Shown here piece by piece: positions 1 to 64,000 of a stretch of 64,000 nt of DNA. This DNA is from a bacterium. GTDB taxonomy: Bacteria > Patescibacteriota > Minisyncoccia > Phycocordibacterales > Phycocordibacteraceae. The position numbers were made by a program, and so were the translations under genes. The stretch is from NCBI GenBank assembly GCA_037200965.1, contig JBBCGK010000001.1, forward strand, positions 544,001 to 608,000, written 5' to 3'. The notes under the pieces are model-generated. The model was given only the letters and a program-made list of their open reading frames with translations. It did not search any database and had not been told where the DNA came from. Position 1 is the first letter of the stretch; the number at the start of each line of letters is the position of its first letter.

Positions 1-1
1 A

Positions 2-1177
2 AGCGCACTCTGGTACGGATTCCCCGCGAGAAAACTCGTCGTTATCGGAGTCACCGGCACCAAGGGAAAATCCTCGGTCACGGAAATGCTCGCGGCCATC
101 CTCACCGAGGCCGGGTATAAGACGGCGCTCGCCGGGACCATCCGTTTCGCGTGGGGAGACGAGTCGCGGCCGAACCTTCATAAGATGACAATGCTCGGCC
201 GCGGCTTTCTCCAGAAGTTCCTTTCGAAGGCCGTTGAGAAAGGCTGTACGCATGCGGTGCTTGAGATGACGTCCGAAGGCACGATCTTGTACCGCCATCT
301 TTTCCTCGAACTCGACGCGCTCGTATTCACGAACCTCCAGAAGGAGCACATCGAGTCGCACGGCTCGTTCGCGAATTATTTCCGCGCGAAGCTCCGGATC
401 GCGGAAGCGCTTGCCGCCTCGAAAAAGCGGCCGCGCGCGATCGTGGCGAACGCCGACTCGACCGGAGCGGACGCGTTCCTTGCGACTCCGGTCGAGGACC
501 GGATTCCCTTTTCCCTCAAGGACGCGAAGGATATCGAACTTGGCGACGGGAGTGTCGCGTTCACCTATCGGAATATCCGGTTCTCGCTTCCGCATCCCGG
601 ACACTTCAGCGTACTGAACGCGCTTGCCGCTACGAAGGCCGCGGGGTTCCTTGGCGTACCGGTCGAAATTTCCGCAAAGGCGCTTGCCGCGCTCGCGCGC
701 ATACCGGGCCGGGCCGAGCGGATAGAAAAAGGGCAGGATTTTACGGTCGTCGTCGACTACGCGCATACGCCGGATTCGCTTAAGGCCCTCTATGCGGCAT
801 ACCCGGGACGCAAGATTTGCGTTCTCGGAAACACCGGCGGCGGGCGCGACGGCTGGAAGCGCCCCGAGATGGGCAGGATCGCGGACGAGTCGTGCGATGC
901 GGTATTCCTCACCGACGAGGACCCGTACGACGAGGACCCGGAGACAATCGTGCGCGCGATGGCGGAAGGCATGAAACGCGAGCCTTCGATCATCATGGAT
1001 CGCCGGAAAGCCATACGGGCAGCGCTTGCGGCCGCGCGCCCTGGAGACGCCGTTCTTATAACCGGAAAAGGCACCGATCCTTTCATCATGGGCCGAAACG
1101 GTATGAAGACTCCCTGGAGCGATTCGCGGGTCGCGGGCGAAGAGCTTGAGAAACTCCTTGCCGAAGCCGGAGCCTGA
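2..1177 (+). CDS. murE: Mur ligase, MurE-type UDP-N-acetylmuramoyl-tripeptide ligase (5' partial; start lies upstream of window)
   Basis: ORF 86..1177 stays open in-frame to nt 2; P-loop VVIGVTGTKGKSS encoded at nt 35-73; MurE-type DYAHTPDSL motif; Mur ligase C-terminal domain. Confidence 0.7.
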   Translation, partial: SALWYGFPARKLVVIGVTGTKGKSSVTEMLAAILTEAGYKTALAGTIRFAWGDESRPNLHKMTMLGRGFLQKFLSKAVEKGCTHAVLEMTSEGTILYRHLFLELDALVFTNLQKEHIESHGSFANYFRAKLRIAEALAASKKRPRAIVANADSTGADAFLATPVEDRIPFSLKDAKDIELGDGSVAFTYRNIRFSLPHPGHFSVLNALAATKAAGFLGVPVEISAKALAALARIPGRAERIEKGQDFTVVVDYAHTPDSLKALYAAYPGRKICVLGNTGGGRDGWKRPEMGRIADESCDAVFLTDEDPYDEDPETIVRAMAEGMKREPSIIMDRRKAIRAALAAARPGDAVLITGKGTDPFIMGRNGMKTPWSDSRVAGEELEKLLAEAGA

Positions 1178-1189
1178 TATCATAGGAGC

Positions 1190-2173
1190 ATGCAGCACGA
1201 TGCGCTCTTCTTCATCGGCATCTTCATATTCATTTTCCTCGTATGGGTGGCGACCGGCGGACCTTCACGCCCGATCTCGTTCGCGGGTCCTTTTCTTTCT
1301 TCGCCGACAACCGCCGGGAACGTCACGACCTATTATCTTCCCCAGGCTTCGTTCGGCATCGGGGACAGCAATGAACAACTGTCACTCTACGGCGGCGGCA
1401 CGACGAGAACGTCCCTTTCAAACATCCAAAGCGAAGCGGACCGGCTCGCCGAACAAGTGAAGGACGCGGCGGCGTTTGGCACTCCGTCGCCATACCGGGG
1501 ACTCGTGAGCATAAGCAAGAGCACGGCGGGACCCGCGAACGCCGATTACGAACAGGAATATGTCGAGATCGATATGTCGCGCCAGGCGAAAGAAGGCGTC
1601 GACATCACCGGATGGAAGCTTATAAGCACCGCGAGCGATCGCGTCGGAGTCATACGCGAGGGCGCTACCGTACCGCGGACGGGAAGCGTTAACCCGACCG
1701 AGCATATCGTGCTTCAGCCGGGCGATCGCGCCATCGTCTCGACCGAGCGCTCCCCTATCGGCGTCTCCTTCCGCGAGAACATGTGCACCGGATACCTGGG
1801 CCAGTATCAGAATTTCTCCCCGCACCTTTCCCTGAGCTGCCCCGATCCGCTCTCGGAATTCGACCGCTACTACGCAGGCAATCCTCTTAAGGACGACGCC
1901 TGCTATGATCTGATGCGCGACACGCGGCGGTGCGAGATTCCTTCGGATAAGAGCCGGAGGCTCTCGAGCTCCTGTTTCGACATGATCGACAACCGCCTCA
2001 ATTATAACGGCTGCGTCGAAACACACCGGAACGACCCGGATTTCGCGAGAAACACGACCTGGCGCATCTATCTCAACCGCGACGAGGATGACGGCGAAAT
2101 TTGGAAAGCCGACCGCGAAGGCATCAAGCTCGTCGATGCCGAGGGAAAGACCGTGGACCTATTCACGTATTAG
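1190..2173 (+). CDS. N-terminally membrane-anchored protein with lamin-tail-like (LTD) domain
   Basis: N-terminal hydrophobic helix FFIGIFIFIFLVWVA; central block EYVEIDMS...DITGWKLIS...IVLQPGDRAIV resembles the LTD fold signature. Confidence 0.45.
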   Translation: MQHDALFFIGIFIFIFLVWVATGGPSRPISFAGPFLSSPTTAGNVTTYYLPQASFGIGDSNEQLSLYGGGTTRTSLSNIQSEADRLAEQVKDAAAFGTPSPYRGLVSISKSTAGPANADYEQEYVEIDMSRQAKEGVDITGWKLISTASDRVGVIREGATVPRTGSVNPTEHIVLQPGDRAIVSTERSPIGVSFRENMCTGYLGQYQNFSPHLSLSCPDPLSEFDRYYAGNPLKDDACYDLMRDTRRCEIPSDKSRRLSSSCFDMIDNRLNYNGCVETHRNDPDFARNTTWRIYLNRDEDDGEIWKADREGIKLVDAEGKTVDLFTY

Positions 2174-2196
2174 CGGTATAAAAAGCTGGTTCGCAC

Positions 2197-2269
2197 GCGC
2201 CCGTAGCTCAGTCGGTAGAGCAGCTCCCTTTTAAGGAGACGGTCCCTGGTTCGAGCCCAGGCGGGCGCA
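2197..2269 (+). tRNA. tRNA-Lys (anticodon TTT)
   Basis: Cloverleaf folded by hand: acceptor GCGCCCG/CGGGCGC, D-stem GCTC/GAGC, anticodon loop CTTTTAA, T-arm CCTGG-TTCGAGC-CCAGG, discriminator A; 73 nt. Confidence 0.9.
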
Positions 2270-2270
2270 C

Positions 2271-2307
2271 AAAATGAAAAGCCTCCTTATTGGAGGCTTT
2301 TCATTTT
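2271..2307 (+). terminator. Intrinsic terminator hairpin after tRNA-Lys
   Basis: 16-bp perfect inverted repeat AAAATGAAAAGCCTCC / GGAGGCTTTTCATTTT with 5-nt loop; T-rich 3' side. Confidence 0.6.
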
Positions 2308-2353
2308 ATACGGGCAGTGTTACAAGTAGCGGGAAGTTCTAGAGGATAATGCC

Positions 2354-2698
2354 ATGATTTATATCTTTGGCCTGGTGCTCATGGCCAATTTGTACCTGAA
2401 GCAAAAAGCTCCGGTTTTATGGCCCGTAAGCGCAGGCGCGCCGGAGCCGGAATTCACCGAGTACTCGCGGGCATTTCACGCCATGATCGCCTTCGAGAAA
2501 CGGCTGTTTCCGTTGGCAAACAGGATCGCGCTTGTGGGACTTCTCGGAATCGCAACAGTTGCGCGGTTCGATTACGCTGCCGCAACAGATGTTCTGTTCG
2601 CCCTTGTCTGCTTGAGCTATATCGGGCTCAATTATCTCCCGCAGTACTGCCCTTACGCCCTGCGCGACTCGAAACTTCTCGAACGCATCGTGGGCTAG
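2354..2698 (+). CDS. hypothetical small membrane protein
   Basis: ORF with two hydrophobic segments; no recognisable motif. Confidence 0.3.
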   Translation: MIYIFGLVLMANLYLKQKAPVLWPVSAGAPEPEFTEYSRAFHAMIAFEKRLFPLANRIALVGLLGIATVARFDYAAATDVLFALVCLSYIGLNYLPQYCPYALRDSKLLERIVG

Positions 2699-2863
2699 TG
2701 CCGCCTCACCAGAGACCCCTCATCGGCTCTCGGTGAGGCGGTTTCTGTTTAGAATTCACAAATTGCAGTGCCAGTATTCTCTTTTTTCAAAGCCGTACGA
2801 TGGTACACGGCCGAAATAGATTCGAAATTTCTGCGAAACGCTAAATATGCTATACTGGCAGCA

Positions 2864-3094
2864 ATGAAACACATTATCCAGTACCGGATTTTCAAAGGCG
2901 ACACGCACTACGTCGCCGAGGGTTTGGACTTGCCGGTGGTGACCCAGGGCGAGACGCTCGACGAACTCGCAAAAAATATCCAAGAAGCCACGGAACTCTG
3001 CCTCGAAGGAGAAGACCCCGCGGACTTCGGCCTTTCTCCGGCTTCTCCCGTGCTGGTAAACTTCGAGCTTCCGCGCGCTCTGGCGCATGCCTAA
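2864..3094 (+). CDS. hicB: HicB-family antitoxin (UPF0150-like); alternative upstream start 2768
   Basis: Short acidic protein MKHIIQYRIFKGDTHYVAEGLDLPVVTQGETLDELAKNIQEA typical of the HicB N-terminal RNase H-like fold; TATACT -10-like hexamer 12 nt upstream of ATG 2864; overlaps hicA by 8 nt. Confidence 0.55.
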   Translation: MKHIIQYRIFKGDTHYVAEGLDLPVVTQGETLDELAKNIQEATELCLEGEDPADFGLSPASPVLVNFELPRALAHA

Positions 3095-3332
3095 GACAAA
3101 AACCTTAAGCGGGCAGGAAGTCGTGCGAATCTTCGGGGGCTTCGGGTTTTCCACAGCGGACCAGCGAGGAAGTCATATCAAGCTGCGTCGTATTGCCAAG
3201 GACGGCACCCGCGAGACCCTCACCGTTCCCAACCACAGGGAGCTTGATCGCGGCACGGTCGTATCGCTTTTCAAGCAAGGAACACGGTATATTTCGGAGT
3301 CCGAACTCAAGCCGCATTTCTATACGCCTTAA
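3087..3332 (+). CDS. hicA: HicA-family mRNA interferase toxin
   Basis: MPKTKTLSGQEVVRIFGGFGFSTADQRGSHIKLRR...TLTVPNH matches the HicA/YcfA signature (G-x-E-x(4)-L-x(2)-GF-x(4)-G-SH). Confidence 0.7.
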   Translation: MPKTKTLSGQEVVRIFGGFGFSTADQRGSHIKLRRIAKDGTRETLTVPNHRELDRGTVVSLFKQGTRYISESELKPHFYTP

Positions 3333-3365
3333 TATGCGGAGTTTGATTCTTGTCTCCTGCGCGCG

Positions 3366-3968
3366 TCAAGCGTGCTCGAGCGCCTTATACCCGTATCCGC
3401 TCCCGCTGTCGGTCTTGATGATCCTGTAAAACCAGTACTCCATCTCTCCGTCGGAGCGCTTCGCTCCAATGCCGAAGACATACGGTTTGTGGGACGCGAC
3501 ATCCCCCGACTCATACATGCGGATAACTGATTGCAAGTCGGTAAGGGACGGTTTTGGGATTCCGGACGCGGGATGCGTATGGACATCACCAATTAAATGG
3601 AAATCCCTGTACTCGGCGTGCCTTTCTTGTATTTCCTCGATGCGCCTCCTCATCAATCCGAGATCGACCGAAACCGTCTCGACGCCCTCTTTATACGAGC
3701 CGTATTTTGTCAGCTCTTCCTCCGTCTCCTGATAGACGCCTTTAATCTGGAGATTGACTTGGCCCGCACTGTCAATCGCATATGACCCGAGCAGAGCACC
3801 GTACCGCTCGGTTCCGGTCGCAGCATCCGCACCGGAAACTTTCGGCAAATGATCGACCACATCGGGCGCAAGTTCGAAAGAAACTTTTAGATTCTCATCT
3901 AGAAAATCGATACTGGGGATCTGTTCTTGATGAGGCTTTCTTTCAGGAATGTGAGGACCTTCACTCAT
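3366..3968 (-). CDS. JAB/MPN (JAMM) metalloprotease-domain protein, possibly RadC-like
   Basis: Complete JAMM motif HTHPASGIPKPSLTD (H-x-H-x7-S-x2-D) with upstream conserved Glu; lies 38 nt downstream of holA on the same strand. Confidence 0.6.
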   Translation of the reverse strand: MSEGPHIPERKPHQEQIPSIDFLDENLKVSFELAPDVVDHLPKVSGADAATGTERYGALLGSYAIDSAGQVNLQIKGVYQETEEELTKYGSYKEGVETVSVDLGLMRRRIEEIQERHAEYRDFHLIGDVHTHPASGIPKPSLTDLQSVIRMYESGDVASHKPYVFGIGAKRSDGEMEYWFYRIIKTDSGSGYGYKALEHA

Positions 3969-4006
3969 ACTTTAATCATATCATTCCTTAATAATTGCGA
4001 CGTAAA

Positions 4007-4705
4007 TCAAAGCGACAGCGCGAAACGCTCGAGCGCAAGCGTAAGATCGCTTCCGGTACGGCGGGAATCCTGGAGCAAGGAAATGAGTTTGAGCGAGAGT
4101 TCGCGCGCAGCACGCGGCGGATACGCCCTCCCGCCTCCTTTCGCGAGAATGTCGCGCGCCTTCCAGTGGAGGAGGCCGTGGAGCATCTCGGGAGCGTCGC
4201 CCTGGCGAAGCGCCCGCTCGATCTCAAGCCACAATTTCTCGCCGTCGCGGGCGGCAAGCGCGTTCGTAAGGTTGATGTTGAACCCGCGGGCGGGAGGGGC
4301 CTTCGGAAGGTCGAACGCATAATCTTTCGCGGCCCTGGCGATGATCTTCTTCGCCTTCGCCGCAAGAAGTTTCGGCGCCACTATCACGATCGCATTATCA
4401 GACGCGGCGAGCATGTCGAGCGCGGATGCGAACACATCCTTATCCTCCTCCTCTTCCTCGTCTTCCTCTTCGTCTTCCACCGCTTTCCTTTTTGTTTTCG
4501 CGAACGGATCGTCAAACAGCACGAGAAGTCGTTTTATAAAGAGCCCCCCGGACTGCGCGGCATCCTCAAGCACGCTTTCCGTGATGTCCTCCTTGGCGAT
4601 GCGCGCATACGCGAGCCCCGGTTCCTTCGCGCGCGCGGCCGCGACCCAGGCGAACGCCTTCTCGCGCACCTTGTCCGTATCTGAGCCGTGGAAAAGATAG
4701 ATCAT
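4007..4705 (-). CDS. holA: DNA polymerase III delta subunit-like protein
   Basis: N-terminus MIYLFHGSD... typical of delta subunit; acidic insert EDEEEDEEEEEDKD; start overlaps polA stop by 4 nt (operon). Confidence 0.5.
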   Translation of the reverse strand: MIYLFHGSDTDKVREKAFAWVAAARAKEPGLAYARIAKEDITESVLEDAAQSGGLFIKRLLVLFDDPFAKTKRKAVEDEEEDEEEEEDKDVFASALDMLAASDNAIVIVAPKLLAAKAKKIIARAAKDYAFDLPKAPPARGFNINLTNALAARDGEKLWLEIERALRQGDAPEMLHGLLHWKARDILAKGGGRAYPPRAARELSLKLISLLQDSRRTGSDLTLALERFALSL

Positions 4706-7122
4706 GATGGTTCCATCTCGCCCCAGTTTTTGCCGAACTTGGTGTCGACCGAAAGCGGCACGCCGTTCGTCTCCTTGCTCGTGAGGACGGACTCCATGAT
4801 GCGGCAGATCTTCGCGCCGACCTCCCTGGCGTGCTCCTCCCGTATCTCATACACGAGTTCGTCGTGTACCTGAAGCAGGAGATATGCCTGCTCCGCCATC
4901 CCTTCCGCCCGTATCATCTCGTCTGCTTCGACCATCGCCCGCTTGATGATGTCCGCGGACGTTCCCTGTATCGGCGCGTTTATGGCCATGCGTTCCGCCT
5001 GCGCGCGTACGTACGGAAGCGTCGACTTCATGCCCGAAAACTGCCGGCGGCGGCCGAAATACGTCTCGGTGTATCCGTGCTTTCTCGCAAACCCTCTTGT
5101 GCGCTCGAGATACTCGGCAAGGCCCGTGAACTGGGCGAAATAGTCGTCATAGAAGCGGTGCGCCTCGGCACTTGAAGTACCGAGCTGGGTCTTAAGCGCG
5201 TTCACGCCCATACCGTAGAGGATGCCGAAGTTGATGATCTTCGCGCGGCGGCGCATCTCGCGATCGACCGCGCCGGCTTCGACGCCGAAAACACGTGCGG
5301 CCACTTCCGTGTGCACGTCTCGCCCGTTCCTGAAGATCCCGCAGAGTTTCTCGTCGCCCGACAGAAACGCCGCGATGCGAAGCTCGATCTGCGAATAGTC
5401 GAGCGCGACGAGCGAGAAGCCTGGCGTCGCGAGAAAAGCTTTCCGCACGTTCCTGCCCCTTTCGGTGCGTATCGGAATGTTCTGCAGGTTCGGGTTCTGG
5501 GACGCCATGCGCCCGGTCGTCGTTCCGGTCTGGAGGAAGTCCGCATGGAGGCGGTCTTCCGTATCAAGCAAAGGCGGGAGCGCTTCGATGTACGTCGACA
5601 GAAGCTTCCCCACTTCCCGATACTCGAGGATATCCGCGATGATCGGGTGTTCCCCGGCGAGCTTCTCGAGCTCGCTCTCGCGCGTCGAGCGCTGACCGCC
5701 TGCCGTGAGTTTCTGGCGCTTGCCGCCGCCTTGGGTGAGCTTGAGCTCGTCGAAGAGCACGTCGCCGAGCTGCTTGGGCGAGCTGATATTGAATTCGTGT
5801 CCCGCATGCTGGTATATCTTCGCTTTAATGGCATCAAGTTCGCTTTGATAGCGGCTTCGGAGGTCCTCAAGCACTTCGCGCGAGATAAGGACGCCGCGCG
5901 TTTCCATATTCCGTATGACGGCGGTCAGCGGCCTTTCTATCTTCTCGTACACTTCCTTTAGTTTTTCTTCTTCCGCAAGGCGGCTCTCAAGCGCCGCGTA
6001 TGCCTCGTCGAACGTATCCTTCTTTGTATACGCATACATGTCCTCGAGCGTCGGGTTCGTCGAGTCGGAGGCGAGAAGCCAGAGCATGACCTGCGCGCGT
6101 TCGAAACTGGCCGGATCTACCTCTTCCGCGGGCTTCTCGCGTTCTTCCGGCGGAGCTTCGCCAGCTTCTTCCTTCGAAACCGCCTGCCCGGCAAACAGCG
6201 CCTTCACCCGCTCGCGAAGCGTCCGGAAGCCGAGCTCGTCGAAAAGCTTGGTGAGGTCTTCGATCTTCGCTTCCCCGGGCCAGGCACAGTCGGAGAGAGA
6301 AAATTCGCACGGCGCATCGAGCCGTATGGTCGCGAGCATCTTCGAAAAAATCGCGTCTTCCTCATGTTCCCTGAGAAGCTCGACCGTCCGCGCTTTCACG
6401 CCCTTCTCGAGAAACGGCGCTCCCCCGCTTTTCTTAAGCAGCTTGTACATGTTCTCGATCGTGCCGAAGTTGATGATGAGTTCGGTCGCGGTCTTCTCGC
6501 CCACCCCCGGGATGCCGATGATGTTGTCCGAGGGATCGCCCCGGAGCCCCTTGAAATCGGGAATGAGCGCGGGCGGAAAGCCGAAGCGCTCCCCGACCGC
6601 CTTCTCGTCATAGAGAATGGTGTCGTTTAATCCTTTCTTGAGCGTATAGACCTGGACCCGCTTCCCTTCGACAAGCTGCAGCGTATCCATGTCGCCCGAG
6701 GCGATAACAACGTCGACGTCGTTATTCTTTTTGAGGAGATGGCTGATGGTGCCGAGAAGGTCGTCGGCTTCGAATCCTTCTTTCTCATATATGGGAATAT
6801 CGAATGCCTTGAACAGGTCGCGCGAGCGCTGCAGCTGAAGTATCAGGTTCTGGTCTATCTCCGCGCGCTTTCCTTTGTACTGCTCATACGCCTCGTGGCG
6901 GTGGGTGGGCTTCGGGAGGTCGTAGCAGGCGGCGATATAGTCGGGCTTCAAGTCCGCGACGATCTTGAGGAGCATGGTGACGACGCCATAGAGCGCGCCG
7001 GTCGGCTCGCCCGAGGGGCCTGTGAACTCGGGAAGCGCATGGTACGCGCGGTGAATAATCGCATGCGCATCAAGGAGAACGAGGCGCTTCTTGCCGCTTC
7101 CCGGTTGTTTCGCGTTAGCCAT
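4702..7122 (-). CDS. polA: DNA polymerase I (5'-3' exonuclease + polymerase domains; short form)
   Basis: N-terminal FEN/5'-3' exo motifs (LLDAHAIIHRAYHAL, H3TH GIPGVGEKTA); C-terminal PolA motifs A/B/C (DYSQIELR, RRRAKIINFGILYG, QVHDELV); 806 aa. Confidence 0.9.
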   Translation of the reverse strand: MANAKQPGSGKKRLVLLDAHAIIHRAYHALPEFTGPSGEPTGALYGVVTMLLKIVADLKPDYIAACYDLPKPTHRHEAYEQYKGKRAEIDQNLILQLQRSRDLFKAFDIPIYEKEGFEADDLLGTISHLLKKNNDVDVVIASGDMDTLQLVEGKRVQVYTLKKGLNDTILYDEKAVGERFGFPPALIPDFKGLRGDPSDNIIGIPGVGEKTATELIINFGTIENMYKLLKKSGGAPFLEKGVKARTVELLREHEEDAIFSKMLATIRLDAPCEFSLSDCAWPGEAKIEDLTKLFDELGFRTLRERVKALFAGQAVSKEEAGEAPPEEREKPAEEVDPASFERAQVMLWLLASDSTNPTLEDMYAYTKKDTFDEAYAALESRLAEEEKLKEVYEKIERPLTAVIRNMETRGVLISREVLEDLRSRYQSELDAIKAKIYQHAGHEFNISSPKQLGDVLFDELKLTQGGGKRQKLTAGGQRSTRESELEKLAGEHPIIADILEYREVGKLLSTYIEALPPLLDTEDRLHADFLQTGTTTGRMASQNPNLQNIPIRTERGRNVRKAFLATPGFSLVALDYSQIELRIAAFLSGDEKLCGIFRNGRDVHTEVAARVFGVEAGAVDREMRRRAKIINFGILYGMGVNALKTQLGTSSAEAHRFYDDYFAQFTGLAEYLERTRGFARKHGYTETYFGRRRQFSGMKSTLPYVRAQAERMAINAPIQGTSADIIKRAMVEADEMIRAEGMAEQAYLLLQVHDELVYEIREEHAREVGAKICRIMESVLTSKETNGVPLSVDTKFGKNWGEMEPS

Positions 7123-7588
7123 ACGTCAGTTTGCGTGCGCCGCTCTGAAGCGCTTCGAGCCGTATCGAGACCGTCGCGGGAGGCAGCGCGTCCGCGACCT
7201 TTTCCGGCCACTCAAGCACGACAAGGTTACCGGAGTCCCGCATAACCGCGTCGAACCCGAGAGGACCGAGCTCTGCGCCGCCTTCAAGACGGTACGCATC
7301 GATATGCACCAGGCGCTTGAACACCTGGTTCCCGGGTTCGTATATTTTTTCAAGCACGAACGTGGGGCTCGTAACCGATTCCTCGACTCCGAGCGCTTTG
7401 GCGAGCGCTTTCGTGAAGGCGGTCTTCCCCGCCCCGAGCTCTCCCGAGAGCGTGACGAGGGTCGCCCTATCCGCAAGCGGCCGGAGTTTCGCCCCGAGTT
7501 CCCAGGCTTCCCGTTCAAGGTCTTCGAGGGTCGCGAGAAGCTTCTCCATGGACTGATTGTACCAAGAGCGGCCTAAACGCGTTATCAT
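7115..7588 (-). CDS. tsaE: tRNA threonylcarbamoyladenosine biosynthesis protein TsaE
   Basis: LSGELGAGKTAFTKALAKALGV P-loop plus VTSPTFVL and HIDAYRL motifs; stop overlaps polA start by 8 nt. Confidence 0.8.
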   Translation of the reverse strand: MITRLGRSWYNQSMEKLLATLEDLEREAWELGAKLRPLADRATLVTLSGELGAGKTAFTKALAKALGVEESVTSPTFVLEKIYEPGNQVFKRLVHIDAYRLEGGAELGPLGFDAVMRDSGNLVVLEWPEKVADALPPATVSIRLEALQSGARKLTYG

Positions 7589-7599
7589 GTGCCTACTCT

Positions 7600-9276
7600 A
7601 TGGCCGGACACTTCGATACCGGGGCGGAAGACGCGAAGCTCGCGGAGATACGCGAGCGCGAGGAGGAAGACCTTGCCCAGATACTCTCGGGGAAATACGG
7701 TCTCCGGTATGCCGACCTCTCGGCGCTCCCGATAGACAACGACGCGCTGCGGCTCATCCCGGAAGCCGACGCACGGGGCGCCGAAACGGCAGCCTTCCAG
7801 AAAGCCGGAAGGAAACTTTCGGTCGCGGTCAGGAACCCCCAGAATCCGGCGCTTGCGGGAGTGCTCGAGGAACTCGGAAAGCGCGGGTTTATCGTGGAAA
7901 GGTTTCTGGTCTCTACGAAAAGCCTCGAAAAGGCGCTTTCGCGCTATGCCGAACTCTCGCTTGCGGTCGCGAGCTCCGCAGGCATTTTTGATATCGGAGG
8001 CGACGCGCTCAAAACGCTTTCGGCCGAACTTACGACACTCGGGGCCCTGAAATTCTTCCTCGCGACCGCACTCCTTGAAAAGCGCTCGAGCAGGGTTTCG
8101 AAACTTCTTGAAGGAATGCTTGCCGGGGCATTCGCACTTAAGGCTTCGGATATCCACGTCGAGCCCGAAGACGGAAAGACCAGGCTCAGGCTCCGGCTCG
8201 ATGGCGTCCTCACCGATACGCTCGAATTCGATCCCGAGACGTACCGCTCGCTCGCGTCGCGCGTCAAGCTTCTTGCGGGTCTTAAGTTGAACGTCGACAA
8301 CCGCGCGCAGGACGGGCGCTTTAGCGTCACGATGCAGGGTTCCGAGATCGAGATCCGCGTTTCGCTCATTCCCGGCAACTACGGCGAGTCAATCGTGATG
8401 CGCATTCTCGATCCGGCCTCGATCCAGGCGTCGTCGTTCGACACGCTCGGCATCCATCCGAAGCTTCTCGCGCGCCTTGAGACGGAGATCACGCGCCCGA
8501 ACGGCATGCTCCTTACGACCGGACCGACAGGCTCCGGAAAGACGACGACGCTCTATTCGTGCCTCCGGAAGCTCCATACGCCGGACGTGAAGATCGTCAC
8601 GATCGAGGACCCGATCGAATACCATCTCGAGGGCATCGTGCAGACCCAGACCGAAGGAGATAAGTACACGTTCGCTTCGGGGCTCCGCTCCATTCTCCGC
8701 CAGGACCCGGACATCATCATGGTCGGCGAAATCCGCGACGCGGAAGTCGCGGAAGTCGCCATCCAGGCCGCGCTCACGGGCCACTTCGTCTTCTCCACGC
8801 TCCACACCAACAATGCCGCGGGCACGTTCCCGCGTCTCGTGGATCTTGGCATTGATCCGAAGACGTTCGCCTCGGCTATCACCGTCGCGATGGCGCAGCG
8901 CCTCGTGCGGAAACTCGACCCGCAGCAGAGAAAACAGGCGCCGATCGAAGGCGAACAAAAGAGACTCGTCGAGAAGATACTCTCGACCGTTGAGGACAAG
9001 TCGCTCCTTCCCGCTTCGACAGACACCGCGTGGGTGCCCGATCCCAAGGGACCGGACGAGACCGGCTATCACGGGCGCCTCGGCCTCTACGAAGCGATAT
9101 TCATGGACACGAAGATGGGCGAATTCGTGCGCACCAACCCGAGCGAAAGTGAAATCACCAGGGAGGCCGCGCACCAGGGATATCTCACCATGGCGCAGGA
9201 CGGGATATTGAAAGCCATCGCCGGAGAGACATCGCTTGAAGAGGTGTTCCGCGTCGTTGATCTGCCGAGGGATTAG
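7600..9276 (+). CDS. Type IV pilus / type II secretion assembly ATPase (PilB/GspE family)
   Basis: N-terminal T2SS-E N domain; Walker A TGPTGSGKTTTLYS; Asp box; His box; 558 aa. Confidence 0.85.
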   Translation: MAGHFDTGAEDAKLAEIREREEEDLAQILSGKYGLRYADLSALPIDNDALRLIPEADARGAETAAFQKAGRKLSVAVRNPQNPALAGVLEELGKRGFIVERFLVSTKSLEKALSRYAELSLAVASSAGIFDIGGDALKTLSAELTTLGALKFFLATALLEKRSSRVSKLLEGMLAGAFALKASDIHVEPEDGKTRLRLRLDGVLTDTLEFDPETYRSLASRVKLLAGLKLNVDNRAQDGRFSVTMQGSEIEIRVSLIPGNYGESIVMRILDPASIQASSFDTLGIHPKLLARLETEITRPNGMLLTTGPTGSGKTTTLYSCLRKLHTPDVKIVTIEDPIEYHLEGIVQTQTEGDKYTFASGLRSILRQDPDIIMVGEIRDAEVAEVAIQAALTGHFVFSTLHTNNAAGTFPRLVDLGIDPKTFASAITVAMAQRLVRKLDPQQRKQAPIEGEQKRLVEKILSTVEDKSLLPASTDTAWVPDPKGPDETGYHGRLGLYEAIFMDTKMGEFVRTNPSESEITREAAHQGYLTMAQDGILKAIAGETSLEEVFRVVDLPRD

Positions 9277-9866
9277 GTTAAGGAATCTTGCTTTGCCTGC
9301 GTAGGCGCGGCTCCATAAATTTTGTTGAAAAACTCGTACTTCTTCCGCATATACTCTCTCCGCTTCATTCCCTCAGCCCCGAGCTTCAGTTGCTCGTATT
9401 CTTTAGCGAGTGCCGGTGATTGGAGAAGAACTTCGTGCGTCTTTATTTGTTCGGCTAAAAGCGGGCTGAGGGTGCCGTTTAAATAAAGCTCGACGGGAAA
9501 GCCGTTCCGCTTGAATTTCCACTCTGCCCAGTTTCTCTGCGGTTTGAAGCTGGTTGGCTCGCCGTATAATCTTTTCAGTGATTCCAGTTCGTCGTCAAAC
9601 GATCCCGAGCTCACGATACTAATATCAATGTCGTTCTCTCCCGCGATACCAAGCCGACTTGAGCCTATATAATGAAGAGACGACCGGGATAATATTTTCC
9701 CGACTTCTTCGCAAATCTTGAAACCCTCCTCCCGTGCGCGCGGGTCAAAGAGCTTAATACGGACGATCTCCTCGTCGGATAAGGTCCCGAGATATTTTTC
9801 TTGGGCGGGAGTAATCATTCTGCTGAGTATAGAATACAAAAATCCCGCGCATAATCCTCCAGGCAC
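9273..9866 (-). CDS. GrpB-family (UPF0157) nucleotidyltransferase-fold protein; likely true start 9818
   Basis: HYIGSSRLGIAGENDIDISIV matches the GrpB H-x-GS-x(n)-DIDI core; locally lower GC than flanks. Confidence 0.5.
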   Translation of the reverse strand: MPGGLCAGFLYSILSRMITPAQEKYLGTLSDEEIVRIKLFDPRAREEGFKICEEVGKILSRSSLHYIGSSRLGIAGENDIDISIVSSGSFDDELESLKRLYGEPTSFKPQRNWAEWKFKRNGFPVELYLNGTLSPLLAEQIKTHEVLLQSPALAKEYEQLKLGAEGMKRREYMRKKYEFFNKIYGAAPTQAKQDSLT

Positions 9867-10054
9867 GCATTCTATAAATAGAATGTGGACGAGACACCTG
9901 AGGATGCAACCAGCGCACCGCGAGCAAGCGCGGTACCAGTCAGTCCTTGGGGAAACGCCCTAAGCCGTCAAGCCTTGCCTAGAGGATTATATGCGGGATT
10001 AAAAGAAACGGGCCCTCGGGCCTGTGTGATACAATGCTAGCATAGTGCAATTTT

Positions 10055-11047
10055 ATGTCAAGTACCCCCGATCTTAAGGCCGCTTCTCTTCCGCCGCTTG
10101 ATCAGGCGCTTGACGCGGCGCTCCGGCCTTCCGCCTGGGACGACTACGTGGGTCAGGGGCACGTAAAAGCGAACGTGAAAGTGGTTTTGGAAGCCGCGAA
10201 GAAGCGCGGCGACATGCCCGAGCACATTCTTTTCTACGGACCGCCGGGAGTCGGCAAGACGACGCTCGCGCACCTCGTCGCAAACACGCTCGGAGCGCCC
10301 CTGAAGTCGACGAGCGGCGTCGCGATCGAGCGCGCGGCCGATCTCGCAGCCATTCTCACGAATCTTGAGCCCGGCACGGTGCTCTTTATCGACGAGATAC
10401 ATCAGTTGGGAAACAAAATAGAAGAACTCCTCTATCCCGCGCTCGAATCCGGGACTCTCGATATCGTGCTCGGGAAAGGACCTTCGGCGCGCACGGTCGA
10501 GCTCGCGCTTCCCCGCTTTACGCTTGTGGGCGCGACGACGCGCGTCGCGCAGATCTCCTCGCCGCTGCGCTCCCGCTTTGGCGGCGGCGTATACCAGCTC
10601 GATTTTTATAACGACGACGACCTGCGCGCGATCATCAAGCGTTCCGCGAAGGTGCTCGGGCTCGACGCCCCCGCGGAAGTCGTCGAGCGGGTCGCGGCGA
10701 GAAGCCGCGCAACCCCGAGAATCGCGAACGCGCTTCTGAAACGCGTCCGGGACTTCTCCGAAGTCGAGGAAAAGAAACTCTCGGCCGAGCTCTGCGACGA
10801 AGCCTGCGAGCTGTTCGGCATCGATACCCTCGGACTTACCAAAGACGACCGCCGCTATCTTGAGACACTTGAAAAGGGCTTCAAAGGAGGGCCCGCGGGC
10901 ATTCGCGCCCTGGCTTCCGCGCTTCATGAGGATCCTGATACGGTCGAGAACGTGTATGAACCTTATCTTCTTCGCCTTGGTATGATCGAGCGGTCGCCGC
11001 GCGGGCGAATGCTTACACAAAAAGGCCGAACATATCTGAAAGGTTAG
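10055..11047 (+). CDS. ruvB: Holliday junction branch-migration helicase RuvB
   Basis: Walker A GPPGVGKTTLA, Walker B LFIDEIH, sensor motifs and C-terminal winged helix; 330 aa. Confidence 0.9.
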   Translation: MSSTPDLKAASLPPLDQALDAALRPSAWDDYVGQGHVKANVKVVLEAAKKRGDMPEHILFYGPPGVGKTTLAHLVANTLGAPLKSTSGVAIERAADLAAILTNLEPGTVLFIDEIHQLGNKIEELLYPALESGTLDIVLGKGPSARTVELALPRFTLVGATTRVAQISSPLRSRFGGGVYQLDFYNDDDLRAIIKRSAKVLGLDAPAEVVERVAARSRATPRIANALLKRVRDFSEVEEKKLSAELCDEACELFGIDTLGLTKDDRRYLETLEKGFKGGPAGIRALASALHEDPDTVENVYEPYLLRLGMIERSPRGRMLTQKGRTYLKG

Positions 11048-11142
11048 TACTGCGCGTGCTGAATTAGCCCCGGGCTCATTACCAAACGACAAGGACAGGG
11101 CCGGGGACATCGGTAGTTCGAAACAGTTCAGGCTTGGCCGAT

Positions 11143-12570
11143 TTACATAAGCAGGAAGTAGTCGAGTGGAAGCTTCACTACATTCTCTTCCCTTGAGAGC
11201 AACAGGCTTGTAGTGCAGACAACGACTCCGAAATCGGTCTTGAAGTTTACCATCGTCGCTTTCACTTGTTCGTAGTTCTTTCGTCCGAGACCGACCTCAA
11301 AGGCAAGCTGCTTCTTGTCGGCGATCTGTACCAGGAAGTCGGCGCTACTCTTGGACGGGTCGTGCGTTAATCCTCCCGTCCTGGTTGCCACGAACTCCCG
11401 ATAGAAGTGGAGGCCTGCTATGTCTTCAAGATACTTGCCTTTTCTCGCAAGATACGTGCCTTCAATGCCGCTGACACTGAGAAGCGCCGAGCGAATTGCC
11501 GGACTCATGAACAGATACTTGGCTGGCTTACGCGCTTGCGCCGTTTTAGAGCCTTGGGCGGGTACTTTGATTATAAGTTCGGCTCGTTCAAGCACGTCCA
11601 GTACGGCCATGACCGTGTTATAGCTTAGCTGGACAACATTTTTTACATTGTTGACGCTTACAATGTCGCTATCGGCCATGATAAAGAGGAGGCGCTTGAT
11701 CGCGCTGAGCGTCGGCGCATCAAACTGCCCGAGGTCCTTTATATCTTTATCAATGATTCGATCCAGGAGAATGTTGATGTTGTCGTAAGCATTCGGGGTT
11801 ATCGCGCGGAGAGTAAAGGGCAGGGTGCCGTTCAAAAGGTATTCGTCGATTTCGGCTCGGTCAAAACGGGCCCACTGCGCCGCGACGTTTTGTTCAAGTT
11901 TCTTAAGCCGGTCGAAAGCGTCTCCGGCATTAGAAGCCCCATATAGCGCATCCTTAATCTTCTCCTTGAGTCCCGCCTGAGGGAAGATATTATGCTTGAT
12001 CATCTGGTACTCACCGAAACTAAGGGGATAAAGCTTCTCGAACTGCGCCCGACGAGCGACGTCCGGGTTTGACTGGAGCGACACCGCTGATGAACCGGTG
12101 CAGAACAGGAATACATTTCTCGCTCGGTCATGGAGAGACTTCAGGACCGCTGCCCAGTTTTTATCCTGCTGCACTTCATCAATGAAGAGCAGCACCGGAG
12201 TATCGAGGCTCTCGAACGGTTTCCCGAGAATGGATTCATAAGCGTCTAAAGCATCGTTCAGGGTCATGCCCCGGGTGACGAGATCGTCGACCGACATATA
12301 AAGGAAGCTGGTCGGGGCTTTGGAGACACGCCTCGTAGAGAGAAAGACCTGAGCCATTGCAGTAGTCTTTCCAACACCGCGCAGCCCAGGGACAATTATC
12401 CAGCGTACCGTTCGGGCACCTTCAAGGAAATCATTCACATACTTTTTTATACGGATAACGATATGTCTTTCCGGAAAGGTGAACGTGGCCGTTTGAAACA
12501 CGTACGGGCGGAGGCGGTCCTCGCTACGGTTTAGCTGATTTTGAATATACTCAAGGGCTTCGGTATTCAT
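11143..12570 (-). CDS. AAA-family ATPase with C-terminal DUF4143-like domain
   Basis: Walker A GLRGVGKTT, Walker B LLFIDEVQ; 475 aa; gene and its 5' intergenic region are lower-GC than the neighbouring ruv genes. Confidence 0.65.
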   Translation of the reverse strand: MNTEALEYIQNQLNRSEDRLRPYVFQTATFTFPERHIVIRIKKYVNDFLEGARTVRWIIVPGLRGVGKTTAMAQVFLSTRRVSKAPTSFLYMSVDDLVTRGMTLNDALDAYESILGKPFESLDTPVLLFIDEVQQDKNWAAVLKSLHDRARNVFLFCTGSSAVSLQSNPDVARRAQFEKLYPLSFGEYQMIKHNIFPQAGLKEKIKDALYGASNAGDAFDRLKKLEQNVAAQWARFDRAEIDEYLLNGTLPFTLRAITPNAYDNINILLDRIIDKDIKDLGQFDAPTLSAIKRLLFIMADSDIVSVNNVKNVVQLSYNTVMAVLDVLERAELIIKVPAQGSKTAQARKPAKYLFMSPAIRSALLSVSGIEGTYLARKGKYLEDIAGLHFYREFVATRTGGLTHDPSKSSADFLVQIADKKQLAFEVGLGRKNYEQVKATMVNFKTDFGVVVCTTSLLLSREENVVKLPLDYFLLM

Positions 12571-12949
12571 AGGACTTATTCACTAGGATAATGAAGTGTT
12601 GTCGACTACTTATTCAGTCTATTGGATAAGTAACTTTTGTCAACAGGGAAATCATAGAATATGGGCTCTTTTGTCGAATTTACTTTTTATCCACATAATC
12701 CACGGATTGGGGATAAATATAACTGAGAAAAGGTTCTTTGCTAAGTTGTGCTTTTTGGAACAACTTTTTAAGGACATCTGTCGAGGGGTCTTCAACTCTT
12801 TCGACGAACGGCGATACGACAAAAGAAAGGGGGGCGTCCACTCCTGGGACACCCCTTTCGTCGATCATTATACATGCGGCGGATGAGGCTTCAAAGAAAC
12901 CTCATCAGTCACATGTATATATCTCTTTTTTTATACTAGTATTCATACC

Positions 12950-13507
12950 GTGGCCGGACACTCCAAATGGGCGCAGATAAAGCGGGCGAAGGCGGTGACG
13001 GACAGCGCGCGGGCGCGGGTCTTCGCACGATTCGCCAAGCAGATCACACTCGAATCGAAGCGTGCGGGAGGAAGCCTTTCGGACCCGGGACTCGTGGCGG
13101 TGATAACGCGCGCGAAGGCGGCGAATATGCCTAAGGACAATATCGAGCGTGCGGTCGCGAAAGGCCTCTCAAAGGATTCCGGAGCCCTGGAGCGCGTCGT
13201 ATACGAATTCTATGGGCCAAGCGGTGCCGCGATCATCGTCGACGCTCTCACGGACAGCCGGAACCGGACGACCCAGGAGATAAAGCACCTGCTCTCGAAG
13301 AACGGCTTCGAGCTCGGAGCCCCGGGCTCTGCGGCCTGGGCATTCACGAAATCCCGCGAAGGCGGATTTTCTCCGAATGAGCCTTTGACGGAACTTTCGG
13401 AAACCGACGGCGAATCGCTCTCCTCCCTCCTCACGCTCCTCGACGACTACGAAGACACCCAGGCGGTCTATACGAACGCCAGAGGCTATGAAAGCACGGA
13501 AGAATAA
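12950..13507 (+). CDS. yebC: YebC/PmpR-family probable transcriptional regulator
   Basis: N-terminus MAGHSKWAQIKRAKAVTDSARARVF is diagnostic of YebC family. Confidence 0.85.
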   Translation: MAGHSKWAQIKRAKAVTDSARARVFARFAKQITLESKRAGGSLSDPGLVAVITRAKAANMPKDNIERAVAKGLSKDSGALERVVYEFYGPSGAAIIVDALTDSRNRTTQEIKHLLSKNGFELGAPGSAAWAFTKSREGGFSPNEPLTELSETDGESLSSLLTLLDDYEDTQAVYTNARGYESTEE

Positions 13508-13988
13508 CGTGCGCCGCGTTCTTGCGATCGATCCCGGCTTCGACCGCATGGGGCTTGCGGTACTTGAAGGCGACCCGAGTCGCCCTACGCTCGTCTGGAG
13601 CGATTGCGTGCTTCCCGCGAAAGGACGCAAGGAGGAGCGGCTTGCGGAAGTCTTCAGGGCGGTCGTGGCGGCGATAAAAAAACACCGGCCGGACACCTTC
13701 GCGCTTGAGACCCTGTTCTTCAGCGTCAACAAGAAGACGGCGCTCGGGGTCGCGGAGGCCCGTGGCGCCGTGCTTGCCGCGGCAGGCGCTGCCCTGCTCC
13801 CCGTCCGGGAATACTCCCCGCAACAGGTGAAGCTCGCCGTTACGGGGCACGGAGGGGCAGATAAAAAGGCGGTGGCGCTCATGATTCCCCGGCTCCTTTC
13901 GCTCTCCAAAAAGCCACGGCTTGACGACGAGCTCGATGCGATAGCGGTCGGTATCGCGGCGCTTTCCGACCGCTATCCACAGGCCTGA
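13488..13988 (+). CDS. ruvC: Holliday junction resolvase RuvC
   Basis: VLAIDPGFDRMGLAVLE catalytic Asp block, second acidic block ALETLFF, C-terminal DDELDAIAVGIA; overlaps yebC 3' end. Confidence 0.8.
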   Translation: MKARKNNVRRVLAIDPGFDRMGLAVLEGDPSRPTLVWSDCVLPAKGRKEERLAEVFRAVVAAIKKHRPDTFALETLFFSVNKKTALGVAEARGAVLAAAGAALLPVREYSPQQVKLAVTGHGGADKKAVALMIPRLLSLSKKPRLDDELDAIAVGIAALSDRYPQA

Positions 13989-14090
13989 TCCGGACGGCTT
14001 GCAAAGGAAACGTCTTTACGGCACTCTGGTGGCGACGCGCGGGCACTTGCAAAAGGAAGCAAGCGCAAATTGATGAATTAACTGCTCTAC

Positions 14091-14225
14091 ATGTCGGACG
14101 AACAAGAGGACGTGCTCGGTGAGGAAACGGAAGCACCGAAAGAACTCGACGGCGACGAAGGCGAGGATCTCGGACTCGACGAAGTCGAGACGGTCGGCGA
14201 AGAGGACGAGGAGGAATCTTTCTAA
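14091..14225 (+). CDS. 44-aa extremely acidic micro-protein (hypothetical)
   Basis: ATG..TAA ORF MSDEQEDVLGEETEAPKELDGDEGEDLGLDEVETVGEEDEEESF (about 50% Asp/Glu), immediately followed by a perfect terminator hairpin; below the ORF-track size cutoff. Confidence 0.3.
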   Translation: MSDEQEDVLGEETEAPKELDGDEGEDLGLDEVETVGEEDEEESF

Positions 14226-14270
14226 AGAAAGCAAAGCGGGCGCGGACCCCTAAGTCCGCGCCCGCTTTGC
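14226..14270 (+). terminator. Intrinsic terminator / long perfect palindrome
   Basis: AGCAAAGCGGGCGCGGAC-CCCTAA-GTCCGCGCCCGCTTTGCT: 18-bp perfect stem followed by a TATACT element upstream of the PBP gene. Confidence 0.55.
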
Positions 14271-14284
14271 TATACTGACGGGCA

Positions 14285-16372
14285 ATGACCAAGCGAGCGC
14301 GCGTCCGCCCGAAGCGGCACCACTTCATCCTTACGCTCGCGCTTTTCGCGGCGGGCCTCGTGCTTATCCTCGTCGGCGTCGGCGCGGTATGGATAGCCCT
14401 CGCGCCCACCCCCGACATCGATTCCTTCGCAACCCGGGAGATAAGCCAGTCGACGAAGATATACGACCGTACCGGCACCATCCTCCTCTATGACCTCAAT
14501 ACCGATACCCGGCGCGATATCGTAAGCCTCGCGAGCACGTCGCCCTATGTCCAGAAGGCGACGGTCGCGATCGAGGACGCGGATTTCTATCAGCACTCGG
14601 GCATCCGCATCACCTCGATCTTCCGCGCCATCCTCGCCGACCTCACGCCGGGCGGCCTCACCCAGGGCGGCTCGACCATCACGCAGCAGGTGGTGAAGAA
14701 ATCCATCCTCACGGACGAGAAGAGCATCACCCGCAAGGTGCACGAATGGATACTCGCCATAAAGCTCGAACAGAAATACTCCAAGGATCAGATTCTCGAA
14801 ACGTATCTCAACGAAGTCCCGTACGGCGGCAGCCTCTACGGCATCGAATCGGCAAGCGAGGCGTATTTCGGCACGAATGCGGGAGGGCTCTCGCTCGCCG
14901 AGTCCGCGTATCTCGCCGCAATCCCCCAGGCTCCCACGTACTATTCCCCGTACGGAAGCCACCGCGCCTCGCTTGATGCCCGCCAGGCCCTGGTGCTCGA
15001 GCGCATGAAGGAACTCGGGTTCATAACCGACGAGGAATACGCGGCGGCGAAGGCGGAGGTGGTGACGTTCAACCCGCAGCAGCCTTCCTCGATCATCGCC
15101 CCGCACTTCGTCTTCTATATACGGGAATACCTCGAGAACAAGTACGGCCCGCAGGAACTCGCTTCAGGAGGGCTTAAAGTAGTGACGACGCTCGACGCGG
15201 ATCTTGAGCACGACGCGGAGTCTCTCGTAAACAAGTATGCGCTTGAGAACGTGAAGAAATTCAACGCGAGCAACGCTTCCCTCGTCGCGATCGACCCCAA
15301 GACCGGGCAGATACTCGCGATGGTGGGCTCGAGGGACTATTTCGACAAGGACATCCAGGGGAACTTCAACGCCGCGACCTCACACCGCCAGCCAGGCTCG
15401 ACCTTCAAGCCCTTCGTCTATGCGGCGGCGCTCAGGAAAGGCTTTACGCCCGACACCGCGATATTTGACGTGCCGACCCAGTTCTCCACTTCCTGCAGCC
15501 CCTCGGATATTTATAACGACACCCCTCCCTGCTACGCTCCGAGCGACTATGACGACAAGTTCCGCGGCCCCATGACCTTCACGACGGCGCTCGCGCAGTC
15601 GATCAACGTGCCGGCGGTGAAGACGCTCTATCTCGCGGGAATACAGAACGTGCTCGATGTCGCAAGCGCGATGGGCATCACCTCGCTTGGCGACCGCAAG
15701 CAATACGGACTCTCGCTTGCGCTTGGCGCGGGCGAAGTTTCGCTCCTTGAGCTCACGAGTGCGTACAGCGCCTTCGCCGCCGACGGGGTACGGAATCCTC
15801 CGGTCGGGATACTCTCGGTCACCGACAGCGCCGGAAACACGCTTGAGGAATACACGCCCGCCCCCGAGCAGGCGCTCGATCCGAACGTGGCCCGGGAGAT
15901 GTCCGCCATGCTCTCGAACAACCCGGCCCGGTTCCCCGAATACCCGCCCCAGAATCCGCTCAATATCCCCGGATATGATGTGGCGGTCAAAACGGGAACG
16001 ACGAACGACTATAAGGACGCATGGACGGTCGGCTATACGCCGTCGATCGCGATCGGCGTGTGGGCCGGGAACAACGACAACAGCCAGATGGTGAAGGAGA
16101 TCGCGGGCTATATCGTCGCCCCGATGTGGAACGCGGTGATGGTCAAGGCGCTCGCCAAGTATCCGAAGGAATACTTTGGAGAGCCGATACCACCGCCCGA
16201 GATTTCGCCGATACTTCAGGGCATCTGGAATCCCGAAGGGCAGGTACACAGCGAGCTCTACTGGCTTGATAAAGATAATCCGCAGGGAGGGGCGCCGGGG
16301 AATCCGGGGAACGATCCGCAGTATCGGTACTGGGAGTATGCGGTGCAGTCGTGGTTTGGGAGGTCTATTTGA
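14285..16372 (+). CDS. Class A penicillin-binding protein (bifunctional glycosyltransferase GT51 / transpeptidase)
   Basis: N-terminal TM anchor; GT51 motifs EDADFYQHSGI, GGSTITQQVVK, RKVHEWILAIKLE; transpeptidase STFKPF, SxN and KTGT motifs. Confidence 0.9.
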   Translation: MTKRARVRPKRHHFILTLALFAAGLVLILVGVGAVWIALAPTPDIDSFATREISQSTKIYDRTGTILLYDLNTDTRRDIVSLASTSPYVQKATVAIEDADFYQHSGIRITSIFRAILADLTPGGLTQGGSTITQQVVKKSILTDEKSITRKVHEWILAIKLEQKYSKDQILETYLNEVPYGGSLYGIESASEAYFGTNAGGLSLAESAYLAAIPQAPTYYSPYGSHRASLDARQALVLERMKELGFITDEEYAAAKAEVVTFNPQQPSSIIAPHFVFYIREYLENKYGPQELASGGLKVVTTLDADLEHDAESLVNKYALENVKKFNASNASLVAIDPKTGQILAMVGSRDYFDKDIQGNFNAATSHRQPGSTFKPFVYAAALRKGFTPDTAIFDVPTQFSTSCSPSDIYNDTPPCYAPSDYDDKFRGPMTFTTALAQSINVPAVKTLYLAGIQNVLDVASAMGITSLGDRKQYGLSLALGAGEVSLLELTSAYSAFAADGVRNPPVGILSVTDSAGNTLEEYTPAPEQALDPNVAREMSAMLSNNPARFPEYPPQNPLNIPGYDVAVKTGTTNDYKDAWTVGYTPSIAIGVWAGNNDNSQMVKEIAGYIVAPMWNAVMVKALAKYPKEYFGEPIPPPEISPILQGIWNPEGQVHSELYWLDKDNPQGGAPGNPGNDPQYRYWEYAVQSWFGRSI

Positions 16373-16388
16373 GAAGGAATAACCTTGC

Positions 16389-16457
16389 GCGAGTTGGTCG
16401 TCTAAGACGATTTTGGAACATGCCCTGGCACAGCGAGGTTCGAACCCCGACAACGGA
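16389..16457. repeat. GC-rich extragenic repeat family, copy A
   Basis: Contains CGAGTTGGTCGTCTAAGAC and CCCTGGCACAGCGAGGTTCGAACC blocks shared with copies at 16868, 18398 and 19601. Confidence 0.45.
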
Positions 16458-16554
16458 GCACGACATTGACAGTAGTAACATAGTTTAGTACAAGGATTAT
16501 AGGGTCTAGATTCTTCCGGCAGTTCCAATCTTCTGTCGCGCTCAGGAGGGCATC

Positions 16555-16806
16555 ATGTATTACTCTGAATCTTTGAGCCGCCTCGGCTTCAAGAAAGTTA
16601 CCGGGCCTGTGCCCTGTCTGCACCGGACGCATCGCGGCGTTTATACCACCGGAGAATATTTTGGCACGGTGTGGACCTGCGCCAGCGACGAAGACTATGC
16701 TCTGTGGATCAAGAAAGGAAATGGTGAGATTGGTCAGTATGGCTTTACGAAGGTCTCCAACCTTTCCGTGGATATAACAGGGCTTGAACCGGTTCCCTTG
16801 GAGTAA
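16555..16806 (+). CDS. hypothetical protein (83 aa), island cargo
   Basis: Good SD (AGGAGG 7 nt upstream of ATG); low-GC; no recognisable motif. Confidence 0.35.
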   Translation: MYYSESLSRLGFKKVTGPVPCLHRTHRGVYTTGEYFGTVWTCASDEDYALWIKKGNGEIGQYGFTKVSNLSVDITGLEPVPLE

Positions 16807-16867
16807 GGGAGCCGGTTTTTTGAACGTCTTCCACCAACCTGATTTGAATATTCTTCGTGAAAATGTC

Positions 16868-16975
16868 AGCTAGCCGTCCGGCACGAAGTTGGAGCCTTAG
16901 CTCAAGAAAAAACGTATATTTATTTTAACCCATAGCGACTCATGAAAGTTATGGGCCGACCGTCTCGAGCGCGCA
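16868..16975. repeat. GC-rich extragenic repeat family, copy D (two sub-blocks)
   Basis: CCGTCCGGCACGAAGTTGGAGCC and GGGCCGACCGTCTCGAGCGCGCAAGGG embedded in AT-rich spacer; shares motifs with copies A, B and C. Confidence 0.4.
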
Positions 16976-16987
16976 AGGGAAACTGTC

Positions 16988-18406
16988 TTACTCAACCCTT
17001 ATTAGCGGCGTTGCCCCGAAAGTAACCTTCTGTGGTATTCCGTCCTTTATATCGCTAAATGTAGCTATTTCCCCTCTCGAACTAAATCCGCTCCCTCCTT
17101 TTAATAGGAACTTACTTTCATCTATCGACTGAAGAATCGTTTTATTGCTACCAAATAGTGGAGAGCTTGTATTCATATCAAAAGAAACTAGCGTATCTTT
17201 TATCTTAACTACTACCTTGTCTTCTCCAGAATTCCGATAAATACCTTCGTATTTTATACCATCAACTTTATTTTCCGACGTGTAATCAGAATTATTTTCA
17301 GTAAGACTGTATATTGCTTGAAAAATGCTCTGGGCATATGCCCATACCGGAGCTTTTGAGGTATTTGCGAGCACAACAACACCAAGTTCATTCCCGTAAT
17401 CAATGGCAACCTTTGATACAAAACCTTTGAAGCCTCCGCCATGGCCATATACTTTTTTAGAACTAACGTCATACATTTCAATCCCTAAACAGTATTTATC
17501 CGTACTCCTGGTATAGAAATCAGGCTCTGTAACCATACTTTGTTTAGATTCATTCTTTAAAAGAATCTCTGGTGCCTTAAACGGGAAGGTGGCTATATAT
17601 CTTGCAAGATCAATAGCATTTGAAATAAAGCCAGTCGCTGGCGCATAGGCATTAGCAGAGTAATGCCCGTACTTTTCCCTTTCCTGACCTGGTATTTCTC
17701 GTCCAAGGCCATTAGCAAGACCTCCTATATCTTTTTTATAATCAGTGAAGGTTGAGACCATGTCTAGCCTATCTAAGATATTTGCTTGAATATATTCCTC
17801 ATAAGACAGGCCGCTTACAGCAGCAATAAGTTCGCCTAAAACCGCGAAGCCGTAATTGGAGTATTTGAACTGAGAAGATGGTTTAAAAACCAAAGCTTCG
17901 TCTAAAAGAAGCTGAAGCGTCGTGGGGAATTCACCTGTAAACCAATGGGGTGTAGTACCTTCGCTCCAAATACCAGACGTGTGAGACAGTAATTCGTTAA
18001 TTGTAATATCTTCTAATTTGCCGTTTTCATTCTCTCCTTTGAACCATGGGAGATACTTTGAGACTGAATCTGTGAGTTTGATCTTTTCTTCTTCTACGAG
18101 TTGAAAAACTGCAACCGATGTAAACATCTTTGAAACAGAACCAATGTGATATAGGGTGTTTTCACTAACTTCAATCTTTTTTTCTAGGTCAGCATATCCA
18201 AAACCCTTCTTATACAAAACTTCTCCTTTATAAATAATTGCAATTGAAACACCAAGCACTTTATCGTATTGCAGTCTTAAAGGAAGCCATACCTCCAATA
18301 GATGCGCGACTTCTTTGATTGCTGATTTAATGTCGATCTCCACAACTATAATTGTAGTACAAAAAATGAAGTACCACGAGCAGTACGATTGTTCTGCGCC
18401 TCTCAA
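16988..18406 (-). CDS. Beta-lactamase-family serine hydrolase (class C beta-lactamase / PBP4-like / esterase fold); probable true start near 18343 (GTG)
   Basis: S-x-x-K active-site motif SVSKMF after the YHIGS block; YxN-like and later motifs of the family; about 450 aa; markedly low GC; the listed 5' extension uses a TTG and overlaps repeat copy B. Confidence 0.7.
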   Translation of the reverse strand: MRGAEQSYCSWYFIFCTTIIVVEIDIKSAIKEVAHLLEVWLPLRLQYDKVLGVSIAIIYKGEVLYKKGFGYADLEKKIEVSENTLYHIGSVSKMFTSVAVFQLVEEEKIKLTDSVSKYLPWFKGENENGKLEDITINELLSHTSGIWSEGTTPHWFTGEFPTTLQLLLDEALVFKPSSQFKYSNYGFAVLGELIAAVSGLSYEEYIQANILDRLDMVSTFTDYKKDIGGLANGLGREIPGQEREKYGHYSANAYAPATGFISNAIDLARYIATFPFKAPEILLKNESKQSMVTEPDFYTRSTDKYCLGIEMYDVSSKKVYGHGGGFKGFVSKVAIDYGNELGVVVLANTSKAPVWAYAQSIFQAIYSLTENNSDYTSENKVDGIKYEGIYRNSGEDKVVVKIKDTLVSFDMNTSSPLFGSNKTILQSIDESKFLLKGGSGFSSRGEIATFSDIKDGIPQKVTFGATPLIRVE

Positions 18407-18460
18407 GCGCGAAACCCTGGCACGAGTTGGCTGGCCGCCTCGAGTTCGAACCGTATAGAG
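18398..18460. repeat. GC-rich extragenic repeat family, copy B
   Basis: CAAGCGCGAAACCCTGGCACGAGTTGGCTGGCCGCCTCGAGTTCGAACC; about 85% identical to copy C. Confidence 0.5.
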
Positions 18461-18528
18461 ACAAGTCCGGGTTAGTACGTTTGATGAGTTTCGAGAATAT
18501 AAAACGATGCGTCTCGTGCGGCGAGGAC

Positions 18529-18903
18529 TTAGTTACCAAATACTACTTCTACATTATTTCCATCTGGATCTAGTACAAATGCTCCGTAGTAGTTTTCGTG
18601 ATATTCAGACCTAATACCTGGTGTTCCGTTATCTCTTCCTCCCGCATCAAGAGCTAATTTATGGAACTCATCCACCTCCTGTCTTGATTGAGCTTTCCAA
18701 GCGATGTGTGCTGGACCACTTATGGGTGCTTCACCGGCAAAGAACGTATTTGTCTTACCATCCTTTCCGAAGCCAATAACACGAACATGATCTTCATATG
18801 TTTGATCAAAGTTCAGTGAATATCCAAGGGGAGAAAGCGCAGCAGAATAGAATCGAGCTGTAGCTGCAATGTCACTTACTTTAAAAGTTATATGGTCGAG
18901 CAT
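18529..18903 (-). CDS. VOC-family protein (glyoxalase / bleomycin-resistance / dioxygenase fold)
   Basis: MLDHITFKVSDIAATARFYSAALSPLGY N-terminal beta-alpha-beta-beta-beta module and second module ending YYGAFVLDPDGNNVEVV; low GC. Confidence 0.65.
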   Translation of the reverse strand: MLDHITFKVSDIAATARFYSAALSPLGYSLNFDQTYEDHVRVIGFGKDGKTNTFFAGEAPISGPAHIAWKAQSRQEVDEFHKLALDAGGRDNGTPGIRSEYHENYYGAFVLDPDGNNVEVVFGN

Positions 18904-18915
18904 ATATGAATTATA

Positions 18916-19566
18916 TCAGCGCGGTTCTTCTTCGGTTGCTGTAGGCTCATCTTGTACAGACGCCTGTTTAGCTGCAGGAAGTGCTCGGGCTCGACGGAAT
19001 TTATAAAATCCCTCCAGTGCTGAAATGACTGCATCGATTACTTCGTTTGCATCCTCTTTGGTTACTGGCGCCGCTAAATCATCTGGGTGCATAACGTCAT
19101 TACGGCCGAGTCGAGCAACTGTGCTATCTGCAAATTGATCTGCATCGATCGCATCTCCATTCTTTAGCAACTCCAATCTCTTTTTTAGGCTCTTTCCCGC
19201 ATCTGAAGGTGACTTTAAGAATGCATTTACAAGTGCATCAAGCATAATTCCCGCTAAGGCAACTGAACTTCTGTAATTGCCATTATTGAACTCGACATAC
19301 ATTTCACCGCAGATCTCGCGGTAATTCTCTGGGAGCCAAGATGGTACTTGATGAGTTGAAATTACTGGATAAACGAATTTTACTCTGTTTTTAAATCCTG
19401 GCTCATGTTCGACGACAAAAGCATGCCCTCCCGGACATTCAACTACGCAGACGGTTTGTCCTTCACGGAACTGGTGTTGCCAAACTTCTGCAAAATAGGA
19501 GTGCAGCCCACACCTAGGACAATTGCCACTCCATCTATTTCCGTCTGTCCATGTCATTTGAATCAT
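18916..19566 (-). CDS. Zn-ribbon protein with DUF4145-like C-terminal domain
   Basis: N-terminal CPRC...CVVECPGGH four-Cys/His cluster; C-terminal ALAGIMLDALVNAFLK...ARLGRNDVMHPDD resembles the DUF4145 helical core; ATG preceded by a TATAAT-like box (leaderless-like); low GC. Confidence 0.45.
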   Translation of the reverse strand: MIQMTWTDGNRWSGNCPRCGLHSYFAEVWQHQFREGQTVCVVECPGGHAFVVEHEPGFKNRVKFVYPVISTHQVPSWLPENYREICGEMYVEFNNGNYRSSVALAGIMLDALVNAFLKSPSDAGKSLKKRLELLKNGDAIDADQFADSTVARLGRNDVMHPDDLAAPVTKEDANEVIDAVISALEGFYKFRRARALPAAKQASVQDEPTATEEEPR

Positions 19567-19600
19567 ATTTTCATTATATCGCTTCTTGCGATTTTGCTAA

Positions 19601-19660
19601 GCGACGCCTCCCAAGCGCGAAACCCTAGCACGAGTTGGGTGGCCGTCTCAGACTCGAATA
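19601..19660. repeat. GC-rich extragenic repeat family, copy C
   Basis: CAAGCGCGAAACCCTAGCACGAGTTGGGTGGCCGTCTCAGACTCGAATAC; paralogous to copy B. Confidence 0.5.
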
Positions 19661-19669
19661 CTAAGCTTG

Positions 19670-19921
19670 TTATCGAATCCCCTTCACCGCCACCCCCGCC
19701 CCCCGGAGCGCATCCGTTATGGCCGCCTCTCGCAGATGCATTTCGGACTTAATCACAGGGGATACTTTAAGCGACACGGTCTCGTCCTCATAAGACACCT
19801 GGCTCGCCTTTATCGTAAGGCCAAGGACGCTGCTTATGGTCTCCGCGCACACCCTCCGCCTCTCGGACTGCCGGAGGCCCGGTACCGGGTGCTTGAGCAA
19901 TATGTCCGAGAGGGATTTCAT
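19670..19921 (-). CDS. small protein downstream of dnaN, tentatively DUF721/DciA-like
   Basis: 83-aa ORF separated from the dnaN stop by 10 nt on the same strand; position and N-terminal MKSLSDILLK... pattern reminiscent of DUF721 proteins encoded after dnaN; weak. Confidence 0.3.
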   Translation of the reverse strand: MKSLSDILLKHPVPGLRQSERRRVCAETISSVLGLTIKASQVSYEDETVSLKVSPVIKSEMHLREAAITDALRGAGVAVKGIR

Positions 19922-19931
19922 GGAGAGTCAG

Positions 19932-21032
19932 CTACTGATTCATCGGCATCACAAGATACAGGAACGACGCATCGCCGACACCCTTTATAACGAGCGGCCT
20001 TCCGACTCCCCCGGCAGAAAGCGTGACACTCTCCGCGCCTGAAAGCGCCACCGCAGCCTGAAGATAACGATGGTTGAAGGAAAGCTCGATATTCTCTCCT
20101 GTAAGACTCCCAGAAATGGTCTCGGAAGATTCTCCGACATCCGCATTCCTGGCCTGGAGCGAAATCTGCTTCTTCTCCTTATCAAACGCCATACGCACCT
20201 TCTGGAACGAGTCGGAGAAGATCGTGGTGCGCTTGAGCGCGGCATCAAGATCCCTCCGGAGCACGGTCGCTTCCGCCGAAAACGTCTTCGGGATGATCTG
20301 GCGATAGTCGGGATAGTTTCCGCTCACAAGCCTCGTGGTCACGAGACTCCCGCCCCACCCGATGGCGCACTGGTGCTCGTCGATCGAGAGCGTCACCGCC
20401 TCGTCCGGAAGCGTCTGTACGATATCCAGAGCATTCTTTGCGGGGATAAGGAGCGAGAATGAGGGGACGGAGCCTGGAAGCGAGGTGTGCTTCTCGGCAA
20501 GACGGAAGGAGTCCGTAGCGGCGGTAACGAGCGACCCTCCCTCGCTTGCGACAAGCACGCTCGCGAGCTCCGGGCGTATGGTCGAAGTGGAGGCGCAGGA
20601 AACGACCGAGTTGAGCGCTGTGCGAAGGAGGGTGCCCGGAATCTGGAACGTGCTCTTTGGGGACTCGGGAAACGGTATCGTCGGGAAATCCTCGTACGGC
20701 ACGGTCTTAAGGACGCCGCGGGACGTGCCGGAAGAAAGCACGACGGTATCCCCGGTCCGCTCGAGCGTCACGGACCCGTTCCCCTGAAGCGCACTCGCGA
20801 CTTGCTGGAGGAGGTTCGCGGGGAGCGCGACCACGCCCGGAGTCTTTATCTCCCCGTCCGCCTTGAGATCGACGCCGACTTCGAGATTTGTGGCACGGAA
20901 TTTGATGCCGTCATCCCCCGCAACAATCAGGATCGAAGAGAGCGCGGGAAGCGTCGCGGAGCCCCGCTGTGCGAATCGCGCCGCCGTATGCACTACTTCC
21001 GCGAGTCCTTTCTTTTCTAAAATAATAAGCAT
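19932..21032 (-). CDS. dnaN: DNA polymerase III beta sliding clamp
   Basis: 366 aa, three-domain beta-clamp pattern; N-terminus MLIILEKKGLAEVVHTAARFA...LSSILIVAGDDGIKFRATNLEVG; immediately downstream of dnaA. Confidence 0.9.
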   Translation of the reverse strand: MLIILEKKGLAEVVHTAARFAQRGSATLPALSSILIVAGDDGIKFRATNLEVGVDLKADGEIKTPGVVALPANLLQQVASALQGNGSVTLERTGDTVVLSSGTSRGVLKTVPYEDFPTIPFPESPKSTFQIPGTLLRTALNSVVSCASTSTIRPELASVLVASEGGSLVTAATDSFRLAEKHTSLPGSVPSFSLLIPAKNALDIVQTLPDEAVTLSIDEHQCAIGWGGSLVTTRLVSGNYPDYRQIIPKTFSAEATVLRRDLDAALKRTTIFSDSFQKVRMAFDKEKKQISLQARNADVGESSETISGSLTGENIELSFNHRYLQAAVALSGAESVTLSAGGVGRPLVIKGVGDASFLYLVMPMNQ

Positions 21033-21247
21033 AAATACTAATACTATTAGCTCTGTGGATATCGGGAAAACTCCCGCAAGCCCCGCATGTACGGGGCCGT
21101 TTCGGAAACCCCCGGCTGCATAACTCCGCTTTTATCTCCAGAAACCGGCGCGGAAGAAAACCGACCGGGAGCGGAGAACGGTTCCATCCGGAGTTTTCCC
21201 GCCGATGTCCCTGTTTTTGTACGGAGGTTATACATACGTAATCCCCA
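21033..21247. promoter_or_regulatory. dnaA-dnaN intergenic region with DnaA-box-like 9-mers (candidate oriC segment)
   Basis: TGTGGATAT (21050-21058), TTATCTCCA and TTATACATA near-matches to TTATCCACA; AT-rich stretch near 21215-21245. Confidence 0.3.
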
Positions 21248-22597
21248 TTATACCAACATGGTACGGATGTCCTGGATCTCCTTCGCGAGGTCGCTGTTGT
21301 CGATGATTTCACGCTTCACCTTCTCGCAGGAGTGGATGACGGTGGTATGGTCGCGCCCCCCGAGCTTCGAGCCGATGGTCGGATACGAGATGCTGAAGTC
21401 CTCGCGAAGGAGGTACATGATCACCTGCCGCGGCCGCACCACTTCCCTCCTGCGGGTCTTCTCATAGATGCTTTCCTCGCCGATGCCGTAGAATTCGGCG
21501 ACCTTCGAGACGATATGCTTCACCGAGACCGTCTTTGACGGTCTCGCGAAGGACCGGAGCGACTGCCGTATCTCGGCGATGTCCGGCGGCACCCCTTTCA
21601 CCTGCGTGTGGCAGACGACGCTGTTCACGACTCCTTCGAGCTCCCTGATAGACCCCGGGACCGAGAGCGCGATATACTCCGCGACCTCGTCCGCGAGCGT
21701 AACCCCGTGGGACGCGGCCTTGCGCCGGATGATCGCAACCCTCGACTCGGTGTCGGGTTCCCCGATATCGACCGCCATGCCGCTTGAGAAGCGGCTCCTG
21801 AGCCGCTCCGCGATGTCGGGGATAGCCGCGGGAGCGCGGTCCGAGGAGAAGATGATCTGCTTGTTGTTGTCGTGGAGGGTATTGAAGAGGTGGAAGAGTT
21901 CCTCCTGATATTTTTCCTTCTTCGCAAGGAACTGTACGTCGTCCATGATGAGGAGATCGTACTGGCGGTACTTGTCCTTGAAACGGTTCGGATTGCCCGC
22001 CTGGAGCGAGTCGCTGTATTCGACGCAGAACTTCTCCGAAGTGAGATAGAAGACCTTGCGGGTCGGATAGAGCTTCTTGAATTGGTTGCCGATCGACTGG
22101 ATGAGGTGGGTCTTCCCCCGCCCGGTGTCGCCATAGATGAAGAGCGGGTTGTACATGATCCCCGGGCGCTGTATCACCGCCTGCGCGGCGCTATAGGCAA
22201 GCTCGTTGAAGGAGCCGATGACGAACGAATCGAAGGTGTAGCGGGGGTTCAGGTTGTCGCTTTTGTTGATATAGAAGTCGTCAAGCGGCATCGAGACGGT
22301 CTGGCGGTCGGTTTTCTGCTCCCTGGCGGGCTTCCGGCGCTCGTCTTTCACGATCGCGTACTCGATATTGCGGAACTCGTAGGAGACGCCCCGGATGATC
22401 TTGAGGAGAAGGGCGTTGAAATGCTTCAGATACCAGTCGCGGAAGAAGGGGCTCGGGACGCCTACCTGCACGATCCCGTCCTCTATCTTCACGATATGGC
22501 TCGCGCCGAACCAGGTCTTGAAATTAGCCGGGGAAACGGAGAGCTCTACCTGCGTCAGCACGTGTTCCCAGAGCTCTCTCGGATCGGTACGGTTCAT
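21248..22597 (-). CDS. dnaA: Chromosomal replication initiator protein DnaA
   Basis: Walker A GDTGRGKTHL, Walker B LLIMDDVQF, sensor II, C-terminal DNA-binding HTH ...MYLLRE...SYPTIGSKLGGRDHTTVIHSCEKV. Confidence 0.95.
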   Translation of the reverse strand: MNRTDPRELWEHVLTQVELSVSPANFKTWFGASHIVKIEDGIVQVGVPSPFFRDWYLKHFNALLLKIIRGVSYEFRNIEYAIVKDERRKPAREQKTDRQTVSMPLDDFYINKSDNLNPRYTFDSFVIGSFNELAYSAAQAVIQRPGIMYNPLFIYGDTGRGKTHLIQSIGNQFKKLYPTRKVFYLTSEKFCVEYSDSLQAGNPNRFKDKYRQYDLLIMDDVQFLAKKEKYQEELFHLFNTLHDNNKQIIFSSDRAPAAIPDIAERLRSRFSSGMAVDIGEPDTESRVAIIRRKAASHGVTLADEVAEYIALSVPGSIRELEGVVNSVVCHTQVKGVPPDIAEIRQSLRSFARPSKTVSVKHIVSKVAEFYGIGEESIYEKTRRREVVRPRQVIMYLLREDFSISYPTIGSKLGGRDHTTVIHSCEKVKREIIDNSDLAKEIQDIRTMLV

Positions 22598-22706
22598 CGT
22601 CGCGTCATTATACGCGTCCGGTCCGGAATGGGTAGCGGGCGGTTTCGTTGCTTCTCCGGGGAGAAGCTGTTAATATCCTGTGTATAGTCGAATTCATACC
22701 TGACGC

Positions 22707-22865
22707 ATGTCCACCAAGCGAACCTATCAGCCGAAAAAGCGAAAGCGCGCCCGCGCGCACGGATACCGCGCCCGCGCGAAGACCCCGGGCGGCCGCCGCG
22801 TCCTCAAGCGCCGCATGCAGAAGGGCCGCAAGAAGCTCACGGTCTCGAAGCCGCGCCTCGTCTAG
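22707..22865 (+). CDS. rpmH: 50S ribosomal protein L34
   Basis: 52-aa [49 protein letters not shown], hand-translated; not in ORF track (below 60 aa); divergent from dnaA. Confidence 0.9.
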
Positions 22866-22874
22866 CCAAAAGCC

Positions 22875-23186
22875 ATGTTTCCGCGCGAAAAGCGCGTTTC
22901 CCGCGAGGATTTCCCGAAGCTTCTTGCTTCGCGCACGAGGCTTTTCTCCCCCCACTTCTCCGCTACCCTCTCCGAAACCTCCGCAGGGGTCGCGGCCGTG
23001 GTGTCGAAGAAGGTTGAGAAGACGTCGGTCGGAAGACACAGGCTAAAACGCCGGATTCTGGGCGTTTTAGCGTCGTATAACACGCTTCCGGCGCTCGGGA
23101 TCATCGTATTTGCGAAAGCCGGAGCCGCAGCCCTTAGCTCAAAAGAGCTTCGGGAAGAGCTCCGGGAGCTTTTCAGAAAAGTGTAG
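22875..23186 (+). CDS. rnpA: Ribonuclease P protein component
   Basis: Basic 103-aa protein with RnpA RNR-like motif GRHRLKRRI; immediately follows rpmH. Confidence 0.8.
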   Translation: MFPREKRVSREDFPKLLASRTRLFSPHFSATLSETSAGVAAVVSKKVEKTSVGRHRLKRRILGVLASYNTLPALGIIVFAKAGAAALSSKELREELRELFRKV

Positions 23187-23226
23187 CCCAAATAAAGCCG
23201 CAGACCTTATCTGCTACCATTACCCT

Positions 23227-23652
23227 ATGGCAACAATAAATCCCTGGATTAACTTCAACGGCAATGCCGAAGAAGCCTTTATGTTTTACAAATCAGTATT
23301 TGGCGGTGAGTTTACAAAGATTATCCGTTTGAAAGATCTTGCGAGTTCCGAGTTTCCCGTAGCGGACGCGGATGCGGAGAAAATCATGCTCATCGCCCTG
23401 CCGATTGGCAAGAACAGCGTATTGATGGCAAATGACGTACCCTCATTTATGGGTAGGGTGAGTGAAAATGAAAACCGAAGTAAAATCTCGGTCAGTACAG
23501 AGAGCAAGGAGGAAGCGGAGGCTATATTTGAAGGCCTCTCGGCAGGAGGGCAAGTCGAAGCGCCGCTCGGTGAGAGTGCGTGGGGAACCTATTTTGGCAT
23601 GTTCAGGGACAAATATGGCATCGAGTGGATAGTGGAGTTTCGATTTGAATAA
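23227..23652 (+). CDS. PhnB-like VOC-family protein; upstream extension to 23110 unlikely
   Basis: MATINPWINFNGNAEEAFMFYKSVFGG...KIMLIALPIGKNSVLMAND...EAPLGESAWGTYFGMFRDKYGIEWIVEF matches the PhnB/3-demethylubiquinone MTase-like VOC family; low GC. Confidence 0.6.
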   Translation: MATINPWINFNGNAEEAFMFYKSVFGGEFTKIIRLKDLASSEFPVADADAEKIMLIALPIGKNSVLMANDVPSFMGRVSENENRSKISVSTESKEEAEAIFEGLSAGGQVEAPLGESAWGTYFGMFRDKYGIEWIVEFRFE

Positions 23653-23697
23653 GTTTTTAATCAAAAGGCGCACAATCTTAACCCCGCTTAGACTCTC

Positions 23698-24630
23698 ATG
23701 CTTCCCAAGCTTACAGACGACCAAATTAAAAGTGTTTTTACTAACGTTGGCCTCGGCACTCCGAACACCATCAAAAAACTCAGTGTCGGCTTCTCAAACG
23801 ATGTGTATTCCGTAGACGATAAATACATTTTTAAGGCCATTAGGAACGAAGAAGACACGTCGTATCTAAAGAAGGAAATCCACCTTTGCAATTTGTTTAA
23901 GGAGAGGCTGCCCGCACCAGTAGTCGTGCATTCCGATACCGCTAAAGCCGCCCTTGATAGGGCGTATGTCATATACGAGAAGATTCAAGGAGATAACCTT
24001 TATATGCGGTGGCACGAATATTCCACCGAGGAGCGAAAGGCGATAGTCGAACAGATTTGCTCCTATCTTAAAGTCATTAACACTGAGCCTTTTAAAGATT
24101 TTACTGACGCTTTCAATATTGATACCAAAACTTCATGGCACGAACGGATAGCTACGAAAATACAAGAACATAAACTGAAAGCCCTTTCTGTTAATGCTAT
24201 TTCGTCTGAACAGGCGGAGCGAGTAGATGAGTATGTGAGGACTAGTTTAGTAGCACTCGATGAGTCCGTTATGGCACTGACTTACTTTGATGTTCACTTC
24301 GATAATTTTATCGTTCGAGACAAAAAGATAGTCGGAATGCTCGATTTTGAGAGGACGGATTTTTACTCGATAGATTTCGTATTGGATATCGTGCGACGCA
24401 TGGTCAACGAGCCGACTAAATACGCTTCCGAAGAAGCCGAACCGCTCATCAAGGCAGAGGATTATGCGAGTTTGATGGAACAGTACAAAGAGTATTATCC
24501 TCAACTCTTTGACTTTGAAAATCTTGAAGCGCGCCTCAAGCTATACTCAATAGACCACGACCTAGACCAACTCCATACGTGGCCTGAATCAGCGAGCCTT
24601 AAAGAGAGCTTGGCGAGGAATACTCAGTAG
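23698..24630 (+). CDS. Phosphotransferase (APH / choline-kinase) family protein
   Basis: Kinase-like fold markers: conserved Lys block IFKAI, Brenner motif YFDVHFDNFIV (H-x-D-x4-N), Asp-containing LDFE; 310 aa; low GC. Confidence 0.65.
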   Translation: MLPKLTDDQIKSVFTNVGLGTPNTIKKLSVGFSNDVYSVDDKYIFKAIRNEEDTSYLKKEIHLCNLFKERLPAPVVVHSDTAKAALDRAYVIYEKIQGDNLYMRWHEYSTEERKAIVEQICSYLKVINTEPFKDFTDAFNIDTKTSWHERIATKIQEHKLKALSVNAISSEQAERVDEYVRTSLVALDESVMALTYFDVHFDNFIVRDKKIVGMLDFERTDFYSIDFVLDIVRRMVNEPTKYASEEAEPLIKAEDYASLMEQYKEYYPQLFDFENLEARLKLYSIDHDLDQLHTWPESASLKESLARNTQ

Positions 24631-24773
24631 GCAAAATGTTCCGTTTCATCAGCCGCATCAAACACCCGTTGGCCCATCTGATTCATATACTCTCGGTTGA
24701 ATAGCAGGGGTGTATTTAGGTGACGCTCTGAGGGAGAACGGAATCGATAAATGAGGTATTATACGAAGCACGC

Positions 24774-25514
24774 ATGATCTCAAGCCTTTTCCACACGTTC
24801 TTCTACGACCCGATCTACAACCTCCTGGTATTTCTCGTATCCGTCGTCCCGCACGGGGACGTCGGTCTCGCGGTCATCGGCGTTACCATACTCGTCCGAC
24901 TCGTACTCCTTCCCTTCTCGCTTTCCGCCTCGAGAACCCAGCGCGCGATGAAGGTGCTTGAGCCGAAACTCAAGGAAATCAAGGAACAATACAAGGACGA
25001 CAAGCAGGAGCAGGCCGCGAAGACGATGGAACTTTATAAGACCGAGCGGGTAAACCCGTTCGCGAGCATCGTGACACTCCTTATACAAATGCCGGTCCTC
25101 TTCGCGCTCTATTTCGTTTTCCTCCACGAGCCGTTTCCGCAGCTAAATGCGCACCTTCTCTATACGGCGACTCCCGTTCCGGAAACGATCTCGCTTCTTT
25201 TTCTTGGGATCGTAAGCGTCCTGGGGCATAGCATCGTGCTCGCGGTTATCGCCGCCGCCGCCCAGTACTATCAGGTCATCCTTGCGGTGCCGAAGCCCAC
25301 TCCCAAGATAAAGGGTGAAGTTCTCAGTACCCAGGAGGAATTCACCCGGATGATGGGCCTCTATATGCGCGTCATCATTCCCGTGCTCATCGGCGTCGTG
25401 GCATACACGACCTCAGGCGCAGTCGCCCTCTATTTCATCACCGGCGCGGTCGTAAGTATTCTCCAGGAGCTGTATATAAAGCGCCAGTTCGACGCGAAGC
25501 CGGTCGCCCTATAA
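24774..25514 (+). CDS. yidC: Membrane protein insertase YidC (short Oxa1-type)
   Basis: 246 aa, 5 TM; conserved TM1 Arg block ILVRLVLLPFS, C1 loop KEIKEQYKDDKQEQ, TM2 PFASIVTLLIQMPV. Confidence 0.85.
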   Translation: MISSLFHTFFYDPIYNLLVFLVSVVPHGDVGLAVIGVTILVRLVLLPFSLSASRTQRAMKVLEPKLKEIKEQYKDDKQEQAAKTMELYKTERVNPFASIVTLLIQMPVLFALYFVFLHEPFPQLNAHLLYTATPVPETISLLFLGIVSVLGHSIVLAVIAAAAQYYQVILAVPKPTPKIKGEVLSTQEEFTRMMGLYMRVIIPVLIGVVAYTTSGAVALYFITGAVVSILQELYIKRQFDAKPVAL

Positions 25515-26774
25515 ATCGTACGCCCAGAGCGAGCCGTCGCGTTTGTTGAGGAACACGAGCACGTCCTTCCGGGGATCGACCGTAAGCGCGGTCGCGTCAA
25601 GCGGCCCGTCCGTCGCTCCCGAGAAATCGAGCGCCAGCTCGGCAAAGCGCCCGCCGACATCTATCTTCCAAATCCGGTCCGTGAACGAAACGGCCCCCTG
25701 ATACCAGTCGTCAGGATAGGTCGCGGTCGCAAGAGATCCCGGAACCGGCACGCCGCAATAGACGGCGCTTTCGTCAGACGTCCACGCGCATTTGTCCGCG
25801 ATCGTCGCGACCGGAAGCGCTATCAGCTCCCGGGTCCTGATGTTCAGAAGCGAAGTCTTCAGATTGCCCTGCTCGGTATAGCTTAAGAGCGCCCAGGTTC
25901 CCAAAGGACTCGGAAGCGCCACGAGTCCCGGCACGGGGCCGAACAGCCGGTTCATGGCGCCCGCGGTGTCGATGAGAAAGGCGTAGCCGCCCGAAAGTCC
26001 GGTCGCTTTCGTATACGCGACGAACTGGCCGCTTCCCGCAGGGCGTGCCGAAAGGCTTCCGAGGGGGGAAGAAAATGCGGTGCGCGAAGCGCTGCCGTCG
26101 GCCTTGGAGACGGTGCCGATGGAGCCGTTGCCGCCGCTTGAAAGCGAAAATACCGAAGATGAGCCGACGGTCGCGATACCCGCGATGTTTACGGGAAGGA
26201 AAAAGCCCTCCGTACCGTCAGCCGGGAGCGCGTAGGTGTCGATCTCCGGGTTTTCCGCGGTGCCGCCGGCGTAGCGAAGATATGCGAGCGACCCGTCGGG
26301 GAGCCACGTCGCTTCCTGAGTTCCCGGGATCGTTTTGTTGACCAGGCGCTTCGCCGCGCGCGCATGGAAGAGATAGGAGAAAAGATTTCCGCTCTCGCGA
26401 AGCGCGTAGCGGACTTCGGTATCGGGGACCGGGAGGCTCACGGTGCTTGTGCCGCTCGCTTCGCCCGCGGGAAGCGGCGCCGTACTGCTTGAAATAAACG
26501 CGACGGCGCCCGGCACCACCGGGCCTTTCGTTATCTCAATGAGCCGTTGCGTAACTACGGTTCCGGCGGCCGCGCCGCCCGTGTCCGGGTCTACGGTATC
26601 GCTTTCGCCTCCCGCAGCGTCCCCTGCGGGGTTTCCGAACGGGTTCGTGCCGGTATCGACGACGAGGGTCGGCGTTCCGGCGAAGATAAAGAAATATGCG
26701 GCGGCGCCGAGGCCTCCAAGGACGATGAGTATCGCGAGGATGATAAGTACGCGCCGCATAATCAGGAATCGCAC
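25509..26774 (-). CDS. N-terminally anchored extracytoplasmic protein, beta-propeller-like repeats (last gene of T4SS-like operon)
   Basis: TM anchor ILAILIVLGGLGAAAYFFIF then low-complexity linker and repeated G-S/T-x-hydrophobic blocks; 13-nt overlap with upstream gene. Confidence 0.4.
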   Translation of the reverse strand: MRFLIMRRVLIILAILIVLGGLGAAAYFFIFAGTPTLVVDTGTNPFGNPAGDAAGGESDTVDPDTGGAAAGTVVTQRLIEITKGPVVPGAVAFISSSTAPLPAGEASGTSTVSLPVPDTEVRYALRESGNLFSYLFHARAAKRLVNKTIPGTQEATWLPDGSLAYLRYAGGTAENPEIDTYALPADGTEGFFLPVNIAGIATVGSSSVFSLSSGGNGSIGTVSKADGSASRTAFSSPLGSLSARPAGSGQFVAYTKATGLSGGYAFLIDTAGAMNRLFGPVPGLVALPSPLGTWALLSYTEQGNLKTSLLNIRTRELIALPVATIADKCAWTSDESAVYCGVPVPGSLATATYPDDWYQGAVSFTDRIWKIDVGGRFAELALDFSGATDGPLDATALTVDPRKDVLVFLNKRDGSLWAYDL

Positions 26775-28039
26775 ACCTTGCCTGGTGCCGCGGACGCAGG
26801 GACGATCTCATCGACATCCGCGCTCGTGAAATCGCATTTGAGGTCGTACACGTTCGCCTTGTATCCAGGATAAGCGGAAACATTCTTAGCCGCGGACTGC
26901 TGCGCCTCCTGAAGACGTTTCGCGCAAAAGGATTTTGTGTCAACCGGGGTACGAGGAGATTCCTCGGTGGTGTCGGGTGTTTTTATCCAGTTGGCGCTCG
27001 CACCGAGGTGGGTTCCGCCGCCGTACACCCAGCAGCTCATTAAGGCCCTCGACTTATCGTTTGAAACGATTGCCTCATCGTCATACCAGTGCCACCAGGT
27101 GAAAACGTAGTATCCTGCCGCGCCGATTTTGACCGATACGGCGTTCGACGCCGACGAACTTACGCCGGAAGCATCTCGCGCTTTGACGGTAAAGGAATGG
27201 TCCGAACCGGCCGCGAGTTTGGAGACGGTGGCGGTCGTGCCTGCCACGGATTGCGCGAGGGTGCCATTGTCATACACGTCGTATGCAGCAGGAGCCGTGC
27301 CGCTCGGGGGGGCTTTCCAGGTAAGGGTCACGCTGGTAAGAGTCTGTGCCGTGACGGTGAGACTTTGCGGTGCCGTATCTCCCACCGTTCCGGTCCCGTC
27401 GCCGTCCCCTCCCGTATTGCCTCCTCCAACCTGGGTACCGTCCGGACTTCCCGTGCCTCCTCCTGTGTTTGAAGAATTGGTCGGCTGCAACTCATACGTA
27501 TTTATTTTAAGGCTCAGAATATCCGGATTTATAATGCTAAATACGAGAAACGGAGCAAGGACGAGCACGAGCCCGATGATCGCTCCGCCGATCTGATCCC
27601 GGCCTTCCGAGTGCGCCGTAATACTGTCGCCGCTCATCACCTTAAAACCGCCAAGCGTGATCATGAGGATGGCGAGAACCGCTGCGGCGCCGATGCAGAA
27701 CTTGTAGAGGCCGTTGAAGAATTCGGCAAGGTTATTCGGGTTTACGTCCGTAAGCCCCGGAACCGCCGCAAGCGGTACGAAAGAGCTTCCTTTTGCTGAA
27801 GATGGGGGTGTAGGTGTTGGGGAGGGAGCCGGAGTCTGTGTCGTTACCGGAACAGTACATTGATACGAATCAGCCGTTTTCCCGGGAAGACCCTTGATGA
27901 GAGCGCAGTTCTCCTCCTTGCCGCCGCATGCGCTGACGCAGGACTTGAGATCCGGATAGGTCGCATAGCTTTCCGCAGCGGCTACGTTCGGGGAAAAGAA
28001 TGCTATGACAATAAAAGCGAGGATAGGAAGATATTTCAT
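26762..28039 (-). CDS. Secreted protein with VirB2/TrbC-like double-TM hairpin fused to fibronectin-III-like domain
   Basis: Signal peptide; Cys-rich segment; hairpin FFNGLYKFCIGAAAVLAILMITLGGFKVMSG...IGGAIIGLVLVLAPFLVFSIINP (two hydrophobic helices with short polar loop); FN3-like SLTVTAQTLTSVTLTWKAP...YDVYDNG...HSFTVKARD. Confidence 0.4.
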   Translation of the reverse strand: MKYLPILAFIVIAFFSPNVAAAESYATYPDLKSCVSACGGKEENCALIKGLPGKTADSYQCTVPVTTQTPAPSPTPTPPSSAKGSSFVPLAAVPGLTDVNPNNLAEFFNGLYKFCIGAAAVLAILMITLGGFKVMSGDSITAHSEGRDQIGGAIIGLVLVLAPFLVFSIINPDILSLKINTYELQPTNSSNTGGGTGSPDGTQVGGGNTGGDGDGTGTVGDTAPQSLTVTAQTLTSVTLTWKAPPSGTAPAAYDVYDNGTLAQSVAGTTATVSKLAAGSDHSFTVKARDASGVSSSASNAVSVKIGAAGYYVFTWWHWYDDEAIVSNDKSRALMSCWVYGGGTHLGASANWIKTPDTTEESPRTPVDTKSFCAKRLQEAQQSAAKNVSAYPGYKANVYDLKCDFTSADVDEIVPASAAPGKVCDS

Positions 28040-29025
28040 AGTCCAAATATACCAGTACCCCCGCTCGTCTCCCCGAAGCTTATGCGCAGCGCACGCGTCG
28101 CCGTTTCAAACAATTGAGGGAGGGTCGCCGTGACGGAAACCGCCGCACTCCCCTTCCCGCCCGTGGAGCGCAGCGTGATAGCGGGGTTGCTGCCGCTTGC
28201 GCCGCTGTTGACGGTCCAGACGATCGCGGGCGTTCGTGCGAATCCATACGGCACCGCGACGAACGTCGCTTCGGCGCCCGGCATGGCGAACTCGTCGCCA
28301 AGCGCGCGGTCGTAGCGGATTCCAAGGAGCGGATCGCTCTCATACACCCGTACGGAAGGGTCTGATGGAGAGATTCGAAGAACGCTATCAGCCACCAATG
28401 ATTGGTCGGGACTCAAGACTGTTACCTCGATCGTTGCGTCGCGGTAGCGGACGGGTGCCGTCATAGAAACAACTGAGCGGCCGATGCCCGAAAGATCCGC
28501 GAGTTCCTGCCCGTTCAGTTTCCATTTATACACGAGCGTACCATCGGTGAATCTTTTCCCGCCGGTTGCTCGCAAGTCGGGAAGGGCGACGAGGCGTACT
28601 TGCCCTTGCGACGGAATACCGAAGCCTCCCGGGTAGAACGGATGGCTTGTTGCCGCAGGCTCTGCAATAAGCGCGACTTCGGCAGGACGCACGGTCTGGC
28701 TTGCGCTGTATGCTTGGCCGCCGATGGTTGCGATCGCTTTCACCACTGTCGCGCTTCCGGCCGCGCCAAGCGTGACCCGCGCCCGCCCGTTCGTCATTGG
28801 AATTTCTTTCCCGTCGGCAAGAATCGTTATGATTGCGGCCGCCAAGTCAATGGAGTTGCTCGACAGGCTTGCCGTTATCGTGTCATAGGGCCGTGGGTAG
28901 TCTGGTGAAATGGCGAGCGTAAGCGCCGGCCCCCCCGTTCCAAAGACGCCCTGCGCGAATACTGTCGCGGGCAACAGAATACCAAGGAGTGCATAAGCGA
29001 AGAAACGCATGTCTTCAGTATACAA
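28036..29025 (-). CDS. secreted hypothetical protein (T4SS-like operon)
   Basis: Signal peptide MRFFAYALLGILLPATVFAQG; no known motif; 4-nt overlaps on both sides. Confidence 0.4.
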   Translation of the reverse strand: MYTEDMRFFAYALLGILLPATVFAQGVFGTGGPALTLAISPDYPRPYDTITASLSSNSIDLAAAIITILADGKEIPMTNGRARVTLGAAGSATVVKAIATIGGQAYSASQTVRPAEVALIAEPAATSHPFYPGGFGIPSQGQVRLVALPDLRATGGKRFTDGTLVYKWKLNGQELADLSGIGRSVVSMTAPVRYRDATIEVTVLSPDQSLVADSVLRISPSDPSVRVYESDPLLGIRYDRALGDEFAMPGAEATFVAVPYGFARTPAIVWTVNSGASGSNPAITLRSTGGKGSAAVSVTATLPQLFETATRALRISFGETSGGTGIFGL

Positions 29026-29039
29026 GCTTTTCGGTATCT

Positions 29040-29531
29040 TCAGGCAGCCTCCTGTGCACTTTCCGTGGTCTCCTCGTTATCGTTTGCCGCCGCCGCTCGC
29101 ATCTCGGCAGCTCCTCGAGCGTATGCATCCGCGCGCCGCCGCTCGGCTTCCTTCGCCTTTATCTCCGCCGCATGGGCCGCATTATATGCGGCGTCCTCAG
29201 TTCGGCTGATGATGATAGTGCTTATAACCCCATAGGTAACGCCGGGCAAGGAATTAAGCAAAGGAGTCGCTTCAAGCACGGCGCTTCCGAGCAGGTTGAG
29301 CAGCTTCGCCGACTTGCCTTTCGTCATCTTTATGCCAAGCAGCGGAAACCACACCAGATAGAAAACGATACCGGCAAAGATCGCCACAAACCAGCTTCCG
29401 ATAAACGCGACGGCATTCCCCACGACCGGAATTGAGTTAAGAAAAAACAGAAAGAATTGAATCAGATCGAAAAGCGCCGCAAGCCCGCACATAAGCGCCG
29501 CCACGAACACTCCGACACGTTTTTGCTTCAT
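29040..29531 (-). CDS. small polytopic membrane protein (T4SS-like operon)
   Basis: 3-4 hydrophobic helices then charged Ala/Glu/Arg-rich tail; start overlaps VirB4 stop by 4 nt. Confidence 0.4.
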   Translation of the reverse strand: MKQKRVGVFVAALMCGLAALFDLIQFFLFFLNSIPVVGNAVAFIGSWFVAIFAGIVFYLVWFPLLGIKMTKGKSAKLLNLLGSAVLEATPLLNSLPGVTYGVISTIIISRTEDAAYNAAHAAEIKAKEAERRRADAYARGAAEMRAAAANDNEETTESAQEAA

Positions 29532-31348
29532 GACGCCCTCCCTCCCTCAAGCCGGTCCTTCTCGCGCTTGATCGAAAGGAGCTGCGAGGGGTCGGACGTG
29601 ATGATCTGATCTTCGGTATACGACGCGACGACCTTTATCGCGACGTGCTTGAGGCCCGCGAAGAAAAGCCCCTCCCCCACTCCCGACTCGAGAAGCAGGT
29701 ATTTCTCCTCGTCCGTGAGGTTGAAGGTTTCCTTGAGAACGTCGATCGAAGTCGGCGATTGCTTGAGGAGCAGCTGGATCGAGGAGTTGTTGAGGATAGG
29801 GCGGCCGTAGGGGGAACGGAGGAAGTCTTCCACGTCCTGCGTGATGGTCGCGACGCCGAGATAGTATTTGCGTCCGCGCTTGGCGAGGGAGTAGAGGAAG
29901 GAGGCCGTATCCTCGGACTTCATCATCCACCACGCCTCGTCGATCACGAGGAGGCGCTTCCGGAGTTCGTGCCGGATCGCGTTCCAGATGAAGTGCGTGA
30001 TGATATACATCGCGATCGGCTTGAGTTCGTCCTCCATGTCGCGGACCGAGAACACGATGAATTGCTTCTTGATGTCGACGTTCGTCGGCTGGTTGAGAAA
30101 CCCCGCCCACGTGCCGTGCGTGTACTTCGAAAGCCGCTGCACGAGGGATTCGCTGCCCTCAAGGCCCGACAGTACCTGCTCGAAGTCGGTGAGAAGCGGC
30201 GGCTCCTGGCCGGTGAAGTCGCTGTCGCCCGTGATGTCTTTGAGGGCGTACGTCTCCCCGATCGCCCGGTCGATAAGCGCGTCTTCCTCGGGCGTGAGGC
30301 CGCCGAGCATGATGCGGAAGAGACCGACGAGCGTAATCGTGTTCGAACGCAGGATATCCCGCGGGTTTTCGTCCTCCTTTACCGGCGGCAGGTCGAACGG
30401 ATTGATGTGATGCTCGCTCGAGAGCGAGATGTTGAACGACCTGCCGTCCGTCGCTTCCGCGAGCTGCTCGTATTCCCGCTCCGGGTCGATCACGATCACG
30501 TCGGTGTCGAACATGAGGGAACGAAGTATCTCGAGCTTGGTGGCATAGGATTTCCCCGAGCCCGACTTCGCGAAGACGACCGAGTTGTAATTCTCAAGCG
30601 AGAAACGGTCGAAAAGGATGAGCGAGGAATTGTGGCGGTTGATGCCGAAGAGTATGCCCCGGTCGCTCGTAAGGTCGAAGGAGACGAACGGGAAAAAACT
30701 CGAAAGCGGCGGCGTATCGAGCTTGGTATTGACGAGCAGCTCGTCGGTGCCAAGGGGAAGCGCGCTGCGGAACCCCTGCTCCTGCTGGAAGAGCGCGGGC
30801 TTGGTGTAGACCAATACCGAATTGAGCCGTCCGGTCACCTCGTTTTCGGTCTTATCAAGCTCGTCCTTCGAGTCGGCGTAGAGCGTCATGTAGAGGCCGA
30901 CTTCGAACAGCTTCTCCTCCGCCCGCTGCAGGCTGTCGCGGAGAGTCTCAAGGTTCTGGTATGACGTATCGAGGAGCGGATCGCGCACCAGTCCCTTGTC
31001 TTCGCGCTCCGATATCTGGCTTTGTATTTCCGCCACCTTTTTCTGGAACTGCCTGAGCGCCGCTTCGGTCTCGACCGGGTGTATGTAGAGCGCGATGTCG
31101 AAAGGTTTGTCGAGGTTCACGATCGGCGAAAGCCAGGAATCCGAAAGCGTGCTCGGATAGCTTATGGTATAGAACGATCGCGCGAATTTCTCGCCAAGCT
31201 CGAGTTCCCGCGCGCTGATCTTAAGCGCCGCGGGCGCGATGGTGTCGACGAGATCGAGCGCGCCCTTCCGGTAAATGTCTTTCGGCAGCACCGGGATCAC
31301 CTCCGGGGTCTGCTGCTGTTTTTTGTTTAAGAAGTCGAGAAGTGCCAT
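29528..31348 (-). CDS. VirB4/TrbE/CagE-family type IV secretion ATPase
   Basis: Walker A VVFAKSGSGKSYATK, Walker B LLVIDEAWWMM, ATITQDVEDF; N-terminal ISARELELGEKFARSFYTISYP block typical of Gram-positive-type VirB4; 606 aa. Confidence 0.8.
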   Translation of the reverse strand: MALLDFLNKKQQQTPEVIPVLPKDIYRKGALDLVDTIAPAALKISARELELGEKFARSFYTISYPSTLSDSWLSPIVNLDKPFDIALYIHPVETEAALRQFQKKVAEIQSQISEREDKGLVRDPLLDTSYQNLETLRDSLQRAEEKLFEVGLYMTLYADSKDELDKTENEVTGRLNSVLVYTKPALFQQEQGFRSALPLGTDELLVNTKLDTPPLSSFFPFVSFDLTSDRGILFGINRHNSSLILFDRFSLENYNSVVFAKSGSGKSYATKLEILRSLMFDTDVIVIDPEREYEQLAEATDGRSFNISLSSEHHINPFDLPPVKEDENPRDILRSNTITLVGLFRIMLGGLTPEEDALIDRAIGETYALKDITGDSDFTGQEPPLLTDFEQVLSGLEGSESLVQRLSKYTHGTWAGFLNQPTNVDIKKQFIVFSVRDMEDELKPIAMYIITHFIWNAIRHELRKRLLVIDEAWWMMKSEDTASFLYSLAKRGRKYYLGVATITQDVEDFLRSPYGRPILNNSSIQLLLKQSPTSIDVLKETFNLTDEEKYLLLESGVGEGLFFAGLKHVAIKVVASYTEDQIITSDPSQLLSIKREKDRLEGGRAS

Positions 31349-31366
31349 GCGTAGTCGTACTATAGC

Positions 31367-32025
31367 CTATGCTTCGAGCCTGATCGGGTTTTCGATCTCG
31401 CCGGGATTGAAGGAACGGTACAGGAGTTCGATCACCTCCTCGGTCCCGAGCGGTATCGCCCGGAGCCCGGTCGCCGAAAGTCCGCTTGAAACGAGCGCCA
31501 TGCGCTGCTCGAGCTGCGCGCGGTCTTCTTCGAACGCTCCCGGCGCCTTCGTTGCGGCGGACGAGGCTTTTGTTCCGCCGAAGATGCCGCCGATCGCGCT
31601 TGCGACCTGTACCCCGGCCCCGGAAGCGTACGGCACGACGATATAGAAGGTTTTCGTCATTATGTTCGCGCGCTCCGTGAAATCGCGTACGAACTCTACG
31701 TACTCGCGAAGCTGTAGCCGCATGAGGTCGGTTTTCTGGGAAGACTCTTTTGTCTCAAGAAGAGCGAGGTACGGGCGGATGTCCATCTTGCGCGAATGGA
31801 CGACGATCTCGACCGAGAAATCGAGCGTGTTGAGAAAATTCTGGAAACCCTCGAGAATGGCGCGCTGCTCGTCGTTTGACTTGAGCGCGAAGTTAAGTGA
31901 CGAGCACATAAGGACTCCCCGGTACCCTCCGTCTTTGAGGGTTATGATGCCGTTCCGGATTTCCTTGACCGGAACGAACTGCTGCGTCGCCTGGCTTTTC
32001 TGGGGAGCTGCCATATCAGGATTCA
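31367..32025 (-). CDS. hypothetical cytoplasmic protein, T4SS-associated (resembles VirB4 N-terminal region); start 32025 or 32013
   Basis: FVPVKEIRNGIITLKDGGYRGVLMCSSLNFALKSNDEQRAILEGFQNFL pattern resembles the first-encounter region of VirB4-family proteins; no TM; no Walker motifs. Confidence 0.35.
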
Positions 32026-32450
32026 TCCTTCCTGTCCTGGACGTCAAGCGACCAGGCAAGGTCCCGGAGCTTGCTTTGCGAGAGTTTCGGAAGCGCCGAC
32101 GGCCGTACTTCCTCGGCCTTGGCGCGGGCGGCCGCGGCGGCAGTCGTCGCGGCCGCCTCGCTCTGGGTCGGGTCGGAATGCCGCCACAGGAAGAGCTTTC
32201 CTCCTCCGTAGAAGCCGATCGCCGCCTCGATAAGCTCGACGAATGACTTGCCGTTCACTTTATAGAATGCGAGCGCTCCCGCGAGCGCAACTACGGGAAT
32301 GCAGAGGATGATGGCGAGGACGAGCGGCAGGGAGAGGATAATGATGGCGCAGAGGCCGCCGCCGCCCGCGATATAAATGAACTGCTTGAGCGTGAGCGGG
32401 CCCACGATCTTGTCCTCCACTTCGATGAATTGGGGTACCGGATACTCCAT
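32016..32450 (-). CDS. PrgI-family / VirB3-like small membrane protein
   Basis: MEYPVPQFIEVEDKIVGPLTLKQFIYIAGGGGLCAIIILSLPLV... N-terminal pattern and 2-TM topology of PrgI (PF12666-like) proteins encoded upstream of VirB4. Confidence 0.5.
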   Translation of the reverse strand: MEYPVPQFIEVEDKIVGPLTLKQFIYIAGGGGLCAIIILSLPLVLAIILCIPVVALAGALAFYKVNGKSFVELIEAAIGFYGGGKLFLWRHSDPTQSEAAATTAAAAARAKAEEVRPSALPKLSQSKLRDLAWSLDVQDRKDES

Positions 32451-32513
32451 TTGCTTCCAGTATATACCAAAAGAGCCGCGCGAAGCGGGCGCTATCCTCT
32501 TCTTCTCCTGTAT

Positions 32514-33092
32514 CTAGTGTTGATCGATCGGCTCGTGATACGGGTCCTCGGCATACTCCTTCACGATCGGGCGCGGCAGCGGCGGGGTCTCAAAGGGAGG
32601 GCGTGTTTCCGGAGTAGCTGGTGGTGTCTGATATTGCGAGACTTCCTTTTGCTGCCGTACGACAGCGTTTTCGGCCCCGGGCAGGTTCGAAGGGGGAGGT
32701 ATTTGTTTTGCGATATGCGTCGGAACTTGCGGCACCTGCCGCATTGATGTGTCCTGCGGCGCTGCTGCGGTTGCCGCGCGCATTTTTGCCTGAAGCGGCT
32801 GGAATACATCCTTATTGATATCCTCGAGGATTGCCTTCAGTATTTCCGGCGCGAGCCCAAGCTCCTCCTGCAGTGATTGTGCGAGTTCTGCCGGTGCTTC
32901 TGTCCCCGTTAATACCAGCATAAGCTCGCGCCGCACCACTGCTCCTTGGTCGACATGGAGCTTGTATTTGGAAGTAATGGCGCGCGCGGTATTTGCAAGG
33001 CCGTCTTGTGCCAGATATTCGCGTATGGGCGGCGGCAATATTTCCATCATCCGTCCTATACTTTCTTCCAGCGTCGGTTCGGTTTCGTTCAT
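32514..33092 (-). CDS. hypothetical protein with Pro-rich C-terminus (T4SS-like operon)
   Basis: 192-aa ORF, no TM, PxxP-rich tail. Confidence 0.3.
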   Translation of the reverse strand: MNETEPTLEESIGRMMEILPPPIREYLAQDGLANTARAITSKYKLHVDQGAVVRRELMLVLTGTEAPAELAQSLQEELGLAPEILKAILEDINKDVFQPLQAKMRAATAAAPQDTSMRQVPQVPTHIAKQIPPPSNLPGAENAVVRQQKEVSQYQTPPATPETRPPFETPPLPRPIVKEYAEDPYHEPIDQH

Positions 33093-33103
33093 ATGTTCTT
33101 TGA

Positions 33104-35107
33104 TTATTTCGCACCCCCCGCGTTTTCAGCCGCCTTTTTGAGAAGCCCCTCGATAGTATCGTATTCTTTTTCGGTTTTCTTCTTTTTTGCCTCGGTTCGG
33201 ATTTTTCGTGCGGCGGCGTTGTCGGCAGCGCGCCCAGGACCGCTGAGCCAGTATGGCTTTTCAAGCGGTATACCAAAGAGGCTAAAGTCTTCTTCAAGAG
33301 CCTGCGCGTACCCTTTCTTTCCTTTCCTGATGATATTTCCGTCCTTATCTTTGATTTCTTCAATACCGATTTGAGGAGCCTTGCTGTACGTGTCGATGAT
33401 TTCATTCTGAGTCTTCTCAACAATCTTATGAGCGGCCTTGGCACGCTCAAGTTCCGCTTTTGCGGCATCGATATCGGCCTGCACGCCGGTCGCTTTTGCC
33501 TTGTCAAGCTTCTCCTCAAGCTCGTCGACGTGTTTCTGCGAGGCGTTTCTTTTAGCGTCCGCCTCGTCAATGATTTTTTGTTCTTCCGGAGTGTTCTTCA
33601 TGCGCTTAGACCGTTCCAGACGTCCCTTTTCAGCGTCCGCTTCCATCTGCCGGTAATTACTCTTCGAGGCAGTACCCAAATCAAGGCCACCTGCCTTAGC
33701 AATTCCCCCAAGGGCTCCGCGCCCGTCGAAAGTCGCTTTCGCGCCTGCATCCGCAACGCGGAAGGCGATGCTATTAACCAGCGGACGCTTGCGCAGCCAC
33801 TCGCTCTTTTCGAACCGCTTGCCAAGGCGGTTGAATCCTCTGCCGATCGTGCGTCGGCCCACGGCTGCGCTGATGCCGAAGAACGCACCGCTGGTGGCTT
33901 TGCTTGCCGTACTCACCGCAAAACCAGCCCCCATCGCGCCGAGTTCCTTGGCCGACATGAGCGCGGCGATCATAAAGCCGATGATGATCGCGAAGGTGAT
34001 GAAAACGCTTACGGAACCGCCCCCCCCGGCCGCAAGCGCGGTCGCGAAACCACCGCCTCCCGCCGCCGCCGAGACCCCCTGGCCGATTTTGAGCCCGATA
34101 AGTGTGAGGAGGAGATAAACCGGAACGAAGAACGACTGGTGGAGTATCGTCGTCCACCATTGCTTCGCATACCCATGGAACATCGGCAGCGCCATGCCAG
34201 CAAAACCGATCGGGGAAAGGACCATCAAAAAAGCGAGCACGACGATACGGACTACGAGCATGATCGCGGCGGCGAACAGAACGACGGCCGCGATCAGCAC
34301 GAAGATGGTCGATAAAATTAAGACAATGACACCGTTGAAATTCCCGCTGAATTTGGTATAGGACTGAAGCCCGTCTTCTCCGAAAATAGTGCCGATGCCA
34401 AGCGTGCTGAGGACCGCTCCCGCAAGGCCGGAATCTGTAAAACAGCTTGCACTATTGCTGCTTTGTATGCTGCAGGTGCTCGAACTTTGGGAACTGATGT
34501 TCGAATAAATAGCGGTCGACAGAAGGTTTGAGCTGTCGATAATCACTTGCGAGATAAAGAGCGAGAAGTTGAGAAGAATCGCGAACAGGAGCAGCTGGGG
34601 CAGTGATTTTTTGAGGCCGTAGTTTTGAAGGCCGAGGATGATGGCGATGCCGATAAAGACAAAGCTGAATATGAGTACGATATTCCCGACGTCGCGCAGC
34701 ACCCCCCAGCCGATTCCGATGCCGGATGCGGTACCGCCGAGCGTCTGGCCGAAGTTGAGGACGCTGTAATAAATAGCCGTATTGAGCAGAATGCCCGAAA
34801 GCCACAGAAGGCCCGATGCGAGCGTAAGAAAAAGATAAGCAATGCTGCCCATCGCGCACGGTACCCACGTGCTTACGCTCCAGATGCTGCATTCGGTTGG
34901 TCCTTTGGTGCCGGACTCAGGGGGTCCCGGTGTCGTTTGCGCGGGCGCTGCCGGAGTATTTGTCGGCGGAGTGGTCGCTGGCGGAGTGGGTGTCCCGAAT
35001 CCGGGCGTCCCGTTTCCGAGTGCGAGCAACGAAAGATTTGTCGCAGACGCTACGCTGGGAAGTGCGAGAATCGCGAGCAACAGAAGCGAAAGAAGGAATT
35101 TTTTCAT
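33104..35107 (-). CDS. VirB6/TrbL-like polytopic membrane protein with Lys/Glu-rich coiled-coil tail
   Basis: Signal peptide, Pro/Thr-rich linker, at least 6 TM helices with conserved W/F-rich loops, about 200-aa charged C-terminal tail; 667 aa; position and topology as for VirB6 homologues. Confidence 0.5.
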   Translation of the reverse strand: MKKFLLSLLLLAILALPSVASATNLSLLALGNGTPGFGTPTPPATTPPTNTPAAPAQTTPGPPESGTKGPTECSIWSVSTWVPCAMGSIAYLFLTLASGLLWLSGILLNTAIYYSVLNFGQTLGGTASGIGIGWGVLRDVGNIVLIFSFVFIGIAIILGLQNYGLKKSLPQLLLFAILLNFSLFISQVIIDSSNLLSTAIYSNISSQSSSTCSIQSSNSASCFTDSGLAGAVLSTLGIGTIFGEDGLQSYTKFSGNFNGVIVLILSTIFVLIAAVVLFAAAIMLVVRIVVLAFLMVLSPIGFAGMALPMFHGYAKQWWTTILHQSFFVPVYLLLTLIGLKIGQGVSAAAGGGGFATALAAGGGGSVSVFITFAIIIGFMIAALMSAKELGAMGAGFAVSTASKATSGAFFGISAAVGRRTIGRGFNRLGKRFEKSEWLRKRPLVNSIAFRVADAGAKATFDGRGALGGIAKAGGLDLGTASKSNYRQMEADAEKGRLERSKRMKNTPEEQKIIDEADAKRNASQKHVDELEEKLDKAKATGVQADIDAAKAELERAKAAHKIVEKTQNEIIDTYSKAPQIGIEEIKDKDGNIIRKGKKGYAQALEEDFSLFGIPLEKPYWLSGPGRAADNAAARKIRTEAKKKKTEKEYDTIEGLLKKAAENAGGAK

Positions 35108-35110
35108 GGC

Positions 35111-36712
35111 TCAGTGGATGACTGGCGAGAGACAAGCATTCGCCTCCTTCACGATATTATTCATCGTGGTTATAAGCGTACCTCCCTCTCCCCCGGAATC
35201 GGTGCTTTGCGTTTCGGCGTCCGCTATTTCGCTCGCGGAAGGCGTGGTTGAAGCAGAAAGGAATTGCTGATAGTTGAGTCCCGCCCGCGCAAGCGCGCCC
35301 GCGGCGGGAACGGAACCGTCCGCAGGCGTTACTTGCTCGGAAAGAATGCCCAGTGTCTGAAGCGAAGCGACGGCCTTCGCATCTGCGGCGGAAGCCTGGT
35401 CTATCACAGGATTCACGACCGTTTCTATCACGGCGCCCGCGTTCGCTCCTTCTTCAAAAGTGCAGGCACCGAAGACAGTATGGCTGTTGGCAGCCTCCGT
35501 GGCCGCCGTCTTTGCCGCATCTGCGGCGGCACCGATCTTCTTCCAGTCGTTCTGATATTTCGTAATTTGCGTTTTTCCTTGCTGGAGCGCTTCCGAGAGA
35601 TTGGATACGACATTCGAGACGTTCCCCGCATCGGCTGCCGCGAGGTCCGGTCGGCTGAAATAATCACTGCCGCCGCCTTGCGGTTTGGAAAGACCCAGGA
35701 AGCCGCTGCCGCCGAGCACGTTCTTGATAAGTCCCTGGAGAACGGCACCGATAATTTCGTCTATCTCGTCGGCCGAGATGACGGAGTCGATCGGGGTGCC
35801 GATCGCCTTGCTCGCGGCGTCCGCGATGACCGAGCCCGGGGTCTCGATATCGTATTCAAGACAGTTTGCACCATTGTCCTTCACGACCGGGTCGGAGAAC
35901 TGGAAGTCCATCGTGCCGTCCGGGTTTGTCGTTACGACCGGGTCGGCCACTTCAACGGTCTGCGGCGCTTGACCTTGCAGTTTGCAGTCGCCGCGCCAGG
36001 AGAGGAAGCCCTTATTCTGAGTTATTTCATCTTTGCTTTGTGTGACTGCCGCAGTCGCCCGGGCGATGAGCTCGTCACGCGCCCGCATCGCGAAGCCCAC
36101 GGGGTTATTCTGGGAATCCATCGTGAACCTGAACCATCCCGAGAGCCCGCCTTTATTGAAATCGAATCCGGAAGATGAAACCGCAACGGTCGCGCTTCCG
36201 AGCGTGCACTGGTTGAGAAGGAAGAATGAGTTGCTCGACGTCGACTTGTAGTAGTCCGCCTGGAGAAGCGCCGCCGTATTTACTTTGAAAGGCAGGTCGA
36301 GTGAGAAGTTACCGATCTGCGAGAAGAATTTCGACGCAACCTGATCGACGATGTTTCCGAGATGCACGTTCAGGTTCACCACGAACGACGGTGATCCGTT
36401 GAAACCGTTGCTCGCCCAACTGACGATGCTTTGCACCATGGCGGCCTTCACTTGCTGCACGACCGCATAAGCGAGCGGATCGAGCACATATTCTTTTATT
36501 TGGAGTGCAAGGGCGTTTTCGGACGTTACGGCATCGGCAGCAGCAGAGATCGTTTGCTTTGCGATTTCGATGAAGGTGGTGGGTGCTGAGTCGCTTGCTA
36601 TGTGCACAGTCTGTGCCTGCACGCGCGAAGAAGCGAAGAGTGTCGGGGCCGCGAGCGAAAGCCCGATGATAAAAACTGCGGCCCGGACGCGACTTGAGGG
36701 GGGTTGCGGCAT
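35111..36712 (-). CDS. secreted hypothetical protein (533 aa; T4SS-like operon)
   Basis: Signal peptide AAVFIIGLSLAAPTLFASS; Ala/Ser/Thr-rich; no known motif. Confidence 0.4.
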   Translation of the reverse strand: MPQPPSSRVRAAVFIIGLSLAAPTLFASSRVQAQTVHIASDSAPTTFIEIAKQTISAAADAVTSENALALQIKEYVLDPLAYAVVQQVKAAMVQSIVSWASNGFNGSPSFVVNLNVHLGNIVDQVASKFFSQIGNFSLDLPFKVNTAALLQADYYKSTSSNSFFLLNQCTLGSATVAVSSSGFDFNKGGLSGWFRFTMDSQNNPVGFAMRARDELIARATAAVTQSKDEITQNKGFLSWRGDCKLQGQAPQTVEVADPVVTTNPDGTMDFQFSDPVVKDNGANCLEYDIETPGSVIADAASKAIGTPIDSVISADEIDEIIGAVLQGLIKNVLGGSGFLGLSKPQGGGSDYFSRPDLAAADAGNVSNVVSNLSEALQQGKTQITKYQNDWKKIGAAADAAKTAATEAANSHTVFGACTFEEGANAGAVIETVVNPVIDQASAADAKAVASLQTLGILSEQVTPADGSVPAAGALARAGLNYQQFLSASTTPSASEIADAETQSTDSGGEGGTLITTMNNIVKEANACLSPVIH

Positions 36713-36714
36713 AG

Positions 36715-37737
36715 TTAATAGCCGTTAACGGGCGAAATGCTGAGAAACTGTGATCCGGGCTCTCCTGCGGGGACGACCACTCCCGCATCCTTGAATGTCT
36801 GTGCCATCGCGACGAACGCGTTGCGCATCGCGATGACGTCGTCAGGATACTTGGCAAGCCCGAGCGAAGTCAGGAGCGGATCGCGATCAAGCGCAGCGAG
36901 CTGTTGTGTCACTGTGCCCATGTTCGCGAGCGCGTTCGCGAGCGCGAGATGTTTCGTCGCGAGTTCCTCGGGTACCGGCACGCTGCTGAGGGCATGTGCT
37001 CCCCCGGTATAGGTCTCGGCGATCTTCCCTATCATGTCGAGCGCCTTTGTGTCGCTTCCACTTATCGCGTCTCCGAGATAGAGGAGCTCGCTCTTTTTTG
37101 AAGGGGCTGTATATCCGGCAAGCGTATTTTCAGCAGCGGCCGCGTAAGTCCGCATTGCTTCCGGGCCGCTTCCCGATACGTTCATTTGCCCGAGCGTAAA
37201 TGCATCCTGTTGCGGCACCGCGCGCTCCAATTCCGAAAGCGCGCTCGCGACGAACGTTGCCATATCGTCCGCGGAAAGAGGCGCTCCCTGATGCGCCGCG
37301 ACGTATTGCGCGAAGAATGCCTGGGCGAACTGCTCGGTGAGGGAGCCGGGAGCTGGCGCTTTCCCCGGAATGTTTTTTGCTATGGTCGAGGAAGCAACCG
37401 AGGATGCCGGTATCGGCGCCTTCGGCACGATAAGTCCCTGCGCGACTGCTTGCGCGTCCGTCATGCCCCGCCCGCCGGTGTCGGTCTTATCCGGATCCGT
37501 ACCGTAGAGCGACTCTTCCCAGTCCGGGAGGCCGTCGCCGTCGGAGTCTTTTACGGCTATGGCCTTGAGGAGATCGTCGGTCGTCCCGGCCTCCGCGTTC
37601 GACGCTTTGAAAAGATGCGGCCACTGCGGGATGAGGTACGCCGCAAACACCATTACCAGGGCAATGGCGAGCGCAACTGGCGTGCTCCATTGTTTCGTTT
37701 TGTTAGTCACACGCGTACCGTAAAGGATAGCACGCAA
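36715..37737 (-). CDS. membrane-anchored protein with thrombospondin-type-3-like Ca-binding motif
   Basis: TM anchor then DSDGDGLPDWEESLYGTDPDKTDTGGRGMTD (DxDxDGxxD TSP3-like repeat); 340 aa. Confidence 0.4.
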   Translation of the reverse strand: MRAILYGTRVTNKTKQWSTPVALAIALVMVFAAYLIPQWPHLFKASNAEAGTTDDLLKAIAVKDSDGDGLPDWEESLYGTDPDKTDTGGRGMTDAQAVAQGLIVPKAPIPASSVASSTIAKNIPGKAPAPGSLTEQFAQAFFAQYVAAHQGAPLSADDMATFVASALSELERAVPQQDAFTLGQMNVSGSGPEAMRTYAAAAENTLAGYTAPSKKSELLYLGDAISGSDTKALDMIGKIAETYTGGAHALSSVPVPEELATKHLALANALANMGTVTQQLAALDRDPLLTSLGLAKYPDDVIAMRNAFVAMAQTFKDAGVVVPAGEPGSQFLSISPVNGY

Positions 37738-37760
37738 GCCCGTTTTACCTCACTATACCT

Positions 37761-38543
37761 TCATGGTGTGTGCATAGCGCTGGCGAGGAGAAGCCATGTG
37801 GAAAGACCCAAATCTTCCGCGCGCGCCTTCTCCGGAACTTCCGCCGCAAGAAACGCATGTTGGATCGCTTCCGGTGCGGCGATTGCCTCCAAATTTCGCG
37901 CCAAAAGCTTCCTTTTATGGGCGAATCCGGCACGGATAGCCGAGAAAAAGGACTCTTCCTGGGCCGTATTCTTGAAATTAGCACGGCCGATGTTTTCTAT
38001 GGTGAGCACGGCCGAGTCTACGGCCGGAGCGGGCACGAACGCGCCTTTGGGGACCGTAAAGCGGTATTTCGGCTCGCCGTACGCCTTCACCGAAAGCGAA
38101 AGCAGGCTCTCCTTCTTGCTTCTGGCGATACGAACGGCCACCTCCTTCTGCACCAGAAGCGTCATCGAGGCGGGCTGGTGCGCGTCGGTAAGGAACCGGC
38201 GCAGGATCTCGCCGCTTATGTAGTACGGAATATTCGCCACGAGGAGATAGCGCTTCGGGAACGCTGCCGTGTCGAACGCGCGGATGTCCTCATGGATAAG
38301 CTCGAGCTTTCCTAAGCCAATCTCCGCGGCGAAGGTTTCCCGGAGTATGGGAATAAGCTCCTTATCGGTCTCGACGGCGACCACATGCCCGGCGCGCGAG
38401 AGGAGTTCCCGCGTGAGAAGCCCGGTTCCGGGACCGATTTCAAGTACGGTGTCTTTGGGGCCGATGCCCGCGGCATCCGCGATGCGTGCGGCAATCGAGG
38501 CGTGCATGAGAAAGTGCTGGCCGAGCGATTTCTTCGCGCGCAT
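37761..38543 (-). CDS. rsmA: 16S rRNA (adenine1518-N6/adenine1519-N6)-dimethyltransferase
   Basis: KSLGQHFL, SAM motif VLEIGPGTGLLT, NIPY motif; 260 aa. Confidence 0.85.
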   Translation of the reverse strand: MRAKKSLGQHFLMHASIAARIADAAGIGPKDTVLEIGPGTGLLTRELLSRAGHVVAVETDKELIPILRETFAAEIGLGKLELIHEDIRAFDTAAFPKRYLLVANIPYYISGEILRRFLTDAHQPASMTLLVQKEVAVRIARSKKESLLSLSVKAYGEPKYRFTVPKGAFVPAPAVDSAVLTIENIGRANFKNTAQEESFFSAIRAGFAHKRKLLARNLEAIAAPEAIQHAFLAAEVPEKARAEDLGLSTWLLLASAMHTP

Positions 38544-38546
38544 AGA

Positions 38547-38840
38547 TTAGAAACTCCGGCGCTTTAACGCGCGAAGCAGGTCCGGCCCGTATCCCTGGCT
38601 TCGATGCCGCAGAACCAGGACGATCAGTTCGTCTTTTTTGCACCGGCGGATGGCCCGCCAGTCTCCGACCCGGAGGGAGCGATAGTCCGAAAGCGGGTAC
38701 CCGAGAGGCTTCCCGGGAAGCGCCATGCGCGCATACTGCTGTTCGATAGACGTATGTACGCACTTCCATACCGAAGCGTCGAGACTCCGCGCGTCTTTGG
38801 CAATAACCTCGCTATGATAGCTAACGCGCCACGCGCTCAT
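38547..38840 (-). CDS. RelE/ParE-family type II toxin (ATG at 38840; ORF-track extension to 38927 unlikely)
   Basis: C-terminal PLSDYRSLRVGDWRAIRRCKKDELIVLVLRHRSQGY matches the RelE/ParE core; start overlaps antitoxin stop by 20 nt. Confidence 0.7.
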   Translation of the reverse strand: MSAWRVSYHSEVIAKDARSLDASVWKCVHTSIEQQYARMALPGKPLGYPLSDYRSLRVGDWRAIRRCKKDELIVLVLRHRSQGYGPDLLRALKRRSF

Positions 38841-39102
38841 CGTGCAATTTGCGCCAGAGCGCGTCTGCCTCGCCCGCGCTGAGGTATTTCGTGCCCGGGG
38901 CGGTACGTTCCTTGAGCATCTTCGCAAGCGCCCGCTGCTCTTTCGGCGTTATATATTCGAATTCTTCTTCCGCAATAGCCGCGTCAAGCATTCTGGCGGC
39001 GATGGTGGCGCGCGGAGTCCGTTCCCGCTTGGCGCGAAGGGAGAGCGCCCGCGCGGTCGACGGCGCGAGTGTCACCAGCATGCGCTCCTTGGTTGTCGCC
39101 AT
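38821..39102 (-). CDS. Ribbon-helix-helix (CopG/ParD-like) antitoxin
   Basis: 93-aa protein, N-terminal MLVTLAPSTARALSLRAKRERTPRATIAARML beta-strand plus helix RHH pattern; immediately upstream of toxin. Confidence 0.55.
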   Translation of the reverse strand: MATTKERMLVTLAPSTARALSLRAKRERTPRATIAARMLDAAIAEEEFEYITPKEQRALAKMLKERTAPGTKYLSAGEADALWRKLHDERVAR

Positions 39103-39145
39103 ATATCAAAAGTGTATCACCTGCTCCGCGCGTGCGCAACCGGAA

Positions 39146-42139
39146 TCACGCCTCGATGATACGTTCCTGTCCGGAATGTCTCATGAGCGCGGGATCGATG
39201 TCGTGCAAGAAGTTCGACGGCTCGGTGATAAAGTCGGCGCCGTAGATGCGGCGGATGCGTGCGAGCGTAAGCACGAGGCGTTTTTTCGCGCGCGTCATCG
39301 CGACATAGAAGAGGCGCCGCTCCTCTTCGTCGTCGTCTTCCTCGTTGCGCTCGTGCGGGAACAACCCTTCTTCAAGTCCGCTTACGAACACCAGATCGAA
39401 CTCGAGTCCTTTCGCCGCGTGCACCGTCATGAGCGTAACGCCCGTCTTCCCTTCAACGCGGTCGAGCTCGTCCTGGTCTCCCGCAAGAGCCGCGTCCGCA
39501 AGGAACGCCGCGATGCCTCCCCGCCCCGGAGTATCGTCGTAGCGCGTCGCCAGAGTAGCGAGCTCCTGGATGTTCTCGAAGCGTTCCTTCTCTTCTTCGT
39601 TTCCGTGCTCGAGTTCGGCCTTAAGCCCGCTCTTCTCGACGACGAGCCGCACGAACTCCGAAGGTGCCGCGCTTTCGGCGCTTCGCGAAAGTTCCCCGAC
39701 TATCGCTTCGAACGCCGCGACTTTCGCCTTCTCGCCCGCCCGGAGCTCGTCGCGCTTTCCTGCCGAAAGTTTCCCGAGCGTCGTCTTGCCGATGCCGCGC
39801 GTTGGCGCCTGCACCGCGCGCATCCGGTCCGCTTCGCGCGAGGGTTCAAGCGAAAGACGCACCCACGCGAGTACGTCTTTCACCTCCTTGCGGTCGTAGA
39901 ACCTCGTACCTAAGAGCTTGTACGAAATCCCTTCGGCAAGGAACGCCTCCTCGAGCGCGCGGGACTGGAAGTTAGTGCGAAACAGAACCGCGATTTCTTC
40001 CGGTGCCGTGCCGTTTCGTATCACGCGTCCCGTCTCGTGCGCGATCCAACGCGCTTCGTCTTCCGCGTTGTCCGCGACGTGGAGCGTGATCGGATCGCCA
40101 GGTGCGTTTTCCGTAACCGAGCGCTTTTCTTTCCGGCGCCGGTTTTTTTCGATCACGGCGTTCGCCGCGGAAACGATCGTCGCCGTCGATCGGTAGTTAT
40201 GCTCGAGCATGATGGTTTTCGCGCTCGGGTAGGTTTCGTCAAACGCGAGCAGGTTGTCTATCGTCGCGCCGCGCCAGCTATAGATGCAATTGTGCGTCGC
40301 GATGCCATTCGCGACGAAATTGTGTGTGCCTTCAATGTCGATGTCGTATACCCGCACTTTCCTTGCGGGGACGCGTTCAACCTTATCTACAAGGTCGTAT
40401 CCTCCCTCGGAATCAAAGACCGCCATGCCCGGCCGTACGCTTGCGGCGGGAAGGAGCGGAAGCGAATTCCCGTCCCTGAGCCTCGCCTTTTTCCCGCCAA
40501 GCCGTGCCGCACGCACGATGCTCGCGCTTGGAAACGCGACGCGAAGGCGTTCGACGCTTTCAAGCAGTGCCCCGTAACTCTTATGGGCGGATTCGAATCG
40601 CCAGCTGGCAGATCCTTTCTTTGCCGGACGCACGGAGAATCCGGCCTTTCGTAAAAGGATGCTGCCTTCCTCGTCGCTACCCACCACCGATATCCTGTGC
40701 ATTGTTGTTTCCCCGCGCCGGTCGCCGCACAACGTTATGTTGATGTTTCGCCGGTCGCTCCGGGTCGCCTGCGCGCGGTGGTGCGGATGCGCAGGAGAAA
40801 GGAAGAGGTCGTCCATAAGTTTCTTCGCACCGGACTCAGTATCGAAAGAAGCGAAGACGGAATCGATCGTTCCTTGATCATGAACGTATCCTCCGGTGCC
40901 GCTCCCCTTGCGCGCGACAAACGGGAGCGTCGGGATACCATATGAAAGGGACAGCTTGTATTCCATCACCCGTGCTGCCCGGGAAGTATCGTGTGTCCCG
41001 AGAACCCACACCGCGTCTCCGTGCTCCTGGTTGCAGCGCTGCTGGAATCCGGCCATAGCCAGGCGCTGTCCGTTCGTATAGGCGCGCGAAACGCCGAGCC
41101 GCCAGCCGACACCGTTTTTTGCCATGAGATACGTAAAATAAAGTTGCGGCATGAGTCCGAGCCGATATCCGGCGAAATGCACGTGTTCTGGCGTGCTCGT
41201 GAGGATCCGTCCCGCGGCCGTGGTTATGCGCACCAATGTGCCAGAGTGCGTCCGCTGCTTAGCGCGAATAACGCGCGCGGCGCGCGTATCGCCGCTTCCG
41301 TAGTTCGACCGAACCTCGTCGCCTATTCGTATCTTCTCGATGTTCCTTTCGGAACCGTCGGCCATTGCCACTTTCGTCCCGGCGACAAGGCATTGATCGA
41401 TATCTCCGACCACAAATACGTTCCCGTGCCGCCTGGAAAGCATGCCGACGAGCGTTCCTTGAAGCGCGTTCGTATCCTGAAACTCGTCAATGTGGAGATA
41501 GTCCCAGCGCTCCTGCGCGAGCGCACGTACGTCCTCATGCTCGCGCAGGAGCCGTACCGGAAGCGAGATGAGATCGTCGAAGTCGAGCGCTTTCTCTTCC
41601 CTCAGCGTTTTCTCATAGCGCAGCCACGCTTCGGCGACGATACGCCCCCCGAAGCTTTTGCGGCCATGCTCGGCATAGAAGCTCTCCGCGGTTTCTCCCG
41701 CTCCCTTGGCCTTCGATATGCGCGACAACACCGCTCTTGGCGAAAGTTCCTTCGTGTCGACATCAAGTTCCTTGAGAGCCTTGCCGATCGCTTTCTGGGA
41801 GTCGTCCCGGTCGAAGATGGTGAAGTGCCTCGGCACGCCGATCTTTGCGCCGTACGACTCGAGAAGCTCGCGGCCGAGCCCGTGGAATGTGGCGATGAAA
41901 GGCGGCCGGCCGCCGTGAAGAAGCCTTGAAAGCCGCTCGCGCATCTCGCGCGCGGCTTTGTTGGTAAAGGTGACGGCGAGGATCTTCTCGGCGGGCACCC
42001 CCTCCTTTATAAGGTGGTAAATCCGGGTGGTAAGCACCTTCGTTTTCCCCGATCCTGCCCCGGCAAGCACCGATACCGGGCCGGCGGTCGCGAGAACCGC
42101 CGCTTTTTGGGCGTCATTAAGGTCTTCGAGGTGGTTCAC
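39146..42139 (-). CDS. uvrD: UvrD/PcrA-family ATP-dependent DNA helicase, interrupted by an in-frame intein (GTG start)
   Basis: Motif I AGAGSGKT, motif II IDEFQD, motif III split as VVGDIDQ / CIYSWRGA around the intein, C-terminal motifs VHAAKGLEFD and YVAMTRAK; 997 aa including 368-aa insertion. Confidence 0.9.
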   Translation of the reverse strand: MNHLEDLNDAQKAAVLATAGPVSVLAGAGSGKTKVLTTRIYHLIKEGVPAEKILAVTFTNKAAREMRERLSRLLHGGRPPFIATFHGLGRELLESYGAKIGVPRHFTIFDRDDSQKAIGKALKELDVDTKELSPRAVLSRISKAKGAGETAESFYAEHGRKSFGGRIVAEAWLRYEKTLREEKALDFDDLISLPVRLLREHEDVRALAQERWDYLHIDEFQDTNALQGTLVGMLSRRHGNVFVVGDIDQCLVAGTKVAMADGSERNIEKIRIGDEVRSNYGSGDTRAARVIRAKQRTHSGTLVRITTAAGRILTSTPEHVHFAGYRLGLMPQLYFTYLMAKNGVGWRLGVSRAYTNGQRLAMAGFQQRCNQEHGDAVWVLGTHDTSRAARVMEYKLSLSYGIPTLPFVARKGSGTGGYVHDQGTIDSVFASFDTESGAKKLMDDLFLSPAHPHHRAQATRSDRRNINITLCGDRRGETTMHRISVVGSDEEGSILLRKAGFSVRPAKKGSASWRFESAHKSYGALLESVERLRVAFPSASIVRAARLGGKKARLRDGNSLPLLPAASVRPGMAVFDSEGGYDLVDKVERVPARKVRVYDIDIEGTHNFVANGIATHNCIYSWRGATIDNLLAFDETYPSAKTIMLEHNYRSTATIVSAANAVIEKNRRRKEKRSVTENAPGDPITLHVADNAEDEARWIAHETGRVIRNGTAPEEIAVLFRTNFQSRALEEAFLAEGISYKLLGTRFYDRKEVKDVLAWVRLSLEPSREADRMRAVQAPTRGIGKTTLGKLSAGKRDELRAGEKAKVAAFEAIVGELSRSAESAAPSEFVRLVVEKSGLKAELEHGNEEEKERFENIQELATLATRYDDTPGRGGIAAFLADAALAGDQDELDRVEGKTGVTLMTVHAAKGLEFDLVFVSGLEEGLFPHERNEEDDDEEERRLFYVAMTRAKKRLVLTLARIRRIYGADFITEPSNFLHDIDPALMRHSGQERIIEA
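40289..41392 (-). other. Intein (Hint domain, 368 aa) inserted in helicase motif III of UvrD
   Basis: Starts with Cys in block A CLVAGTKVAMADG, ends block G VYDIDIEGTHNFVANGIATHN followed by +1 Cys; extein junction reconstitutes GDIDQ-CIYSWRGA; central 200 aa may be a degenerate endonuclease domain. Confidence 0.75.
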
Positions 42140-42500
42140 CGGTCAAATATACCCCACATTCCCCTATCCCCAGCTTCACCAAGCCTTCATTGACAGGGGT
42201 TTTTGCCCGGGTAAGATAGCTGAATCGACTGACCCGGAAGAACTCAAGAAATGGCCCATATAAGCCGTTTTTGTACTTGGGAGCACGCCTGAACAACCTT
42301 TAAACCGTATCTTCTCGAACAAGAATCTTCCTGATTCCAAAGGGCGCAAAGGTGCACCTCAGGACGCATATCGGCTGATCCACCCCGCAACCGCGGCGTG
42401 CCTCGCCCTCTGTCTTCTTTTTCTCCTGGCCCCGGGCCTTGCGAAGGCTTTTTCGCTTTCCGGGCTCTTCGGAAGCCCTGCCCAGGGTGCTTCGGGGGTA

Positions 42501-43439
42501 ATGACCGTCGTTCCCGACCCGGGCCTCGCCCTTCTTGCTTCCCCGACCAATTCCGACCCGAATGCCGGAAGCGCTCCGGACGCCCCCGACACCACCGGGG
42601 GCGCTGCGCTTGTCGCCCATACCGGGCCTGCGGGCACCATCGCCGATATCGTCGAAATGCCCGCAAACGACCAAATTTCTACATATGTCGTTCGTTCGGG
42701 CGACTCGATTTCCGATATTGCCCAGATGTTCGATGTTTCCGTAAATACCATCATTTGGGCCAATAACCTGAAGAGCGCCAAGGATATTCATGTGGGACAG
42801 ACGCTCGTCATTCTTCCGGTCTCGGGCCTCAAGTACACGGTCGTTAAGGGCGATACGCTTGCGGGGGTCGCGAAGAAATACGGAGCGGACGCGGAAGAAA
42901 TAGCGCAGTTCAGCGGTCTTGAGGGTGCCGCGCCGCTTGTTGCCGGGCAAGTACTCATTATTCCGGGAGGCGAGCTTGCGGCTGCGGCTCCTGCGAAGAA
43001 AACCAGTACGTCGAAAACTCCTGCGAACCCGCTTCGCGGCGCGAGCGGTCCTTCCATCCCCGGCTACTACGGAAACCCTCTTCCGGGCGCCATTCTTACG
43101 CAGGGCCTTCACGGCAACAACGGCGTCGACCTCGGAAAGCCTTCGGGAGCACCTATCCTTGCGGCGGCGGCGGGTACCGTCATCGTCTCGAAAGCCGACG
43201 GCGCGTGGAACGGCGGATATGGAAGCTACGTGGTTATAAGCCACGGCAACGGCACCCAGACGCTTTACGCGCACATGAGCCGCGACATCGCGACGGTCGG
43301 CGAGACGGTCGCGAAGGGCGACGTCATCGGCTACGTCGGCCGCACGGGCGAAGCCACCGGCCCGCACCTCCACTTCGAAGTCCGCGGCGCGAAGAATCCC
43401 ATTCCCGCTTCCTGCGCCGTCGGGAGGGCGTGCTGGTAA
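42501..43439 (+). CDS. LysM-domain M23-family peptidoglycan endopeptidase
   Basis: Two LysM repeats (YVVRSGDSISDIAQMF..., YTVVKGDTLAGVAKKYG...), M23 motifs HGNNGVD and GYVGRTGEATGPHLHFEV. Confidence 0.8.
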   Translation: MTVVPDPGLALLASPTNSDPNAGSAPDAPDTTGGAALVAHTGPAGTIADIVEMPANDQISTYVVRSGDSISDIAQMFDVSVNTIIWANNLKSAKDIHVGQTLVILPVSGLKYTVVKGDTLAGVAKKYGADAEEIAQFSGLEGAAPLVAGQVLIIPGGELAAAAPAKKTSTSKTPANPLRGASGPSIPGYYGNPLPGAILTQGLHGNNGVDLGKPSGAPILAAAAGTVIVSKADGAWNGGYGSYVVISHGNGTQTLYAHMSRDIATVGETVAKGDVIGYVGRTGEATGPHLHFEVRGAKNPIPASCAVGRACW

Positions 43440-43495
43440 CAATATTTCAATAACAAAAGCAATTACTGGTACAAACATAAGCTGCATCAGCTTAA

Positions 43496-44446
43496 TATCG
43501 CACTAACATATCGAACACTCTTGCAGTCGAGCATACGGCGTCTTGAGCTCGATGCCAAGGTGCGGCCGTTCGTGGTTGTATTCGCGCAGAAAGGCCTGAT
43601 ACTGGGCATTGAGGTCCTCCATTGAAGCGGGCTTTTTCATGAAGCGCCAGAAGAACTCCTCCTCGTCGGTGCGGAATGACCGCTCGATGACCGCGTTCTC
43701 ATTCGGGTTCGCCTTGTGGATGAAATGATGCTTCCAGCCGAGTTCCCCAGTCACGAAGGCGCGGAAGCGGCTCTGGAACTCAAGGCCGTTGTCGGTCTGC
43801 ACGAAATCCGGTACGAACGGCAGCGAAACCGTCCGCAGGGCCTCGATGGAGAAGTCCTGCACGAGCTCGGGGAAGATGACGCCAGCTTTGTATCGGCTCC
43901 AAATATCAATGACGGCATACAGATACAGGGTATGCGGGAGCCCCGACAGCTCGGGCGTCACGTACTTCACATCCATCTGAAGCTTCCCGGGCGCGGTCAC
44001 GTTCTTGAGATACATATGCGTGGTCTCCTGATATCTCGGCCGTCGGTATGACGCGCCTTCCAGTATATGACCTTTCGCTTTGAGGAAGCGATGGATGGTC
44101 GCCGGGTGCTCGGAGAGGCCGAGCAGCACTTTGAGCTTGCGCGCCCCGTATCCTTTCTCTTCGCGCAGGCGCAAGAGCGCCTCAGCCCGCTCTCCCGAGA
44201 GCGTCCTGCGGCGAAGACGCTTCGGTCTTGTCGACTTGCGGACAAGCTGCCGCGTCGAGAGCGCAAACCGGCTCCGGATGCTCCGGGCTCGCTTCTTCCA
44301 GAACACCACCGTGCCCGGAGATATGCCGAGTGTCCGTGCGGTTTCGCGCACCTTTCCTCCCGACTTCTTCAATTTCCTGATGATTTCCCTGGGTTCTTTG
44401 CGCATATCCTCCTTAGTATTAGGGAGTGTTCGATATGCAGTGCGAC
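43496..44446 (-). mobile_element. IS481-family-like insertion sequence (about 951 bp) with terminal inverted repeats and 5-bp target duplication
   Basis: IRs TCGCACTAACATATCGAACACTC (43498-43520) and reverse complement of 44423-44445 (21/23 identical); direct repeat CTTAA at 43491-43495 and 44447-44451; single DDE transposase inside. Confidence 0.7.
43503..44405 (-). CDS. DDE transposase (HTH + rve integrase core), IS481-like
   Basis: N-terminal HTH ETARTLGISPGTVVFWKK; DDE core DVKYV...LYLYAVIDIWSRY...VQTDNGLEFQS...ANPNENAVIERSF. Confidence 0.8.
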   Translation of the reverse strand: MRKEPREIIRKLKKSGGKVRETARTLGISPGTVVFWKKRARSIRSRFALSTRQLVRKSTRPKRLRRRTLSGERAEALLRLREEKGYGARKLKVLLGLSEHPATIHRFLKAKGHILEGASYRRPRYQETTHMYLKNVTAPGKLQMDVKYVTPELSGLPHTLYLYAVIDIWSRYKAGVIFPELVQDFSIEALRTVSLPFVPDFVQTDNGLEFQSRFRAFVTGELGWKHHFIHKANPNENAVIERSFRTDEEEFFWRFMKKPASMEDLNAQYQAFLREYNHERPHLGIELKTPYARLQECSIC

Positions 44447-44541
44447 CTTAAGCATCAGTTGCGTTCGCGACGGTTTTTGATAGCATTCGCGGAATCGCCG
44501 TAGGTTTTGGATGCGGCGCAACGAGTAAGAGGGAGAATAAG

Positions 44542-44898
44542 ATGGGCGACAAATCGCCAGAGTACCTTCCGTACGAAGAATTCCACGCGTGTCTCAAAAG
44601 ACGCCTGCCCAGGCTAAATCCCGGGAACAGGGACGACATGCAATTTCTGAGTGCCGCCGCCGTCTTGCGCAACTGCATCGCAGAAGAACATCGGCTTGCC
44701 GTGCTTGAGGACATCAGCGCGGGTCTTGCTGTGCTTCACGGCAACGAACATCCGGACGCCGAGCGAATGCGGAAGCTCCTGGAAACGCTGCGCCGGGGCG
44801 TCTACTTCACCGGGTATCCGTCGGAGGAATCTGCAAGCAAGACTCCTCCGCTTCCGCGGGGCGGAGTTATCAATGGCGACTGCACGCAATCCATGTGA
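44542..44898 (+). CDS. hypothetical protein
   Basis: 118-aa ORF with SD GAGGGAGAATAAG upstream; no motif. Confidence 0.3.
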   Translation: MGDKSPEYLPYEEFHACLKRRLPRLNPGNRDDMQFLSAAAVLRNCIAEEHRLAVLEDISAGLAVLHGNEHPDAERMRKLLETLRRGVYFTGYPSEESASKTPPLPRGGVINGDCTQSM

Positions 44899-44984
44899 CG
44901 GATTCGGCACACTTGCAGGCGGCGGGGGATCGTTTCCTCCCCCGCCTGTTTTCTTTTGTACAGATTGGTTAAACTGAAAGTTGT

Positions 44985-45788
44985 ATGCGGAAGCCAGCGA
45001 CTCCTCTCACCGAACGCATCATCGATGCGCTATCAAACGGTCCGCGCGGGAAAGTGGAACTGCGCAACCGGGTCGTCGGCAAGGATTTTACCTACCAAGG
45101 CTTCTATAAAGCACTCGCCTCGCTCCGCGCCGCGGAAATAGTTACCCTCCATCGTGACACGGTAAGCCTTTCCGTCGTCTGGCTCGAGCGGGAGCGGGAG
45201 CGTATCGCGAAGAGTGCGGACGCATATCATCTCTCCGGATATCAGAGTTATTTCGGCGGGTTGAAGAATGGCAAGAAACTCTCTTTTAAATTCAAGACGC
45301 TCCGTGAACTCGACCTCTTCTGGACGCAGGCGGTGCTTATCGCGATGCAGGGCGCCGGTCGCGGCGTTCCCATCATTTCCTTCATCCCCCACGACTGGTT
45401 TTACCTTCTTCGGCCCTCGACCGCCGACGTATGGTTCAAACTGCTTGGCAAGGAGAATCCGCATGTGAACATCCTCACGCACGCGACTCGGGAAGAAAAG
45501 AAACTGAGCGAGCATCCTCGCGTTGCCCGCATCGAAAATATGTTCGGCGAGAACCCGCTCCGGCAGAAGGAATCCGCGTATATGAATGTTATCGGCGATC
45601 TGGTGATCGAAGCTGCCCTTGATGAGGCAGTCGTACCCGGGATTCGACGGGCGGTCCGCGGTGAGGCGGTCGACATCGACAAACTCACGGCTCAAAAAGG
45701 TGTTTTCAAGCTTTCTATCCGGCGCGATTCTGCCAAGGCTTCTGTCTTTACGAAGAAAGCCCAAAAGTACTTCAGCATATCTCTGTAA
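44985..45788 (+). CDS. winged-HTH protein, 267-aa paralogue family (paralogue at 58571..59374)
   Basis: N-terminal wHTH; shared central block L-x-x-L-D-x-FW-x-x-VVL ... F-x-PHD-W/F with the 58571 gene; identical length. Confidence 0.4.
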   Translation: MRKPATPLTERIIDALSNGPRGKVELRNRVVGKDFTYQGFYKALASLRAAEIVTLHRDTVSLSVVWLERERERIAKSADAYHLSGYQSYFGGLKNGKKLSFKFKTLRELDLFWTQAVLIAMQGAGRGVPIISFIPHDWFYLLRPSTADVWFKLLGKENPHVNILTHATREEKKLSEHPRVARIENMFGENPLRQKESAYMNVIGDLVIEAALDEAVVPGIRRAVRGEAVDIDKLTAQKGVFKLSIRRDSAKASVFTKKAQKYFSISL

Positions 45789-45799
45789 ACAACCGGAAG

Positions 45800-46141
45800 T
45801 TGAAAGTATCGACAAATCCGGGAAGTTATTTGCCGATCCTGTTCCGAGGGCTATCTTTCGTGAAGTTACGTGCGATAGAGGAGATGCGCATGATGTGTTC
45901 TGTATGGCCCTACATAATTACTGTCGCGTTCCTTGGAGCAGGGGCTTTTTTGTTCTTGAGTCCGGAATTGAATAGGTACACGGCTCACCGAAGGACGGAA
46001 CTTGGTCTTCCTCCCCTGCCCGCTACTTTCGGTCAAGTCTTCGTACATGGTCTGTGGGCCGCCTTCATGATGTCCCTTATGAGCGGTTTCGTGGCGTATT
46101 TGGTCTATATCACCGTTCACGCTTCCGCGGCCTGCCGCTAG
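45800..46141 (+). CDS. small 2-TM membrane protein (likely start 45884)
   Basis: Two hydrophobic helices; no motif. Confidence 0.3.
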   Translation: MKVSTNPGSYLPILFRGLSFVKLRAIEEMRMMCSVWPYIITVAFLGAGAFLFLSPELNRYTAHRRTELGLPPLPATFGQVFVHGLWAAFMMSLMSGFVAYLVYITVHASAACR

Positions 46142-46276
46142 GCCAGCCAACCCGCCCGGTTTCCGACGAGGAAACCGGGCGAACTATTATCAGCACATGC
46201 AACTTTTAGTTGTTTATATCCATACATACCTTCATTTCCTTCGCTTTTATACTTTATTAATCCTAGGCTAGCGGGC

Positions 46277-47092
46277 ATGCGCAAAAGCGATCCGAATCCC
46301 TCTTTCGACTGGTGGGATGAACGCGTCACGAACGAAATATATCTTTCCACGAACCGTCCGGATTGGTGGCGGTTCTGCAAGGCTGTCGCTGGGCTGCTTG
46401 CTGACGGAGAGAATGTGCTTGATGTCGGAACGGGCGACGGCCATACCTTCTGGCAAATCATCTCGGTCGCCTCCGCGCTTCCTTCGTACCGGATAAATAG
46501 CCTGTTCCTGCTCGAACCGAACGAAAGCGGCCTTCGAAGGGCCATGCGCCGCTGCTCGCAATTGCCCGTGGAGCGCATAGTGCCGTACCGGAGTTCGTTT
46601 GCCGATTTCGCGGCCGCATGGGAGCGGAATCCTGAGAGGCTTGATGCGCCGAAGCAGTTCGATAAATTGTTCGCGGGACATGTCAATTACTACCTCGCGG
46701 GCACCCCGAATAACGAAAGTTCGTACCGCGCCGCGCTCGACGCCATGGCCGCTATGGCGGAGACGCTCGTCATCGTTACCGCCCCGCGGGACGGCGACTA
46801 CTACAAAATGGTCCCGAACCCGTTTGGAGAGTATGTGTACAGCGATGTCGTAGCCGAGCACTACCGATCCAGGGGTCTGCGGGTCGAGGTAACGGAGATG
46901 CCCATGCGTTTTTATATTGATCATGTAAATCAGAGCAGGCATGAAGCCGCCGTGCTGTGGCAGTTCTTCAGCAATACCGAGCGGAAGCCGAGTGAAGCTG
47001 AACTTGAAGAGTTTGTAGCGAATGCAAATAAGACCAAGGATAGGAACGGGGATATAAATTTTAAGGACCAAATTCTAGTTATAAATACGTAA
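46277..47092 (+). CDS. Class I SAM-dependent methyltransferase
   Basis: Motif I VLDVGTGDGHTF; Rossmann-like beta-alpha pattern; substrate unknown. Confidence 0.55.
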   Translation: MRKSDPNPSFDWWDERVTNEIYLSTNRPDWWRFCKAVAGLLADGENVLDVGTGDGHTFWQIISVASALPSYRINSLFLLEPNESGLRRAMRRCSQLPVERIVPYRSSFADFAAAWERNPERLDAPKQFDKLFAGHVNYYLAGTPNNESSYRAALDAMAAMAETLVIVTAPRDGDYYKMVPNPFGEYVYSDVVAEHYRSRGLRVEVTEMPMRFYIDHVNQSRHEAAVLWQFFSNTERKPSEAELEEFVANANKTKDRNGDINFKDQILVINT

Positions 47093-47128
47093 GCAGGAGA
47101 CGAGAAGTTTGGTGAACAAATCGCAAAG

Positions 47129-47875
47129 TTAAAGACCGTCCCACAAAACGTCAAAAGCGTCTTTCAGATACTTCACGATCGCCTGATTCTCGATCATCAC
47201 TCCCACGTTGTCCTTGTACGAGAAGAAATACGCGCGGTTGCCCACAAAATAGATTCCCGCTTCCTGCTCGTCGATGTCGAGCCGTTTAACGTTTCGCCCG
47301 AGCGCGGTCTGCTCATCCCTGATGCCGAAGTTGTCCGGCGCGTCCGCGATGAGGAGGTTGGTCGTGACTCCGTACGAGTGCCGACGCTCGATAAATCCGC
47401 GGATGTATTCTTCGAGTCCGCCATCGAAGCGATTGATGCCGAACCCGCGGAAGCTTTTGGCTTTGGTGCCTTTGTGCTGCGTAAGAATATTCTCGAACAG
47501 TCTCTTCAGTCCCTCTTGCCCTTCGTAGTACTGCACGACCGGGAATGCGCCTCCGCGCTTGTTCTCCGCAAGAAGCTTCGGCAGCTCCCGCTCGAGCGTC
47601 TTTTTCTGCTTTTCAAGTTCGTCTTTCCTTTCGGCGACCAGCCGCAAGAGCTCGTTCGGGTCGGCATAGAATTGCCGGACGCCCCGCTTGTCGCTCTGGT
47701 CGATAAATCGCTTCTTGACCAGATCGGCGAGGAGCGAATAGACCGTCTGCCGCGGCAGTCCTGTTTCTTTCGCAACTTTAGCGGCGCCCGCAAGCCCGAT
47801 TCGTAGTAGAGCGAGGTACACACACGTTTCTTTTTCGGACAGGCCGAGTTTTTGTAGGATTTGTTCCACACCCAT
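47129..47875 (-). CDS. TrmB-family transcriptional regulator (248-aa paralogue family; paralogue at 53982..54728)
   Basis: N-terminal LGLSEKETCVYLALLRIGLAGAAKVAKETGLPRQTVYSLLADLVKKRFI wHTH of TrmB type. Confidence 0.6.
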   Translation of the reverse strand: MGVEQILQKLGLSEKETCVYLALLRIGLAGAAKVAKETGLPRQTVYSLLADLVKKRFIDQSDKRGVRQFYADPNELLRLVAERKDELEKQKKTLERELPKLLAENKRGGAFPVVQYYEGQEGLKRLFENILTQHKGTKAKSFRGFGINRFDGGLEEYIRGFIERRHSYGVTTNLLIADAPDNFGIRDEQTALGRNVKRLDIDEQEAGIYFVGNRAYFFSYKDNVGVMIENQAIVKYLKDAFDVLWDGL

Positions 47876-48037
47876 ACCTATAGCTTATTGCTGACGAGAA
47901 CTTTCGTCAATTCTTTTAAAAGAAGGCGGACAGTAAGCAATTCTGTACACGACTTGTCATACAAGTCTTGATTATTACTAAAACATCAGCAAAGTAGGGC
48001 GCAGGAACCTGTACGGTGTAAGAAGGAGCAACTGAAG

Positions 48038-48439
48038 ATGAACTACGATGTTTATGGAGACCTGAAAGACAGATTGCGGTTTAGGAGTGGAGTTCGCTTC
48101 GCCCTTAGGATGGTCGGCGGCAGAATTCCTTCAAATTTCACTCTTACCAAACACGGCGCTTCCTGGGAATACATCACGCAGCCCTTAGAGGTCATCGTGC
48201 TTTACGAGGACAAGCCGGAGCCGCGCGTGACTGTCGATTATTCCAGAAACAATCCATTCTTTTCCGCCGTTTTCTGTTGGCCGGAAGAAGGGCGAGAATC
48301 GGACAATGACAGGATGCCATCCAGCGCCCGTCGCCTATGCCGGGTTTTGCTCCGCCGGGCGCGGAGAATGTACTCCCGGCGTATGTTCTGGGCGAAAGTC
48401 CGCCGGGCTCTTTGGCTCGGCAAACCCTTGACGGATTGA
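48038..48439 (+). CDS. hypothetical protein (3' end possibly over-extended)
   Basis: Strong SD AAGGAG 8 nt before ATG; C-terminal Arg-rich tail looks like read-through. Confidence 0.3.
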   Translation: MNYDVYGDLKDRLRFRSGVRFALRMVGGRIPSNFTLTKHGASWEYITQPLEVIVLYEDKPEPRVTVDYSRNNPFFSAVFCWPEEGRESDNDRMPSSARRLCRVLLRRARRMYSRRMFWAKVRRALWLGKPLTD

Positions 48440-48499
48440 GAAGACAGGAAAAGCAGCGCGGTGTTTACACCGCGCTGTTCCTTTTCCGTCCCCCGGTTC

Positions 48500-48874
48500 T
48501 TATCCGTTCAAATGTGCCTTACAGGTCGCCGCAGCAGGGTCGGCGTTAAGGCGGTCTTCTTCAATCGGTTCGCCGGAAACGGTGCAGATGCCGTAGGTTC
48601 TCTTCTCAATGCGGTCGAGCGCGGCAAGCACTTCGTTATAGCGTATTTCAAGGTCGCTCAGAATCCCCGCGTTTTCCTCATATGCCTCCTTCTGGTCCGC
48701 AGCGTCTACGGGATCCGGTTCGGAGCCGGTCTCGGGAGGAACGGTTTCCCAGTCGCCCGAATTCCCGGGATTCCTGCGCCCAAGGCTTGCAAGCTCGCTT
48801 TCAAGCTTTGCCTTCTCTTCCGCAAGCCTCGCTTTGTATGTATTGGTGTCGGTCATATCGGCCGATTCTAGCAC
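48500..48874 (-). CDS. DksA/TraR-family C4 zinc-finger protein (alternative start 48856)
   Basis: Coiled-coil N-terminus then C-x2-C-x17-C-x2-H-like finger CTVSGEPIEEDRLNADPAAATCKAH. Confidence 0.6.
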   Translation of the reverse strand: MLESADMTDTNTYKARLAEEKAKLESELASLGRRNPGNSGDWETVPPETGSEPDPVDAADQKEAYEENAGILSDLEIRYNEVLAALDRIEKRTYGICTVSGEPIEEDRLNADPAAATCKAHLNG

Positions 48875-48877
48875 GGC

Positions 48878-50197
48878 TTATTGCTTGCGAGTAGTCGCAA
48901 GGCGGTTCATGAGTTCGGTGAAGGCTGCCGCGTCGCGGGCGATGACGAGCGTCGACTGGTTCCAATAGCCGTACATGATAAGGCTTCGTCCGCTTGCGTC
49001 CCGAAGCGTCCGCACGTCATGGTTTGCCACCACTTCGTCCTTAAATGAAGGCGCGGGAAGAAATTGCGCGGAAGACACCGAAGAAGAGGGTGTCGTGGTT
49101 GATGCGATCGGCTCGGAAACGACGGCGGCGGGATATGCCGGGTACAGAAGCGCCAAATCTCCGGGAAGGGTCGGCTCCCACGCGAGCATGCCGCCGAAGC
49201 TGCGTTCGAACGAGTCGACTTTGAGTATGAAAAACGGGCGCGTCTCTTCCCCGTTTCGTACGACGCCGAGCATGCTTTCGGGCAAGATGCTGCGGAGCAG
49301 GATGTCCGGCGCGGGGAGCTGCATGGCCGCCACAAGGGAGCCGCCGGAAACGGGGGAACTTGAGGTTATTCCGTCCGCGGTCGTCGTGCTCACCGTCGCA
49401 TACACGAGGCGGACGGCCCCCGCGGCAAGCGGCTTCTGGGCGGCTTCTGCAAAGGCGGCAAGAAGATCGCGCCCAGTGCCCGTGATCTCTTGCTGCTCGT
49501 CGACGAAAATAAGGGAAGGGGCGCTCACTACGGTCGGGATGATATTGGCCGCCTGCATGAAGTAGTACGCGGCGTAGAGTGCGCCTCCTCCAAGAAGCAC
49601 GATCGCGATTCCCGACAACATGAGCGCAACGCCTCCCTTTTTCACGGGCGCGGCGGTAACTTTTCGTGCGGGCGCGTCCGATTCGGTTGCGAGAACGCTT
49701 ATAGCCGAAGCCCCTTTGTCTTCGATGTGTTCCGCGAAATCATTCTTATACGTATGCAGTCCGGCAGAAATATCAGGCGCTTTGACCGGAGCGGCCGGAG
49801 CCGGAACTGGTGCGGGCGGCGGAACAAACGCTTCCGGTACCTCAAGCGGGCTCGCTTCTATGAGGCGCTCCGAGGCGGTGGGAGCATATCTGTCCCGTAC
49901 GCTCGCGGAAGCGTTCCGGTCCGCGTCGAACGCCGATTCCGGAGGCGCTTGCGCGGTCTCAGGCTGCCGCACGGCGCCCGCTTTCGCGCGGAGGCGCGCG
50001 AGTATGGCGTCACGGTCTTCTTGCGCGGCCGCTTGCGGCGCGGGAACCGGCGGGGGCACTGCCGCGCCCTGCGCGGTCACGCCTGTAATCGAGGCGACAT
50101 CGCCCGCATAGGTGCGTATCACGCGCTCCGGCACGTCGCGGCCTCCGGCGAGTGCCGGGGCCTCTTCGGTCGCATCGATGTAATTGTCGTCCTGCAT
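48878..50197 (-). CDS. hypothetical bitopic membrane protein (439 aa)
   Basis: Pro/Ala-rich N-terminal half, central TM GVALMLSGIAIVLLGGGALYAAYYF, extracytoplasmic C-terminal domain. Confidence 0.4.
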   Translation of the reverse strand: MQDDNYIDATEEAPALAGGRDVPERVIRTYAGDVASITGVTAQGAAVPPPVPAPQAAAQEDRDAILARLRAKAGAVRQPETAQAPPESAFDADRNASASVRDRYAPTASERLIEASPLEVPEAFVPPPAPVPAPAAPVKAPDISAGLHTYKNDFAEHIEDKGASAISVLATESDAPARKVTAAPVKKGGVALMLSGIAIVLLGGGALYAAYYFMQAANIIPTVVSAPSLIFVDEQQEITGTGRDLLAAFAEAAQKPLAAGAVRLVYATVSTTTADGITSSSPVSGGSLVAAMQLPAPDILLRSILPESMLGVVRNGEETRPFFILKVDSFERSFGGMLAWEPTLPGDLALLYPAYPAAVVSEPIASTTTPSSSVSSAQFLPAPSFKDEVVANHDVRTLRDASGRSLIMYGYWNQSTLVIARDAAAFTELMNRLATTRKQ

Positions 50198-50308
50198 CGC
50201 TTAGGAAAGTATAACCGAAAAGATATGCGCGAAATCCCGGCGGGTGCCTTACTTTTTTGAGGGGGGTGAATATTTTTGGGATGTATGCGATAGTGCCGGA
50301 CAGCGGAA

Positions 50309-50839
50309 TTGTTCCAAGGAGTACCTGAAATGCGAATACTAAGGCTCGAAGGGGACGGGCGGATCCTGGAACAGATCGGTGAACTGAAAATCCATGACCC
50401 TCCCCCGTTCTCAGTTTCGGTGCACGGACTTCACCTGCGGGGTTGTGAAGTCACGCGTACAAGGAATTTCAATCGGCGCTTCAACGCAATCCGCAGACCA
50501 GCGCTCGGCGACGCAGCCATCTGCATATGGAAACTCAGTCTCTCCGGCGTTTCGGACAAAGCAACGGCCGAGGACATATTCGGACCGTTTCCGGTACCCG
50601 TAGAGATAGGCCATGCCAGAATAGTCCTCGCCCGGCATCTGAAAAAGGGCGGCCTCCTAAGCGAAGGAACGGAGGCCAACATCTTTCCCGCCCTCGCCTC
50701 GGGAGACGAAATACACACTGTTCGCTTGGCGCGTGTTGCGCGCGGGAAGTGGATATACGGAAGTCCTATAGCGCCGAGACCGCTTCAGGACGAATATCGA
50801 AGCGGCACATACGTGCTTTCCTATCCGCCGGGAGCGTAA
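50309..50839 (+). CDS. hypothetical protein
   Basis: 176-aa ORF, moderate GC, no motif. Confidence 0.3.
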   Translation: MFQGVPEMRILRLEGDGRILEQIGELKIHDPPPFSVSVHGLHLRGCEVTRTRNFNRRFNAIRRPALGDAAICIWKLSLSGVSDKATAEDIFGPFPVPVEIGHARIVLARHLKKGGLLSEGTEANIFPALASGDEIHTVRLARVARGKWIYGSPIAPRPLQDEYRSGTYVLSYPPGA

Positions 50840-50894
50840 ACACACAGGCCCCGGGACACATGCGTGTCCCGGGGCCAAATTTCAGTCTATATGC

Positions 50895-51410
50895 CTATCC
50901 CCGGTGCCCGATAATGAATTTCTTCGGGTCGTCGCACATGTCGGTGAAGGCATGTACCGCTTCCTTGAGCTTCGCCGAGGAAGACTTGCCGAACGAGATC
51001 GCTTCCACCTGACATCCCTCGTTCATGTCGAGGTATTCGACGAGCGGAACGTAATCGCCATCGCCGGACGCGATGATAACCGTGTCGAGCTTCGGCGCCA
51101 TTTTGACCGCGTCGATCGCGAGCCCTACGTCCCAGTCGGCCTTTTTCGCGCCGTCGGAGAAGACCTGGAGGCCTTTTACCTTGGTCTCGATGCCGATTTT
51201 CGTAAGGGCGTCGAAGAACGCGCTCTCTTCCCCGCTTTCGGTCGAGATGACGTAGGCGATGGCGCGCACGAGCACGCGACCGCCGACCGCTTCCTTGAGA
51301 ACGTTCGCGAAGTTCACGCGCGCCTTATAAAGATGCTTCGCGCTGTGATAGAGATTCTGCGTATCGATAAATACGCCGACCCGCTGCGCGGGATGTTTGA
51401 TGACTGCCAT
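50895..51410 (-). CDS. NYN-domain (LabA-like) protein
   Basis: VGVFIDTQNLYHSA N-terminal Asp block and IIASGDGDYVPLV second acidic block of NYN/PIN-like nucleases. Confidence 0.7.
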   Translation of the reverse strand: MAVIKHPAQRVGVFIDTQNLYHSAKHLYKARVNFANVLKEAVGGRVLVRAIAYVISTESGEESAFFDALTKIGIETKVKGLQVFSDGAKKADWDVGLAIDAVKMAPKLDTVIIASGDGDYVPLVEYLDMNEGCQVEAISFGKSSSAKLKEAVHAFTDMCDDPKKFIIGHRG

Positions 51411-51497
51411 AGAAAGTAATGCTTATGAGAAACGTTTATTAAAACAGGACGGAAGTCCTGAGCTACATACTACCATCCCGCAAGCGGCGGGAAGAAG

Positions 51498-51764
51498 CTA
51501 CTTCTTAAGCCCGAGCTTCTTGACGACCGCGTTGTAGCGGCGCTTGTCGTTGTTCTCGAGATAGTGGAGGTGGCTCCGGCGGTCGGCGACCATCTGGAGA
51601 AGTCCGCGGCGGGAATGGAAATCCTTCGCGTTCTTCTTGAGGTGCTTGGCAAGGTCGTCGATCTTCTTGCTAAGAAGCGCGATCTGCACGTTGGCAGAGC
51701 CGGTGTCGGTCGGGTGGATACCCGAGTCCTTCATGATTGCCGCCTTTTTCTTCGTAGTTAGCAT
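51498..51764 (-). CDS. rpsO: 30S ribosomal protein S15 (ORF-track 5' extension to 51929 rejected)
   Basis: 88 aa from MLTTKKK...; conserved HLKKNAKDFHSRRGLLQMVADRR and YLENNDKRRYNAVVKKLGLKK. Confidence 0.9.
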   Translation of the reverse strand: MLTTKKKAAIMKDSGIHPTDTGSANVQIALLSKKIDDLAKHLKKNAKDFHSRRGLLQMVADRRSHLHYLENNDKRRYNAVVKKLGLKK

Positions 51765-52247
51765 GTGCCGATACCCTACCACATCTTGATTATTTATGCA
51801 AGGGTTGTATTGTAAGTGCTGGTTCGGCAGCACTGTTTTAACGGAGGAACTCATGCATAAGATAGTCGCTTCTTTTTGCGCCGACGGGCGGGAAATCCTG
51901 ACCCCCGAGGTCAGAAAGGAAGCTCGCACAATCGGGCGGGCGCTGAAGAAGAGAGCGCCCCTTACGGGCTACATGGTTGTGGCAACCGGGAAAGGGATTC
52001 GGACATTTTCAGTTCTCCATGTTCCGAACATTAACCGGCTCAGTCTCGAAGGGGGCGGGCGCGTGTCGGTTTGGTGGCGCTCCAGTCGCAACGATGCGGA
52101 TACCATGTTCAAGCAATTGCTCGGTCTGCCCGAGGTCAGCTGCTGGGTGCTGACACTCTGAGTGTTCGAACGCCAGACAATGACGACCCGCGGCTGGTGC
52201 CGCGGGTCGCTAATTATTGTGCGCACATCGGTGCTACACTTCCCCAT

Positions 52248-53168
52248 ATGAATGCCGAGCAGCTCAAGCGGCAATTTCTCGAATACATCGAAATCGAGCG
52301 AGGCCGGAGCGTGAAAACGGTCGAGAACTACGACCGCTACCTTTCGCGCTTTATCAAACAGGCGGATATAAAAGACCCTTCCGATATTACCGAACCGAAA
52401 ATCCGCGAATTCCGCATGTGGCTCAACCGCCAGTCGGGCACCGGACGGGACTCGATGAAGCGCCGCACCCAGAACTATTACCTCATCGCGCTCCGCGCAT
52501 TCCTCAAATACCTCCGGAGGCTCGAGATCCAGACCATAGCCCCCGAGCGCATCGAACTCGCGAAGGTGCCGGAGCGGCAGATCGACCTTATAACCTCGGC
52601 GGAGCTCAGTCGCCTTATAGACTCCCCTGCCGAGGCGCTCAAAACGGAAAAAGACCCGCACGTGCGCCGTACCCTCCTTCGCGACCGCGCAATCATGGAA
52701 CTTCTCTTCTCCACGGGCCTGCGTATCGCCGAGTTGTGTTCCCTCAATAACGATCTCGATCTTGGAAGGGACGAATTTTCCATACGAGGCAAAGGCGACA
52801 AAGTCCGCGTGGTATTCCTCTCCCCTGCCGCCAAGGAGGCGGTACGCGAATACCTCAAGGCTCGCGCTGATATGGAGGAGGCGCTCTTCGTCGACGGCCG
52901 CCCGAAGAAGCTCCACCGCATCACTCCCCGCGACGTGCAGCGGCACCTCAAGGCGTATGCCGCCCGGGCCGGTATCACGAGCAAAGTGTCTCCCCATACC
53001 CTTCGGCACGTCTTCGCGACTGATCTTCTAAGCAACGGCGCGGATATCAGAAGCGTCCAGCAGCTCCTCGGCCACGCCTCCATCATCACGACGCAGATCT
53101 ACACGCACGTTACCGACTCGCACTTGCGGGATGTGCATAAGAAGTTTCATAGCAAAAACCGCGAGTAG
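52248..53168 (+). CDS. XerC/XerD-type tyrosine site-specific recombinase (ATG 52248; upstream extension rejected)
   Basis: N-terminal SAM-like domain; catalytic R...K...HTLRH...R...IITTQIYTHV (box II with Tyr). Confidence 0.8.
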   Translation: MNAEQLKRQFLEYIEIERGRSVKTVENYDRYLSRFIKQADIKDPSDITEPKIREFRMWLNRQSGTGRDSMKRRTQNYYLIALRAFLKYLRRLEIQTIAPERIELAKVPERQIDLITSAELSRLIDSPAEALKTEKDPHVRRTLLRDRAIMELLFSTGLRIAELCSLNNDLDLGRDEFSIRGKGDKVRVVFLSPAAKEAVREYLKARADMEEALFVDGRPKKLHRITPRDVQRHLKAYAARAGITSKVSPHTLRHVFATDLLSNGADIRSVQQLLGHASIITTQIYTHVTDSHLRDVHKKFHSKNRE

Positions 53169-53172
53169 TTGT

Positions 53173-53865
53173 TTAGGAAGAAGGAAGGCCTCTCGGGACT
53201 GCATCGAAGTGTTCTATGCCCTCATATTCTTTTATATACCTGGCAAGCCGCTTCGTAAGCGGGAGAACAACCATTTCACAGAGTATCACCGCCATCCAGC
53301 TGACAGTCGCTGCGGAAGCCATAAGCGCAAGCGGCAGGATACCCGCGAATGCGATCCCATAGAAGAAGAGCACGTTCACTATCTGTGCTACCGCTACCGA
53401 CGTAAGAGCCCTACCGTAGAAGTACCGAGCCGTGAAATGTACCTTCAAGCGCGACATGACGTATGAGTTGGTGAGTTCTGTGACAAAGTACGCAATAATT
53501 CCCGCAGTGGTTATGCGCGGAACTTGGGAGAAGAGAGTGACGAACGCCGAGTTATTCGCGTAACCTGCCGCAGGCGGGAGGAATACGGCGAGTTCTATGA
53601 AAATGGTATAGACGATAAGACCTCCGAGCCCGACCCACAGAAGTCGTCTCACTCGCCGATAGCCGTATACCTCGGCAAGAATGTCAGCAACGATAAGCGA
53701 CAAGACATAGCTGATTTGCGAACCGACTATCGAGATCCCGAAAAAGTTGACGAACTTGAGATTAAGAACTTCGGTAACAAGCATGAGCGCCATCATAGGC
53801 ATGGCGAGGTACACCAGCGCTTTTGGCTGCCAGGTGTCGCCGACCGCAACCTTTAATTCCTTCAT
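53173..53865 (-). CDS. YhhQ/Vut-family membrane protein (putative queuosine-precursor transporter)
   Basis: 6-TM protein with family-like IVADILAEVYGYRR block. Confidence 0.5.
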   Translation of the reverse strand: MKELKVAVGDTWQPKALVYLAMPMMALMLVTEVLNLKFVNFFGISIVGSQISYVLSLIVADILAEVYGYRRVRRLLWVGLGGLIVYTIFIELAVFLPPAAGYANNSAFVTLFSQVPRITTAGIIAYFVTELTNSYVMSRLKVHFTARYFYGRALTSVAVAQIVNVLFFYGIAFAGILPLALMASAATVSWMAVILCEMVVLPLTKRLARYIKEYEGIEHFDAVPRGLPSS

Positions 53866-53981
53866 AACTTCACCTTATTTTCGACAGGGAAAGGCGTCAA
53901 AAAAGTCGACAAAGTGTCTAGAATCAAGAAAATACCCATGGTTTACATATGGTATTGTTTGTCTGACTAGCCGTCAGAATC

Positions 53982-54728
53982 ATGCAAAACCGGGAATCGC
54001 TCAGAAAAATGCTCATACGCTCGGGCCTTAACGATCACGAAGCCGTAGTGTATCTTTCGATGCTTGAACTCGGCCCCTCGACCGTGCTCAAAATCTCCCG
54101 ACAGTCGGGGGTAAAACGAACAACCATTTACGCCGTTATAGAGTCCCTGCGCGCCAAAGGACTGGTAGGGATTGAGGAGCCGGGTCTCAAGCGCATATAC
54201 GTAGCGGAGAATCCGACGCGTCTTGAACGCATACTCGATGAACAGAAGCATGCCCTTCAGTCGTTTTTTCCCGAACTTCAGGCACTCTATTCGCTGCGCG
54301 GCAATAACTCAATAATCCGTTATTACGTCGGTACCGAGGCGATGAGGAGCGTCTACGACGAACTTCTCGCGGAACTCAAAAGCGGTGACGACTATTATGT
54401 CTTTGGGGACCCCGAGCGGTGGGATGCGTTCGATAAAGACTATTTCAAGTCTTTCATTGCTCGCAGGCTGCGGATCAATCTCAAGGCGAAGATCGCGCTC
54501 ATACCCTCAGAAGTTGCGAAAAGTTATAAGCTAAATGAGAAGAATTTTCGGGAAGAGGTTCGCTTGCTTCCGAAAGGCACGCGGCTTGATGCAAATATGC
54601 TGATAACGCCTCGGAAAATCGTAATTCACCCGCTCACCTATCCCATTACGACCATTGTTATTGAAACAGACGCCTTGGTTCGTATGCAGCAGGAGCTGTT
54701 TATGGTGACGTGGGAAGGACTCATATAA
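53982..54728 (+). CDS. TrmB-family transcriptional regulator (paralogue of 47129..47875)
   Basis: N-terminal LNDHEAVVYLSMLELGPSTVLKISRQSGVKRTTIYAVIESLRAKGLV; same 248-aa length as paralogue. Confidence 0.6.
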   Translation: MQNRESLRKMLIRSGLNDHEAVVYLSMLELGPSTVLKISRQSGVKRTTIYAVIESLRAKGLVGIEEPGLKRIYVAENPTRLERILDEQKHALQSFFPELQALYSLRGNNSIIRYYVGTEAMRSVYDELLAELKSGDDYYVFGDPERWDAFDKDYFKSFIARRLRINLKAKIALIPSEVAKSYKLNEKNFREEVRLLPKGTRLDANMLITPRKIVIHPLTYPITTIVIETDALVRMQQELFMVTWEGLI

Positions 54729-55268
54729 AAATCTGGAAGACCAGCACCTTAAGAAACCTGTATATTTGATTGATCAAGTTATAAAACAGAGAACCACCTT
54801 GCAGAAGCCGGCCTTAAACAAGGCGATTCTCTGCATGGTGGTCGATTATGCGGCATCGTCACCTCCTGTTGTCGTTGCCGGGACAGTCGTTGTCGTGCGA
54901 GCAATTTTGCACAGCCAGTCGAGCATGGCCCGGCGAGCCTTACCATTTGTCTGGGTCCGAAAATACACATACACGTGGCCTGCGTGAGAGGTACCGTGGA
55001 TACCGAAATAGTCGTCCGCGATGCCTAACCGCTTCGCCATTTCTTTTGCAGACCTCTGGGAAAAGGACTCAAACTCTTCCTCGGATGTGCGGGGGCGAAG
55101 AAGAAAACGGGCAACTGTTACCGCGGACCCAAGGCTTATTCTTGCCGTGAATGTCCAGGTCACTCCTGATGCTCTACGCATTGTTGGCACCCTCCTTAAC
55201 GATGCCGCTGATAAATGTATACCTGAAATACGTAAAAGCAACCGGCCGGGAACGTGTAAGATAAAGAA

Positions 55269-56060
55269 ATGAAGATCGTCTCGTGGAACGTGAACGGTAT
55301 ACGTGCGGTGCACCGGAAAGGCGTCTTTCTCCCTTTCATTGAGGAAATAAAACCCGACATCCTCTGCCTCCAGGAAACGAAAGCTCAGGAACACCAGTCG
55401 GAGATAGATCTGCCGGGCTATACGGAATACTGGAACTCCGCGAAGAAGGCCGGGTACAGCGGTACGGCCATCTTCTCGAAAGAAGAAGCGCTCGACATAC
55501 GGCTTGGTCTTCCCGAGGATCTCGTGGCGAAATACGGTCTTGCGGACGACTCCTACGGTGACCCTAATACCGAAGGAAGGGTTATTACGGCCGAATACCA
55601 AAAATTCTTCGTAATCTCCGCGTATACGCCGAACTCAAAGCCCGACTTAAGCAGGCTCGGCCTCAGGCATACGCAATGGGACCCAGCGTTTCTTGAGTAC
55701 TGCAAGTGGCTTGAGGAGGAGAAGCCGGTTATATTCTGCGGCGATCTCAATGTGGCCCATACGCCGGACGACCTCGCCCATCCCACGGAGCATGAAGGCG
55801 GGCACGGCTACACTAAGGAGGAACGCGAAGGGATCGACCAGATCATAGCGGCTGGCTTTATTGACACTTTCCGTTTATTTACCAAGGGCAACGGACACTA
55901 CTCCTGGTGGAACCATTGGAACTTCGCCCGGGAGCGCAACATAGGTTGGCGAATCGATTATATATTCGTATCAAAATCTCTTGCGCCGCTTATTAAAGAG
56001 GCGGCGATACATCCGGAAATCCTGGGCTCCGACCACTGCCCTGTTTCAATAACGATCTAA
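55269..56060 (+). CDS. xth: Exodeoxyribonuclease III
   Basis: MKIVSWNVNGIRA, LQETK, catalytic DHCPV C-terminus; 263 aa. Confidence 0.9.
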   Translation: MKIVSWNVNGIRAVHRKGVFLPFIEEIKPDILCLQETKAQEHQSEIDLPGYTEYWNSAKKAGYSGTAIFSKEEALDIRLGLPEDLVAKYGLADDSYGDPNTEGRVITAEYQKFFVISAYTPNSKPDLSRLGLRHTQWDPAFLEYCKWLEEEKPVIFCGDLNVAHTPDDLAHPTEHEGGHGYTKEEREGIDQIIAAGFIDTFRLFTKGNGHYSWWNHWNFARERNIGWRIDYIFVSKSLAPLIKEAAIHPEILGSDHCPVSITI

Positions 56061-56424
56061 AGGACATAAAGGACACTTATCCCCTGCTTGCCTCTTTACT
56101 TCGTCCTTTACAAGAGTATCCTTACCTTCGGGCAGTTGTACCGTTGATCGCTCTTTAGCTCTTTGTGCGAGCAAACATCAATCAGTGAGCGCCAAAGCAC
56201 GAGACAGCCAGCCTCCGCCAGGGACGAATCCCTTACGTACTCAGGGCTTGGCCAGTTGCACGTGAAAAGACGCCCAGTTCAAGGCAATCTCTCGAAAGCC
56301 GCCAGAAACCCAGTCTCTTATAGTGAAGGACCATCAGTTCTCCCCCGTTCCCCCATTTGTGGTCCCCACTCCTTCGGGTTACAGGCGGCTTTCTCTTTTC
56401 CGTACTGTTTCCCGTGTAACTGAT

Positions 56425-57894
56425 TTAACAAACGTGGTGTCTCTCGAGGATCTTCTGTAGTTCCGCCTCTTCCTCCGCTTCCCTCCTCTTCATGCCTGCG
56501 TCTCCGAGCTCTTTAAGTGCTTTGTCGCTAAGAGTGCTGAACTCTGCTATCTTCCCGTCCAAATACTCCAAGGAGTTCTTTTTTGGGTCCTCAAGCACCT
56601 CTTCAAGAAGTGCGTGAAGCATCCAACCTATCCTTGGCCCCGGTTGCACGTGTAACACTTCCATGATCCTCCTGCCGTCAGTTTTTAGCATAGCTACGGA
56701 TATAGGGTCCCTGAGGGCTTCGTCCACCATCGCTTTGTATTTACGGAAACGGAACGGCTGCTCCTTGGGCCTTCCGGTGCCTATACGGTCGCATATGCGC
56801 AGATTGAGCAAGTCCATGATGTTTTCCTGCCCCACGTTCCGAATCATTCTCCGTACGGCCGAGAGGGTTATCTGATCAGGGTCGGAGAAGAACATGTGCC
56901 AACGGACCAGTTTGGTGACCTTTTCGATGGTTTCACGTGGAAACTTAAGATCTTCAAGGGCCTTTTGTGTTACACGTGAACCAACCACCTCGTGTCCATG
57001 GAAGGTCCAGTCCTGCTTTTCCTCTGACCATCGACGGGTTTCCGGCTTAGATACGTCGTGGAACAGGGCAGCAAGGCGTATATCGAATTCCCAGCCCTTG
57101 TCTGCAGCGTGCTGCATGCTCCTCATCAGGTGGCCAAACACGTCATAGCTGTGTGCCTGGTTCTGGTCGATCCCTATACCGCGGGTTAAGTCGTGGGCGA
57201 TATAACTAAGTATTCCAAGCTGCTGTGCCAGCACAAGGGCCATCATGGGCTGGTCGGACTCAAGAATGCGGGTGAGCTCATCGCGTATGCGCTCCTTTGA
57301 AATATGCTGCAGGTTTGGGGCCTTTGCCTGGATAGCTGCAGCGGCATCGCCATCAAGTGCGAAACCTAGCTCCGCCACGAGCCGCACCGCACGCATAAGG
57401 CGCAAGGCGTCCTCTTCGAAGCGTAGAGCCGCCTCCCCCACCGTTCTGAGCACTTTGTCCTTTATGTCCTTTTGACCGCCGTACGGGTCAATTAGATGTC
57501 CTTTAGACTCATCAAGGGCTATGGCGTTGATCGTGAAATCGCGGCGCGCGAGGTCTTCGGTAAGGCTTTGGCCGAATTCGACCTTATCCGGCCGTCGTTT
57601 GTCGGTATAGGAGGATTCGGTGCGGTAGGGTGTAACCTCGATCACTTTAAGGCTCTCCTCGTCCGTTTCACGTAGAACACCAACGGTTCCAAAGTCGTTG
57701 GTGTAGTAGGAATCGGGGAATATACGCTGTATATCCTCAGGTTTTGCGTTGGTAGTGACATCCCAATCTTTCGGCTTACGGCCTATAAGAAGATCGCGTA
57801 CGCATCCGCCGACAAGATATGCTTCGAACCCTTCCTTGCGGAGTATTTCGGAAACCGAGGAAACTTCTTTTGAAATAGAGAAGTGCATAATCAA
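56425..57894 (-). CDS. cca: CCA-adding tRNA nucleotidyltransferase with HD domain
   Basis: Pol-beta NT motif GGCVRDLLIGRKPKDWDVTT; HD domain H...HD...D. Confidence 0.85.
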   Translation of the reverse strand: MIMHFSISKEVSSVSEILRKEGFEAYLVGGCVRDLLIGRKPKDWDVTTNAKPEDIQRIFPDSYYTNDFGTVGVLRETDEESLKVIEVTPYRTESSYTDKRRPDKVEFGQSLTEDLARRDFTINAIALDESKGHLIDPYGGQKDIKDKVLRTVGEAALRFEEDALRLMRAVRLVAELGFALDGDAAAAIQAKAPNLQHISKERIRDELTRILESDQPMMALVLAQQLGILSYIAHDLTRGIGIDQNQAHSYDVFGHLMRSMQHAADKGWEFDIRLAALFHDVSKPETRRWSEEKQDWTFHGHEVVGSRVTQKALEDLKFPRETIEKVTKLVRWHMFFSDPDQITLSAVRRMIRNVGQENIMDLLNLRICDRIGTGRPKEQPFRFRKYKAMVDEALRDPISVAMLKTDGRRIMEVLHVQPGPRIGWMLHALLEEVLEDPKKNSLEYLDGKIAEFSTLSDKALKELGDAGMKRREAEEEAELQKILERHHVC

Positions 57895-57955
57895 TAAAAT
57901 AGTAGCCCGCGATTAGGCTTTCTCCTAGCCGTGTCTTAGTATCAAAGAGTTCAAT

Positions 57956-58027
57956 GCCCCTGTGGTGAAATGGATATCATTACAGACTTCGAATCTGTCG
58001 TTCCAAGTTCGAATCTTGGCGGGGGCA
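57956..58027 (+). tRNA. tRNA-Arg (anticodon TCG)
   Basis: Hand-folded: acceptor GCCCCTG/CGGGGGC, anticodon stem ACAGA/TCTGT loop CTTCGAA, T-arm CCAAG-TTCGAAT-CTTGG, discriminator A; 72 nt. Confidence 0.85.
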
Positions 58028-58036
58028 CAAAAAGAA

Positions 58037-58059
58037 GCAGGCGGCTCTGGGCCGCCTGC
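58037..58059. terminator. Bidirectional hairpin terminator between tRNA-Arg and convergent gene
   Basis: GCAGGCGGC-TCTGG-GCCGCCTGC. Confidence 0.5.
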
Positions 58060-58078
58060 GGGGAAGTTGGTGTAGGGC

Positions 58079-58438
58079 TTATTGTGGTCTCCGGACCAGC
58101 TCGCCCTTCTTGTTGATGTGAAGCTCCGCGATCAGAACTTCGGCGCGGTCGAGAGCCGCATTGATTGCCGACCGGGGATTCGGATGCTTCCCGCTTGCGA
58201 GCTCCTCGTCGGCGTAGCTGTACACGCCTTTGGCGAATTCGAGCGTACCCCGAACCACGCCGTCCGGGGTTTCCGGAGCCGCGGTAACGAGCTTCAGGGC
58301 CGCGAGCTCACCGCGGATTCCGGCGGGAAGGTCCGGCCACTTTCCGTCGATGACCTCTTGATCGAGATCCTCGATGCATCCTTCAAAGAGCTCGTGGGCG
58401 CCGTTCCTGGCGCGCTGGGCAAAACCTGATGGGGGCAT
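58079..58438 (-). CDS. hypothetical protein (119 aa)
   Basis: ORF; no motif. Confidence 0.3.
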   Translation of the reverse strand: MPPSGFAQRARNGAHELFEGCIEDLDQEVIDGKWPDLPAGIRGELAALKLVTAAPETPDGVVRGTLEFAKGVYSYADEELASGKHPNPRSAINAALDRAEVLIAELHINKKGELVRRPQ

Positions 58439-58570
58439 GGTCTTCTCCTGTTTCCGTTAGACCTTCTCGGTCCGAGGTTGAGATTACTAAGTATGATTTT
58501 ATAATGCGATTATACTGGCGCTTTTTATATACTTTTGTACTTTTAGTTCAAATAGAGTATCCTCTCGATA

Positions 58571-59374
58571 GTGATATTCAGCCGCACGGAAGACCTCGAA
58601 GACCGTATCATCGAACTCCTCCTTGAGGGTCGTTTGAGTATCAAATCGATGCACGCCCGGCTGGTCTTTCCTGAGAAATCGCTCTCGCTTCGCGCTATTT
58701 ATAAAGCGACGGACAAACTCATCGCGGCGGGCGTGCTCATTAAAACCGGGAAGCGGCTGATGGTGGACGAAGAATGGGCGCGAAGGGTAGGGGAGCGACT
58801 TCGTCCTGTCCCGGTCGCGGCGCCCTCAGTCGGGGAGAAATTTTCCCATACCTTTACATCGATCGAACACCTCGATGCCTTCTGGAAGACAGTGGTCCTC
58901 CCTATTGAGGAATCGGTTCCGAACCCCGAAGTCTTCTTCTACAACCCGCACGATTTCTGGGCATATATGCCCGAGCGCAAGGAAAGCGAGGAGGCGTATT
59001 ATCGGCATTTCGCTAAGGTGGGGCGCCACGGCTTTTTTATCGTAGGAGGGGAGTCTGAGGCGGACAAGGAATTTAAGCGGGAATACCAAGGCGAATACCT
59101 TCAAATAGATACAAGAAATATCCTATCCCTTCGCCGAAGTGACCATGTGACCGTTATAGGCTCTCTTATCGTCACGGTACGGCTCCCTAAGGTATCAGCG
59201 ACGCGGATCGATAAGCTCTATGAATCGAACAGGCCGATAAAGGACACACTTCCCGAGCTTCTCCCCATCTGTCGGGCGTTGGGGAAGATTCGCTTCACCC
59301 TTGAAAACGACCCCTTGAAGGCAAAGAAGCTCAGAAAGCTTCTTGCGAGGAACTTCTATTTTCCGAAAACGTAG
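58571..59374 (+). CDS. winged-HTH protein, paralogue of 44985..45788
   Basis: Same 267-aa length and shared FW...VVL...PHDFW central block. Confidence 0.4.
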   Translation: MIFSRTEDLEDRIIELLLEGRLSIKSMHARLVFPEKSLSLRAIYKATDKLIAAGVLIKTGKRLMVDEEWARRVGERLRPVPVAAPSVGEKFSHTFTSIEHLDAFWKTVVLPIEESVPNPEVFFYNPHDFWAYMPERKESEEAYYRHFAKVGRHGFFIVGGESEADKEFKREYQGEYLQIDTRNILSLRRSDHVTVIGSLIVTVRLPKVSATRIDKLYESNRPIKDTLPELLPICRALGKIRFTLENDPLKAKKLRKLLARNFYFPKT

Positions 59375-59426
59375 CGGCTGTTAACAATCTTGCGTCATAA
59401 CCGTACTCTCGTCGTAGAGTATATAT

Positions 59427-60128
59427 ATGCGAAAGGATAAAGACAAAGCTTTTGAATTACGCAGGAATGGAAAGAGCTACAGAGAAATCAGGGGCGCCCT
59501 TAAGGTACCAATAAGCACCCTTTCTGGCTGGTTCAGTGAAATTGGATGGTCTAAGAAGATGGCCAGAGATTTAGCAGCAAAGGCCCAGATACAGCACACG
59601 GCCAGGATAATCGAACTCGACAGGATTCGGGGCGTTCATCTGGCTCGGATATACGAGGAAGCGAAGGAAGAAGCCCGGACAGACCTTGAGATTCTCAAAT
59701 ACAACCCCCTCTTTATAGCCGGGCTCATGCTCTATTGGGGCGAAGGAGACAAGACGACGAAAAGTCAGGTGCGGCTCGCGAATACCGACCCGGAATTAAT
59801 CAGACTCTTTGTCGTCTTCTTGAAGAACGTATGCAATATACCCGAGGAGAAAGTGTGGGTCTCCATCCTCACTTATCCGGATATAGACGATGAGGCGAAT
59901 CGGCGTTATTGGTCCCAAGCATCCGGGGTCCCGCTCGATAAGTTCCTCAAAAGCATCCTTATACAGGGCCGCCATAAGACGAAGCGTCTCGGACACGGCG
60001 TCTGCAGCATCTTCGTCTCAAGTACGTACCTGAAGGTGAAGATGATCGAGTGGCTGCGGTTGTTACCGCAGGAATTGATGAACTTGCAATATTATGAGAA
60101 TATAAAGCCCGAGGCGGACATGGTTTAG
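59427..60128 (+). CDS. HTH + LAGLIDADG-like homing-endonuclease-family protein
   Basis: N-terminal HTH KSYREIRGALKVPISTLSGWF; single LAGLIDADG-like motif LFIAGLMLYWGEGDK followed by beta-rich core; last 15 nt overlap tRNA-Gly(GCC). Confidence 0.4.
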   Translation: MRKDKDKAFELRRNGKSYREIRGALKVPISTLSGWFSEIGWSKKMARDLAAKAQIQHTARIIELDRIRGVHLARIYEEAKEEARTDLEILKYNPLFIAGLMLYWGEGDKTTKSQVRLANTDPELIRLFVVFLKNVCNIPEEKVWVSILTYPDIDDEANRRYWSQASGVPLDKFLKSILIQGRHKTKRLGHGVCSIFVSSTYLKVKMIEWLRLLPQELMNLQYYENIKPEADMV

Positions 60129-60184
60129 TGGTAAAACAGGATCTTGCCAAGATTCAGTCGGGGGTTCGATTCCCCCTGTCCGCA
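60114..60184 (+). tRNA. tRNA-Gly (anticodon GCC), CCA encoded (to 60187)
   Basis: Acceptor GCGGACA/TGTCCGC, anticodon stem GGATC/GATTC loop TTGCCAA, T-arm GGGGG-TTCGATT-CCCCC. Confidence 0.9.
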
Positions 60185-60197
60185 CCAGCTTCTTGAA

Positions 60198-60231
60198 GCG
60201 CAAAAACGGCCTTGAATGGCCGTTTTTGCGC
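60198..60231 (+). terminator. Intrinsic terminator after tRNA-Gly(GCC)
   Basis: GCGCAAAAACGGCC-TTGAAT-GGCCGTTTTTGCGC, 14-bp perfect stem plus T-tract. Confidence 0.6.
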
Positions 60232-60396
60232 TTCGGACAAAAGTGGATAAAGGTGTTAATACTGGGGATAAAGGACAATATTTGACGCTCTGTCCACCGC
60301 GATGGTCTGTAGAATTGCAAGCAAATAGGCCCTCATTCTTAAAGCCGTGAGGTCCTCTCGGAAAATGAAGAAAGGACATAAAGGTTTTAGGCGACC

Positions 60397-60434
60397 AAAA
60401 TGTAAAACACCCCTGACGGGGTGTTTTACATTTT
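60397..60434 (-). terminator. Intrinsic terminator downstream of tRNA-Pro (minus strand)
   Basis: AAAATGTAAAACACCCC-TGAC-GGGGTGTTTTACATTTT, 17-bp stem. Confidence 0.6.
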
Positions 60435-60436
60435 GG

Positions 60437-60507
60437 TCGGGGCGCCGGGAATCGAACCCGGTCATCTTGCTCCCAAAGCAAGCGTACTACCGGTATACGA
60501 CGCCCCG
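60437..60507 (-). tRNA. tRNA-Pro (anticodon TGG), CCA encoded
   Basis: C1:G72 acceptor pair typical of bacterial tRNA-Pro; anticodon stem CTTGC/GCAAG loop TTTGGGA (G37); T-arm CCGGG-TTCGATT-CCCGG. Confidence 0.85.
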
Positions 60508-60603
60508 AGTGCAAGCAGAGTAACACGGGCCCTTAACCCTTGCGACTTTTACATTCTCCGATCAGTGCGGAAAAGCCCCGTAAGTGGTATTCTCGGGAAC
60601 GAA

Positions 60604-60674
60604 GCGGGATTAGTTTAATGGTAGAACATCAGTTTTCCAAACTGATGGCGGGAGTTCGATTCTCCCATCCCGCA
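60604..60674 (+). tRNA. tRNA-Gly (anticodon TCC)
   Basis: Acceptor GCGGGAT/ATCCCGC, anticodon stem TCAGT/ACTGA loop TTTCCAA, T-arm GGGAG-TTCGATT-CTCCC. Confidence 0.9.
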
Positions 60675-60810
60675 CAGCGGTCAGAGACCCGTTTTTCGTC
60701 TGCGAGGCCTCGAAAATAGTTCGCAACCGCGAGGCCTGCCCGGTCGAGCTTTAGTGTTCCGCATCCGTTCCGTCTAAATTAAACCGACCCGGCAAGCTAT
60801 ACTTACCTCT

Positions 60811-61347
60811 ATGTCCCACGAGGTCCCGAAACTCAATCAGAGCGAATCTAAGGAAAAGCCGCCTGTTCTGTACCATGGAACAGCGAACGGTGATATCAAG
60901 GAGTTTGAACCACGTTCCGCGGCAGAAAGACCCGATGAAGAACCGGCGGTGTATGCATCTCCTGATCGTGAGATCGCCATTCAATCAATGGCGAATAAAT
61001 TCGTGACAAACGGCGGTATCGTAAATGGGCGTAAATTCGTATGTATTCCCATGACCCGTGAAGAATTTATAGAACAGGATCACGGTGGCACGGTGTATAG
61101 CTTCCCCAGCGATTCCTTCGAAATAAATAAAGGAATCGGACTTGGCGATAAGGAATGGGTTTCTAGAACTACTGTTAAACCCCGTGGGTTAGAGCGGTTC
61201 CCTTCGCTATTAGCAGCAATGCTCAAACAAGGAACCGAGGTTTATTTTATTAAACCCGAAATGGTCTCGGTAATTAGTAAAGCTCAAGATAGTGACCCTG
61301 AAGAATTAGAGAGGCTTCTTGGGGGTCTTGAACGGGCAGAGTCTTGA
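60811..61347 (+). CDS. hypothetical protein (178 aa), low GC
   Basis: ORF adjacent to tRNA cluster and recombinase; no motif. Confidence 0.3.
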   Translation: MSHEVPKLNQSESKEKPPVLYHGTANGDIKEFEPRSAAERPDEEPAVYASPDREIAIQSMANKFVTNGGIVNGRKFVCIPMTREEFIEQDHGGTVYSFPSDSFEINKGIGLGDKEWVSRTTVKPRGLERFPSLLAAMLKQGTEVYFIKPEMVSVISKAQDSDPEELERLLGGLERAES

Positions 61348-61478
61348 ATCGCGTCCGACCCCATCATTTTGACCTTTCCCAAATTCGCCGTGGAGCCTCG
61401 CGGTGCCACACATGCTGTGGTTTTCATCCGTCCACGCCCGTTCACGCACAAAAGCCCGACATTCGTCGGGCTTTTGTG

Positions 61479-62804
61479 CTAGTCGGCCAGCGTGATGATT
61501 CGGTCGTTGAGAATAAGCCGATCTCTGAGGTGCTCCAGCAGCTCCCGCTTTTCCTCTCTCGTGCCGTTCTTCAGCAGATACTTGGCATACTTGCGTATGT
61601 CCATCTCCTTGGCCTCGATGGTTTCTTTGGTGCCCTCCACCTCCGCCCGCAGCTTGTTGTATCGGGACACCTCCCGCTCAATGAGGTGTCGCGCCCCGAT
61701 CTCGTCAAGGGAGATGCGGTCTATCATGGTGGCGAGCTGGTCGAGTACTTTCTCCTCCCGCAGATACGGGTTCTTGCACTGGGTATCCTTGGCCCGGGAG
61801 CAGGAATAATACACATAGGAGACGGGCTCGCCGGTACTCAATATCTTCTGCTTCTCCTGTGCCGTTATGCCGCTCCCGCAGTACCCGCACAGCAGGAGCT
61901 TGGTGAAGTTCCATTCTTTGAAGCGGTGCTTGGGGCGGTTCTCCTCGGCGATCTTTTCCTGCACGGCTTGGAAGAGTTCCTGGGTGATAAGCGGCGTATG
62001 TTTGCCGGTATACCAGTTTCCCGAGCCTCTCGGATACTCGAACACGCCGCAATAGAAGGGGTTCTTGAGCATTTTGTATAGCGTCGAGAGATTCATGCTC
62101 TTGCCGATGCGCGAGGCGAACTGCACATCCCTCTTCAGCCACCCGTGTACCTTGCGGCCGCTCCAGCGCTCGATCCCGACTTTCTCGAAGACCTGTTTAA
62201 TGATTGGCGCTCTAATAGGGTCCACCAATATCTCGCAGCGGTGATCCTTCCGAGAATCGTTGAGGTATCCCGTGGGCGCGATGCCGGGCCACAGGCCCAT
62301 CTCGGCCCTTGCACGTAGCCCGCGCTTCACATTGATGCGCTTGTTATCGTTCTCAAGCTTCGCTTGGCTCCCAAGAATCATCAGCAAGAACTTCTCGTTC
62401 GGGTTGTTGCCGAACCGCTGCCCATATGTGCGTATGTCCACCAAGTGCCTGCTATCCATTAAGTCCACGATGCGGCCGAGGTCGCCTGCGTTGCGACTGA
62501 TGCGGTCCGGTGCCCAGGTTAAGATGCCGTTGAACTTTCCAGCCCTCAATTCGTCTACGATTTCATTGAATACCGGTCGCGCTCCGGCCTCCTTGGCCGA
62601 GTGCGACTCTCGCTTCACCTCGACAATCTCCAATTTCTCTTTCTCTGCGAGCGCCAACATCTCCTTGACCTGGCTCTCGATGCTCAAAACTTGCTGCTCC
62701 TCGCTCTCTGTACTTTTCCTCGCATACAAGCAGTACCGCACCGCCTGTACCTCCACCAAGGGAGGAGCCGCCCCAAATCCGCCCTGAATCATTGCTGTTT
62801 CCAT
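61479..62804 (-). CDS. Large serine recombinase (resolvase catalytic domain + recombinase domain + Zn ribbon)
   Basis: Catalytic Ser block [31 protein letters not shown], recombinase domain, CGYCGSG...[12 protein letters not shown] zinc ribbon, C-terminal coiled coil. Confidence 0.8.
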
Positions 62805-62902
62805 ACATTTGCCGTTATTGCTAACGGGTCAATGGATGACGCAACCCCTCGTGGGTGTCCAGCGAGGGGTTGTTGGTATCTAATGCGGAATTTAGTACCT
62901 TG

Positions 62903-63934
62903 TTATTTTCTCTTCCCTGGTTTTCTCACAGGCTCGGCGTGAGGGAACTTCTCAAAGTGATCGATGACGGCTTCCTCTTTTGCAACTTGTTCTGACGCAG
63001 TACGTTTGCGCTCTTCATCCTCCTTCTCGCGGCGAGTCACCGCTTCGCGCTCCTCATCTTCCCGAATACGTTCACGCTCCTTCGCCTCGATTTCCCCAAG
63101 AACCTCGGTTGCGATTTTAAGCTCGTGTTCGTCGCCAAATTTTCGTATGTGCTCAAGCGCATCCTGGGCATACTGCTCATCCAGTAAACTTAGATATAGA
63201 CGGAATTTCGCGGGATATTCTCGCAGGGAGGACTCAACTTCTTCGGCAGAGTAGAATTGGTCACCCAAGCGGTATTCACTCGGATGTTCGCGAATAAACG
63301 CCGCGACCTCTTCGATTCTTGCCTTCGGAATAAGAACACCCGAAGCGACCAGCCCGATTTCGTGGTATGTGCTGCCGTCCTGGAAATTCGCAGTCGGGAG
63401 ATCTAATGCTTTTGCGAGCGCCTCCTCTCGATCTTGGCGAATAGGGCCGTCCCTGCGAGGCAGAGCGGGGCGACGGCTCCATCCATCGCCGATGCTCTTA
63501 TCAAGAAAATCAAAAACAAGAAGCGCGTTTTCACCCAAGATCCCGCCGTCCTCATGTTCGGATGGAAAGAATCTATCGCGATTTTGCATGAGCCTTCCGT
63601 CAGGCAGGTCCTCACTGGATATGATCGTGAATTCTGGGAGGCCAAGCTCTTCGAGACTTCCTTCCTGCCGTAACAGGTCTATGAGAACATCGTGGTCACT
63701 TTTGCCTAAGTCCTTGCCGAGCGCATTTAACTCAAGATGTGTATTGTGCCGCTCAGAGTCTATGAGTTCCGCTTCCGTTTTCACTTCTGGGTCGGTGAGA
63801 GCGTGCGCGTTCTGCTTGCGAAATCGCTTAAGCTCCTTGAACTTGTCTTGATACGAACGAACAAGACGGCCATACTTTTTCTGAGCGGTTTCCTGTGATT
63901 CGGGCCGTGGGCCAGCACCTTCAAATCCGGACAT
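62903..63934 (-). CDS. hypothetical protein (343 aa), charged coiled-coil C-terminus
   Basis: ORF downstream of the serine recombinase on the same strand; no motif. Confidence 0.3.
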   Translation of the reverse strand: MSGFEGAGPRPESQETAQKKYGRLVRSYQDKFKELKRFRKQNAHALTDPEVKTEAELIDSERHNTHLELNALGKDLGKSDHDVLIDLLRQEGSLEELGLPEFTIISSEDLPDGRLMQNRDRFFPSEHEDGGILGENALLVFDFLDKSIGDGWSRRPALPRRDGPIRQDREEALAKALDLPTANFQDGSTYHEIGLVASGVLIPKARIEEVAAFIREHPSEYRLGDQFYSAEEVESSLREYPAKFRLYLSLLDEQYAQDALEHIRKFGDEHELKIATEVLGEIEAKERERIREDEEREAVTRREKEDEERKRTASEQVAKEEAVIDHFEKFPHAEPVRKPGKRK

Positions 63935-64000
63935 ATAGACATCATACTATGACAAATGAAAAGCCGTCCTCAAACGACTTTTCGTTAGAGAACGGCTTTG

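What the first reader, a model, noticed from the sequence alone, without database searches (positions are those of the whole stretch)
16373..19669. 3.3-kb low-GC cargo island (beta-lactamase-family hydrolase, VOC/bleomycin-resistance-fold protein, Zn-ribbon DUF4145-like protein, 83-aa ORF) inserted between the PBP gene and the dnaA-dnaN operon
- **Seen in sequence.** GC drops from about 62-65% to about 40-45% exactly across 16.4-19.7 kb, and each cargo gene is bracketed by copies of a GC-rich repeat. The 450-aa protein has the SxxK motif (SVSKMF) of class C beta-lactamase / PBP4-like serine hydrolases. The 124-aa protein has two VOC modules. The 216-aa protein has an N-terminal Cys4 ribbon and a DUF4145-like helical domain; its ATG is 7 nt after a TATAAT, which looks leaderless.
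- **Inference.** This is a horizontally acquired cassette array carrying resistance- or defence-like functions, inserted next to the replication-origin genes of a reduced-genome bacterium. Antibiotic-modifying or -hydrolysing enzyme families are not expected in an obligate-symbiont-type genome.
Basis: partly seen in the sequence, partly recalled or inferred. Interest (0 to 1): 0.65.

Follow-up and report, generated by a model that had tools for sequence, protein, structure and literature searches.

The report
Foreign gene cassettes beside replication origin
A 3.3-kb stretch of foreign, low-GC DNA in a tiny-genome (Paceibacterota/Parcubacteria) bacterium is a piece of a cassette array whose repeats are copies of a conserved insertion module that normally sits right after the tRNA-Gln gene in many related bacteria, and it carries a peptidase-type "beta-lactamase-family" enzyme and a likely anti-phage RNase rather than antibiotic-resistance genes.

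Summary
Window 16373-19669 is the strongest compositional outlier in the 64 kb: GC 0.36-0.46 against about 0.60, GC3 0.26-0.36 against 0.62-0.85, and tetranucleotide z up to 7.6. It is absent from the conserved dnaA-dnaN-(ORF83b)-PBP1A-ruvC-yebC locus of 77 related species.

The "GC-rich repeat" is a degenerate tRNA-Gln 3' end followed by a conserved box of about 37 bp (ACTCGTGCTAGGTTAT-CGCGCnCGAGACGCGTCG). A promoter often follows, placed 6-7 nt before a leaderless start codon. About 25 metagenome loci carry the same module. In 11 of them it directly follows an intact tRNA-Gln and precedes highly varied cargo, and no integrase was found in the sequence held.

The island holds two such cassettes plus remnants and an orphan ORF:
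- A zinc-ribbon + DUF4145/HEPN protein together with a VOC protein.
- A 451-aa PF00144 serine hydrolase.

The hydrolase family is common in Patescibacteria and scores far below class C beta-lactamase cut-offs. The DUF4145 protein has the domain architecture of the RAZR (PD-T7-4) abortive-infection RNase.

Verdict: a real, horizontally acquired cassette array. The integron and antibiotic-resistance readings are not supported. The insertion module looks like a new variant of tRNA-targeted island building, and its recombinase is unknown.

The parts
19639..19668 (-). Truncated pseudo-tRNA-Gln 3' end (pseudoT). It abuts the stop codon of native ORF83b (19670-19672) and forms the island's border on the dnaN side.
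   Evidence: It aligns with the pseudoT of L144 and L115 and with real tRNA-Gln T-arm/acceptor ends.
19602..19638 (-). Left-end box (LE) of cassette A: L half CCAACTCGTGCTAGGGTTT plus R half CGCGCTTGGGAGGCGTCG.
   Evidence: The same box occurs in about 25 metagenome loci.
19564..19600 (-). Cassette promoter: -35 TTAGCA, 16-nt spacer, -10 TATAAT, then the ATG 6 nt later (leaderless start of the DUF4145 gene).
   Evidence: 10 of 12 consensus matches. The same arrangement is conserved in L112, L133, L137 and L115 ahead of unrelated cargo.
18916..19566 (-). 216-aa protein with a zinc ribbon and a DUF4145/HEPN domain, probably an abortive-infection-type RNase with RAZR/PD-T7-4-like architecture.
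18529..18903 (-). 124-aa VOC (glyoxalase/bleomycin-resistance/dioxygenase fold) protein in the same cassette. It has its own TATAAT 6 nt before the ATG (18901-18915).
   Evidence: PF00903, E 4e-8. No NCBIfam family comes near its cut-off. Coordinates.
18431..18523 (-). Right end (RE) of cassette A: a second copy of the R box (18505-18523), about 50 nt of conserved arm, and pseudoT ending in GGCCAG before the CCA.
   Evidence: nhmmer unit model, E 1.7e-22. The same unit occurs in L112, L115, L144, L139, L141, L129, L094 and L086.
18394..18430 (-). LE box of cassette B (L 18412-18430, R 18394-18411).
   Evidence: A homologous box lies upstream of the bla orthologues in L085 and L086.
16988..18343 (-). 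451-aa PF00144 serine hydrolase (S-x-x-K, Y-S-N, H-G-G), probably a D-peptidase or PBP-like enzyme. It starts at a GTG 7 nt after TACAAT (18341-18356).
   Evidence: The start codon is aligned with the ATG of the orthologues.
16866..16973 (-). RE of cassette B: R box at 16956-16973 (13/13 CGCGCTCGAGACG) and a terminal pseudoT at 16866-16896 that is not followed by an LE.
   Evidence: Terminal junctions of the same kind occur in L112 and L139.
16544..16821 (+). ORF83a (16555-16806), an orphan ORF with a Shine-Dalgarno sequence and an intrinsic-terminator-like hairpin, on the opposite strand. GC is 0.52.
   Evidence: No Pfam or NCBIfam family. It has no homologue other than itself among 5.8 billion clusters..
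16379..16448 (-). Two pseudoT remnants (16423-16448 and 16398-16419) and a truncated LE (the L half only, 16379-16397, matching 17/19). It abuts the PBP1A stop codon and forms the island's border on the PBP side.
14285..16372 (+). Native flank: class A PBP (transglycosylase plus transpeptidase), convergent with ORF83b-dnaN.
   Evidence: Syntenic in 77 relatives.
19670..21032 (-). Native flank: ORF83b (19670-19921), which is conserved after dnaN in many relatives, and dnaN (19932-21032).

Best explanation
The segment is a horizontally acquired fragment of a "tRNA-Gln-linked cassette array", a kind of integrase-less mini-island found in Patescibacteria.

**Anatomy of one cassette**
- It begins immediately after a ...CAGCCA end. 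That end belongs either to the real tRNA-Gln gene or to a pseudo-copy carried by the preceding cassette.
- A conserved left end follows (ACTCGTGCTAGGTTAT-CGCGCnCGAGACGCGTCG).
- In many cassettes an outward promoter comes next, with its -10 box 6-7 nt before a leaderless start codon.
- The cassette then carries 1-3 cargo genes.
- It ends with a second copy of the CGCGCnCGAGACGCGTCG box, about 50 nt of conserved arm, and a pseudo-tRNA-Gln 3' end that recreates the CAGCCA target.

**How arrays grow.** Repeated site-specific insertion at this target builds tandem arrays. The recombinase is not encoded in the cassettes, so it must act in trans. This step is inferred.

**What this genome holds.** There are two complete cassettes. 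Cassette A carries a zinc-ribbon-HEPN RNase plus a VOC protein. Cassette B carries a D-peptidase-like PF00144 hydrolase. Decayed ends and an orphan ORF accompany them. The array lies in the convergent intergenic gap between PBP1A and ORF83b-dnaN, not at tRNA-Gln. Both outer borders are truncated module pieces. The array therefore arrived there by a secondary or illegitimate event, or by later deletion.

**Cargo.** It is accessory (cell-wall peptide turnover and phage defence), not antibiotic resistance.
For: **Foreign origin**
- Composition is strongly atypical.
- 77 related species keep the dnaA-dnaN-(ORF83b)-PBP1A-ruvC-yebC order. Their dnaN-PBP gaps are 29-4718 nt, mostly under 500, and none has these genes there.
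- The bla orthologues keep GC 0.38-0.40 in hosts of GC 0.44-0.51 and sit in unrelated contexts.

**The module**
- A pattern taken only from the L half found 57 metagenome loci.
- About 25 of them also carry the R half, which was not part of the pattern, in register.
- In 11 loci ARAGORN calls an intact tRNA-Gln (CTG or TTG) whose CCA is the first three bases of the box.

**Right-end unit.** It was found by nhmmer in the window and in 8 other loci.

**Insertion polymorphisms**
- L112 has a single 590-bp cassette between tRNA-Gln and a terminal pseudoT.
- L115 has an extra 1.69-kb low-GC cassette between tRNA-Gln and an island that L136 carries directly after its tRNA-Gln (89-92% identity). The upstream flanks of L115 and L136 are unrelated.
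- L128 and L102 are 99.5% identical to the right of CAGCCA and unrelated to the left.

**Cargo next to the module is highly diverse.** It includes DUF305, DoxX, CopA, DsbA, MatE, a PALP-rhodanese protein, a trypsin-like peptidase, DUF2268, Fic, NUDIX, CYTH, a methyltransferase, a cyclase and an S51 peptidase.

**Promoters and host lineage.** The promoter is conserved in five cassettes with unrelated cargo. L136 belongs to a 742-kb contig named Candidatus Paceibacterota.
Against: - No recombinase is linked to the module. None was found among 177 ORFs in 28 loci. In the window the nearest are a Xer-like gene 33 kb away and a large serine recombinase 42 kb away.
- Neither border of the island is a clean att junction. 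No tRNA-Gln lies in the window, and no tRNA lies at this locus in 56 of the relatives scanned. How the array reached this site is therefore unexplained.
- The ORF83a segment does not fit the cassette plan.
- In L101 a 5-kb cargo block follows the left end without a detectable right end.
- The metagenome search was seeded with the L half, so conservation of L is partly due to ascertainment.
Confidence: 0.72

Rival explanations
1. Integron-type array. The repeats would be attC sites, and the genes promoterless cassettes captured by an IntI integrase. A variant is a CALIN, an attC cluster that has lost its integrase.
For: Single genes or gene pairs are separated by a recurring repeat of about 55-130 nt in one orientation. 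No integrase is adjacent, as in CALINs. The cargo is diverse.
Against: - The repeats do not fold into attC-like hairpins on either strand. Their z-scores range from -1.2 to +0.5 against shuffles.
- Reading the sequence shows no R''/R' (RYYYAAC/GTTRRRY) cores.
- The 7-bp inverted repeat has a central mismatch in 19 of 25 copies and shows no covariation.
- Cassettes carry their own -35/-10 promoters.
- The site is tied to the tRNA-Gln 3' end.
- No IntI lies near any copy.
Confidence: 0.04
2. The repeat is a cis-regulatory or RNA element, for example a tRNA-Gln 3' trailer, processing site or terminator, or a shared operator. On this view it was duplicated with its neighbouring genes and is not a recombination site. 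The island would then be ordinary HGT by illegitimate or homologous recombination.
For: - The box lies directly after the tRNA-Gln CCA and upstream of promoters.
- The small CGCG/CGCG stem shows some compensatory change: 3 double changes, matched by only 2 of 500 shuffles.
- Direct repeats of 18-37 nt could support homologous shuffling.
Against: - There is no Rfam match even at E<=5.
- The stem has only 4 bp and no T-run follows it.
- The box recurs with a pseudo-tRNA far from any tRNA-Gln, in the window and in L144.
- A second R copy plus a conserved arm closes each cassette.
- Sequences on the two sides of the box are reshuffled between genomes exactly at it.
Confidence: 0.12
3. IS200/IS605-like (HUH, Y1 transposase) single-strand mobilisation. 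The cassettes would be transposase-less derivatives (PATE-like) that insert 3' of the pentamer/hexamer ...CAGCCA. Subterminal hairpins at both ends would guide the insertion, and an autonomous relative would mobilise them in trans.
For: - There are no terminal inverted repeats and no target duplication.
- Insertion is exactly 3' of a fixed short sequence.
- The same R box, with a potential small hairpin, occurs near both ends in direct orientation.
- The foot of the left hairpin lies 16 nt from the junction.
- The right end recreates the target, which would allow tandem arrays.
- The comparison with IS608 geometry rests on established knowledge and was not tested here.
Against: - No TnpA or TnpB gene was seen in any locus.
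- The hairpin is only 4 bp.
- The right-end box lies about 75 nt from the end, which is longer than in known members.
- The resemblance to a tRNA 3' end is more typical of integrase att sites.
Confidence: 0.1
4. The region is ancestral and has been lost in the sampled relatives, or it is an assembly or binning chimera.
For: The relatives sampled are only 55-65% identical in DnaN, so close sister genomes were not examined.
Against: - GC3 is 0.26-0.36 against 0.62-0.85.
- The bla orthologues occur in other contexts and are 76-79% identical at the DNA level.
- 77 of 77 relatives lack these genes at the site.
- Identical junctions appear in an NCBI MAG and in an independent Logan assembly.
Confidence: 0.02

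Closest known systems
tRNA-targeted genomic islands built by successive integrations, e.g. Prochlorococcus islands and tycheposons (bioRxiv 10.1101/2020.12.28.424599)
   Same: - Both occur in streamlined genomes.
- Islands sit next to a tRNA gene, flanked and interspersed with partial tRNA copies.
- New arrivals push older ones further in.
- Degenerate remnants are present.
- Cargo consists of niche and defence genes (compared).
   Different: - Tycheposons are defined by their own integrase, hallmark replication genes and a size of 10-20 kb.
- Here the units are 0.6-2 kb and have no integrase or hallmark genes.
- They carry a conserved 37-bp box downstream of the CCA, a promoter-bearing left end and a repeated box at the right end.
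- The window's copy is not next to a tRNA.
Integron gene cassettes and CALINs
   Same: Both are arrays of small units, mostly of one or two genes, with very diverse cargo, separated by a recurring recombination-site-like repeat. No recombinase lies inside the units.
   Different: The sites do not fold like attC and are sequence-conserved. They are tied to the tRNA-Gln 3' end. The cassettes bring their own promoter. No IntI or attI platform was found.
RAZR / PD-T7-4 abortive-infection RNase (Nature 2026, PMC13017515)
   Same: - An N-terminal zinc ribbon and a C-terminal DUF4145 (divergent HEPN) domain.
- A conserved Arg...His pair. RAZR has R146/H154; here it is R152/R155...H160.
- A length of about 200 aa.
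   Different: No sequence-level match was found to any PADLOC model or PDB chain. The zinc ligands look CCCH. Only 4 close homologues exist in 5.8 billion clusters. Activation by phage portal rings is untested.
Pab87 / CubicO-group peptidases, alkaline D-peptidase, Flp/FmtA (PF00144 PBP-like hydrolases)
   Same: The best solved relatives are 4gdn (Flp), 2qmi (Pab87, 447 aa) and 4y7p (ADP). The protein has the SxxK and YxN motifs, a length of about 450 aa and a C-terminal extra domain. JGI names the homologues "CubicO group peptidase".
   Different: The relationship is only family-level, with E values from 1e-32 to 1e-27. The substrate is unknown. It is not a class C beta-lactamase by NCBIfam cut-offs.

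Membership tests
Horizontally acquired genomic island | Composition and codon usage unlike the host genome | tested here: met
   GC 0.36-0.46 against 0.60, GC3 0.26-0.36 against 0.62-0.85, tetranucleotide z up to 7.6.
Horizontally acquired genomic island | Absent from the syntenic site in related genomes | tested here: met
   77 relatives have conserved flanks and none has these genes. Most gaps are under 500 nt.
Horizontally acquired genomic island | Integrase or other mobility gene at a border | tested here: not met
   No mobility gene lies in 9.9-23.5 kb. The nearest recombinases are at 52.2 kb and 61.5 kb.
tRNA-targeted integrative element (tycheposon-like) | Flanking full-length or partial tRNA copies as att sites | tested here: met
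   Pseudo-tRNA-Gln 3' ends lie at 19639-19668, 18431-18460, 16866-16896 and 16398-16448. An intact tRNA-Gln abuts the box in 11 related loci.
tRNA-targeted integrative element (tycheposon-like) | Own site-specific integrase and hallmark replication genes | tested here: not met
   None was found among 177 neighbouring ORFs in 28 loci or in the island.
tRNA-targeted integrative element (tycheposon-like) | Located next to the target tRNA gene | tested here: not met
   There is no tRNA within 14 kb of the island, and no tRNA-Gln in the window.
Integron / CALIN | attC sites: imperfect palindromes that fold as hairpins, with R''/L''-L'/R' cores | tested here: not met
   DNA folds are no better than shuffles on either strand. 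The inverted repeat is interrupted and does not covary.
Integron / CALIN | IntI integrase with attI and a Pc promoter; promoterless cassettes | tested here: not met
   No IntI is adjacent. The cassettes have their own -35/-10 promoters.
Class C beta-lactamase (AmpC) | Score above the NCBIfam bla_class_C cut-off | tested here: not met
   92.7 bits against a cut-off of 415.
Class C beta-lactamase (AmpC) | Motifs SxxK, YxN, KTG | tested here: not met
   SVSK and YSN are present. The third motif reads HGG, and there is no KTG.
PF00144 serine hydrolase (PBP-like / D-peptidase) superfamily | Pfam gathering score and a catalytic SxxK | tested here: met
   211 bits against a cut-off of 27. The best PDB relatives are Flp, Pab87 and ADP.
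RAZR / PD-T7-4 | N-terminal zinc ribbon plus C-terminal DUF4145/HEPN domain | tested here: met
RAZR / PD-T7-4 | Conserved catalytic Arg and His in the HEPN domain | tested here: met
   R152, R155, N156 and H160 are invariant in 5 homologues.
RAZR / PD-T7-4 | Detectable sequence homology to characterised members | tested here: not met
   There is no PADLOC family at E<=10 and no PDB chain at E<=1. Whether those libraries hold RAZR itself was not verified.
RAZR / PD-T7-4 | Phage-ring-triggered oligomerisation and RNA cleavage causing abortive infection | not testable with these tools
   This needs experiment.
VOC-fold resistance proteins (FosA/FosB, bleomycin-binding, glyoxalase I) | Score above the family-specific cut-offs | tested here: not met
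   Fos_GSH scores 17 against 180, and GloA 18 against 165. Only the generic PF00903 is met.
IS200/IS605-type (HUH) element or PATE derivative | Subterminal hairpins at both ends, insertion 3' of a fixed short target, no TIR or TSD | tested here: inconclusive
   The geometry is compatible. However, the stem is only 4 bp with weak covariation.
IS200/IS605-type (HUH) element or PATE derivative | TnpA (Y1) available in the genome | not tested
   Only 64 kb of the 960-kb genome was available. None was seen in the loci scanned.

The most novel reading that the evidence does not exclude
Patescibacteria (Paceibacterota and relatives) may possess a previously undescribed gene-capture system. Its units would be integrase-less micro-cassettes of 0.6-2 kb, or larger. 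Each would carry its own leaderless-type promoter. Each would insert precisely after the CCA of tRNA-Gln, or after a pseudo-copy carried by a resident cassette, through a conserved 37-bp box. This would build arrays that work like an integron but use a different site and an as yet unknown trans-acting recombinase. The arrays could also be seeded at ectopic sites such as the origin-proximal dnaN/PBP1A gap.
Probability: 0.4. Interest if true: 0.8.

Novelty: new variant of a known kind. Interest (0 to 1): 0.6.

Why it matters
CPR/Patescibacteria have tiny genomes and few recognisable mobile elements. How they gain accessory and defence genes is poorly understood.

This locus shows a concrete, recurrent vehicle. 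It is a conserved insertion module tied to tRNA-Gln that carries very diverse cargo: metal resistance, efflux, peptidases, HEPN and Fic toxins.

The module gives a simple sequence handle, the 37-bp box. With it one could mine flexible gene pools in thousands of CPR MAGs and search for the responsible recombinase.

The finding also corrects a tempting misannotation. The "beta-lactamase" here belongs to a lineage-typical PBP-like peptidase family and is not a resistance gene. In addition, the locus extends the RAZR-like zinc-ribbon-HEPN architecture to CPR bacteria.

Tried and rejected
- **Known RNA family.** Rfam found nothing for the repeat at gathering threshold or at E<=5.
- **Real tRNA at the repeat.** ARAGORN finds none in the island. 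None lies at this locus in 56 of the relatives scanned.
- **attC-like folding.** Rejected.
- **More copies of the repeat.** None was found elsewhere in the window, in the 80 related dnaN loci or in IMG/VR viral contigs.
- **An early crossover model.** I first read the isolated R halves and the isolated L half as hybrid att sites with a crossover at TTAT|CGCG. I dropped this after seeing two things. Every cassette normally ends with its own R copy, arm and pseudoT. Terminal junctions in L112 and L139 break right after CAGC(C/A)A.
- **Integrase hunt.** Pfam scans of 40 neighbouring ORFs, plus phmmer with the window's Xer-like and serine recombinases against 177 ORFs, found nothing.
- **DUF4145 homologue contexts.** L087-L091 do not carry the module.
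- **ORF83a.** It has no homologues.
- **Failed look-ups.** The exact look-up of one window protein failed, as did those of the 216-aa DUF4145 form and two metagenome proteins.
- **Literature.** Searches found no prior description of a tRNA-Gln-linked cassette module in CPR within the held library.

Full report
**1. What organism and locus this is**

The window has about 60% GC. Its DNA is 99.99-100% identical to a contig of MAG GCA_015655515.1 and to a Logan assembly of SRR10968228. The longest contig on record for its proteins is 960 kb.

A DnaN-based scan of one genome per species returned 80 loci from Paceibacterota, Parcubacteria and Kaiserbacteria-type MAGs, 55-65% identical in DnaN.

The genes around the finding are:
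- RuvB
- an AAA_14/DUF4143 ATPase
- YebC
- RuvC
- PBP1A (14285-16372, + strand)
- the island
- ORF83b (19670-19921, - strand)
- dnaN
- dnaA
- rpmH and rnpA

PBP1A and ORF83b-dnaN are convergent, so the island sits between two gene 3' ends.

**2.

GC falls to 0.36-0.46 between about 16.8 and 19.4 kb. The stretch 16.4-16.8 kb is intermediate at about 0.51.

| Gene | GC3 |
|---|---|
| hydrolase (bla) | 0.326 |
| VOC | 0.264 |
| DUF4145 | 0.355 |
| ORF83a | 0.595 |
| 18 native genes | 0.62-0.85 |

In 2-kb tetranucleotide profiles the island is the only part of the 64 kb with z above 2.5, peaking at 7.6.

The domain calls made by eye are confirmed:
- PF00144, E 2.9e-62
- PF00903, E 4e-8
- PF13643, E 1.9e-7

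Two repeat copies of 54 nt are 85% identical, and none is expected by chance.

There are three small corrections:
- The hydrolase starts at GTG 18341-18343 (451 aa), aligned with the ATG of its orthologues.
- DUF4145 and VOC share one cassette.
- The conserved zinc ligands are C16, C19, C44 and H48.

**3. The site is empty in relatives**

In 77 related species with both flanks present, the order dnaA-dnaN-(ORF83b)-PBP1A-ruvC-yebC is kept. The dnaN-to-PBP1A gap is 29-4718 nt and mostly under 500 nt. None contains a relative of the island genes.

The GC drop of the gap relative to its flanks is 0.16 here, the largest of all. Some relatives have other inserts at the same spot, for example an IS1595 transposase and an S51 peptidase in L004. 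The convergent gap therefore tolerates insertions in general.

**4. What the repeat is**

I read the repeat on the minus strand, which is the sense strand of the cargo. Each full copy has two parts:
- A degenerate tRNA T-arm and acceptor end (…GGTTCGAAC…GGCCAGCCA).
- The box ACTCGTGCYAGGGTTT-CGCGCTTGRGAGGCG.

The orthologous hydrolase genes in two other Parcubacteria contigs (L085, L086) carry the same sequence upstream.

A 20-nt degenerate pattern from the first half only (L) was searched in JGI metagenomes and hit 57 loci. Fourteen are one unrelated soil sequence. About 25 continue in register with the second half (R, CGCGCnCGAGACGCGTCG), which was not in the pattern. That cannot be chance.

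In 11 of these loci ARAGORN calls an intact tRNA-Gln (anticodon CTG or TTG) whose terminal CCA is the first three bases of the box. One such contig is a 742-kb Candidatus Paceibacterota sequence.

**5. Anatomy of a cassette**

Comparing loci gives a consistent unit.

The left end (LE) runs CCA|ACTCGTGCTAGGTTAT-CGCGCnCGAGACGCGTCG. In five cassettes with unrelated cargo it continues as follows:
- -35 TTAGCA
- a spacer of 16-17 nt
- -10 TATAAT
- 6-7 nt
- the start codon, giving a leaderless message

The right end (RE) follows the cargo stop codon. It holds a second R box, about 50 nt of conserved arm, and a pseudo-tRNA-Gln end finishing in GGCCAGCCA. An nhmmer model finds it in the window (18428-18522, E 1.7e-22) and in L112, L115, L144, L139, L141, L129, L094 and L086.

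The pseudo-tRNA is conserved between loci from different genomes and differs from the local tRNA-Gln. It is therefore part of the element, not a displaced host fragment.

Natural insertion polymorphisms show the unit behaving as an insert:
- L112 has one 590-bp cassette with a 139-aa gene between tRNA-Gln and a terminal pseudoT, followed by unrelated DNA.
- L115 has an extra 1.69-kb cassette (GC 0.42) between its tRNA-Gln and an island of about 7 kb. L136 carries that island directly after its own tRNA-Gln, at 89-92% identity. The upstream flanks of the two are unrelated.
- L128 and L102 are 99.5% identical from CAGCCA rightwards and unrelated leftwards.
- L101 and L127 share the tRNA-Gln and LE at 99% and then diverge.

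Cargo next to the box is very diverse:
- DUF305, DoxX, a CopA-type ATPase and DsbA
- MatE
- a PALP-rhodanese protein
- a trypsin-like peptidase
- DUF2268
- Fic
- NUDIX
- CYTH
- a methyltransferase
- a cyclase
- an S51 peptidase
- an SRPBCC protein
- HEPN-like proteins

**6. The window's array in these terms (minus-strand order)**

1. ORF83b stop.
2. Truncated pseudoT (19639-19668).
3. LE (19602-19638).
4. Promoter (19564-19600).
5. DUF4145 gene.
6. VOC gene.
7. RE (18431-18523).
8. LE (18394-18430).
9. TACAAT-N7-GTG.
10. Hydrolase gene.
11. RE box (16956-16973), then a terminal pseudoT (16866-16896).
12. A 470-nt segment holding ORF83a on the other strand. It has a Shine-Dalgarno sequence and a terminator, GC 0.52, and no homologues.
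13. Two pseudoT remnants and a 19-nt truncated LE (16379-16448).
14. PBP1A stop.

Both outer borders are truncated module pieces rather than hybrid att sites, and no tRNA-Gln is nearby. The array therefore either arrived as a fragment from a tRNA-Gln-linked array, or integrated at a secondary site and was later trimmed by deletion. I cannot tell which.

A second ectopic copy exists in contig Ga0163151_10004642 (L122 plus L144). Its pseudoT-LE lies 15 kb from the tRNA-Gln-LE.

**7. Mechanism**

*Shown:*
- A conserved module.
- Its precise position after the tRNA-Gln CCA.
- Its duplication with each cassette.
- Insertion polymorphisms.
- Mosaic junctions at the module.
- No recombinase inside the cassettes.

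*Inferred:* site-specific insertion by a trans-acting enzyme.

The enzyme class is open. A tyrosine or serine integrase using a CAGCCA-containing core would fit the tRNA-end mimicry. An HUH (IS200/IS605-like) single-strand mechanism would fit other features:
- The lack of inverted terminal repeats and of target duplication.
- The fixed 3' target.
- The same small hairpin-capable box near both ends.

The 7-bp inverted repeat CTCGTGC/GCnCGAG has a mismatched centre in 19 of 25 copies and does not covary. The 4-bp CGCG stem shows weak covariation. This argues against a structured RNA but does not decide between the DNA mechanisms.

In the window, a Xer-like tyrosine recombinase (52248-53168) and a large serine recombinase (61479-62792, beside a tRNA-Gly/Pro/Gly cluster) are candidates only by presence.

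**8. What the cargo does**

*Hydrolase.* There were 451 homologues at E<=1e-3. The closest are 74-78% identical. The sources that name them call them Parcubacteria, Patescibacteria, Nomurabacteria or Minisyncoccota, and JGI labels them "CubicO group peptidase" or D-Ala-D-Ala carboxypeptidase.

The best solved relatives are Flp (4gdn), Pab87 (2qmi, 447 aa) and alkaline D-peptidase (4y7p). The class C model scores 92.7 bits against a cut-off of 415. The third motif is HGG, not KTG.

The most likely function is a D-stereospecific or PBP-like peptidase acting on cell-wall peptides, not a beta-lactamase.

The orthologues keep GC 0.38-0.40 in hosts of GC 0.44-0.51. They sit beside gyrB, parAB or other genes. 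The gene is therefore itself a frequent traveller within the phylum.

*DUF4145 protein.* Only four homologues (46-50% identity) exist in 5.8 billion clusters, all in CPR-like contexts.

The alignment shows invariant CPxC…CPxGH and ARLxRNxVxHP motifs. The model built from this alignment (pLDDT 70) has a HEPN fold:
- Hits to Csm6, AbiA, AbiV, LsoA and RnlA.

DUF4145 was assigned to the HEPN superfamily, with zinc-ribbon fusions noted (PMC3710099). The zinc-finger + DUF4145 protein RAZR (PD-T7-4) is an abortive-infection RNase activated by phage portal-like rings, with catalytic R146/H154 (PMC13017515).

The window's protein shares that architecture and motif. It has no detectable sequence match to PADLOC or PDB entries. 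I say it "works like" RAZR with moderate confidence. Family membership is unproven.

*VOC protein.* Only the generic fold is met, and the substrate is unknown.

**9. Comparison with known systems and novelty**

The nearest concept is tRNA-linked island building by successive integrations that leave partial tRNAs, as described for Prochlorococcus tycheposons. The present units fail the tycheposon definition:
- They have no integrase or hallmark genes.
- They are about ten times smaller.
- They have their own distinctive ends and promoter.

They resemble integron cassettes in function but fail every structural criterion for integrons.

I found no description of this module in the held literature. 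That is weak evidence, given the library's limits.

I rate the island itself as an ordinary, though clear, HGT island. I rate the module as a new variant of a known kind.

**10. Limits**
- Only 64 kb of the genome was available.
- The metagenome scan was seeded by the L half.
- The relatives are distant.
- The recombinase and the route to the ectopic site remain unknown.

Noticed in passing
window 23000-24800 (gene 23698-24630, +): A second low-GC patch (0.41-0.48) lies on the other side of dnaA/rnpA. It carries an APH-family phosphotransferase (PF01636, E 1e-14; GC3 0.49). No copy of the LE/RE module was found there.
   Followed up: partly
window 11143-12570 (-): An AAA_14/DUF4143 ATPase lies between ruvB and yebC. 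It matches the PADLOC candidate defence family PDC-S01 (E 2e-29). Its GC is 0.51, with a 0.41 trough at 12.4-13.0 kb just upstream.
   Followed up: no
window 58500-62800 (recombinase 61479-62792, -; tRNAs 60114-60675): A large serine recombinase (Resolvase + Recombinase + Zn_ribbon_recom) sits next to a tRNA-Gly/Pro/Gly cluster in a zone of about 0.50 GC. It may be an integrated element and is a candidate trans-acting recombinase.
   Followed up: no
window 52248-53168 (+): A Xer-like tyrosine recombinase (Phage_int_SAM_1 + Phage_integrase) with native composition.
   Followed up: no
window 19573-19578, 18910-18915, 18351-18356 and L112/L115/L133/L137: Cassette genes have a -10 box (TATAAT or TACAAT) 6-7 nt before the start codon and no Shine-Dalgarno sequence, so their mRNAs are leaderless. 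ORF83a, by contrast, has a GGAGG Shine-Dalgarno sequence.
   Followed up: partly
L083 8001-9359, L085 7571-8941, L086 2613-3968: Orthologues of the PF00144 gene keep GC 0.38-0.40 in hosts of GC 0.44-0.51. They are 76-79% identical in DNA to the window's copy and lie beside gyrB, parAB or other genes. The gene seems to circulate within the phylum.
   Followed up: partly
L085 7324-7527: Here the module (pseudoT + LE) lies 48 nt after a tRNA-Leu(CAA) gene rather than after tRNA-Gln.
   Followed up: no
L122 + L144 (one 18.2-kb contig, Ga0163151_10004642): An RE-pseudoT-LE copy with a PALP-rhodanese cargo lies about 15 kb from the tRNA-Gln-LE copy of the same contig. This is a second example of an ectopic module.
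   Followed up: partly
L004 11101-15820: A relative carries a different 4.7-kb insert in the same dnaN/PBP1A gap, including an IS1595-family transposase and an S51 peptidase. The convergent gap is a recurrent insertion spot.
   Followed up: partly
L101 (oriented) 150-5100: A 5-kb copper-resistance block (DUF305, DoxX, CopA-type ATPase with an HMA domain) follows the tRNA-Gln-LE without a detectable right-end unit.
   Followed up: no
window 2197-4000: tRNA-Lys (2197-2270) is followed by a stretch of lower GC (about 0.53) with small ORFs. It may be another tRNA-adjacent variable region.
   Followed up: no

Follow-up and report, generated by a model that had tools for sequence, protein, structure and literature searches.

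What are the short repeats that stand between the genes of a low-GC island near oriC in a Parcubacteria (CPR) genome, and how did they get there? The original prediction described four or five copies flanking each island gene and proposed that they might be att-site remnants, integron attC-like boundaries, REP-type elements or binding sites of a regulator. We addressed the question in a window, i.e. the whole 64-kb stretch of DNA analysed, and in related loci of other Parcubacteria.

The island and its repeats

The island is a foreign, strain-specific insert of 3.3 kb that lies where PBP1A and orf83 converge, between their two stop codons, in the conserved dnaA-dnaN-PBP1A neighbourhood (Table 1). 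It has no counterpart in relatives: PBP1A and orf83 are directly adjacent in L010-L012 (DnaN 86% identical), where the two stop codons overlap within CTAG, and also in a relative with 81% DnaN identity, and such an empty site is what is expected for a tDNA island. The final three or four codons of orf83 are unlike those of the relatives. Three independent assemblies of the source organism are identical, with no excision variant among them. The island contains four ORFs, encoding a DUF4145 protein, a VOC enzyme, a beta-lactamase-family protein and one protein without an assigned family. PADLOC matched no defence system among the island proteins, there is no regulator gene among the island ORFs, and Pfam analysis of these ORFs revealed no integrase gene in or beside the island. 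The 83-aa ORF, situated in the left part of the island where the GC content is intermediate, gave no match with Pfam and PADLOC.

Table 1. Positions of the repeats, genes and other features of the island and its flanks in the window.
Feature	Position	Strand	Basis or remark
Copy B	18397..18452	-	Repeat search, blastn, foreign-only profile E = 1.1e-4
Copy C	19605..19658	-	Repeat search, blastn, foreign-only profile E = 1.2e-4
Copy A1, probable degenerate third copy	16378..16410	-	TCTTAGACGACCAACTCGCGCAAGGTTATTCC on minus strand
A2, possible partial copy	16423..16446	-	GGTTCGAACCTCG..GTGCCAGGG; read from sequence, without statistical support
Copy D of the original prediction	16868..16975	-	CCAACTTCGTGCC (16880-16892, minus) alone resembles the core
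DUF4145-family gene, first in the C-B module	18916..19566	-	Pfam PF13643, E = 1.9e-7
VOC/glyoxalase-family gene, second in the C-B module	18529..18903	-	Pfam PF00903
Beta-lactamase-family (PF00144) serine hydrolase gene, module downstream of B	16988..18343	-	Pfam E = 3e-62
83-aa ORF with intrinsic terminator, between D and A	16555..16806	+	Gene call present in public assemblies
Promoter-like site TTAGCA-16-TATAAT, between copy C and the DUF4145 start	19573..19600	-	10/12 matches
Insert, ~40% GC in a ~60% GC genome	16373..19669	none	GC profile
Class A penicillin-binding protein PBP1A, left flank	14285..16372	+	Pfam Transgly plus Transpeptidase
orf83, conserved 83-aa ORF downstream of dnaN, right flank	19670..19921	-	

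Copies B and C form a direct repeat of 54 nt with 85% identity (18397-18450 vs 19605-19658, repeat search of the window), which agrees with the similarity originally predicted and with its coordinates to within a few bases. The self-comparison of the window by blastn, suggested at the time as a check, also recovered the pair (blastn-short: 41 nt, 92.7% identity, E = 2e-11), and a 38-nt consensus of the two, allowing up to 3 mismatches, matched the B and C sites alone and was found in 0 of 100 shuffles. The worry that the motif might be ubiquitous in the genome was not borne out within the 64-kb window, where the B/C motif has no copies outside the island. GCACGAGTTGG, with at most one mismatch, occurs three times in the 64 kb (in A, B and C, as compared to 1.1 expected), always on the plus strand and always in the island. 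Copy B is situated between the 3' end of the VOC gene and the promoter of the beta-lactamase-family gene, while copy C begins 11 nt past the orf83 stop and ends immediately upstream of the DUF4145 promoter. The two are 1208 nt apart with the DUF4145 and VOC genes in between, so they bracket a module in the way att repeats do.

Whether copy A (16389-16457) belongs to the family is a borderline case. CCTTGCGCGAGTTGG is common to A, B and C (13/15). When A was aligned locally with gaps to B/C, the best score was 25, which about five unrelated sites of the window equal or exceed by one point. A1 is the best extra match of the family profile in the window (E = 0.14) and comes third, behind B and C, with a profile built from foreign copies alone (E = 0.49). 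A1 shares its strand with B and C and lies 6-7 bases from the PBP1A stop, at the left boundary of the island; no gene follows it in its orientation. Its AAGGTTATT resembles TAGGTTATT of the L023 copy. Judging from these sequence features, A1 is probably a decayed third copy of the B/C element. A2, possibly a partial copy, corresponds to B carrying a 17-nt internal deletion. Copy D fared worse: its alignment score of 19 is the 95th percentile of the background, it was recovered neither by the family profile nor by the foreign-only profile, and it was matched solely by a regular expression that had been composed after seeing D. The permuted order of sub-motifs attributed to A and D could not be demonstrated. 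Two of the four or five copies are thus certain and one is probable, whereas D is unsupported and the count was overstated.

Two of the proposed explanations can be judged from the copies themselves. The folding of copies A-D on both strands is not more stable than that of shuffles (z from -0.5 to +1.4, calculated with RNA energy parameters only), the values of B and C ranging from -0.37 to +1.43, so the bulged hairpin of an attC-like site is not seen. The R''/R' boxes could not be found by eye either, and there is no integron integrase beside the array, which argues against integron attC-like boundaries. REP-type elements are equally disfavoured by the lack of a palindrome or stable hairpin and of copies outside the island in the 64 kb. 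An intI or other integrase gene was also looked for in the window: the island is flanked by dnaN/orf83 and PBP1A, there is no integrase within 30 kb, and the only tyrosine recombinase of the window is Xer-like and lies 33 kb away (52.2-53.2 kb). No integrase fragments were found. The window contains a second low-GC insert (23.2-24.8 kb), in which neither copies of the element nor resolvase relics were detected.

tRNA-like layout of the element and its relatives

The island genes have their sense strand on the minus strand, and in this direction B and C look like a T-loop, the 3' strand of a T-stem, the 3' strand of an acceptor stem, a discriminator base, CCA and a 31-nt trailer. The tRNA-like part of C (19658-19636) is TTCGAGT CTGAG ACGGCCA C CCA and is followed by the trailer ACTCGTGCTAGGGTTTCGCGCTTGGGAGGCG (19635-19605); that of B (18452-18428) is GG TTCGAAC TCGAG GCGGCCA G CCA, followed by ACTCGTGCCAGGGTTTCGCGCTTGAGAGGCG (18427-18397). 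TTCGA and CCA are at the exact tRNA spacing in both copies (7+5+7+1+3), and C starts at tRNA position 54. The original observation that copies end in GTTCGAA-like sequences reminiscent of tRNA T-loops was correct and became the key to this reading. Equally correct was the statement that no copy folds into a complete tRNA: ARAGORN found no tRNA between 2.3 and 57.9 kb of the window, i.e. no intact target tRNA at either end of the island, and Rfam gave no match with E below 1 between 15.5 and 20.5 kb, nor a tRNA match when B was supplied as a 5'-truncated stretch. As about 2 chance occurrences of TTCGA-N15-CCA are expected in 64 kb when both strands are counted, the tRNA reading of B and C by themselves has a chance probability of only about 1e-3. 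A hairpin in the trailer (GCGC-N7-GCGC) was also considered and rejected, as inspection by hand showed it to pair out of register across loci.

Other Parcubacteria contigs provide further copies. The same element is found upstream of orthologues of the island beta-lactamase-family gene in L022, L023 and L024; these orthologues are 74-78% identical, and the B-like element is at the equivalent upstream position. In the comparison with L023 the blastn homology runs from the beta-lactamase-family gene into B and reaches 18433. The element is absent upstream of the orthologues in L020 and L028. A profile built from the foreign copies alone returned B and C as its top two matches in the 64-kb window (E values in Table 1), and the B+C profile in turn matched L022_2 (1.4e-4) and L023 (1.8e-3). 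When the diverged copies are compared, no variation is seen at T-loop positions 54 and 56-58, at A72 and in CCA, and the stem positions are variable, which is the pattern expected of a tRNA.

The start of the L022 contig reads TAGG TTCGAGT CCTAG TCTCGCA G CCA, with a T-stem paired in 4/4 positions. Rfam recognizes it weakly (12 bits) as positions 48-71 of a 5'-truncated tRNA, and this tRNA-like end runs directly into the trailer of the element. A 40-nt copy is found again 2500 nt downstream, and the pair brackets a gene of 758 aa. No full-length parent tRNA was seen among the copies compared, because the only copy with a paired T-stem (L022_1) sits at the contig edge. Homologues of the DUF4145 protein (46% identical) occur just downstream of a tRNA-Ala gene (L018, at a distance of 43 nt) or of a duplicated tRNA 3' end (L019, where the final 19 nt occur again 192 nt downstream); a B/C-like element was sought in these contexts and was not found, the homologues being adjacent to tRNA sequences instead. 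The beta-lactamase-family module comes after a tRNA-Leu gene in L023, and together with the element it is found in at least four different genomic contexts. A search of IMG/VR for a matching attP or a related phage gave chance matches only.

Origin of the repeats

Recombination of an integrative element with a tRNA gene at the T-loop produces att repeats: one copy restores the tRNA to full length, and the other is displaced and shows where the insert ends on the far side. The Islander paper likewise describes that integration splits the tRNA gene and that the displaced fragment marks the island end (PMC4383910). On balance, we think that B and C, and probably also the decayed A1, are direct repeats of the att type that originated from a tRNA 3' end; each would represent tRNA positions 54-76 plus a trailer of ~31 nt. 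B and C would then probably be scars left by elements that integrated one after the other into a tRNA gene, and they would afterwards have been relocated without the tRNA or the integrase. Of the options originally listed, att-site remnants are thus favoured: the copies are direct repeats resembling tRNA 3' ends, they bracket a two-gene module and they have parallels in Parcubacteria, but an intact tRNA and an integrase are missing.

The array could have been formed in three steps. Firstly, a donor Parcubacteria genome would have carried the beta-lactamase-family gene just downstream of a tRNA. Secondly, the DUF4145-VOC module would have integrated at this tRNA, giving C-[DUF4145, VOC]-B-[bla]. 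Thirdly, the array, from the T-loop position on, would have moved to its present place beside dnaA-dnaN, which lies between orf83 and PBP1A and is not a tRNA site, carrying along neither the 5' half of the tRNA nor the integrase. While the sequences show the repeat and its tRNA-like layout, the homologues in other contigs and the empty site of the relatives, we infer that an integrase made the repeat, that the events took place in this order and that the scars are now inert. Several facts count against the att reading: B and C are 15% diverged (the tRNA part more so than the trailer), there is no intact tRNA or integrase at the island, no matching attP was found in IMG/VR, and B shares a 26-nt identity with Tn3-family resolvase genes. 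The last insertion step is left unexplained, since the relatives have neither a tRNA gene nor the core at the empty site. A core at this empty site was considered and rejected: the similarity is just GCGCTAG-like, and the junctions are incompatible with a crossover there.

The resolvase identity suggests a different origin. B and C might be plus-strand relics of the last ~15 codons of a Tn3-family tnpR (...KRETLARVGWP...), and such relics would have been duplicated, or imported with DNA that was once beside such a transposon; we regard both the relic and this route as improbable. Over the ETLARVGWP codons of tnpR (Pfam Resolvase plus HTH_7) 24-26 of 26 nt are identical, GAAACCCTGGCACGAGTTGGCTGGCC of B matching L004 in 26/26 positions. 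In L004, L005 and L009 the matching stretch ends a resolvase frame (...RTTLIETLARVGWP...) and a Tn3 transposase gene follows directly; 17 of the 18 plasmid blastn matches are inside 'recombinase family protein' genes, and the B+C profile matches resolvase sites with E = 7e-7 to 2e-5. On the other hand, the plasmid matches represent a single transposon sequence (E = 0.3), the counts of the 19-nt pattern in big collections are at chance level, and the L008 and viral matches do not extend. Only ~27-30 nt match, and an extension requires a 12-nt gap. The diverged copies do not keep the frame: in L023 it is interrupted by a stop and contains many non-synonymous changes, and both L022_1 and L023 have lost the W and P codons. 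The conserved TTCGA...CCA part is outside the resolvase similarity. There is no transposase, res site or inverted repeat here, and tblastn of the window with TnpR and TnpA aligned 9-14 residues at B and C but found no further similarity. We therefore demoted this explanation, as the frame is not conserved, further transposon parts are missing and the match statistics are near chance; the 26-nt identity is probably a coincidence. It may serve as a warning that a perfect match to a transposon resolvase suggested a plausible, probably wrong origin. A small plus-strand ORF (30 aa in B, 45 aa in L022) was rejected as well, as a synonymous pattern is seen only between B and L022_2 and L023 has a stop.

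Alternatively, the element could be a working cis-regulatory site (an operator, upstream activating site or insulator) that is kept upstream of accessory-gene promoters, its tRNA look being an ancestral accident. It is always ~55-110 nt upstream of a start codon, in gene orientation and directly before promoter-like sequences, and its core CCAACTYGWGNYAGG is more conserved between loci than the flanks. However, operator-type dyad symmetry is absent, the island contains no regulator gene, A1 has no gene to control at the island edge, the orthologues in L020 and L028 do without the element, and in L022_1 a tRNA end passes into the element without a break. Given these points we find a regulatory role unlikely.

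It could also be that the copies are still-active sites of a cassette system, either integron-like or cis-mobilisable with an integrase acting in trans, by which single-gene modules are shuffled between Parcubacteria. The modules are gene-sized, each with its own promoter and with directly oriented copies in between, the beta-lactamase-family module is accompanied by the element in its several genomic contexts, and L022 shows an equivalent architecture. Against this, the copies have no attC-type hairpin, the Xer-like protein of the window is far off, none of the assemblies shows excision, and B and C have diverged. Present activity of this kind seems very unlikely to us. A more general version holds that Parcubacteria carry a cassette-like pool of accessory genes, in which the ~55-nt mimic of a tRNA 3' end plus trailer is the recombination site; we regard such a pool as quite unlikely. 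A trans-acting recombinase would then move the own-promoter modules, also to non-tRNA sites like the dnaN-PBP1A junction, and to this mechanism we likewise give little credence. If true, the pool would be analogous in function to integron cassettes, with att sites of the tRNA type as its basis.

Comparison with known systems

It is instructive to compare the locus to mobile DNA of other organisms. Streptococcal elements of the ICESt1/ICESt3 type grow by tandem accretion and include att-flanked, integrase-less elements that are cis-mobilisable. As in that system, internal att copies would here part modules acquired serially at one site, and some modules are without recombination genes; unlike there, neither an ICE nor a partner with an integrase can be seen, and the host belongs to the CPR bacteria. 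In integrated elements of archaeal Sulfolobus, captured genes are bordered by partial tRNA genes and the integrase gene is partitioned. The similarity lies in the short tRNA fragments that would have been left as direct repeats after mobility functions were lost, but the integrase fragments have no parallel in our locus. Integron attC sites are also short repeats in one orientation between single-gene, promoter-proximal modules; they differ in their imperfect palindromes or bulged hairpins and R''/L''-L'/R' boxes, the latter not seen here by eye, and integrons have an IntI/attI/Pc platform whereas each module has its own promoter in the island.

The closest resemblance is to the att repeats, one in a regenerated tRNA and one in a displaced 3' fragment, of genomic islands and prophages that tyrosine integrases have inserted into tRNA/tmRNA genes, as catalogued by Islander (PMC4383910). 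On our reading of B and C, both kinds are direct repeats from the T-loop on plus trailer, around foreign DNA of different composition that is absent from relatives. Our island differs in that an intact tRNA is missing from both ends and an integrase is missing as well, that its neighbours near oriC are two protein genes, and that its modules comprise only 1-2 genes. The feature thus looks like an ordinary kind, an integration scar at a tRNA gene, in an unusual host and location. Little has been reported on mobile DNA in the small genomes of CPR/Patescibacteria, and our literature search gave nothing specific on this subject. At this locus a serine hydrolase, a VOC enzyme and a DUF4145 protein would have arrived amid dnaA-dnaN-PBP1A as small modules marked by tRNA-end scars, and the element could be used as a probe in sequence searches, both to follow this mobile gene pool and to detect islands whose integrase has been lost.

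Repeat copies in the window

Two of the reported GC-rich copies, B and C, are a real repeat. The original prediction put their identity at about 85%, and this was borne out over 54 nt (85% identity), with a 41-nt core that is 92.7% identical (E = 2e-11); their consensus occurs at no further place in the window, and 100 shuffles gave no instance of it. Copy A is borderline: part of it, A1, which lies 6-7 bases from the island edge on the same strand as B and C, is the best additional match in the window to the family profiles (E = 0.14 and E = 0.49), but the best gapped score of copy A against B and C is 25, which about five unrelated places in the window equal or slightly exceed. Copy D did not stand up, i.e. 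it scores at background level, is missed by both profiles and is matched only by a pattern devised after copy D had been seen.

No tRNA was detected in the island, in agreement with the earlier statement that no copy folds into a complete one, and no Rfam family was detected there either. In a folding check no copy was more stable than shuffled sequence, and for this reason readings as integron attC sites and as REP elements were rejected, the latter also because of the absence of the B/C consensus elsewhere in the window.

Features of the window discussed in the text
Feature	Position	Strand
AAA_14/DUF4143 ATPase gene	~11100-12570	-
PBP1A	14285-16372	+
A1 (part of copy A)	16378-16410	-
Copy A	16389-16457	
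83-aa ORF	16555-16806	+
Copy D	16868-16975	
Beta-lactamase-family serine hydrolase	16988-18343	-
Copy B	18397-18452	
VOC/glyoxalase gene	18529-18903	-
DUF4145 gene	18916-19566	-
Copy C	19605-19658	
orf83 (conserved, 83 aa; dnaN and dnaA lie beyond it)	19670-19921	-
Second low-GC insert	23190-24770	
Tyrosine recombinase	52239-53168	+
tRNA-Gly/Pro/Gly cluster	60114-60675	
Large serine recombinase	61479-62804	-

The island and its surroundings

The window is matched at 100% identity by an NCBI MAG contig (JAATEX010000034.1, GCA_015655515.1) and two Logan assemblies, and the nearest named relatives of its DnaN are Parcubacteria/Paceibacterota (CPR/Patescibacteria). The island stretch has ~40% GC in a genome of roughly 60% GC. 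In the public contigs L010-L012 (DnaN 86% identical) PBP1A and orf83 end in overlapping stop codons (CTAG), and a relative whose DnaN is 81% identical likewise has them as neighbours in a gene-level view. Because PBP1A and orf83 adjoin in relatives, the insert is delimited as 16373-19669; judging from this comparison, it also took the place of the last few codons of both genes.

A second low-GC insert (~46-47% GC), between rnpA and yidC, contains a glyoxalase/3-dmu-9_3-mt-like gene and an aminoglycoside-phosphotransferase-family (APH) gene, and no B/C-like element was found in it; the dnaA-yidC gap of L010 is only ~590 nt, which leaves space just for rpmH and rnpA. Next to yebC, in lower-GC DNA, is a gene for an AAA_14/DUF4143 ATPase, and since ruvB comes directly after yebC in relatives, this gene is a third strain-specific insert in a conserved neighbourhood. 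The sole tyrosine recombinase of the window is an Xer-like protein (Phage_integrase + SAM_1) that shares 32% identity with an E. coli XerD probe; it adjoins genes for a Vut_1 transporter and a TrmB-family regulator. A 441-aa large serine recombinase (Resolvase + Recombinase + Zn_ribbon_recom), located in ~50-55% GC DNA just after the tRNA-Gly/Pro/Gly cluster, is probably part of another integrated element or prophage reaching the window end.

tRNA-like layout and proposed origin of the copies

Other Parcubacteria contigs encode the closest homologues of the island hydrolase, at 74-78% identity. These homologues have unrelated gene neighbourhoods, and their upstream regions are homologous to that of the window. 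In contigs L022, L023 and L024 the hydrolase start codon is preceded by a B-like element with the same spacing as in the window; the upstream regions in L020 and L028 have none. With a profile of the foreign copies only, the top two matches in the 64-kb window are B (E = 1.1e-4) and C (E = 1.2e-4), and a B + C profile finds the second copy of L022 (1.4e-4) and that of L023 (1.8e-3).

Read on the gene strand, which is the window minus strand, the copies have exact tRNA spacing: a T-loop of 7 nt, a T-stem 3' strand of 5, an acceptor 3' strand of 7, the discriminator and CCA, with a trailer after it.

tRNA-like segments of three copies, gene strand
Copy	T-loop	T-stem 3'	Acceptor 3'	Discriminator	End	Trailer
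B	GG TTCGAAC	TCGAG	GCGGCCA	G	CCA	ACTCGTGCCAGGGTTTCGCGC...
C	TTCGAGT	CTGAG	ACGGCCA	C	CCA	ACTCGTGCTAGGGTTTCGCGC...
L022, second	TCCGAAT	CCGAG	GTGGCCA	A	CCA	ACTTGAGGTAGGTTCG...

The stem positions vary from one diverged copy to another and positions 54 and 56-58, A72 and CCA do not change, which is the pattern expected of a tRNA-derived sequence and not of a decaying coding relic. The start of L022 reads TAGG TTCGAGT CCTAG TCTCGCA G CCA ACTTGAGATAGGTTCG, with the T-stem paired 4/4, and is aligned by Rfam to tRNA model positions 48-71 as a 5'-truncated, weak match (12 bits). Together with the second L022 copy, this apparent tRNA end makes up a direct repeat of 40 nt, the two units of which are 2500 nt apart and enclose a 758-aa gene. 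In L018 a tRNA-Ala gene precedes a DUF4145 homologue (46% identical), with 43 nt between them. The L019 contig opens with a tRNA 3' end, downstream of which there is another DUF4145 homologue; the final 19 nt of this tRNA end occur again 192 nt later, with 95% identity. In L023 a tRNA-Leu gene is followed by the hydrolase module. Both island modules thus recur by tRNA genes or tRNA-end duplications in the lineage.

We consider it somewhat more probable than its opposite that B and C are tRNA-derived att scars dividing an accreted island. According to the Islander account (PMC4383910), integration of mobile DNA splits a tRNA gene, the element restores the gene, and the far end is then marked by the fragment that was displaced. 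Such scars are of a known kind, while the CPR host and the site (next to oriC, with no tRNA and no integrase) are unusual. B and C would fit a T-loop crossover, with the identity block reaching ~31 nt beyond CCA. The donor genome would have had the order tRNA, trailer, hydrolase gene; a DUF4145-VOC module would have integrated there to give C-[DUF4145, VOC]-B-[hydrolase], and this array, from tRNA position 54 on, would then have got to the present non-tRNA site. If A1 is genuine, C and A1 would bound the island in direct orientation with B within, i.e. a tandem-accretion layout. Against this origin, there is no full parent tRNA among the copies and contigs compared, and B and C have diverged by 15%. 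The island has neither a tRNA 5' half nor an integrase, and no attP was found in IMG/VR. The att core is absent from the empty site of the relatives, so the final insertion step is unexplained.

L022 also has a second intergenic repeat, GGTTCYAACGTCGTACCAAACTC, at 4002-4035 (after the hydrolase gene) and 5417-5445 (after an HD-domain gene); a part of this repeat, CCAACGTCGTACC, is similar to the B/C core (CCAACTCGTGCC) and to that of copy D. In L028 a 62%-identical hydrolase orthologue, 1545-2825 (-), adjoins a DUF5681 gene and is divergent from a large serine recombinase gene, 2977-4338 (+); going by this arrangement, the hydrolase of that genome seems to belong to a mobile element that has another recombinase and lacks the tRNA-like element.

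Resolvase match and promoter-like sequences

A scan of public collections with GAAACCCTNGCACGAGTTGG gave few matches. Two groups extend, to 26 nt and 25/26 nt identity with B, namely contig L004 (the same contig as L006) and contig L005 (which closely resembles L007). Both matches lie at the extreme end of resolvase reading frames (...RTTLIETLARVGWP...), with Tn3-family transposase genes directly after, and 17 of the 18 plasmid blastn matches are to a 'recombinase family protein' gene that precedes a Tn3 transposase. The exact match is between window 18411-18436 and 3401-3426 of L004, a Desulfovibrionaceae MAG (26/26 nt, 3' end of a Tn3-family resolvase frame); L005 6188-6214 and L009 4001-4027 agree with B at 24-25/26, the matched resolvase genes being those of enterobacterial plasmids and metagenome contigs.

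On the plus strand B and C could be relics of the last ~15 codons of the resolvase gene tnpR, as the 26-nt identity of B to the end of a frame preceding a Tn3 transposase would suggest. However, the plasmid matches are a single sequence (E = 0.3), pattern matches are no commoner than chance and the others do not extend, no other remnant of tnpR or of the transposase gene tnpA is present in the window, and the reading frame is lost in related copies. We regard such a relic as unlikely and the 26-nt identity as probably a coincidence, even though its chance probability is only ~1e-3 to 1e-1, depending on how searches are counted.

Promoter-like sequence lies directly downstream of each copy, an order which is expected if the genes once lay downstream of a tRNA. 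The same position, just upstream of promoter-like sequence in every copy, might speak for a regulatory site, which we hold to be as improbable as the tnpR relic; that the copies are still-active cassette sites seems more doubtful still. TTAGCA-16-TATAAT precedes DUF4145, with TATAAT ~6 nt from the ATG. TGTAYTACAAT is conserved before the hydrolase orthologues (window 18343-18361; L020, L022, L023, L024), ~7 nt from the start codon in the window and ~12 nt in L023 and L024. This spacing suggests that the hydrolase orthologues and DUF4145 may have leaderless or nearly leaderless transcripts.

Follow-up and report, generated by a model that had tools for sequence, protein, structure and literature searches.

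The DNA lying between rnpA and yidC in this genome is probably a horizontally acquired, lineage-specific insert of 1.59 kb, consisting of two accessory genes placed in an otherwise short rnpA-yidC spacer. The host is a Patescibacteria (Paceibacteria-like) with a genome of roughly 0.96 Mb and 56-58% GC, and the insert is located about 0.6 kb from dnaA. The two genes, coding for a PhnB-like VOC protein and an APH-family kinase, are best read as flexible-genome genes handling a xenobiotic or host-derived metabolite, and not as a demonstrated resistance cassette. The insertion is genuine, if rather unremarkable.

Layout and base composition of the insert

The rnpA gene ends at 23186 and yidC starts at 24774, so that 1,587 bp (23187-24773, the full insert) lie between them; both inserted genes are on the + strand, co-directional with rpmH-rnpA-yidC, the conserved array of which rpmH is the first gene. 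The organization of the locus, with positions referring to the window (i.e., the whole 64-kb stretch of DNA that was analysed), is the following:

22707-22865, + strand: rpmH, ribosomal protein L34 (PF00468, E 7e-20; GC 68.6%, GC3 0.91), kept in relatives
22875-23186, + strand: rnpA, RNase P protein, 103 aa (PF00825, E 4.6e-13; GC 57.7%), left flank
23187-23226, no strand: left junction spacer, 40 bp, 47.5% GC, with a small hairpin (GCAGA-N5-TCTGC)
23227-23652, + strand: PhnB-like VOC-fold protein, 141 aa, pI 4.6 (PF06983, PF00903; GC 47.2%, GC3 0.535)
23653-23697, no strand: VOC/APH intergenic spacer, 45 bp, 42% GC, no significant structure (fold z = +0.4)
23698-24630, + strand: APH-family (eukaryotic-like kinase fold) small-molecule kinase, 310 aa, pI 5.1 (PF01636; GC 43.3%, GC3 0.489)
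24631-24773, no strand: right junction spacer, 143 bp, 46.9% GC, part of the inserted DNA
24774-25514, + strand: yidC, membrane protein insertase, 246 aa (PF02096, E 2.9e-40; GC 55.6%, GC3 0.74), right flank

An earlier, sequence-only reading of this DNA had already described two genes between rnpA and yidC, and all the elements of the locus were recovered at or very near the positions that it gave; of its interval for the insert, 23187-24700, the left end is correct, whereas on the right the insert extends as far as 24773, immediately before the yidC ATG. Neither flanking gene was disrupted: rnpA shows no truncation, since tblastn alignments to relatives span residues 1-100 or 1-103, and the alignments of yidC to relatives begin at residue 1.

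The insert has a GC content of 44.7%, versus 55.9% for the whole 64-kb window. The low GC reported by the same reading was thus confirmed, even though its figure of about 42% was not, the value being 44.6% for 23187-24700 and 44.7% for the full insert. The flanking genes have a GC content of 55.6-68.6% and a GC3 of 0.67-0.91, as against a GC3 of 0.49-0.54 for the inserted genes. Equally AT-rich 1,587-nt windows represent 3.3% of the total and fall in two places only, that is, the insert itself and an island at about 16.2-19.7 kb. The comparison of codon adaptation with native genes led to the same picture: the codon-adaptation index is 0.51 in both inserted genes versus 0.68 +/- 0.07 in native genes (a reference set of 20), and overall the GC3 and codon usage of the inserted genes are about 2.6 SD away from those of native genes. 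The insert is therefore compositionally foreign to its host, with the atypical base composition and codon usage of an acquired genomic islet. However, its GC3 (0.49-0.54) is intermediate, and the VOC gene has a higher GC content than its closest homologues (whose GC3 is 0.37-0.39), so that the event may be old or the donor DNA may have been of moderate GC.

The rnpA-yidC site in relatives and the origin of the insert

The comparative analysis of the site showed that the insert is lineage-specific at rnpA-yidC. All eight species representatives with a detectable rnpA exhibit the order dnaN-dnaA|rpmH-rnpA-yidC with an rnpA-yidC gap not exceeding about 50 bp, and in each of the 68 metagenome contigs spanning both rnpA and yidC (DnaA 72-80% identical) the gap measures 3-41 bp. 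Neither VOC nor APH genes were found near rnpA-yidC in the fetched loci of the 68 contigs, nor near the site in the eight representatives; as expected for an islet, both genes are thus absent from the syntenic site in the whole of this sample, whose nearest members are nevertheless distant (DnaA identity of at most 88%, the contig with 88% ending short of yidC). The idea that the insertion splits a conserved block is supported, given that the junction is otherwise invariant in the sampled relatives. The two observations that, according to the sequence-only reading, would have spoken against it, namely, relatives carrying the same genes at this position or a kinase lacking its catalytic residues, were not made.

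The possibility that the arrangement is an assembly or binning chimera, in which a piece of DNA from a co-occurring low-GC organism ended up in the contig by mistake, is extremely improbable. It might be suggested by two short-read assemblies that break within the VOC gene; these breaks imply that the conserved 3' block of the VOC gene is a repeat in those metagenomes. In GCA_015655515.1 and in SRR10968228, however, one contig carries rnpA and, after it, the VOC N-terminus, while a second one has the VOC C-terminus with APH and yidC downstream, all at 99.9% identity, so that both halves keep a native flank together with part of the insert. Moreover, an independent 21-kb Logan contig (SRR28211700) spans rnpA-VOC-APH-yidC and is 100% identical over both insert junctions. 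Since the same junctions occur in three samples, the insert is not an assembly artefact.

If, on the other hand, the two genes were native, or their arrangement ancestral, with the low GC due to gene-specific constraints and the genes lost in relatives, then a precise loss restoring a 3-50 bp spacer each time would be required in 68 metagenomic relatives and eight species representatives, and an equally precise loss would be required at topA-relA, where a second APH-like gene of this genome is located. The deviation of GC3 and codon usage from the native genes (see above) is also difficult to reconcile with this idea. Two observations would fit it, that is, the somewhat higher AT content of VOC homologues of other genomes compared with their host loci, and the relationship between the two APH paralogues, which are sisters with saturated synonymous sites, suggesting a long residence somewhere. 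On balance, we consider this explanation, already disfavoured, as very unlikely.

The second APH-like copy is 62% identical to the first one and lies, with the same precision of insertion and likewise no signature of mobility, in the spacer of a few bases that separates topA from relA; its GC content (43.3%) is the same as that of the APH gene in the window, the surrounding genes having about 56-61% GC, and in the two closest relatives topA is followed by relA after 16 bp. The two copies are each other's closest relatives, with synonymous sites at saturation. This sisterhood could reflect an old duplication within the lineage, which is awkward to reconcile with both copies being still low in GC. 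We can also speculate that the two copies point to an unrecognised cassette-like or recombination-targeted mode of gene gain in CPR, or to a Patescibacteria-specific kinase with a new class of substrates (for example, for the modification of host-derived compounds) that matters for episymbiosis, although we regard this as a long shot. A second low-GC island near the origin (16988-19566), absent from relatives, is also present in the window; the claim that the insert was one of two independent resistance-like acquisitions near the origin is thus supported as regards the existence of this island, the resistance-like nature of the insert being unproven.

As for the acquisition mechanism, the insert shares with small genomic islets an atypical GC content and codon usage, the absence from relatives, a cargo of accessory type and intact flanking core genes; it differs from them in lacking an integrase, a tRNA target, direct repeats or other hallmarks of mobility, and in its position within rpmH-rnpA-yidC, beside dnaA. 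Indeed, no integrase, transposase or tRNA was detected in the insert, whose only genes are VOC and APH, and no Rfam match was obtained within it. The search for flanking direct or inverted repeats over 22600-25000 retrieved chance-level matches only, the best being a 17-nt direct repeat (88%) at 23123 and 23196, for which we estimate about 0.2-1 chance occurrences. An integron cassette was discarded, there being no attC-like palindrome and the 3' spacers folding no better than shuffles as ssDNA (z = -0.6 and -1.0 in the window, -1.9 for the paralogue), and no conserved 5' or 3' flank motif marking a cassette boundary was seen among the APH homologues. A phage origin (neither protein had relatives on IMG/VR contigs, and PHROG matches were marginal), an anti-phage defence role (no PADLOC match) and a plasmid-borne resistance gene (a single plasmid match of APH, with 21.7% identity, among 72,556 plasmids) were also rejected; the VOC protein was at most 46% identical to the products of plasmid or chromid VOC genes. 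The uptake of DNA followed by recombination, either illegitimate or assisted by homology, would be the default guess for a mechanism that left no trace.

The VOC protein and the kinase

The assignment of the first gene to the PhnB/VOC fold was borne out by the scores against PF06983 (38.2 bits, cutoff 24) and PF00903 (36.6 bits, cutoff 20.6), which place the protein in the VOC superfamily over the full domain. With PhnB-like/PF06983 proteins (1u6l; the PhnB entries 5kef and 3oms; YjdN) it shares a single-domain VOC (glyoxalase/bleomycin-resistance) fold of about 140 aa. It differs from them in belonging to a very tightly conserved clade and in falling below the equivalog cutoff of the YjdN VOC metalloprotein (NCBIfam NF007537; 40 versus 122 bits). 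Its closest solved relative is 1u6l, a 'hypothetical protein' (E 1.9e-19), and PhnB entries come next; these solved relatives carry no functional names, and the literature searches retrieved no functional characterization of PhnB-like VOC proteins. The best 120 database matches listed are 79-89% identical and, where named, belong mostly to Patescibacteria or Paceibacterota. A recent transfer of the VOC gene was rejected, in that it shares only 55-59% of its third codon positions with the closest available homologues in spite of an amino-acid identity of 85-88%. The 141-aa protein most likely has a small molecule as its ligand or substrate.

The second protein passes the gathering threshold of PF01636 (APH) with 55.3 bits (cutoff 23.2) over residues 24-222, and its structure model has a pLDDT of 96.3. 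The catalytic set K46, D198, N203 and D216 (the beta3 Lys, the catalytic Asp and Asn, and the metal-binding Asp, respectively) is invariant in 69 homologues, as are H200, F201, D202, F217 and E218, so the Lys and Asp residues on which the sequence-only reading had made its proposal depend are kept. The Brenner motif HFDNF (residues 200-204) and the DFE motif (216-218) on which that proposal was based are indeed present; the catalytic Asp, however, does not lie inside HFDNF, the alignment placing it at D198 (in YFD198VHFDN203), the counterpart of the catalytic Asp in APH(2'')-IVa. On these grounds, the 310-aa protein would be competent for catalysis, as an O-kinase of small molecules that depends on ATP or GTP and has the APH/eukaryotic-like-kinase fold.

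The gathering score and the conserved catalytic residues relate this kinase to the family described by PF01636 (APH(3'), macrolide, homoserine, choline and fructosamine kinases); compared with the family at large, it belongs to a small and discrete subfamily and scores far below the cutoffs of all the curated NCBIfam subfamilies. The subfamily accounts for 573 of 1.84 billion representatives at E<=1e-3 (55 at E<=1e-30), and its members or their contigs, where named, are from Parcubacteria or an unclassified 'bacterium'. In addition to the catalytic core, the residues P239, K241, Y242, Y267, P268, F273, R279 and Y283 of the C-terminal lobe are family-invariant.

Ten homologue loci were inspected, six for APH and four for VOC (starting from three looked-up proteins in each case), and in none of them did the two genes lie side by side. 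The existence of a conserved VOC-APH operon was therefore rejected, and VOC and APH probably do not form an obligate functional pair. The APH homologues occur in an APH-methyltransferase-MFS-APH cluster or in toxin-antitoxin islands; the neighbours of the VOC homologues are assorted and non-conserved, one locus containing a second VOC gene and a beta-lactamase-family gene.

Possible substrates, expression and significance

As regards the substrate of the kinase, the closest solved fold is that of APH(2''), with an overall fold similarity at 15-18% identity, while steroid, homoserine, fructosamine and choline kinases are only slightly less similar; for choline/ethanolamine kinases, to which the kinase had also been likened, neither a family-model match nor the position of best structural neighbour was obtained, so that membership of that family was not confirmed. 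With the APH(2'') enzymes (APH(2'')-IVa/Id, 3sgc and 4dbx; APH(2'')-IIIa, 3tdv) the protein shares the beta3 Lys, the (H/Y)xDxxxx(N/H) loop and the metal-binding Asp of DF(G/E). Nevertheless, at this level of identity the resemblance is one of overall fold only, and the alignment stops before the C-terminal substrate-binding helices, where the kinase family has its own invariant residues. In particular, the hhalign alignment with APH(2'')-IVa ends at query residue 236, beyond which the HMMER pairing is of low confidence, so that the C-terminal substrate lobe, where the acidic cluster binding aminoglycosides in APH(2'')-IVa (E235/E238/E239) is located, cannot be aligned. Since this lobe is family-specific, the substrate would be distinct from those of the characterized aminoglycoside kinases, or at any rate not to be identified with them.

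One might argue for true aminoglycoside resistance, with the kinase acting as an APH(2'')- or APH(3')-like O-phosphotransferase and VOC as a second resistance factor, the insert being an origin-proximal resistance cassette. The closest curated models across the family are in fact APH(3') (67 of 69 members) and APH(2'') (30 of 69; weak, best E 2.9e-9); the kinase has a low pI (5.1), as is typical of aminoglycoside kinases; and its nearest non-self homologue lies in the APH-methyltransferase-MFS-APH cluster. AR-like genes with 20-30% similarity to bacterial resistance genes, aminoglycoside phosphotransferases among them, have also been reported across CPR genomes (PMC8651080), a survey-level report being all that the literature searches retrieved on the function of APH genes in CPR. 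Yet the kinase falls below every curated aminoglycoside-kinase threshold, scoring 34.2 bits with the APH(3') equivalog model NF033068 (cutoff 205) and 25 with that of APH(3')-I (cutoff 400), and gave no match to the curated APH(2'') models at E<=0.01. The low identity to any solved APH, the unalignable C-terminal lobe, whose family-invariant residues include the basic K241 and R279, and the presence of one weak relative only among the plasmids searched all argue against resistance. Because the curated thresholds are failed and the C-terminal region is family-specific, the 'resistance-like' label of the sequence-only reading is unsupported, and we consider a resistance enzyme unlikely.

Somewhat less unlikely, although still doubtful, is the idea of a kinase of metabolism or salvage (with a sugar, an amino alcohol, a homoserine-like compound, a vitamin or a host-derived metabolite as substrate) having nothing to do with antibiotics, which a reduced-genome episymbiont might have acquired to widen its scavenging. 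This would agree with the weak matches of 22 of the 69 family members to the homoserine kinase model and of four to the thiamine kinase model, with the highly conserved family-specific C-terminal lobe (P239, Y267, P268, F273, R279 and Y283 being invariant) and with the maintenance of two diverged copies in the genome. However, no pathway partners adjoin either copy, the neighbours being housekeeping genes, and the contexts of the homologues, rich in toxin-antitoxin genes or containing transporters and methyltransferases, are typical of flexible DNA of defence or detoxification type, and are not those of metabolic operons. Our preferred reading remains that of flexible-genome genes acting on a xenobiotic or host-derived metabolite.

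These findings imply that the highly conserved, origin-adjacent rpmH-rnpA-yidC array of a streamlined CPR genome can accept foreign accessory genes, leaving its neighbours undisturbed. They also define a small branch of the APH superfamily with an intact catalytic core, a family-specific substrate lobe and two copies in one genome, and suggest caution in reading APH-fold and VOC-fold proteins of CPR genomes as antibiotic-resistance genes. The substrate of the kinase, if found, could tell what these episymbionts must neutralise or scavenge.

Lastly, concerning expression, the scans for sigma-70 promoters and terminators in the insert gave nothing decisive other than the lack of a predicted + strand terminator within 23187-24773; the left-spacer hairpin is weak (fold z = -2.2) and, not being followed by a T-run on the + strand, does not yield a predicted terminator on that strand. 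Given that the genes are co-directional and the spacers are of 40 and 45 bp, with no + strand terminator predicted in the insert, VOC and APH may be transcribed by read-through from the rpmH-rnpA promoter. The 143-bp right spacer contains a promoter-like TATTAT hexamer, ending 11 nt upstream of the yidC ATG, which may serve as a replacement promoter for yidC.

Gene content, composition and synteny of the rnpA-yidC insert

The ORF listing and the Pfam scan of the origin region revealed the following organization (window positions):

19932-21032, minus strand: dnaN
21248-22597, minus strand: dnaA
22707-22865, plus strand: rpmH
22875-23186, plus strand: rnpA
23227-23652, plus strand: VOC protein, 141 aa (PF06983/PF00903)
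23698-24630, plus strand: APH-family protein, 310 aa (PF01636), referred to as the kinase
24774-25514, plus strand: yidC

The gene content assigned to the space between rnpA and yidC by the sequence-only reading, that is, a VOC gene and an APH-family gene, was therefore correct. The insert proper covers 23187-24773, with spacers of 40 bp (rnpA-VOC), 45 bp (VOC-APH), and 143 bp (APH-yidC). It is an accessory islet of foreign composition; the kind is familiar, and the location is unusual, not unprecedented. Its GC content is 44.7% versus 55.9% for the window; the low GC claimed earlier thus holds relative to the window, but not the figure of about 42%, since the interval to which it referred measures 44.6%. 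Equally AT-rich windows of 1,587 nt represent only 3.3% of the total and are confined to two places, namely the insert itself and an island (~16.2-19.7 kb). The comparison with the flanking genes also revealed an atypical codon usage: GC3 is 0.535 in the VOC gene (GC 47.2%) and 0.489 in the APH gene (GC 43.3%), and 0.91 in rpmH, 0.67 in rnpA, 0.74 in yidC, and 0.85 in dnaA; the codon-adaptation index, referred to 20 native genes, is 0.51 for both inserted genes versus 0.68 +/- 0.07 for the native ones, about 2.6 SD lower. In the relatives' loci sharing the origin synteny (L007-L164), the per-locus GC ranges from 0.34 to 0.60 at only 72-80% DnaA identity; since base composition shifts so quickly in this clade, a donor is difficult to infer from GC alone. 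A greedy ORF survey also disclosed a lowered GC3 (0.42-0.52) in the ORFs at 12596-12886, 60125-61347, and 62903-63934, which may be additional small foreign patches.

The idea that the insert splits a conserved block is in agreement with the organization of the same region in the relatives. GTDB species representatives (labelled Nomurabacteria, Paceibacterota, Parcubacteria, and in some cases "Saccharibacteria") were scanned with YidC, and a metagenome search with DnaA yielded 80 contigs (DnaA identity 72-88%). The arrangement dnaN-dnaA/rpmH-rnpA-yidC and two genes downstream of yidC are kept in all the relatives found with YidC, and rnpA and yidC are uninterrupted both in the representatives with a detectable rnpA (spacing up to about 50 bp in 8/8) and in the metagenome contigs spanning both genes (gap of 3-41 bp in 68/68); in none of these metagenome loci did tblastn detect VOC or APH. 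Both rnpA and yidC are undamaged, since their alignments to the relatives run from the first through the last residue. The insertion is dated no finer than after the split from relatives whose DnaA is ~80% identical, because the closest contig (DnaA 88%) ends short of yidC.

The arrangement is not an assembly artefact. Both insert junctions are covered at 100% identity by a 21 kb Logan contig (SRR28211700). Two other, independent short-read assemblies, GCA_015655515.1 and SRR10968228 (Logan), are both broken within the VOC gene, each giving one piece with dnaA-rpmH-rnpA and the start of VOC (80-100 codons) and another one with the last 22 VOC codons, APH, and yidC, at 99.9% identity. The breaks fall in the most conserved (3') VOC block, at window positions ~23527-23581; two of the fetched loci (L002 and L003) begin at the identical base, 23582, and a third one (L167) is 98% identical to the window over 100 aa, its last residues being different. 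The breaks fit a VOC gene acting as a near-repeat among co-occurring populations. Together, these observations suggest that the two communities harbour several near-identical VOC alleles.

Directly 3' of yidC, a convergent cluster (25509-31348, minus strand) codes for proteins of 421 aa (no Pfam match) and 425 aa (fn3 domain) and for a P-loop ATPase of the TraG/DUF87 type (606 aa), and includes two more ORFs. Its first two genes, those of the 421-aa and 425-aa proteins, keep their position in the relatives, and the cluster may represent a secretion- or pilus-like module conserved beside the origin.

The kinase and the VOC protein

The VOC and APH-fold superfamilies are both very large and functionally heterogeneous. 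The kinase, which matches the APH family (PF01636), belongs to a small, discrete subfamily: a word-indexed search retrieved only 73 relatives, the best non-self one being a paralogue (62%) of the same genome, and an exhaustive phmmer search against 1.84 billion representatives gave 573 with an E-value of 1e-3 or lower, 55 of them with 1e-30 or lower. In a 69-sequence alignment, K46, D198, H200, F201, D202, N203, and D216-F217-E218 are invariant, as are P239, Y267, P268, F273, R279, and Y283 in the C-terminal part. HMMER and hhalign alike align YFD198VHFDN203 to HND197FSSDH of APH(2'')-IVa/Id (D197 being counted from the alignment), so that D198 is the predicted catalytic base; the earlier proposal of the Asp of HFDNF has to be abandoned, and the DFE Asp that it named (D216) is the metal ligand.

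The AlphaFold2 model on the alignment, which is very confident (pLDDT 96.3, pTM 0.92), has APH(2'')-IVa/Id, Ib, and IIa as Foldseek neighbours (TM ~0.70, 15-18% identity), and since the scores fall smoothly, this ranking singles out no one substrate class. The APH(2'')-IVa profile alignment (probability 94.7%) ends at kinase residue 236, short of the substrate-binding helices. The weak best model matches across the kinase family are to APH(3'), APH(2''), and homoserine kinase. Hence the kinase is predicted to be a catalytically competent small-molecule kinase, with a substrate not assignable to one class. That it might confer aminoglycoside resistance, as implied by the earlier term "resistance-like", is possible, yet unlikely and unsupported: with the curated APH(3') model the score is 34 bits, the cutoff being 205, the curated APH(2'') models give no match, and 72,556 plasmids yielded a single, weak relative. 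Surveys of CPR genomes have reported many divergent "AR-like" genes, with 20-30% similarity for aminoglycoside classes (PMC8651080), and the present case shows why such labels need caution.

The closest kinase homologue other than self and paralogue (P0003, 59%) lies within a tight co-directional cluster (L075, 55-3807) coding for an APH-like kinase, a SAM methyltransferase, an MFS transporter, and a second distant APH-family kinase (25% identity), a layout that suggests small-molecule modification and export.

The VOC protein passes PF06983 and PF00903 and fails the YjdN equivalog model (40 bits versus a cutoff of 122). Its solved relatives, 1u6l (E 2e-19) and then 5kef, 3l20, and 3oms, were deposited under the names "hypothetical protein" or "PhnB protein", and no functional study of PhnB-like VOC proteins was found in the literature searched. 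The best 120 listed database matches are 79-89% identical, the named ones being mostly Patescibacteria. However, with the three homologues whose DNA was readable, identity at third codon positions is only 55-59%; because of this divergence, the similarity of the proteins reflects strong purifying selection and not a very recent transfer. The VOC GC3 exceeds that of these homologues (0.37-0.39) but stays below the host level, which suggests partial amelioration or a moderate-GC donor. The identity within the VOC clade (79-89%, best 120 listed clusters; window 23227-23652, L081, L082, L084) exceeds that of DnaA between this genome and the relatives examined (<=88%), although the third codon positions are almost randomised. 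A clade so strongly conserved, uncharacterised, and mostly patescibacterial where named may deserve its own study.

The two genes probably do not represent an obligate unit. At the homologue loci examined elsewhere, VOC and APH were never adjacent: APH homologues occur in an APH-methyltransferase-MFS-APH cluster or adjoin toxin-antitoxin genes, and VOC homologues have varied, non-conserved contexts, one of which includes another VOC gene and a gene of the beta-lactamase family.

A kinase paralogue and a second island

Two further loci are relevant in this context:

L004 8001-8945 (record JBBCBH010010897.1, ~483-484 kb): P0002, the APH-like kinase paralogue (62%), between topA and relA/spoT
16988-19566 (window), minus strand: low-GC island between a PBP gene and dnaN, more extreme than the insert, with genes for a 472-aa beta-lactamase-family protein (PF00144), a 124-aa VOC/glyoxalase-like protein, and a 216-aa DUF4145 protein

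P0002, on the same 960,259-bp contig as the window (assembly GCA_037975565.1) and about 400 kb from the insert, begins 2 nt past the topA stop and has a GC of 43.3% and a GC3 of 0.47, its neighbours' GC3 being 0.72-0.78. In the two nearest relatives retrieved (RelA identity 83% and 79%), relA follows topA after 16 bp, without the kinase. The window kinase and P0002 are sisters in a neighbour-joining tree; since their synonymous sites are saturated (third-position identity 0.42), their divergence is old and took place either in donors or within the present lineage. Two scar-less, gene-precise insertions of the same small kinase family into tight housekeeping pairs could raise the importance of the case.

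The island at 16988-19566 (GC 0.39-0.46, GC3 0.26-0.36) is probably the first acquisition to which the sequence-only reading alluded. None of its proteins was found by tblastn in about 150 relatives' loci, the flanking PBP being present in 68. It seems to be a separate event, given a composition unlike that of the rnpA-yidC insert.

Mobility and expression

Neither an integrase, a tRNA, a meaningful flanking repeat, an attC-like structure, nor an Rfam element was found at the insert, and no viral-contig relative or defence-system match was found for its proteins. Since the inserted genes are co-directional with the rpmH-rnpA-yidC array and no plus-strand terminator is predicted within the insert, the most economical model is that they would be transcribed by read-through from the rpmH-rnpA promoter. 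The 143-bp right spacer contains a TATTAT hexamer (24757-24762) whose end is 11 nt from the yidC ATG and which could act as a substitute promoter for yidC.

Several genes without a recognisable Shine-Dalgarno sequence have a -10-like hexamer (TATTAT, TATCAT, TATACA) ending 7-11 nt before the ATG (window 24757-24762; L004 ~8985-8990; L076 and L078, directly upstream of the APH start), a possible sign that transcripts of these Patescibacteria have very short leaders or none.
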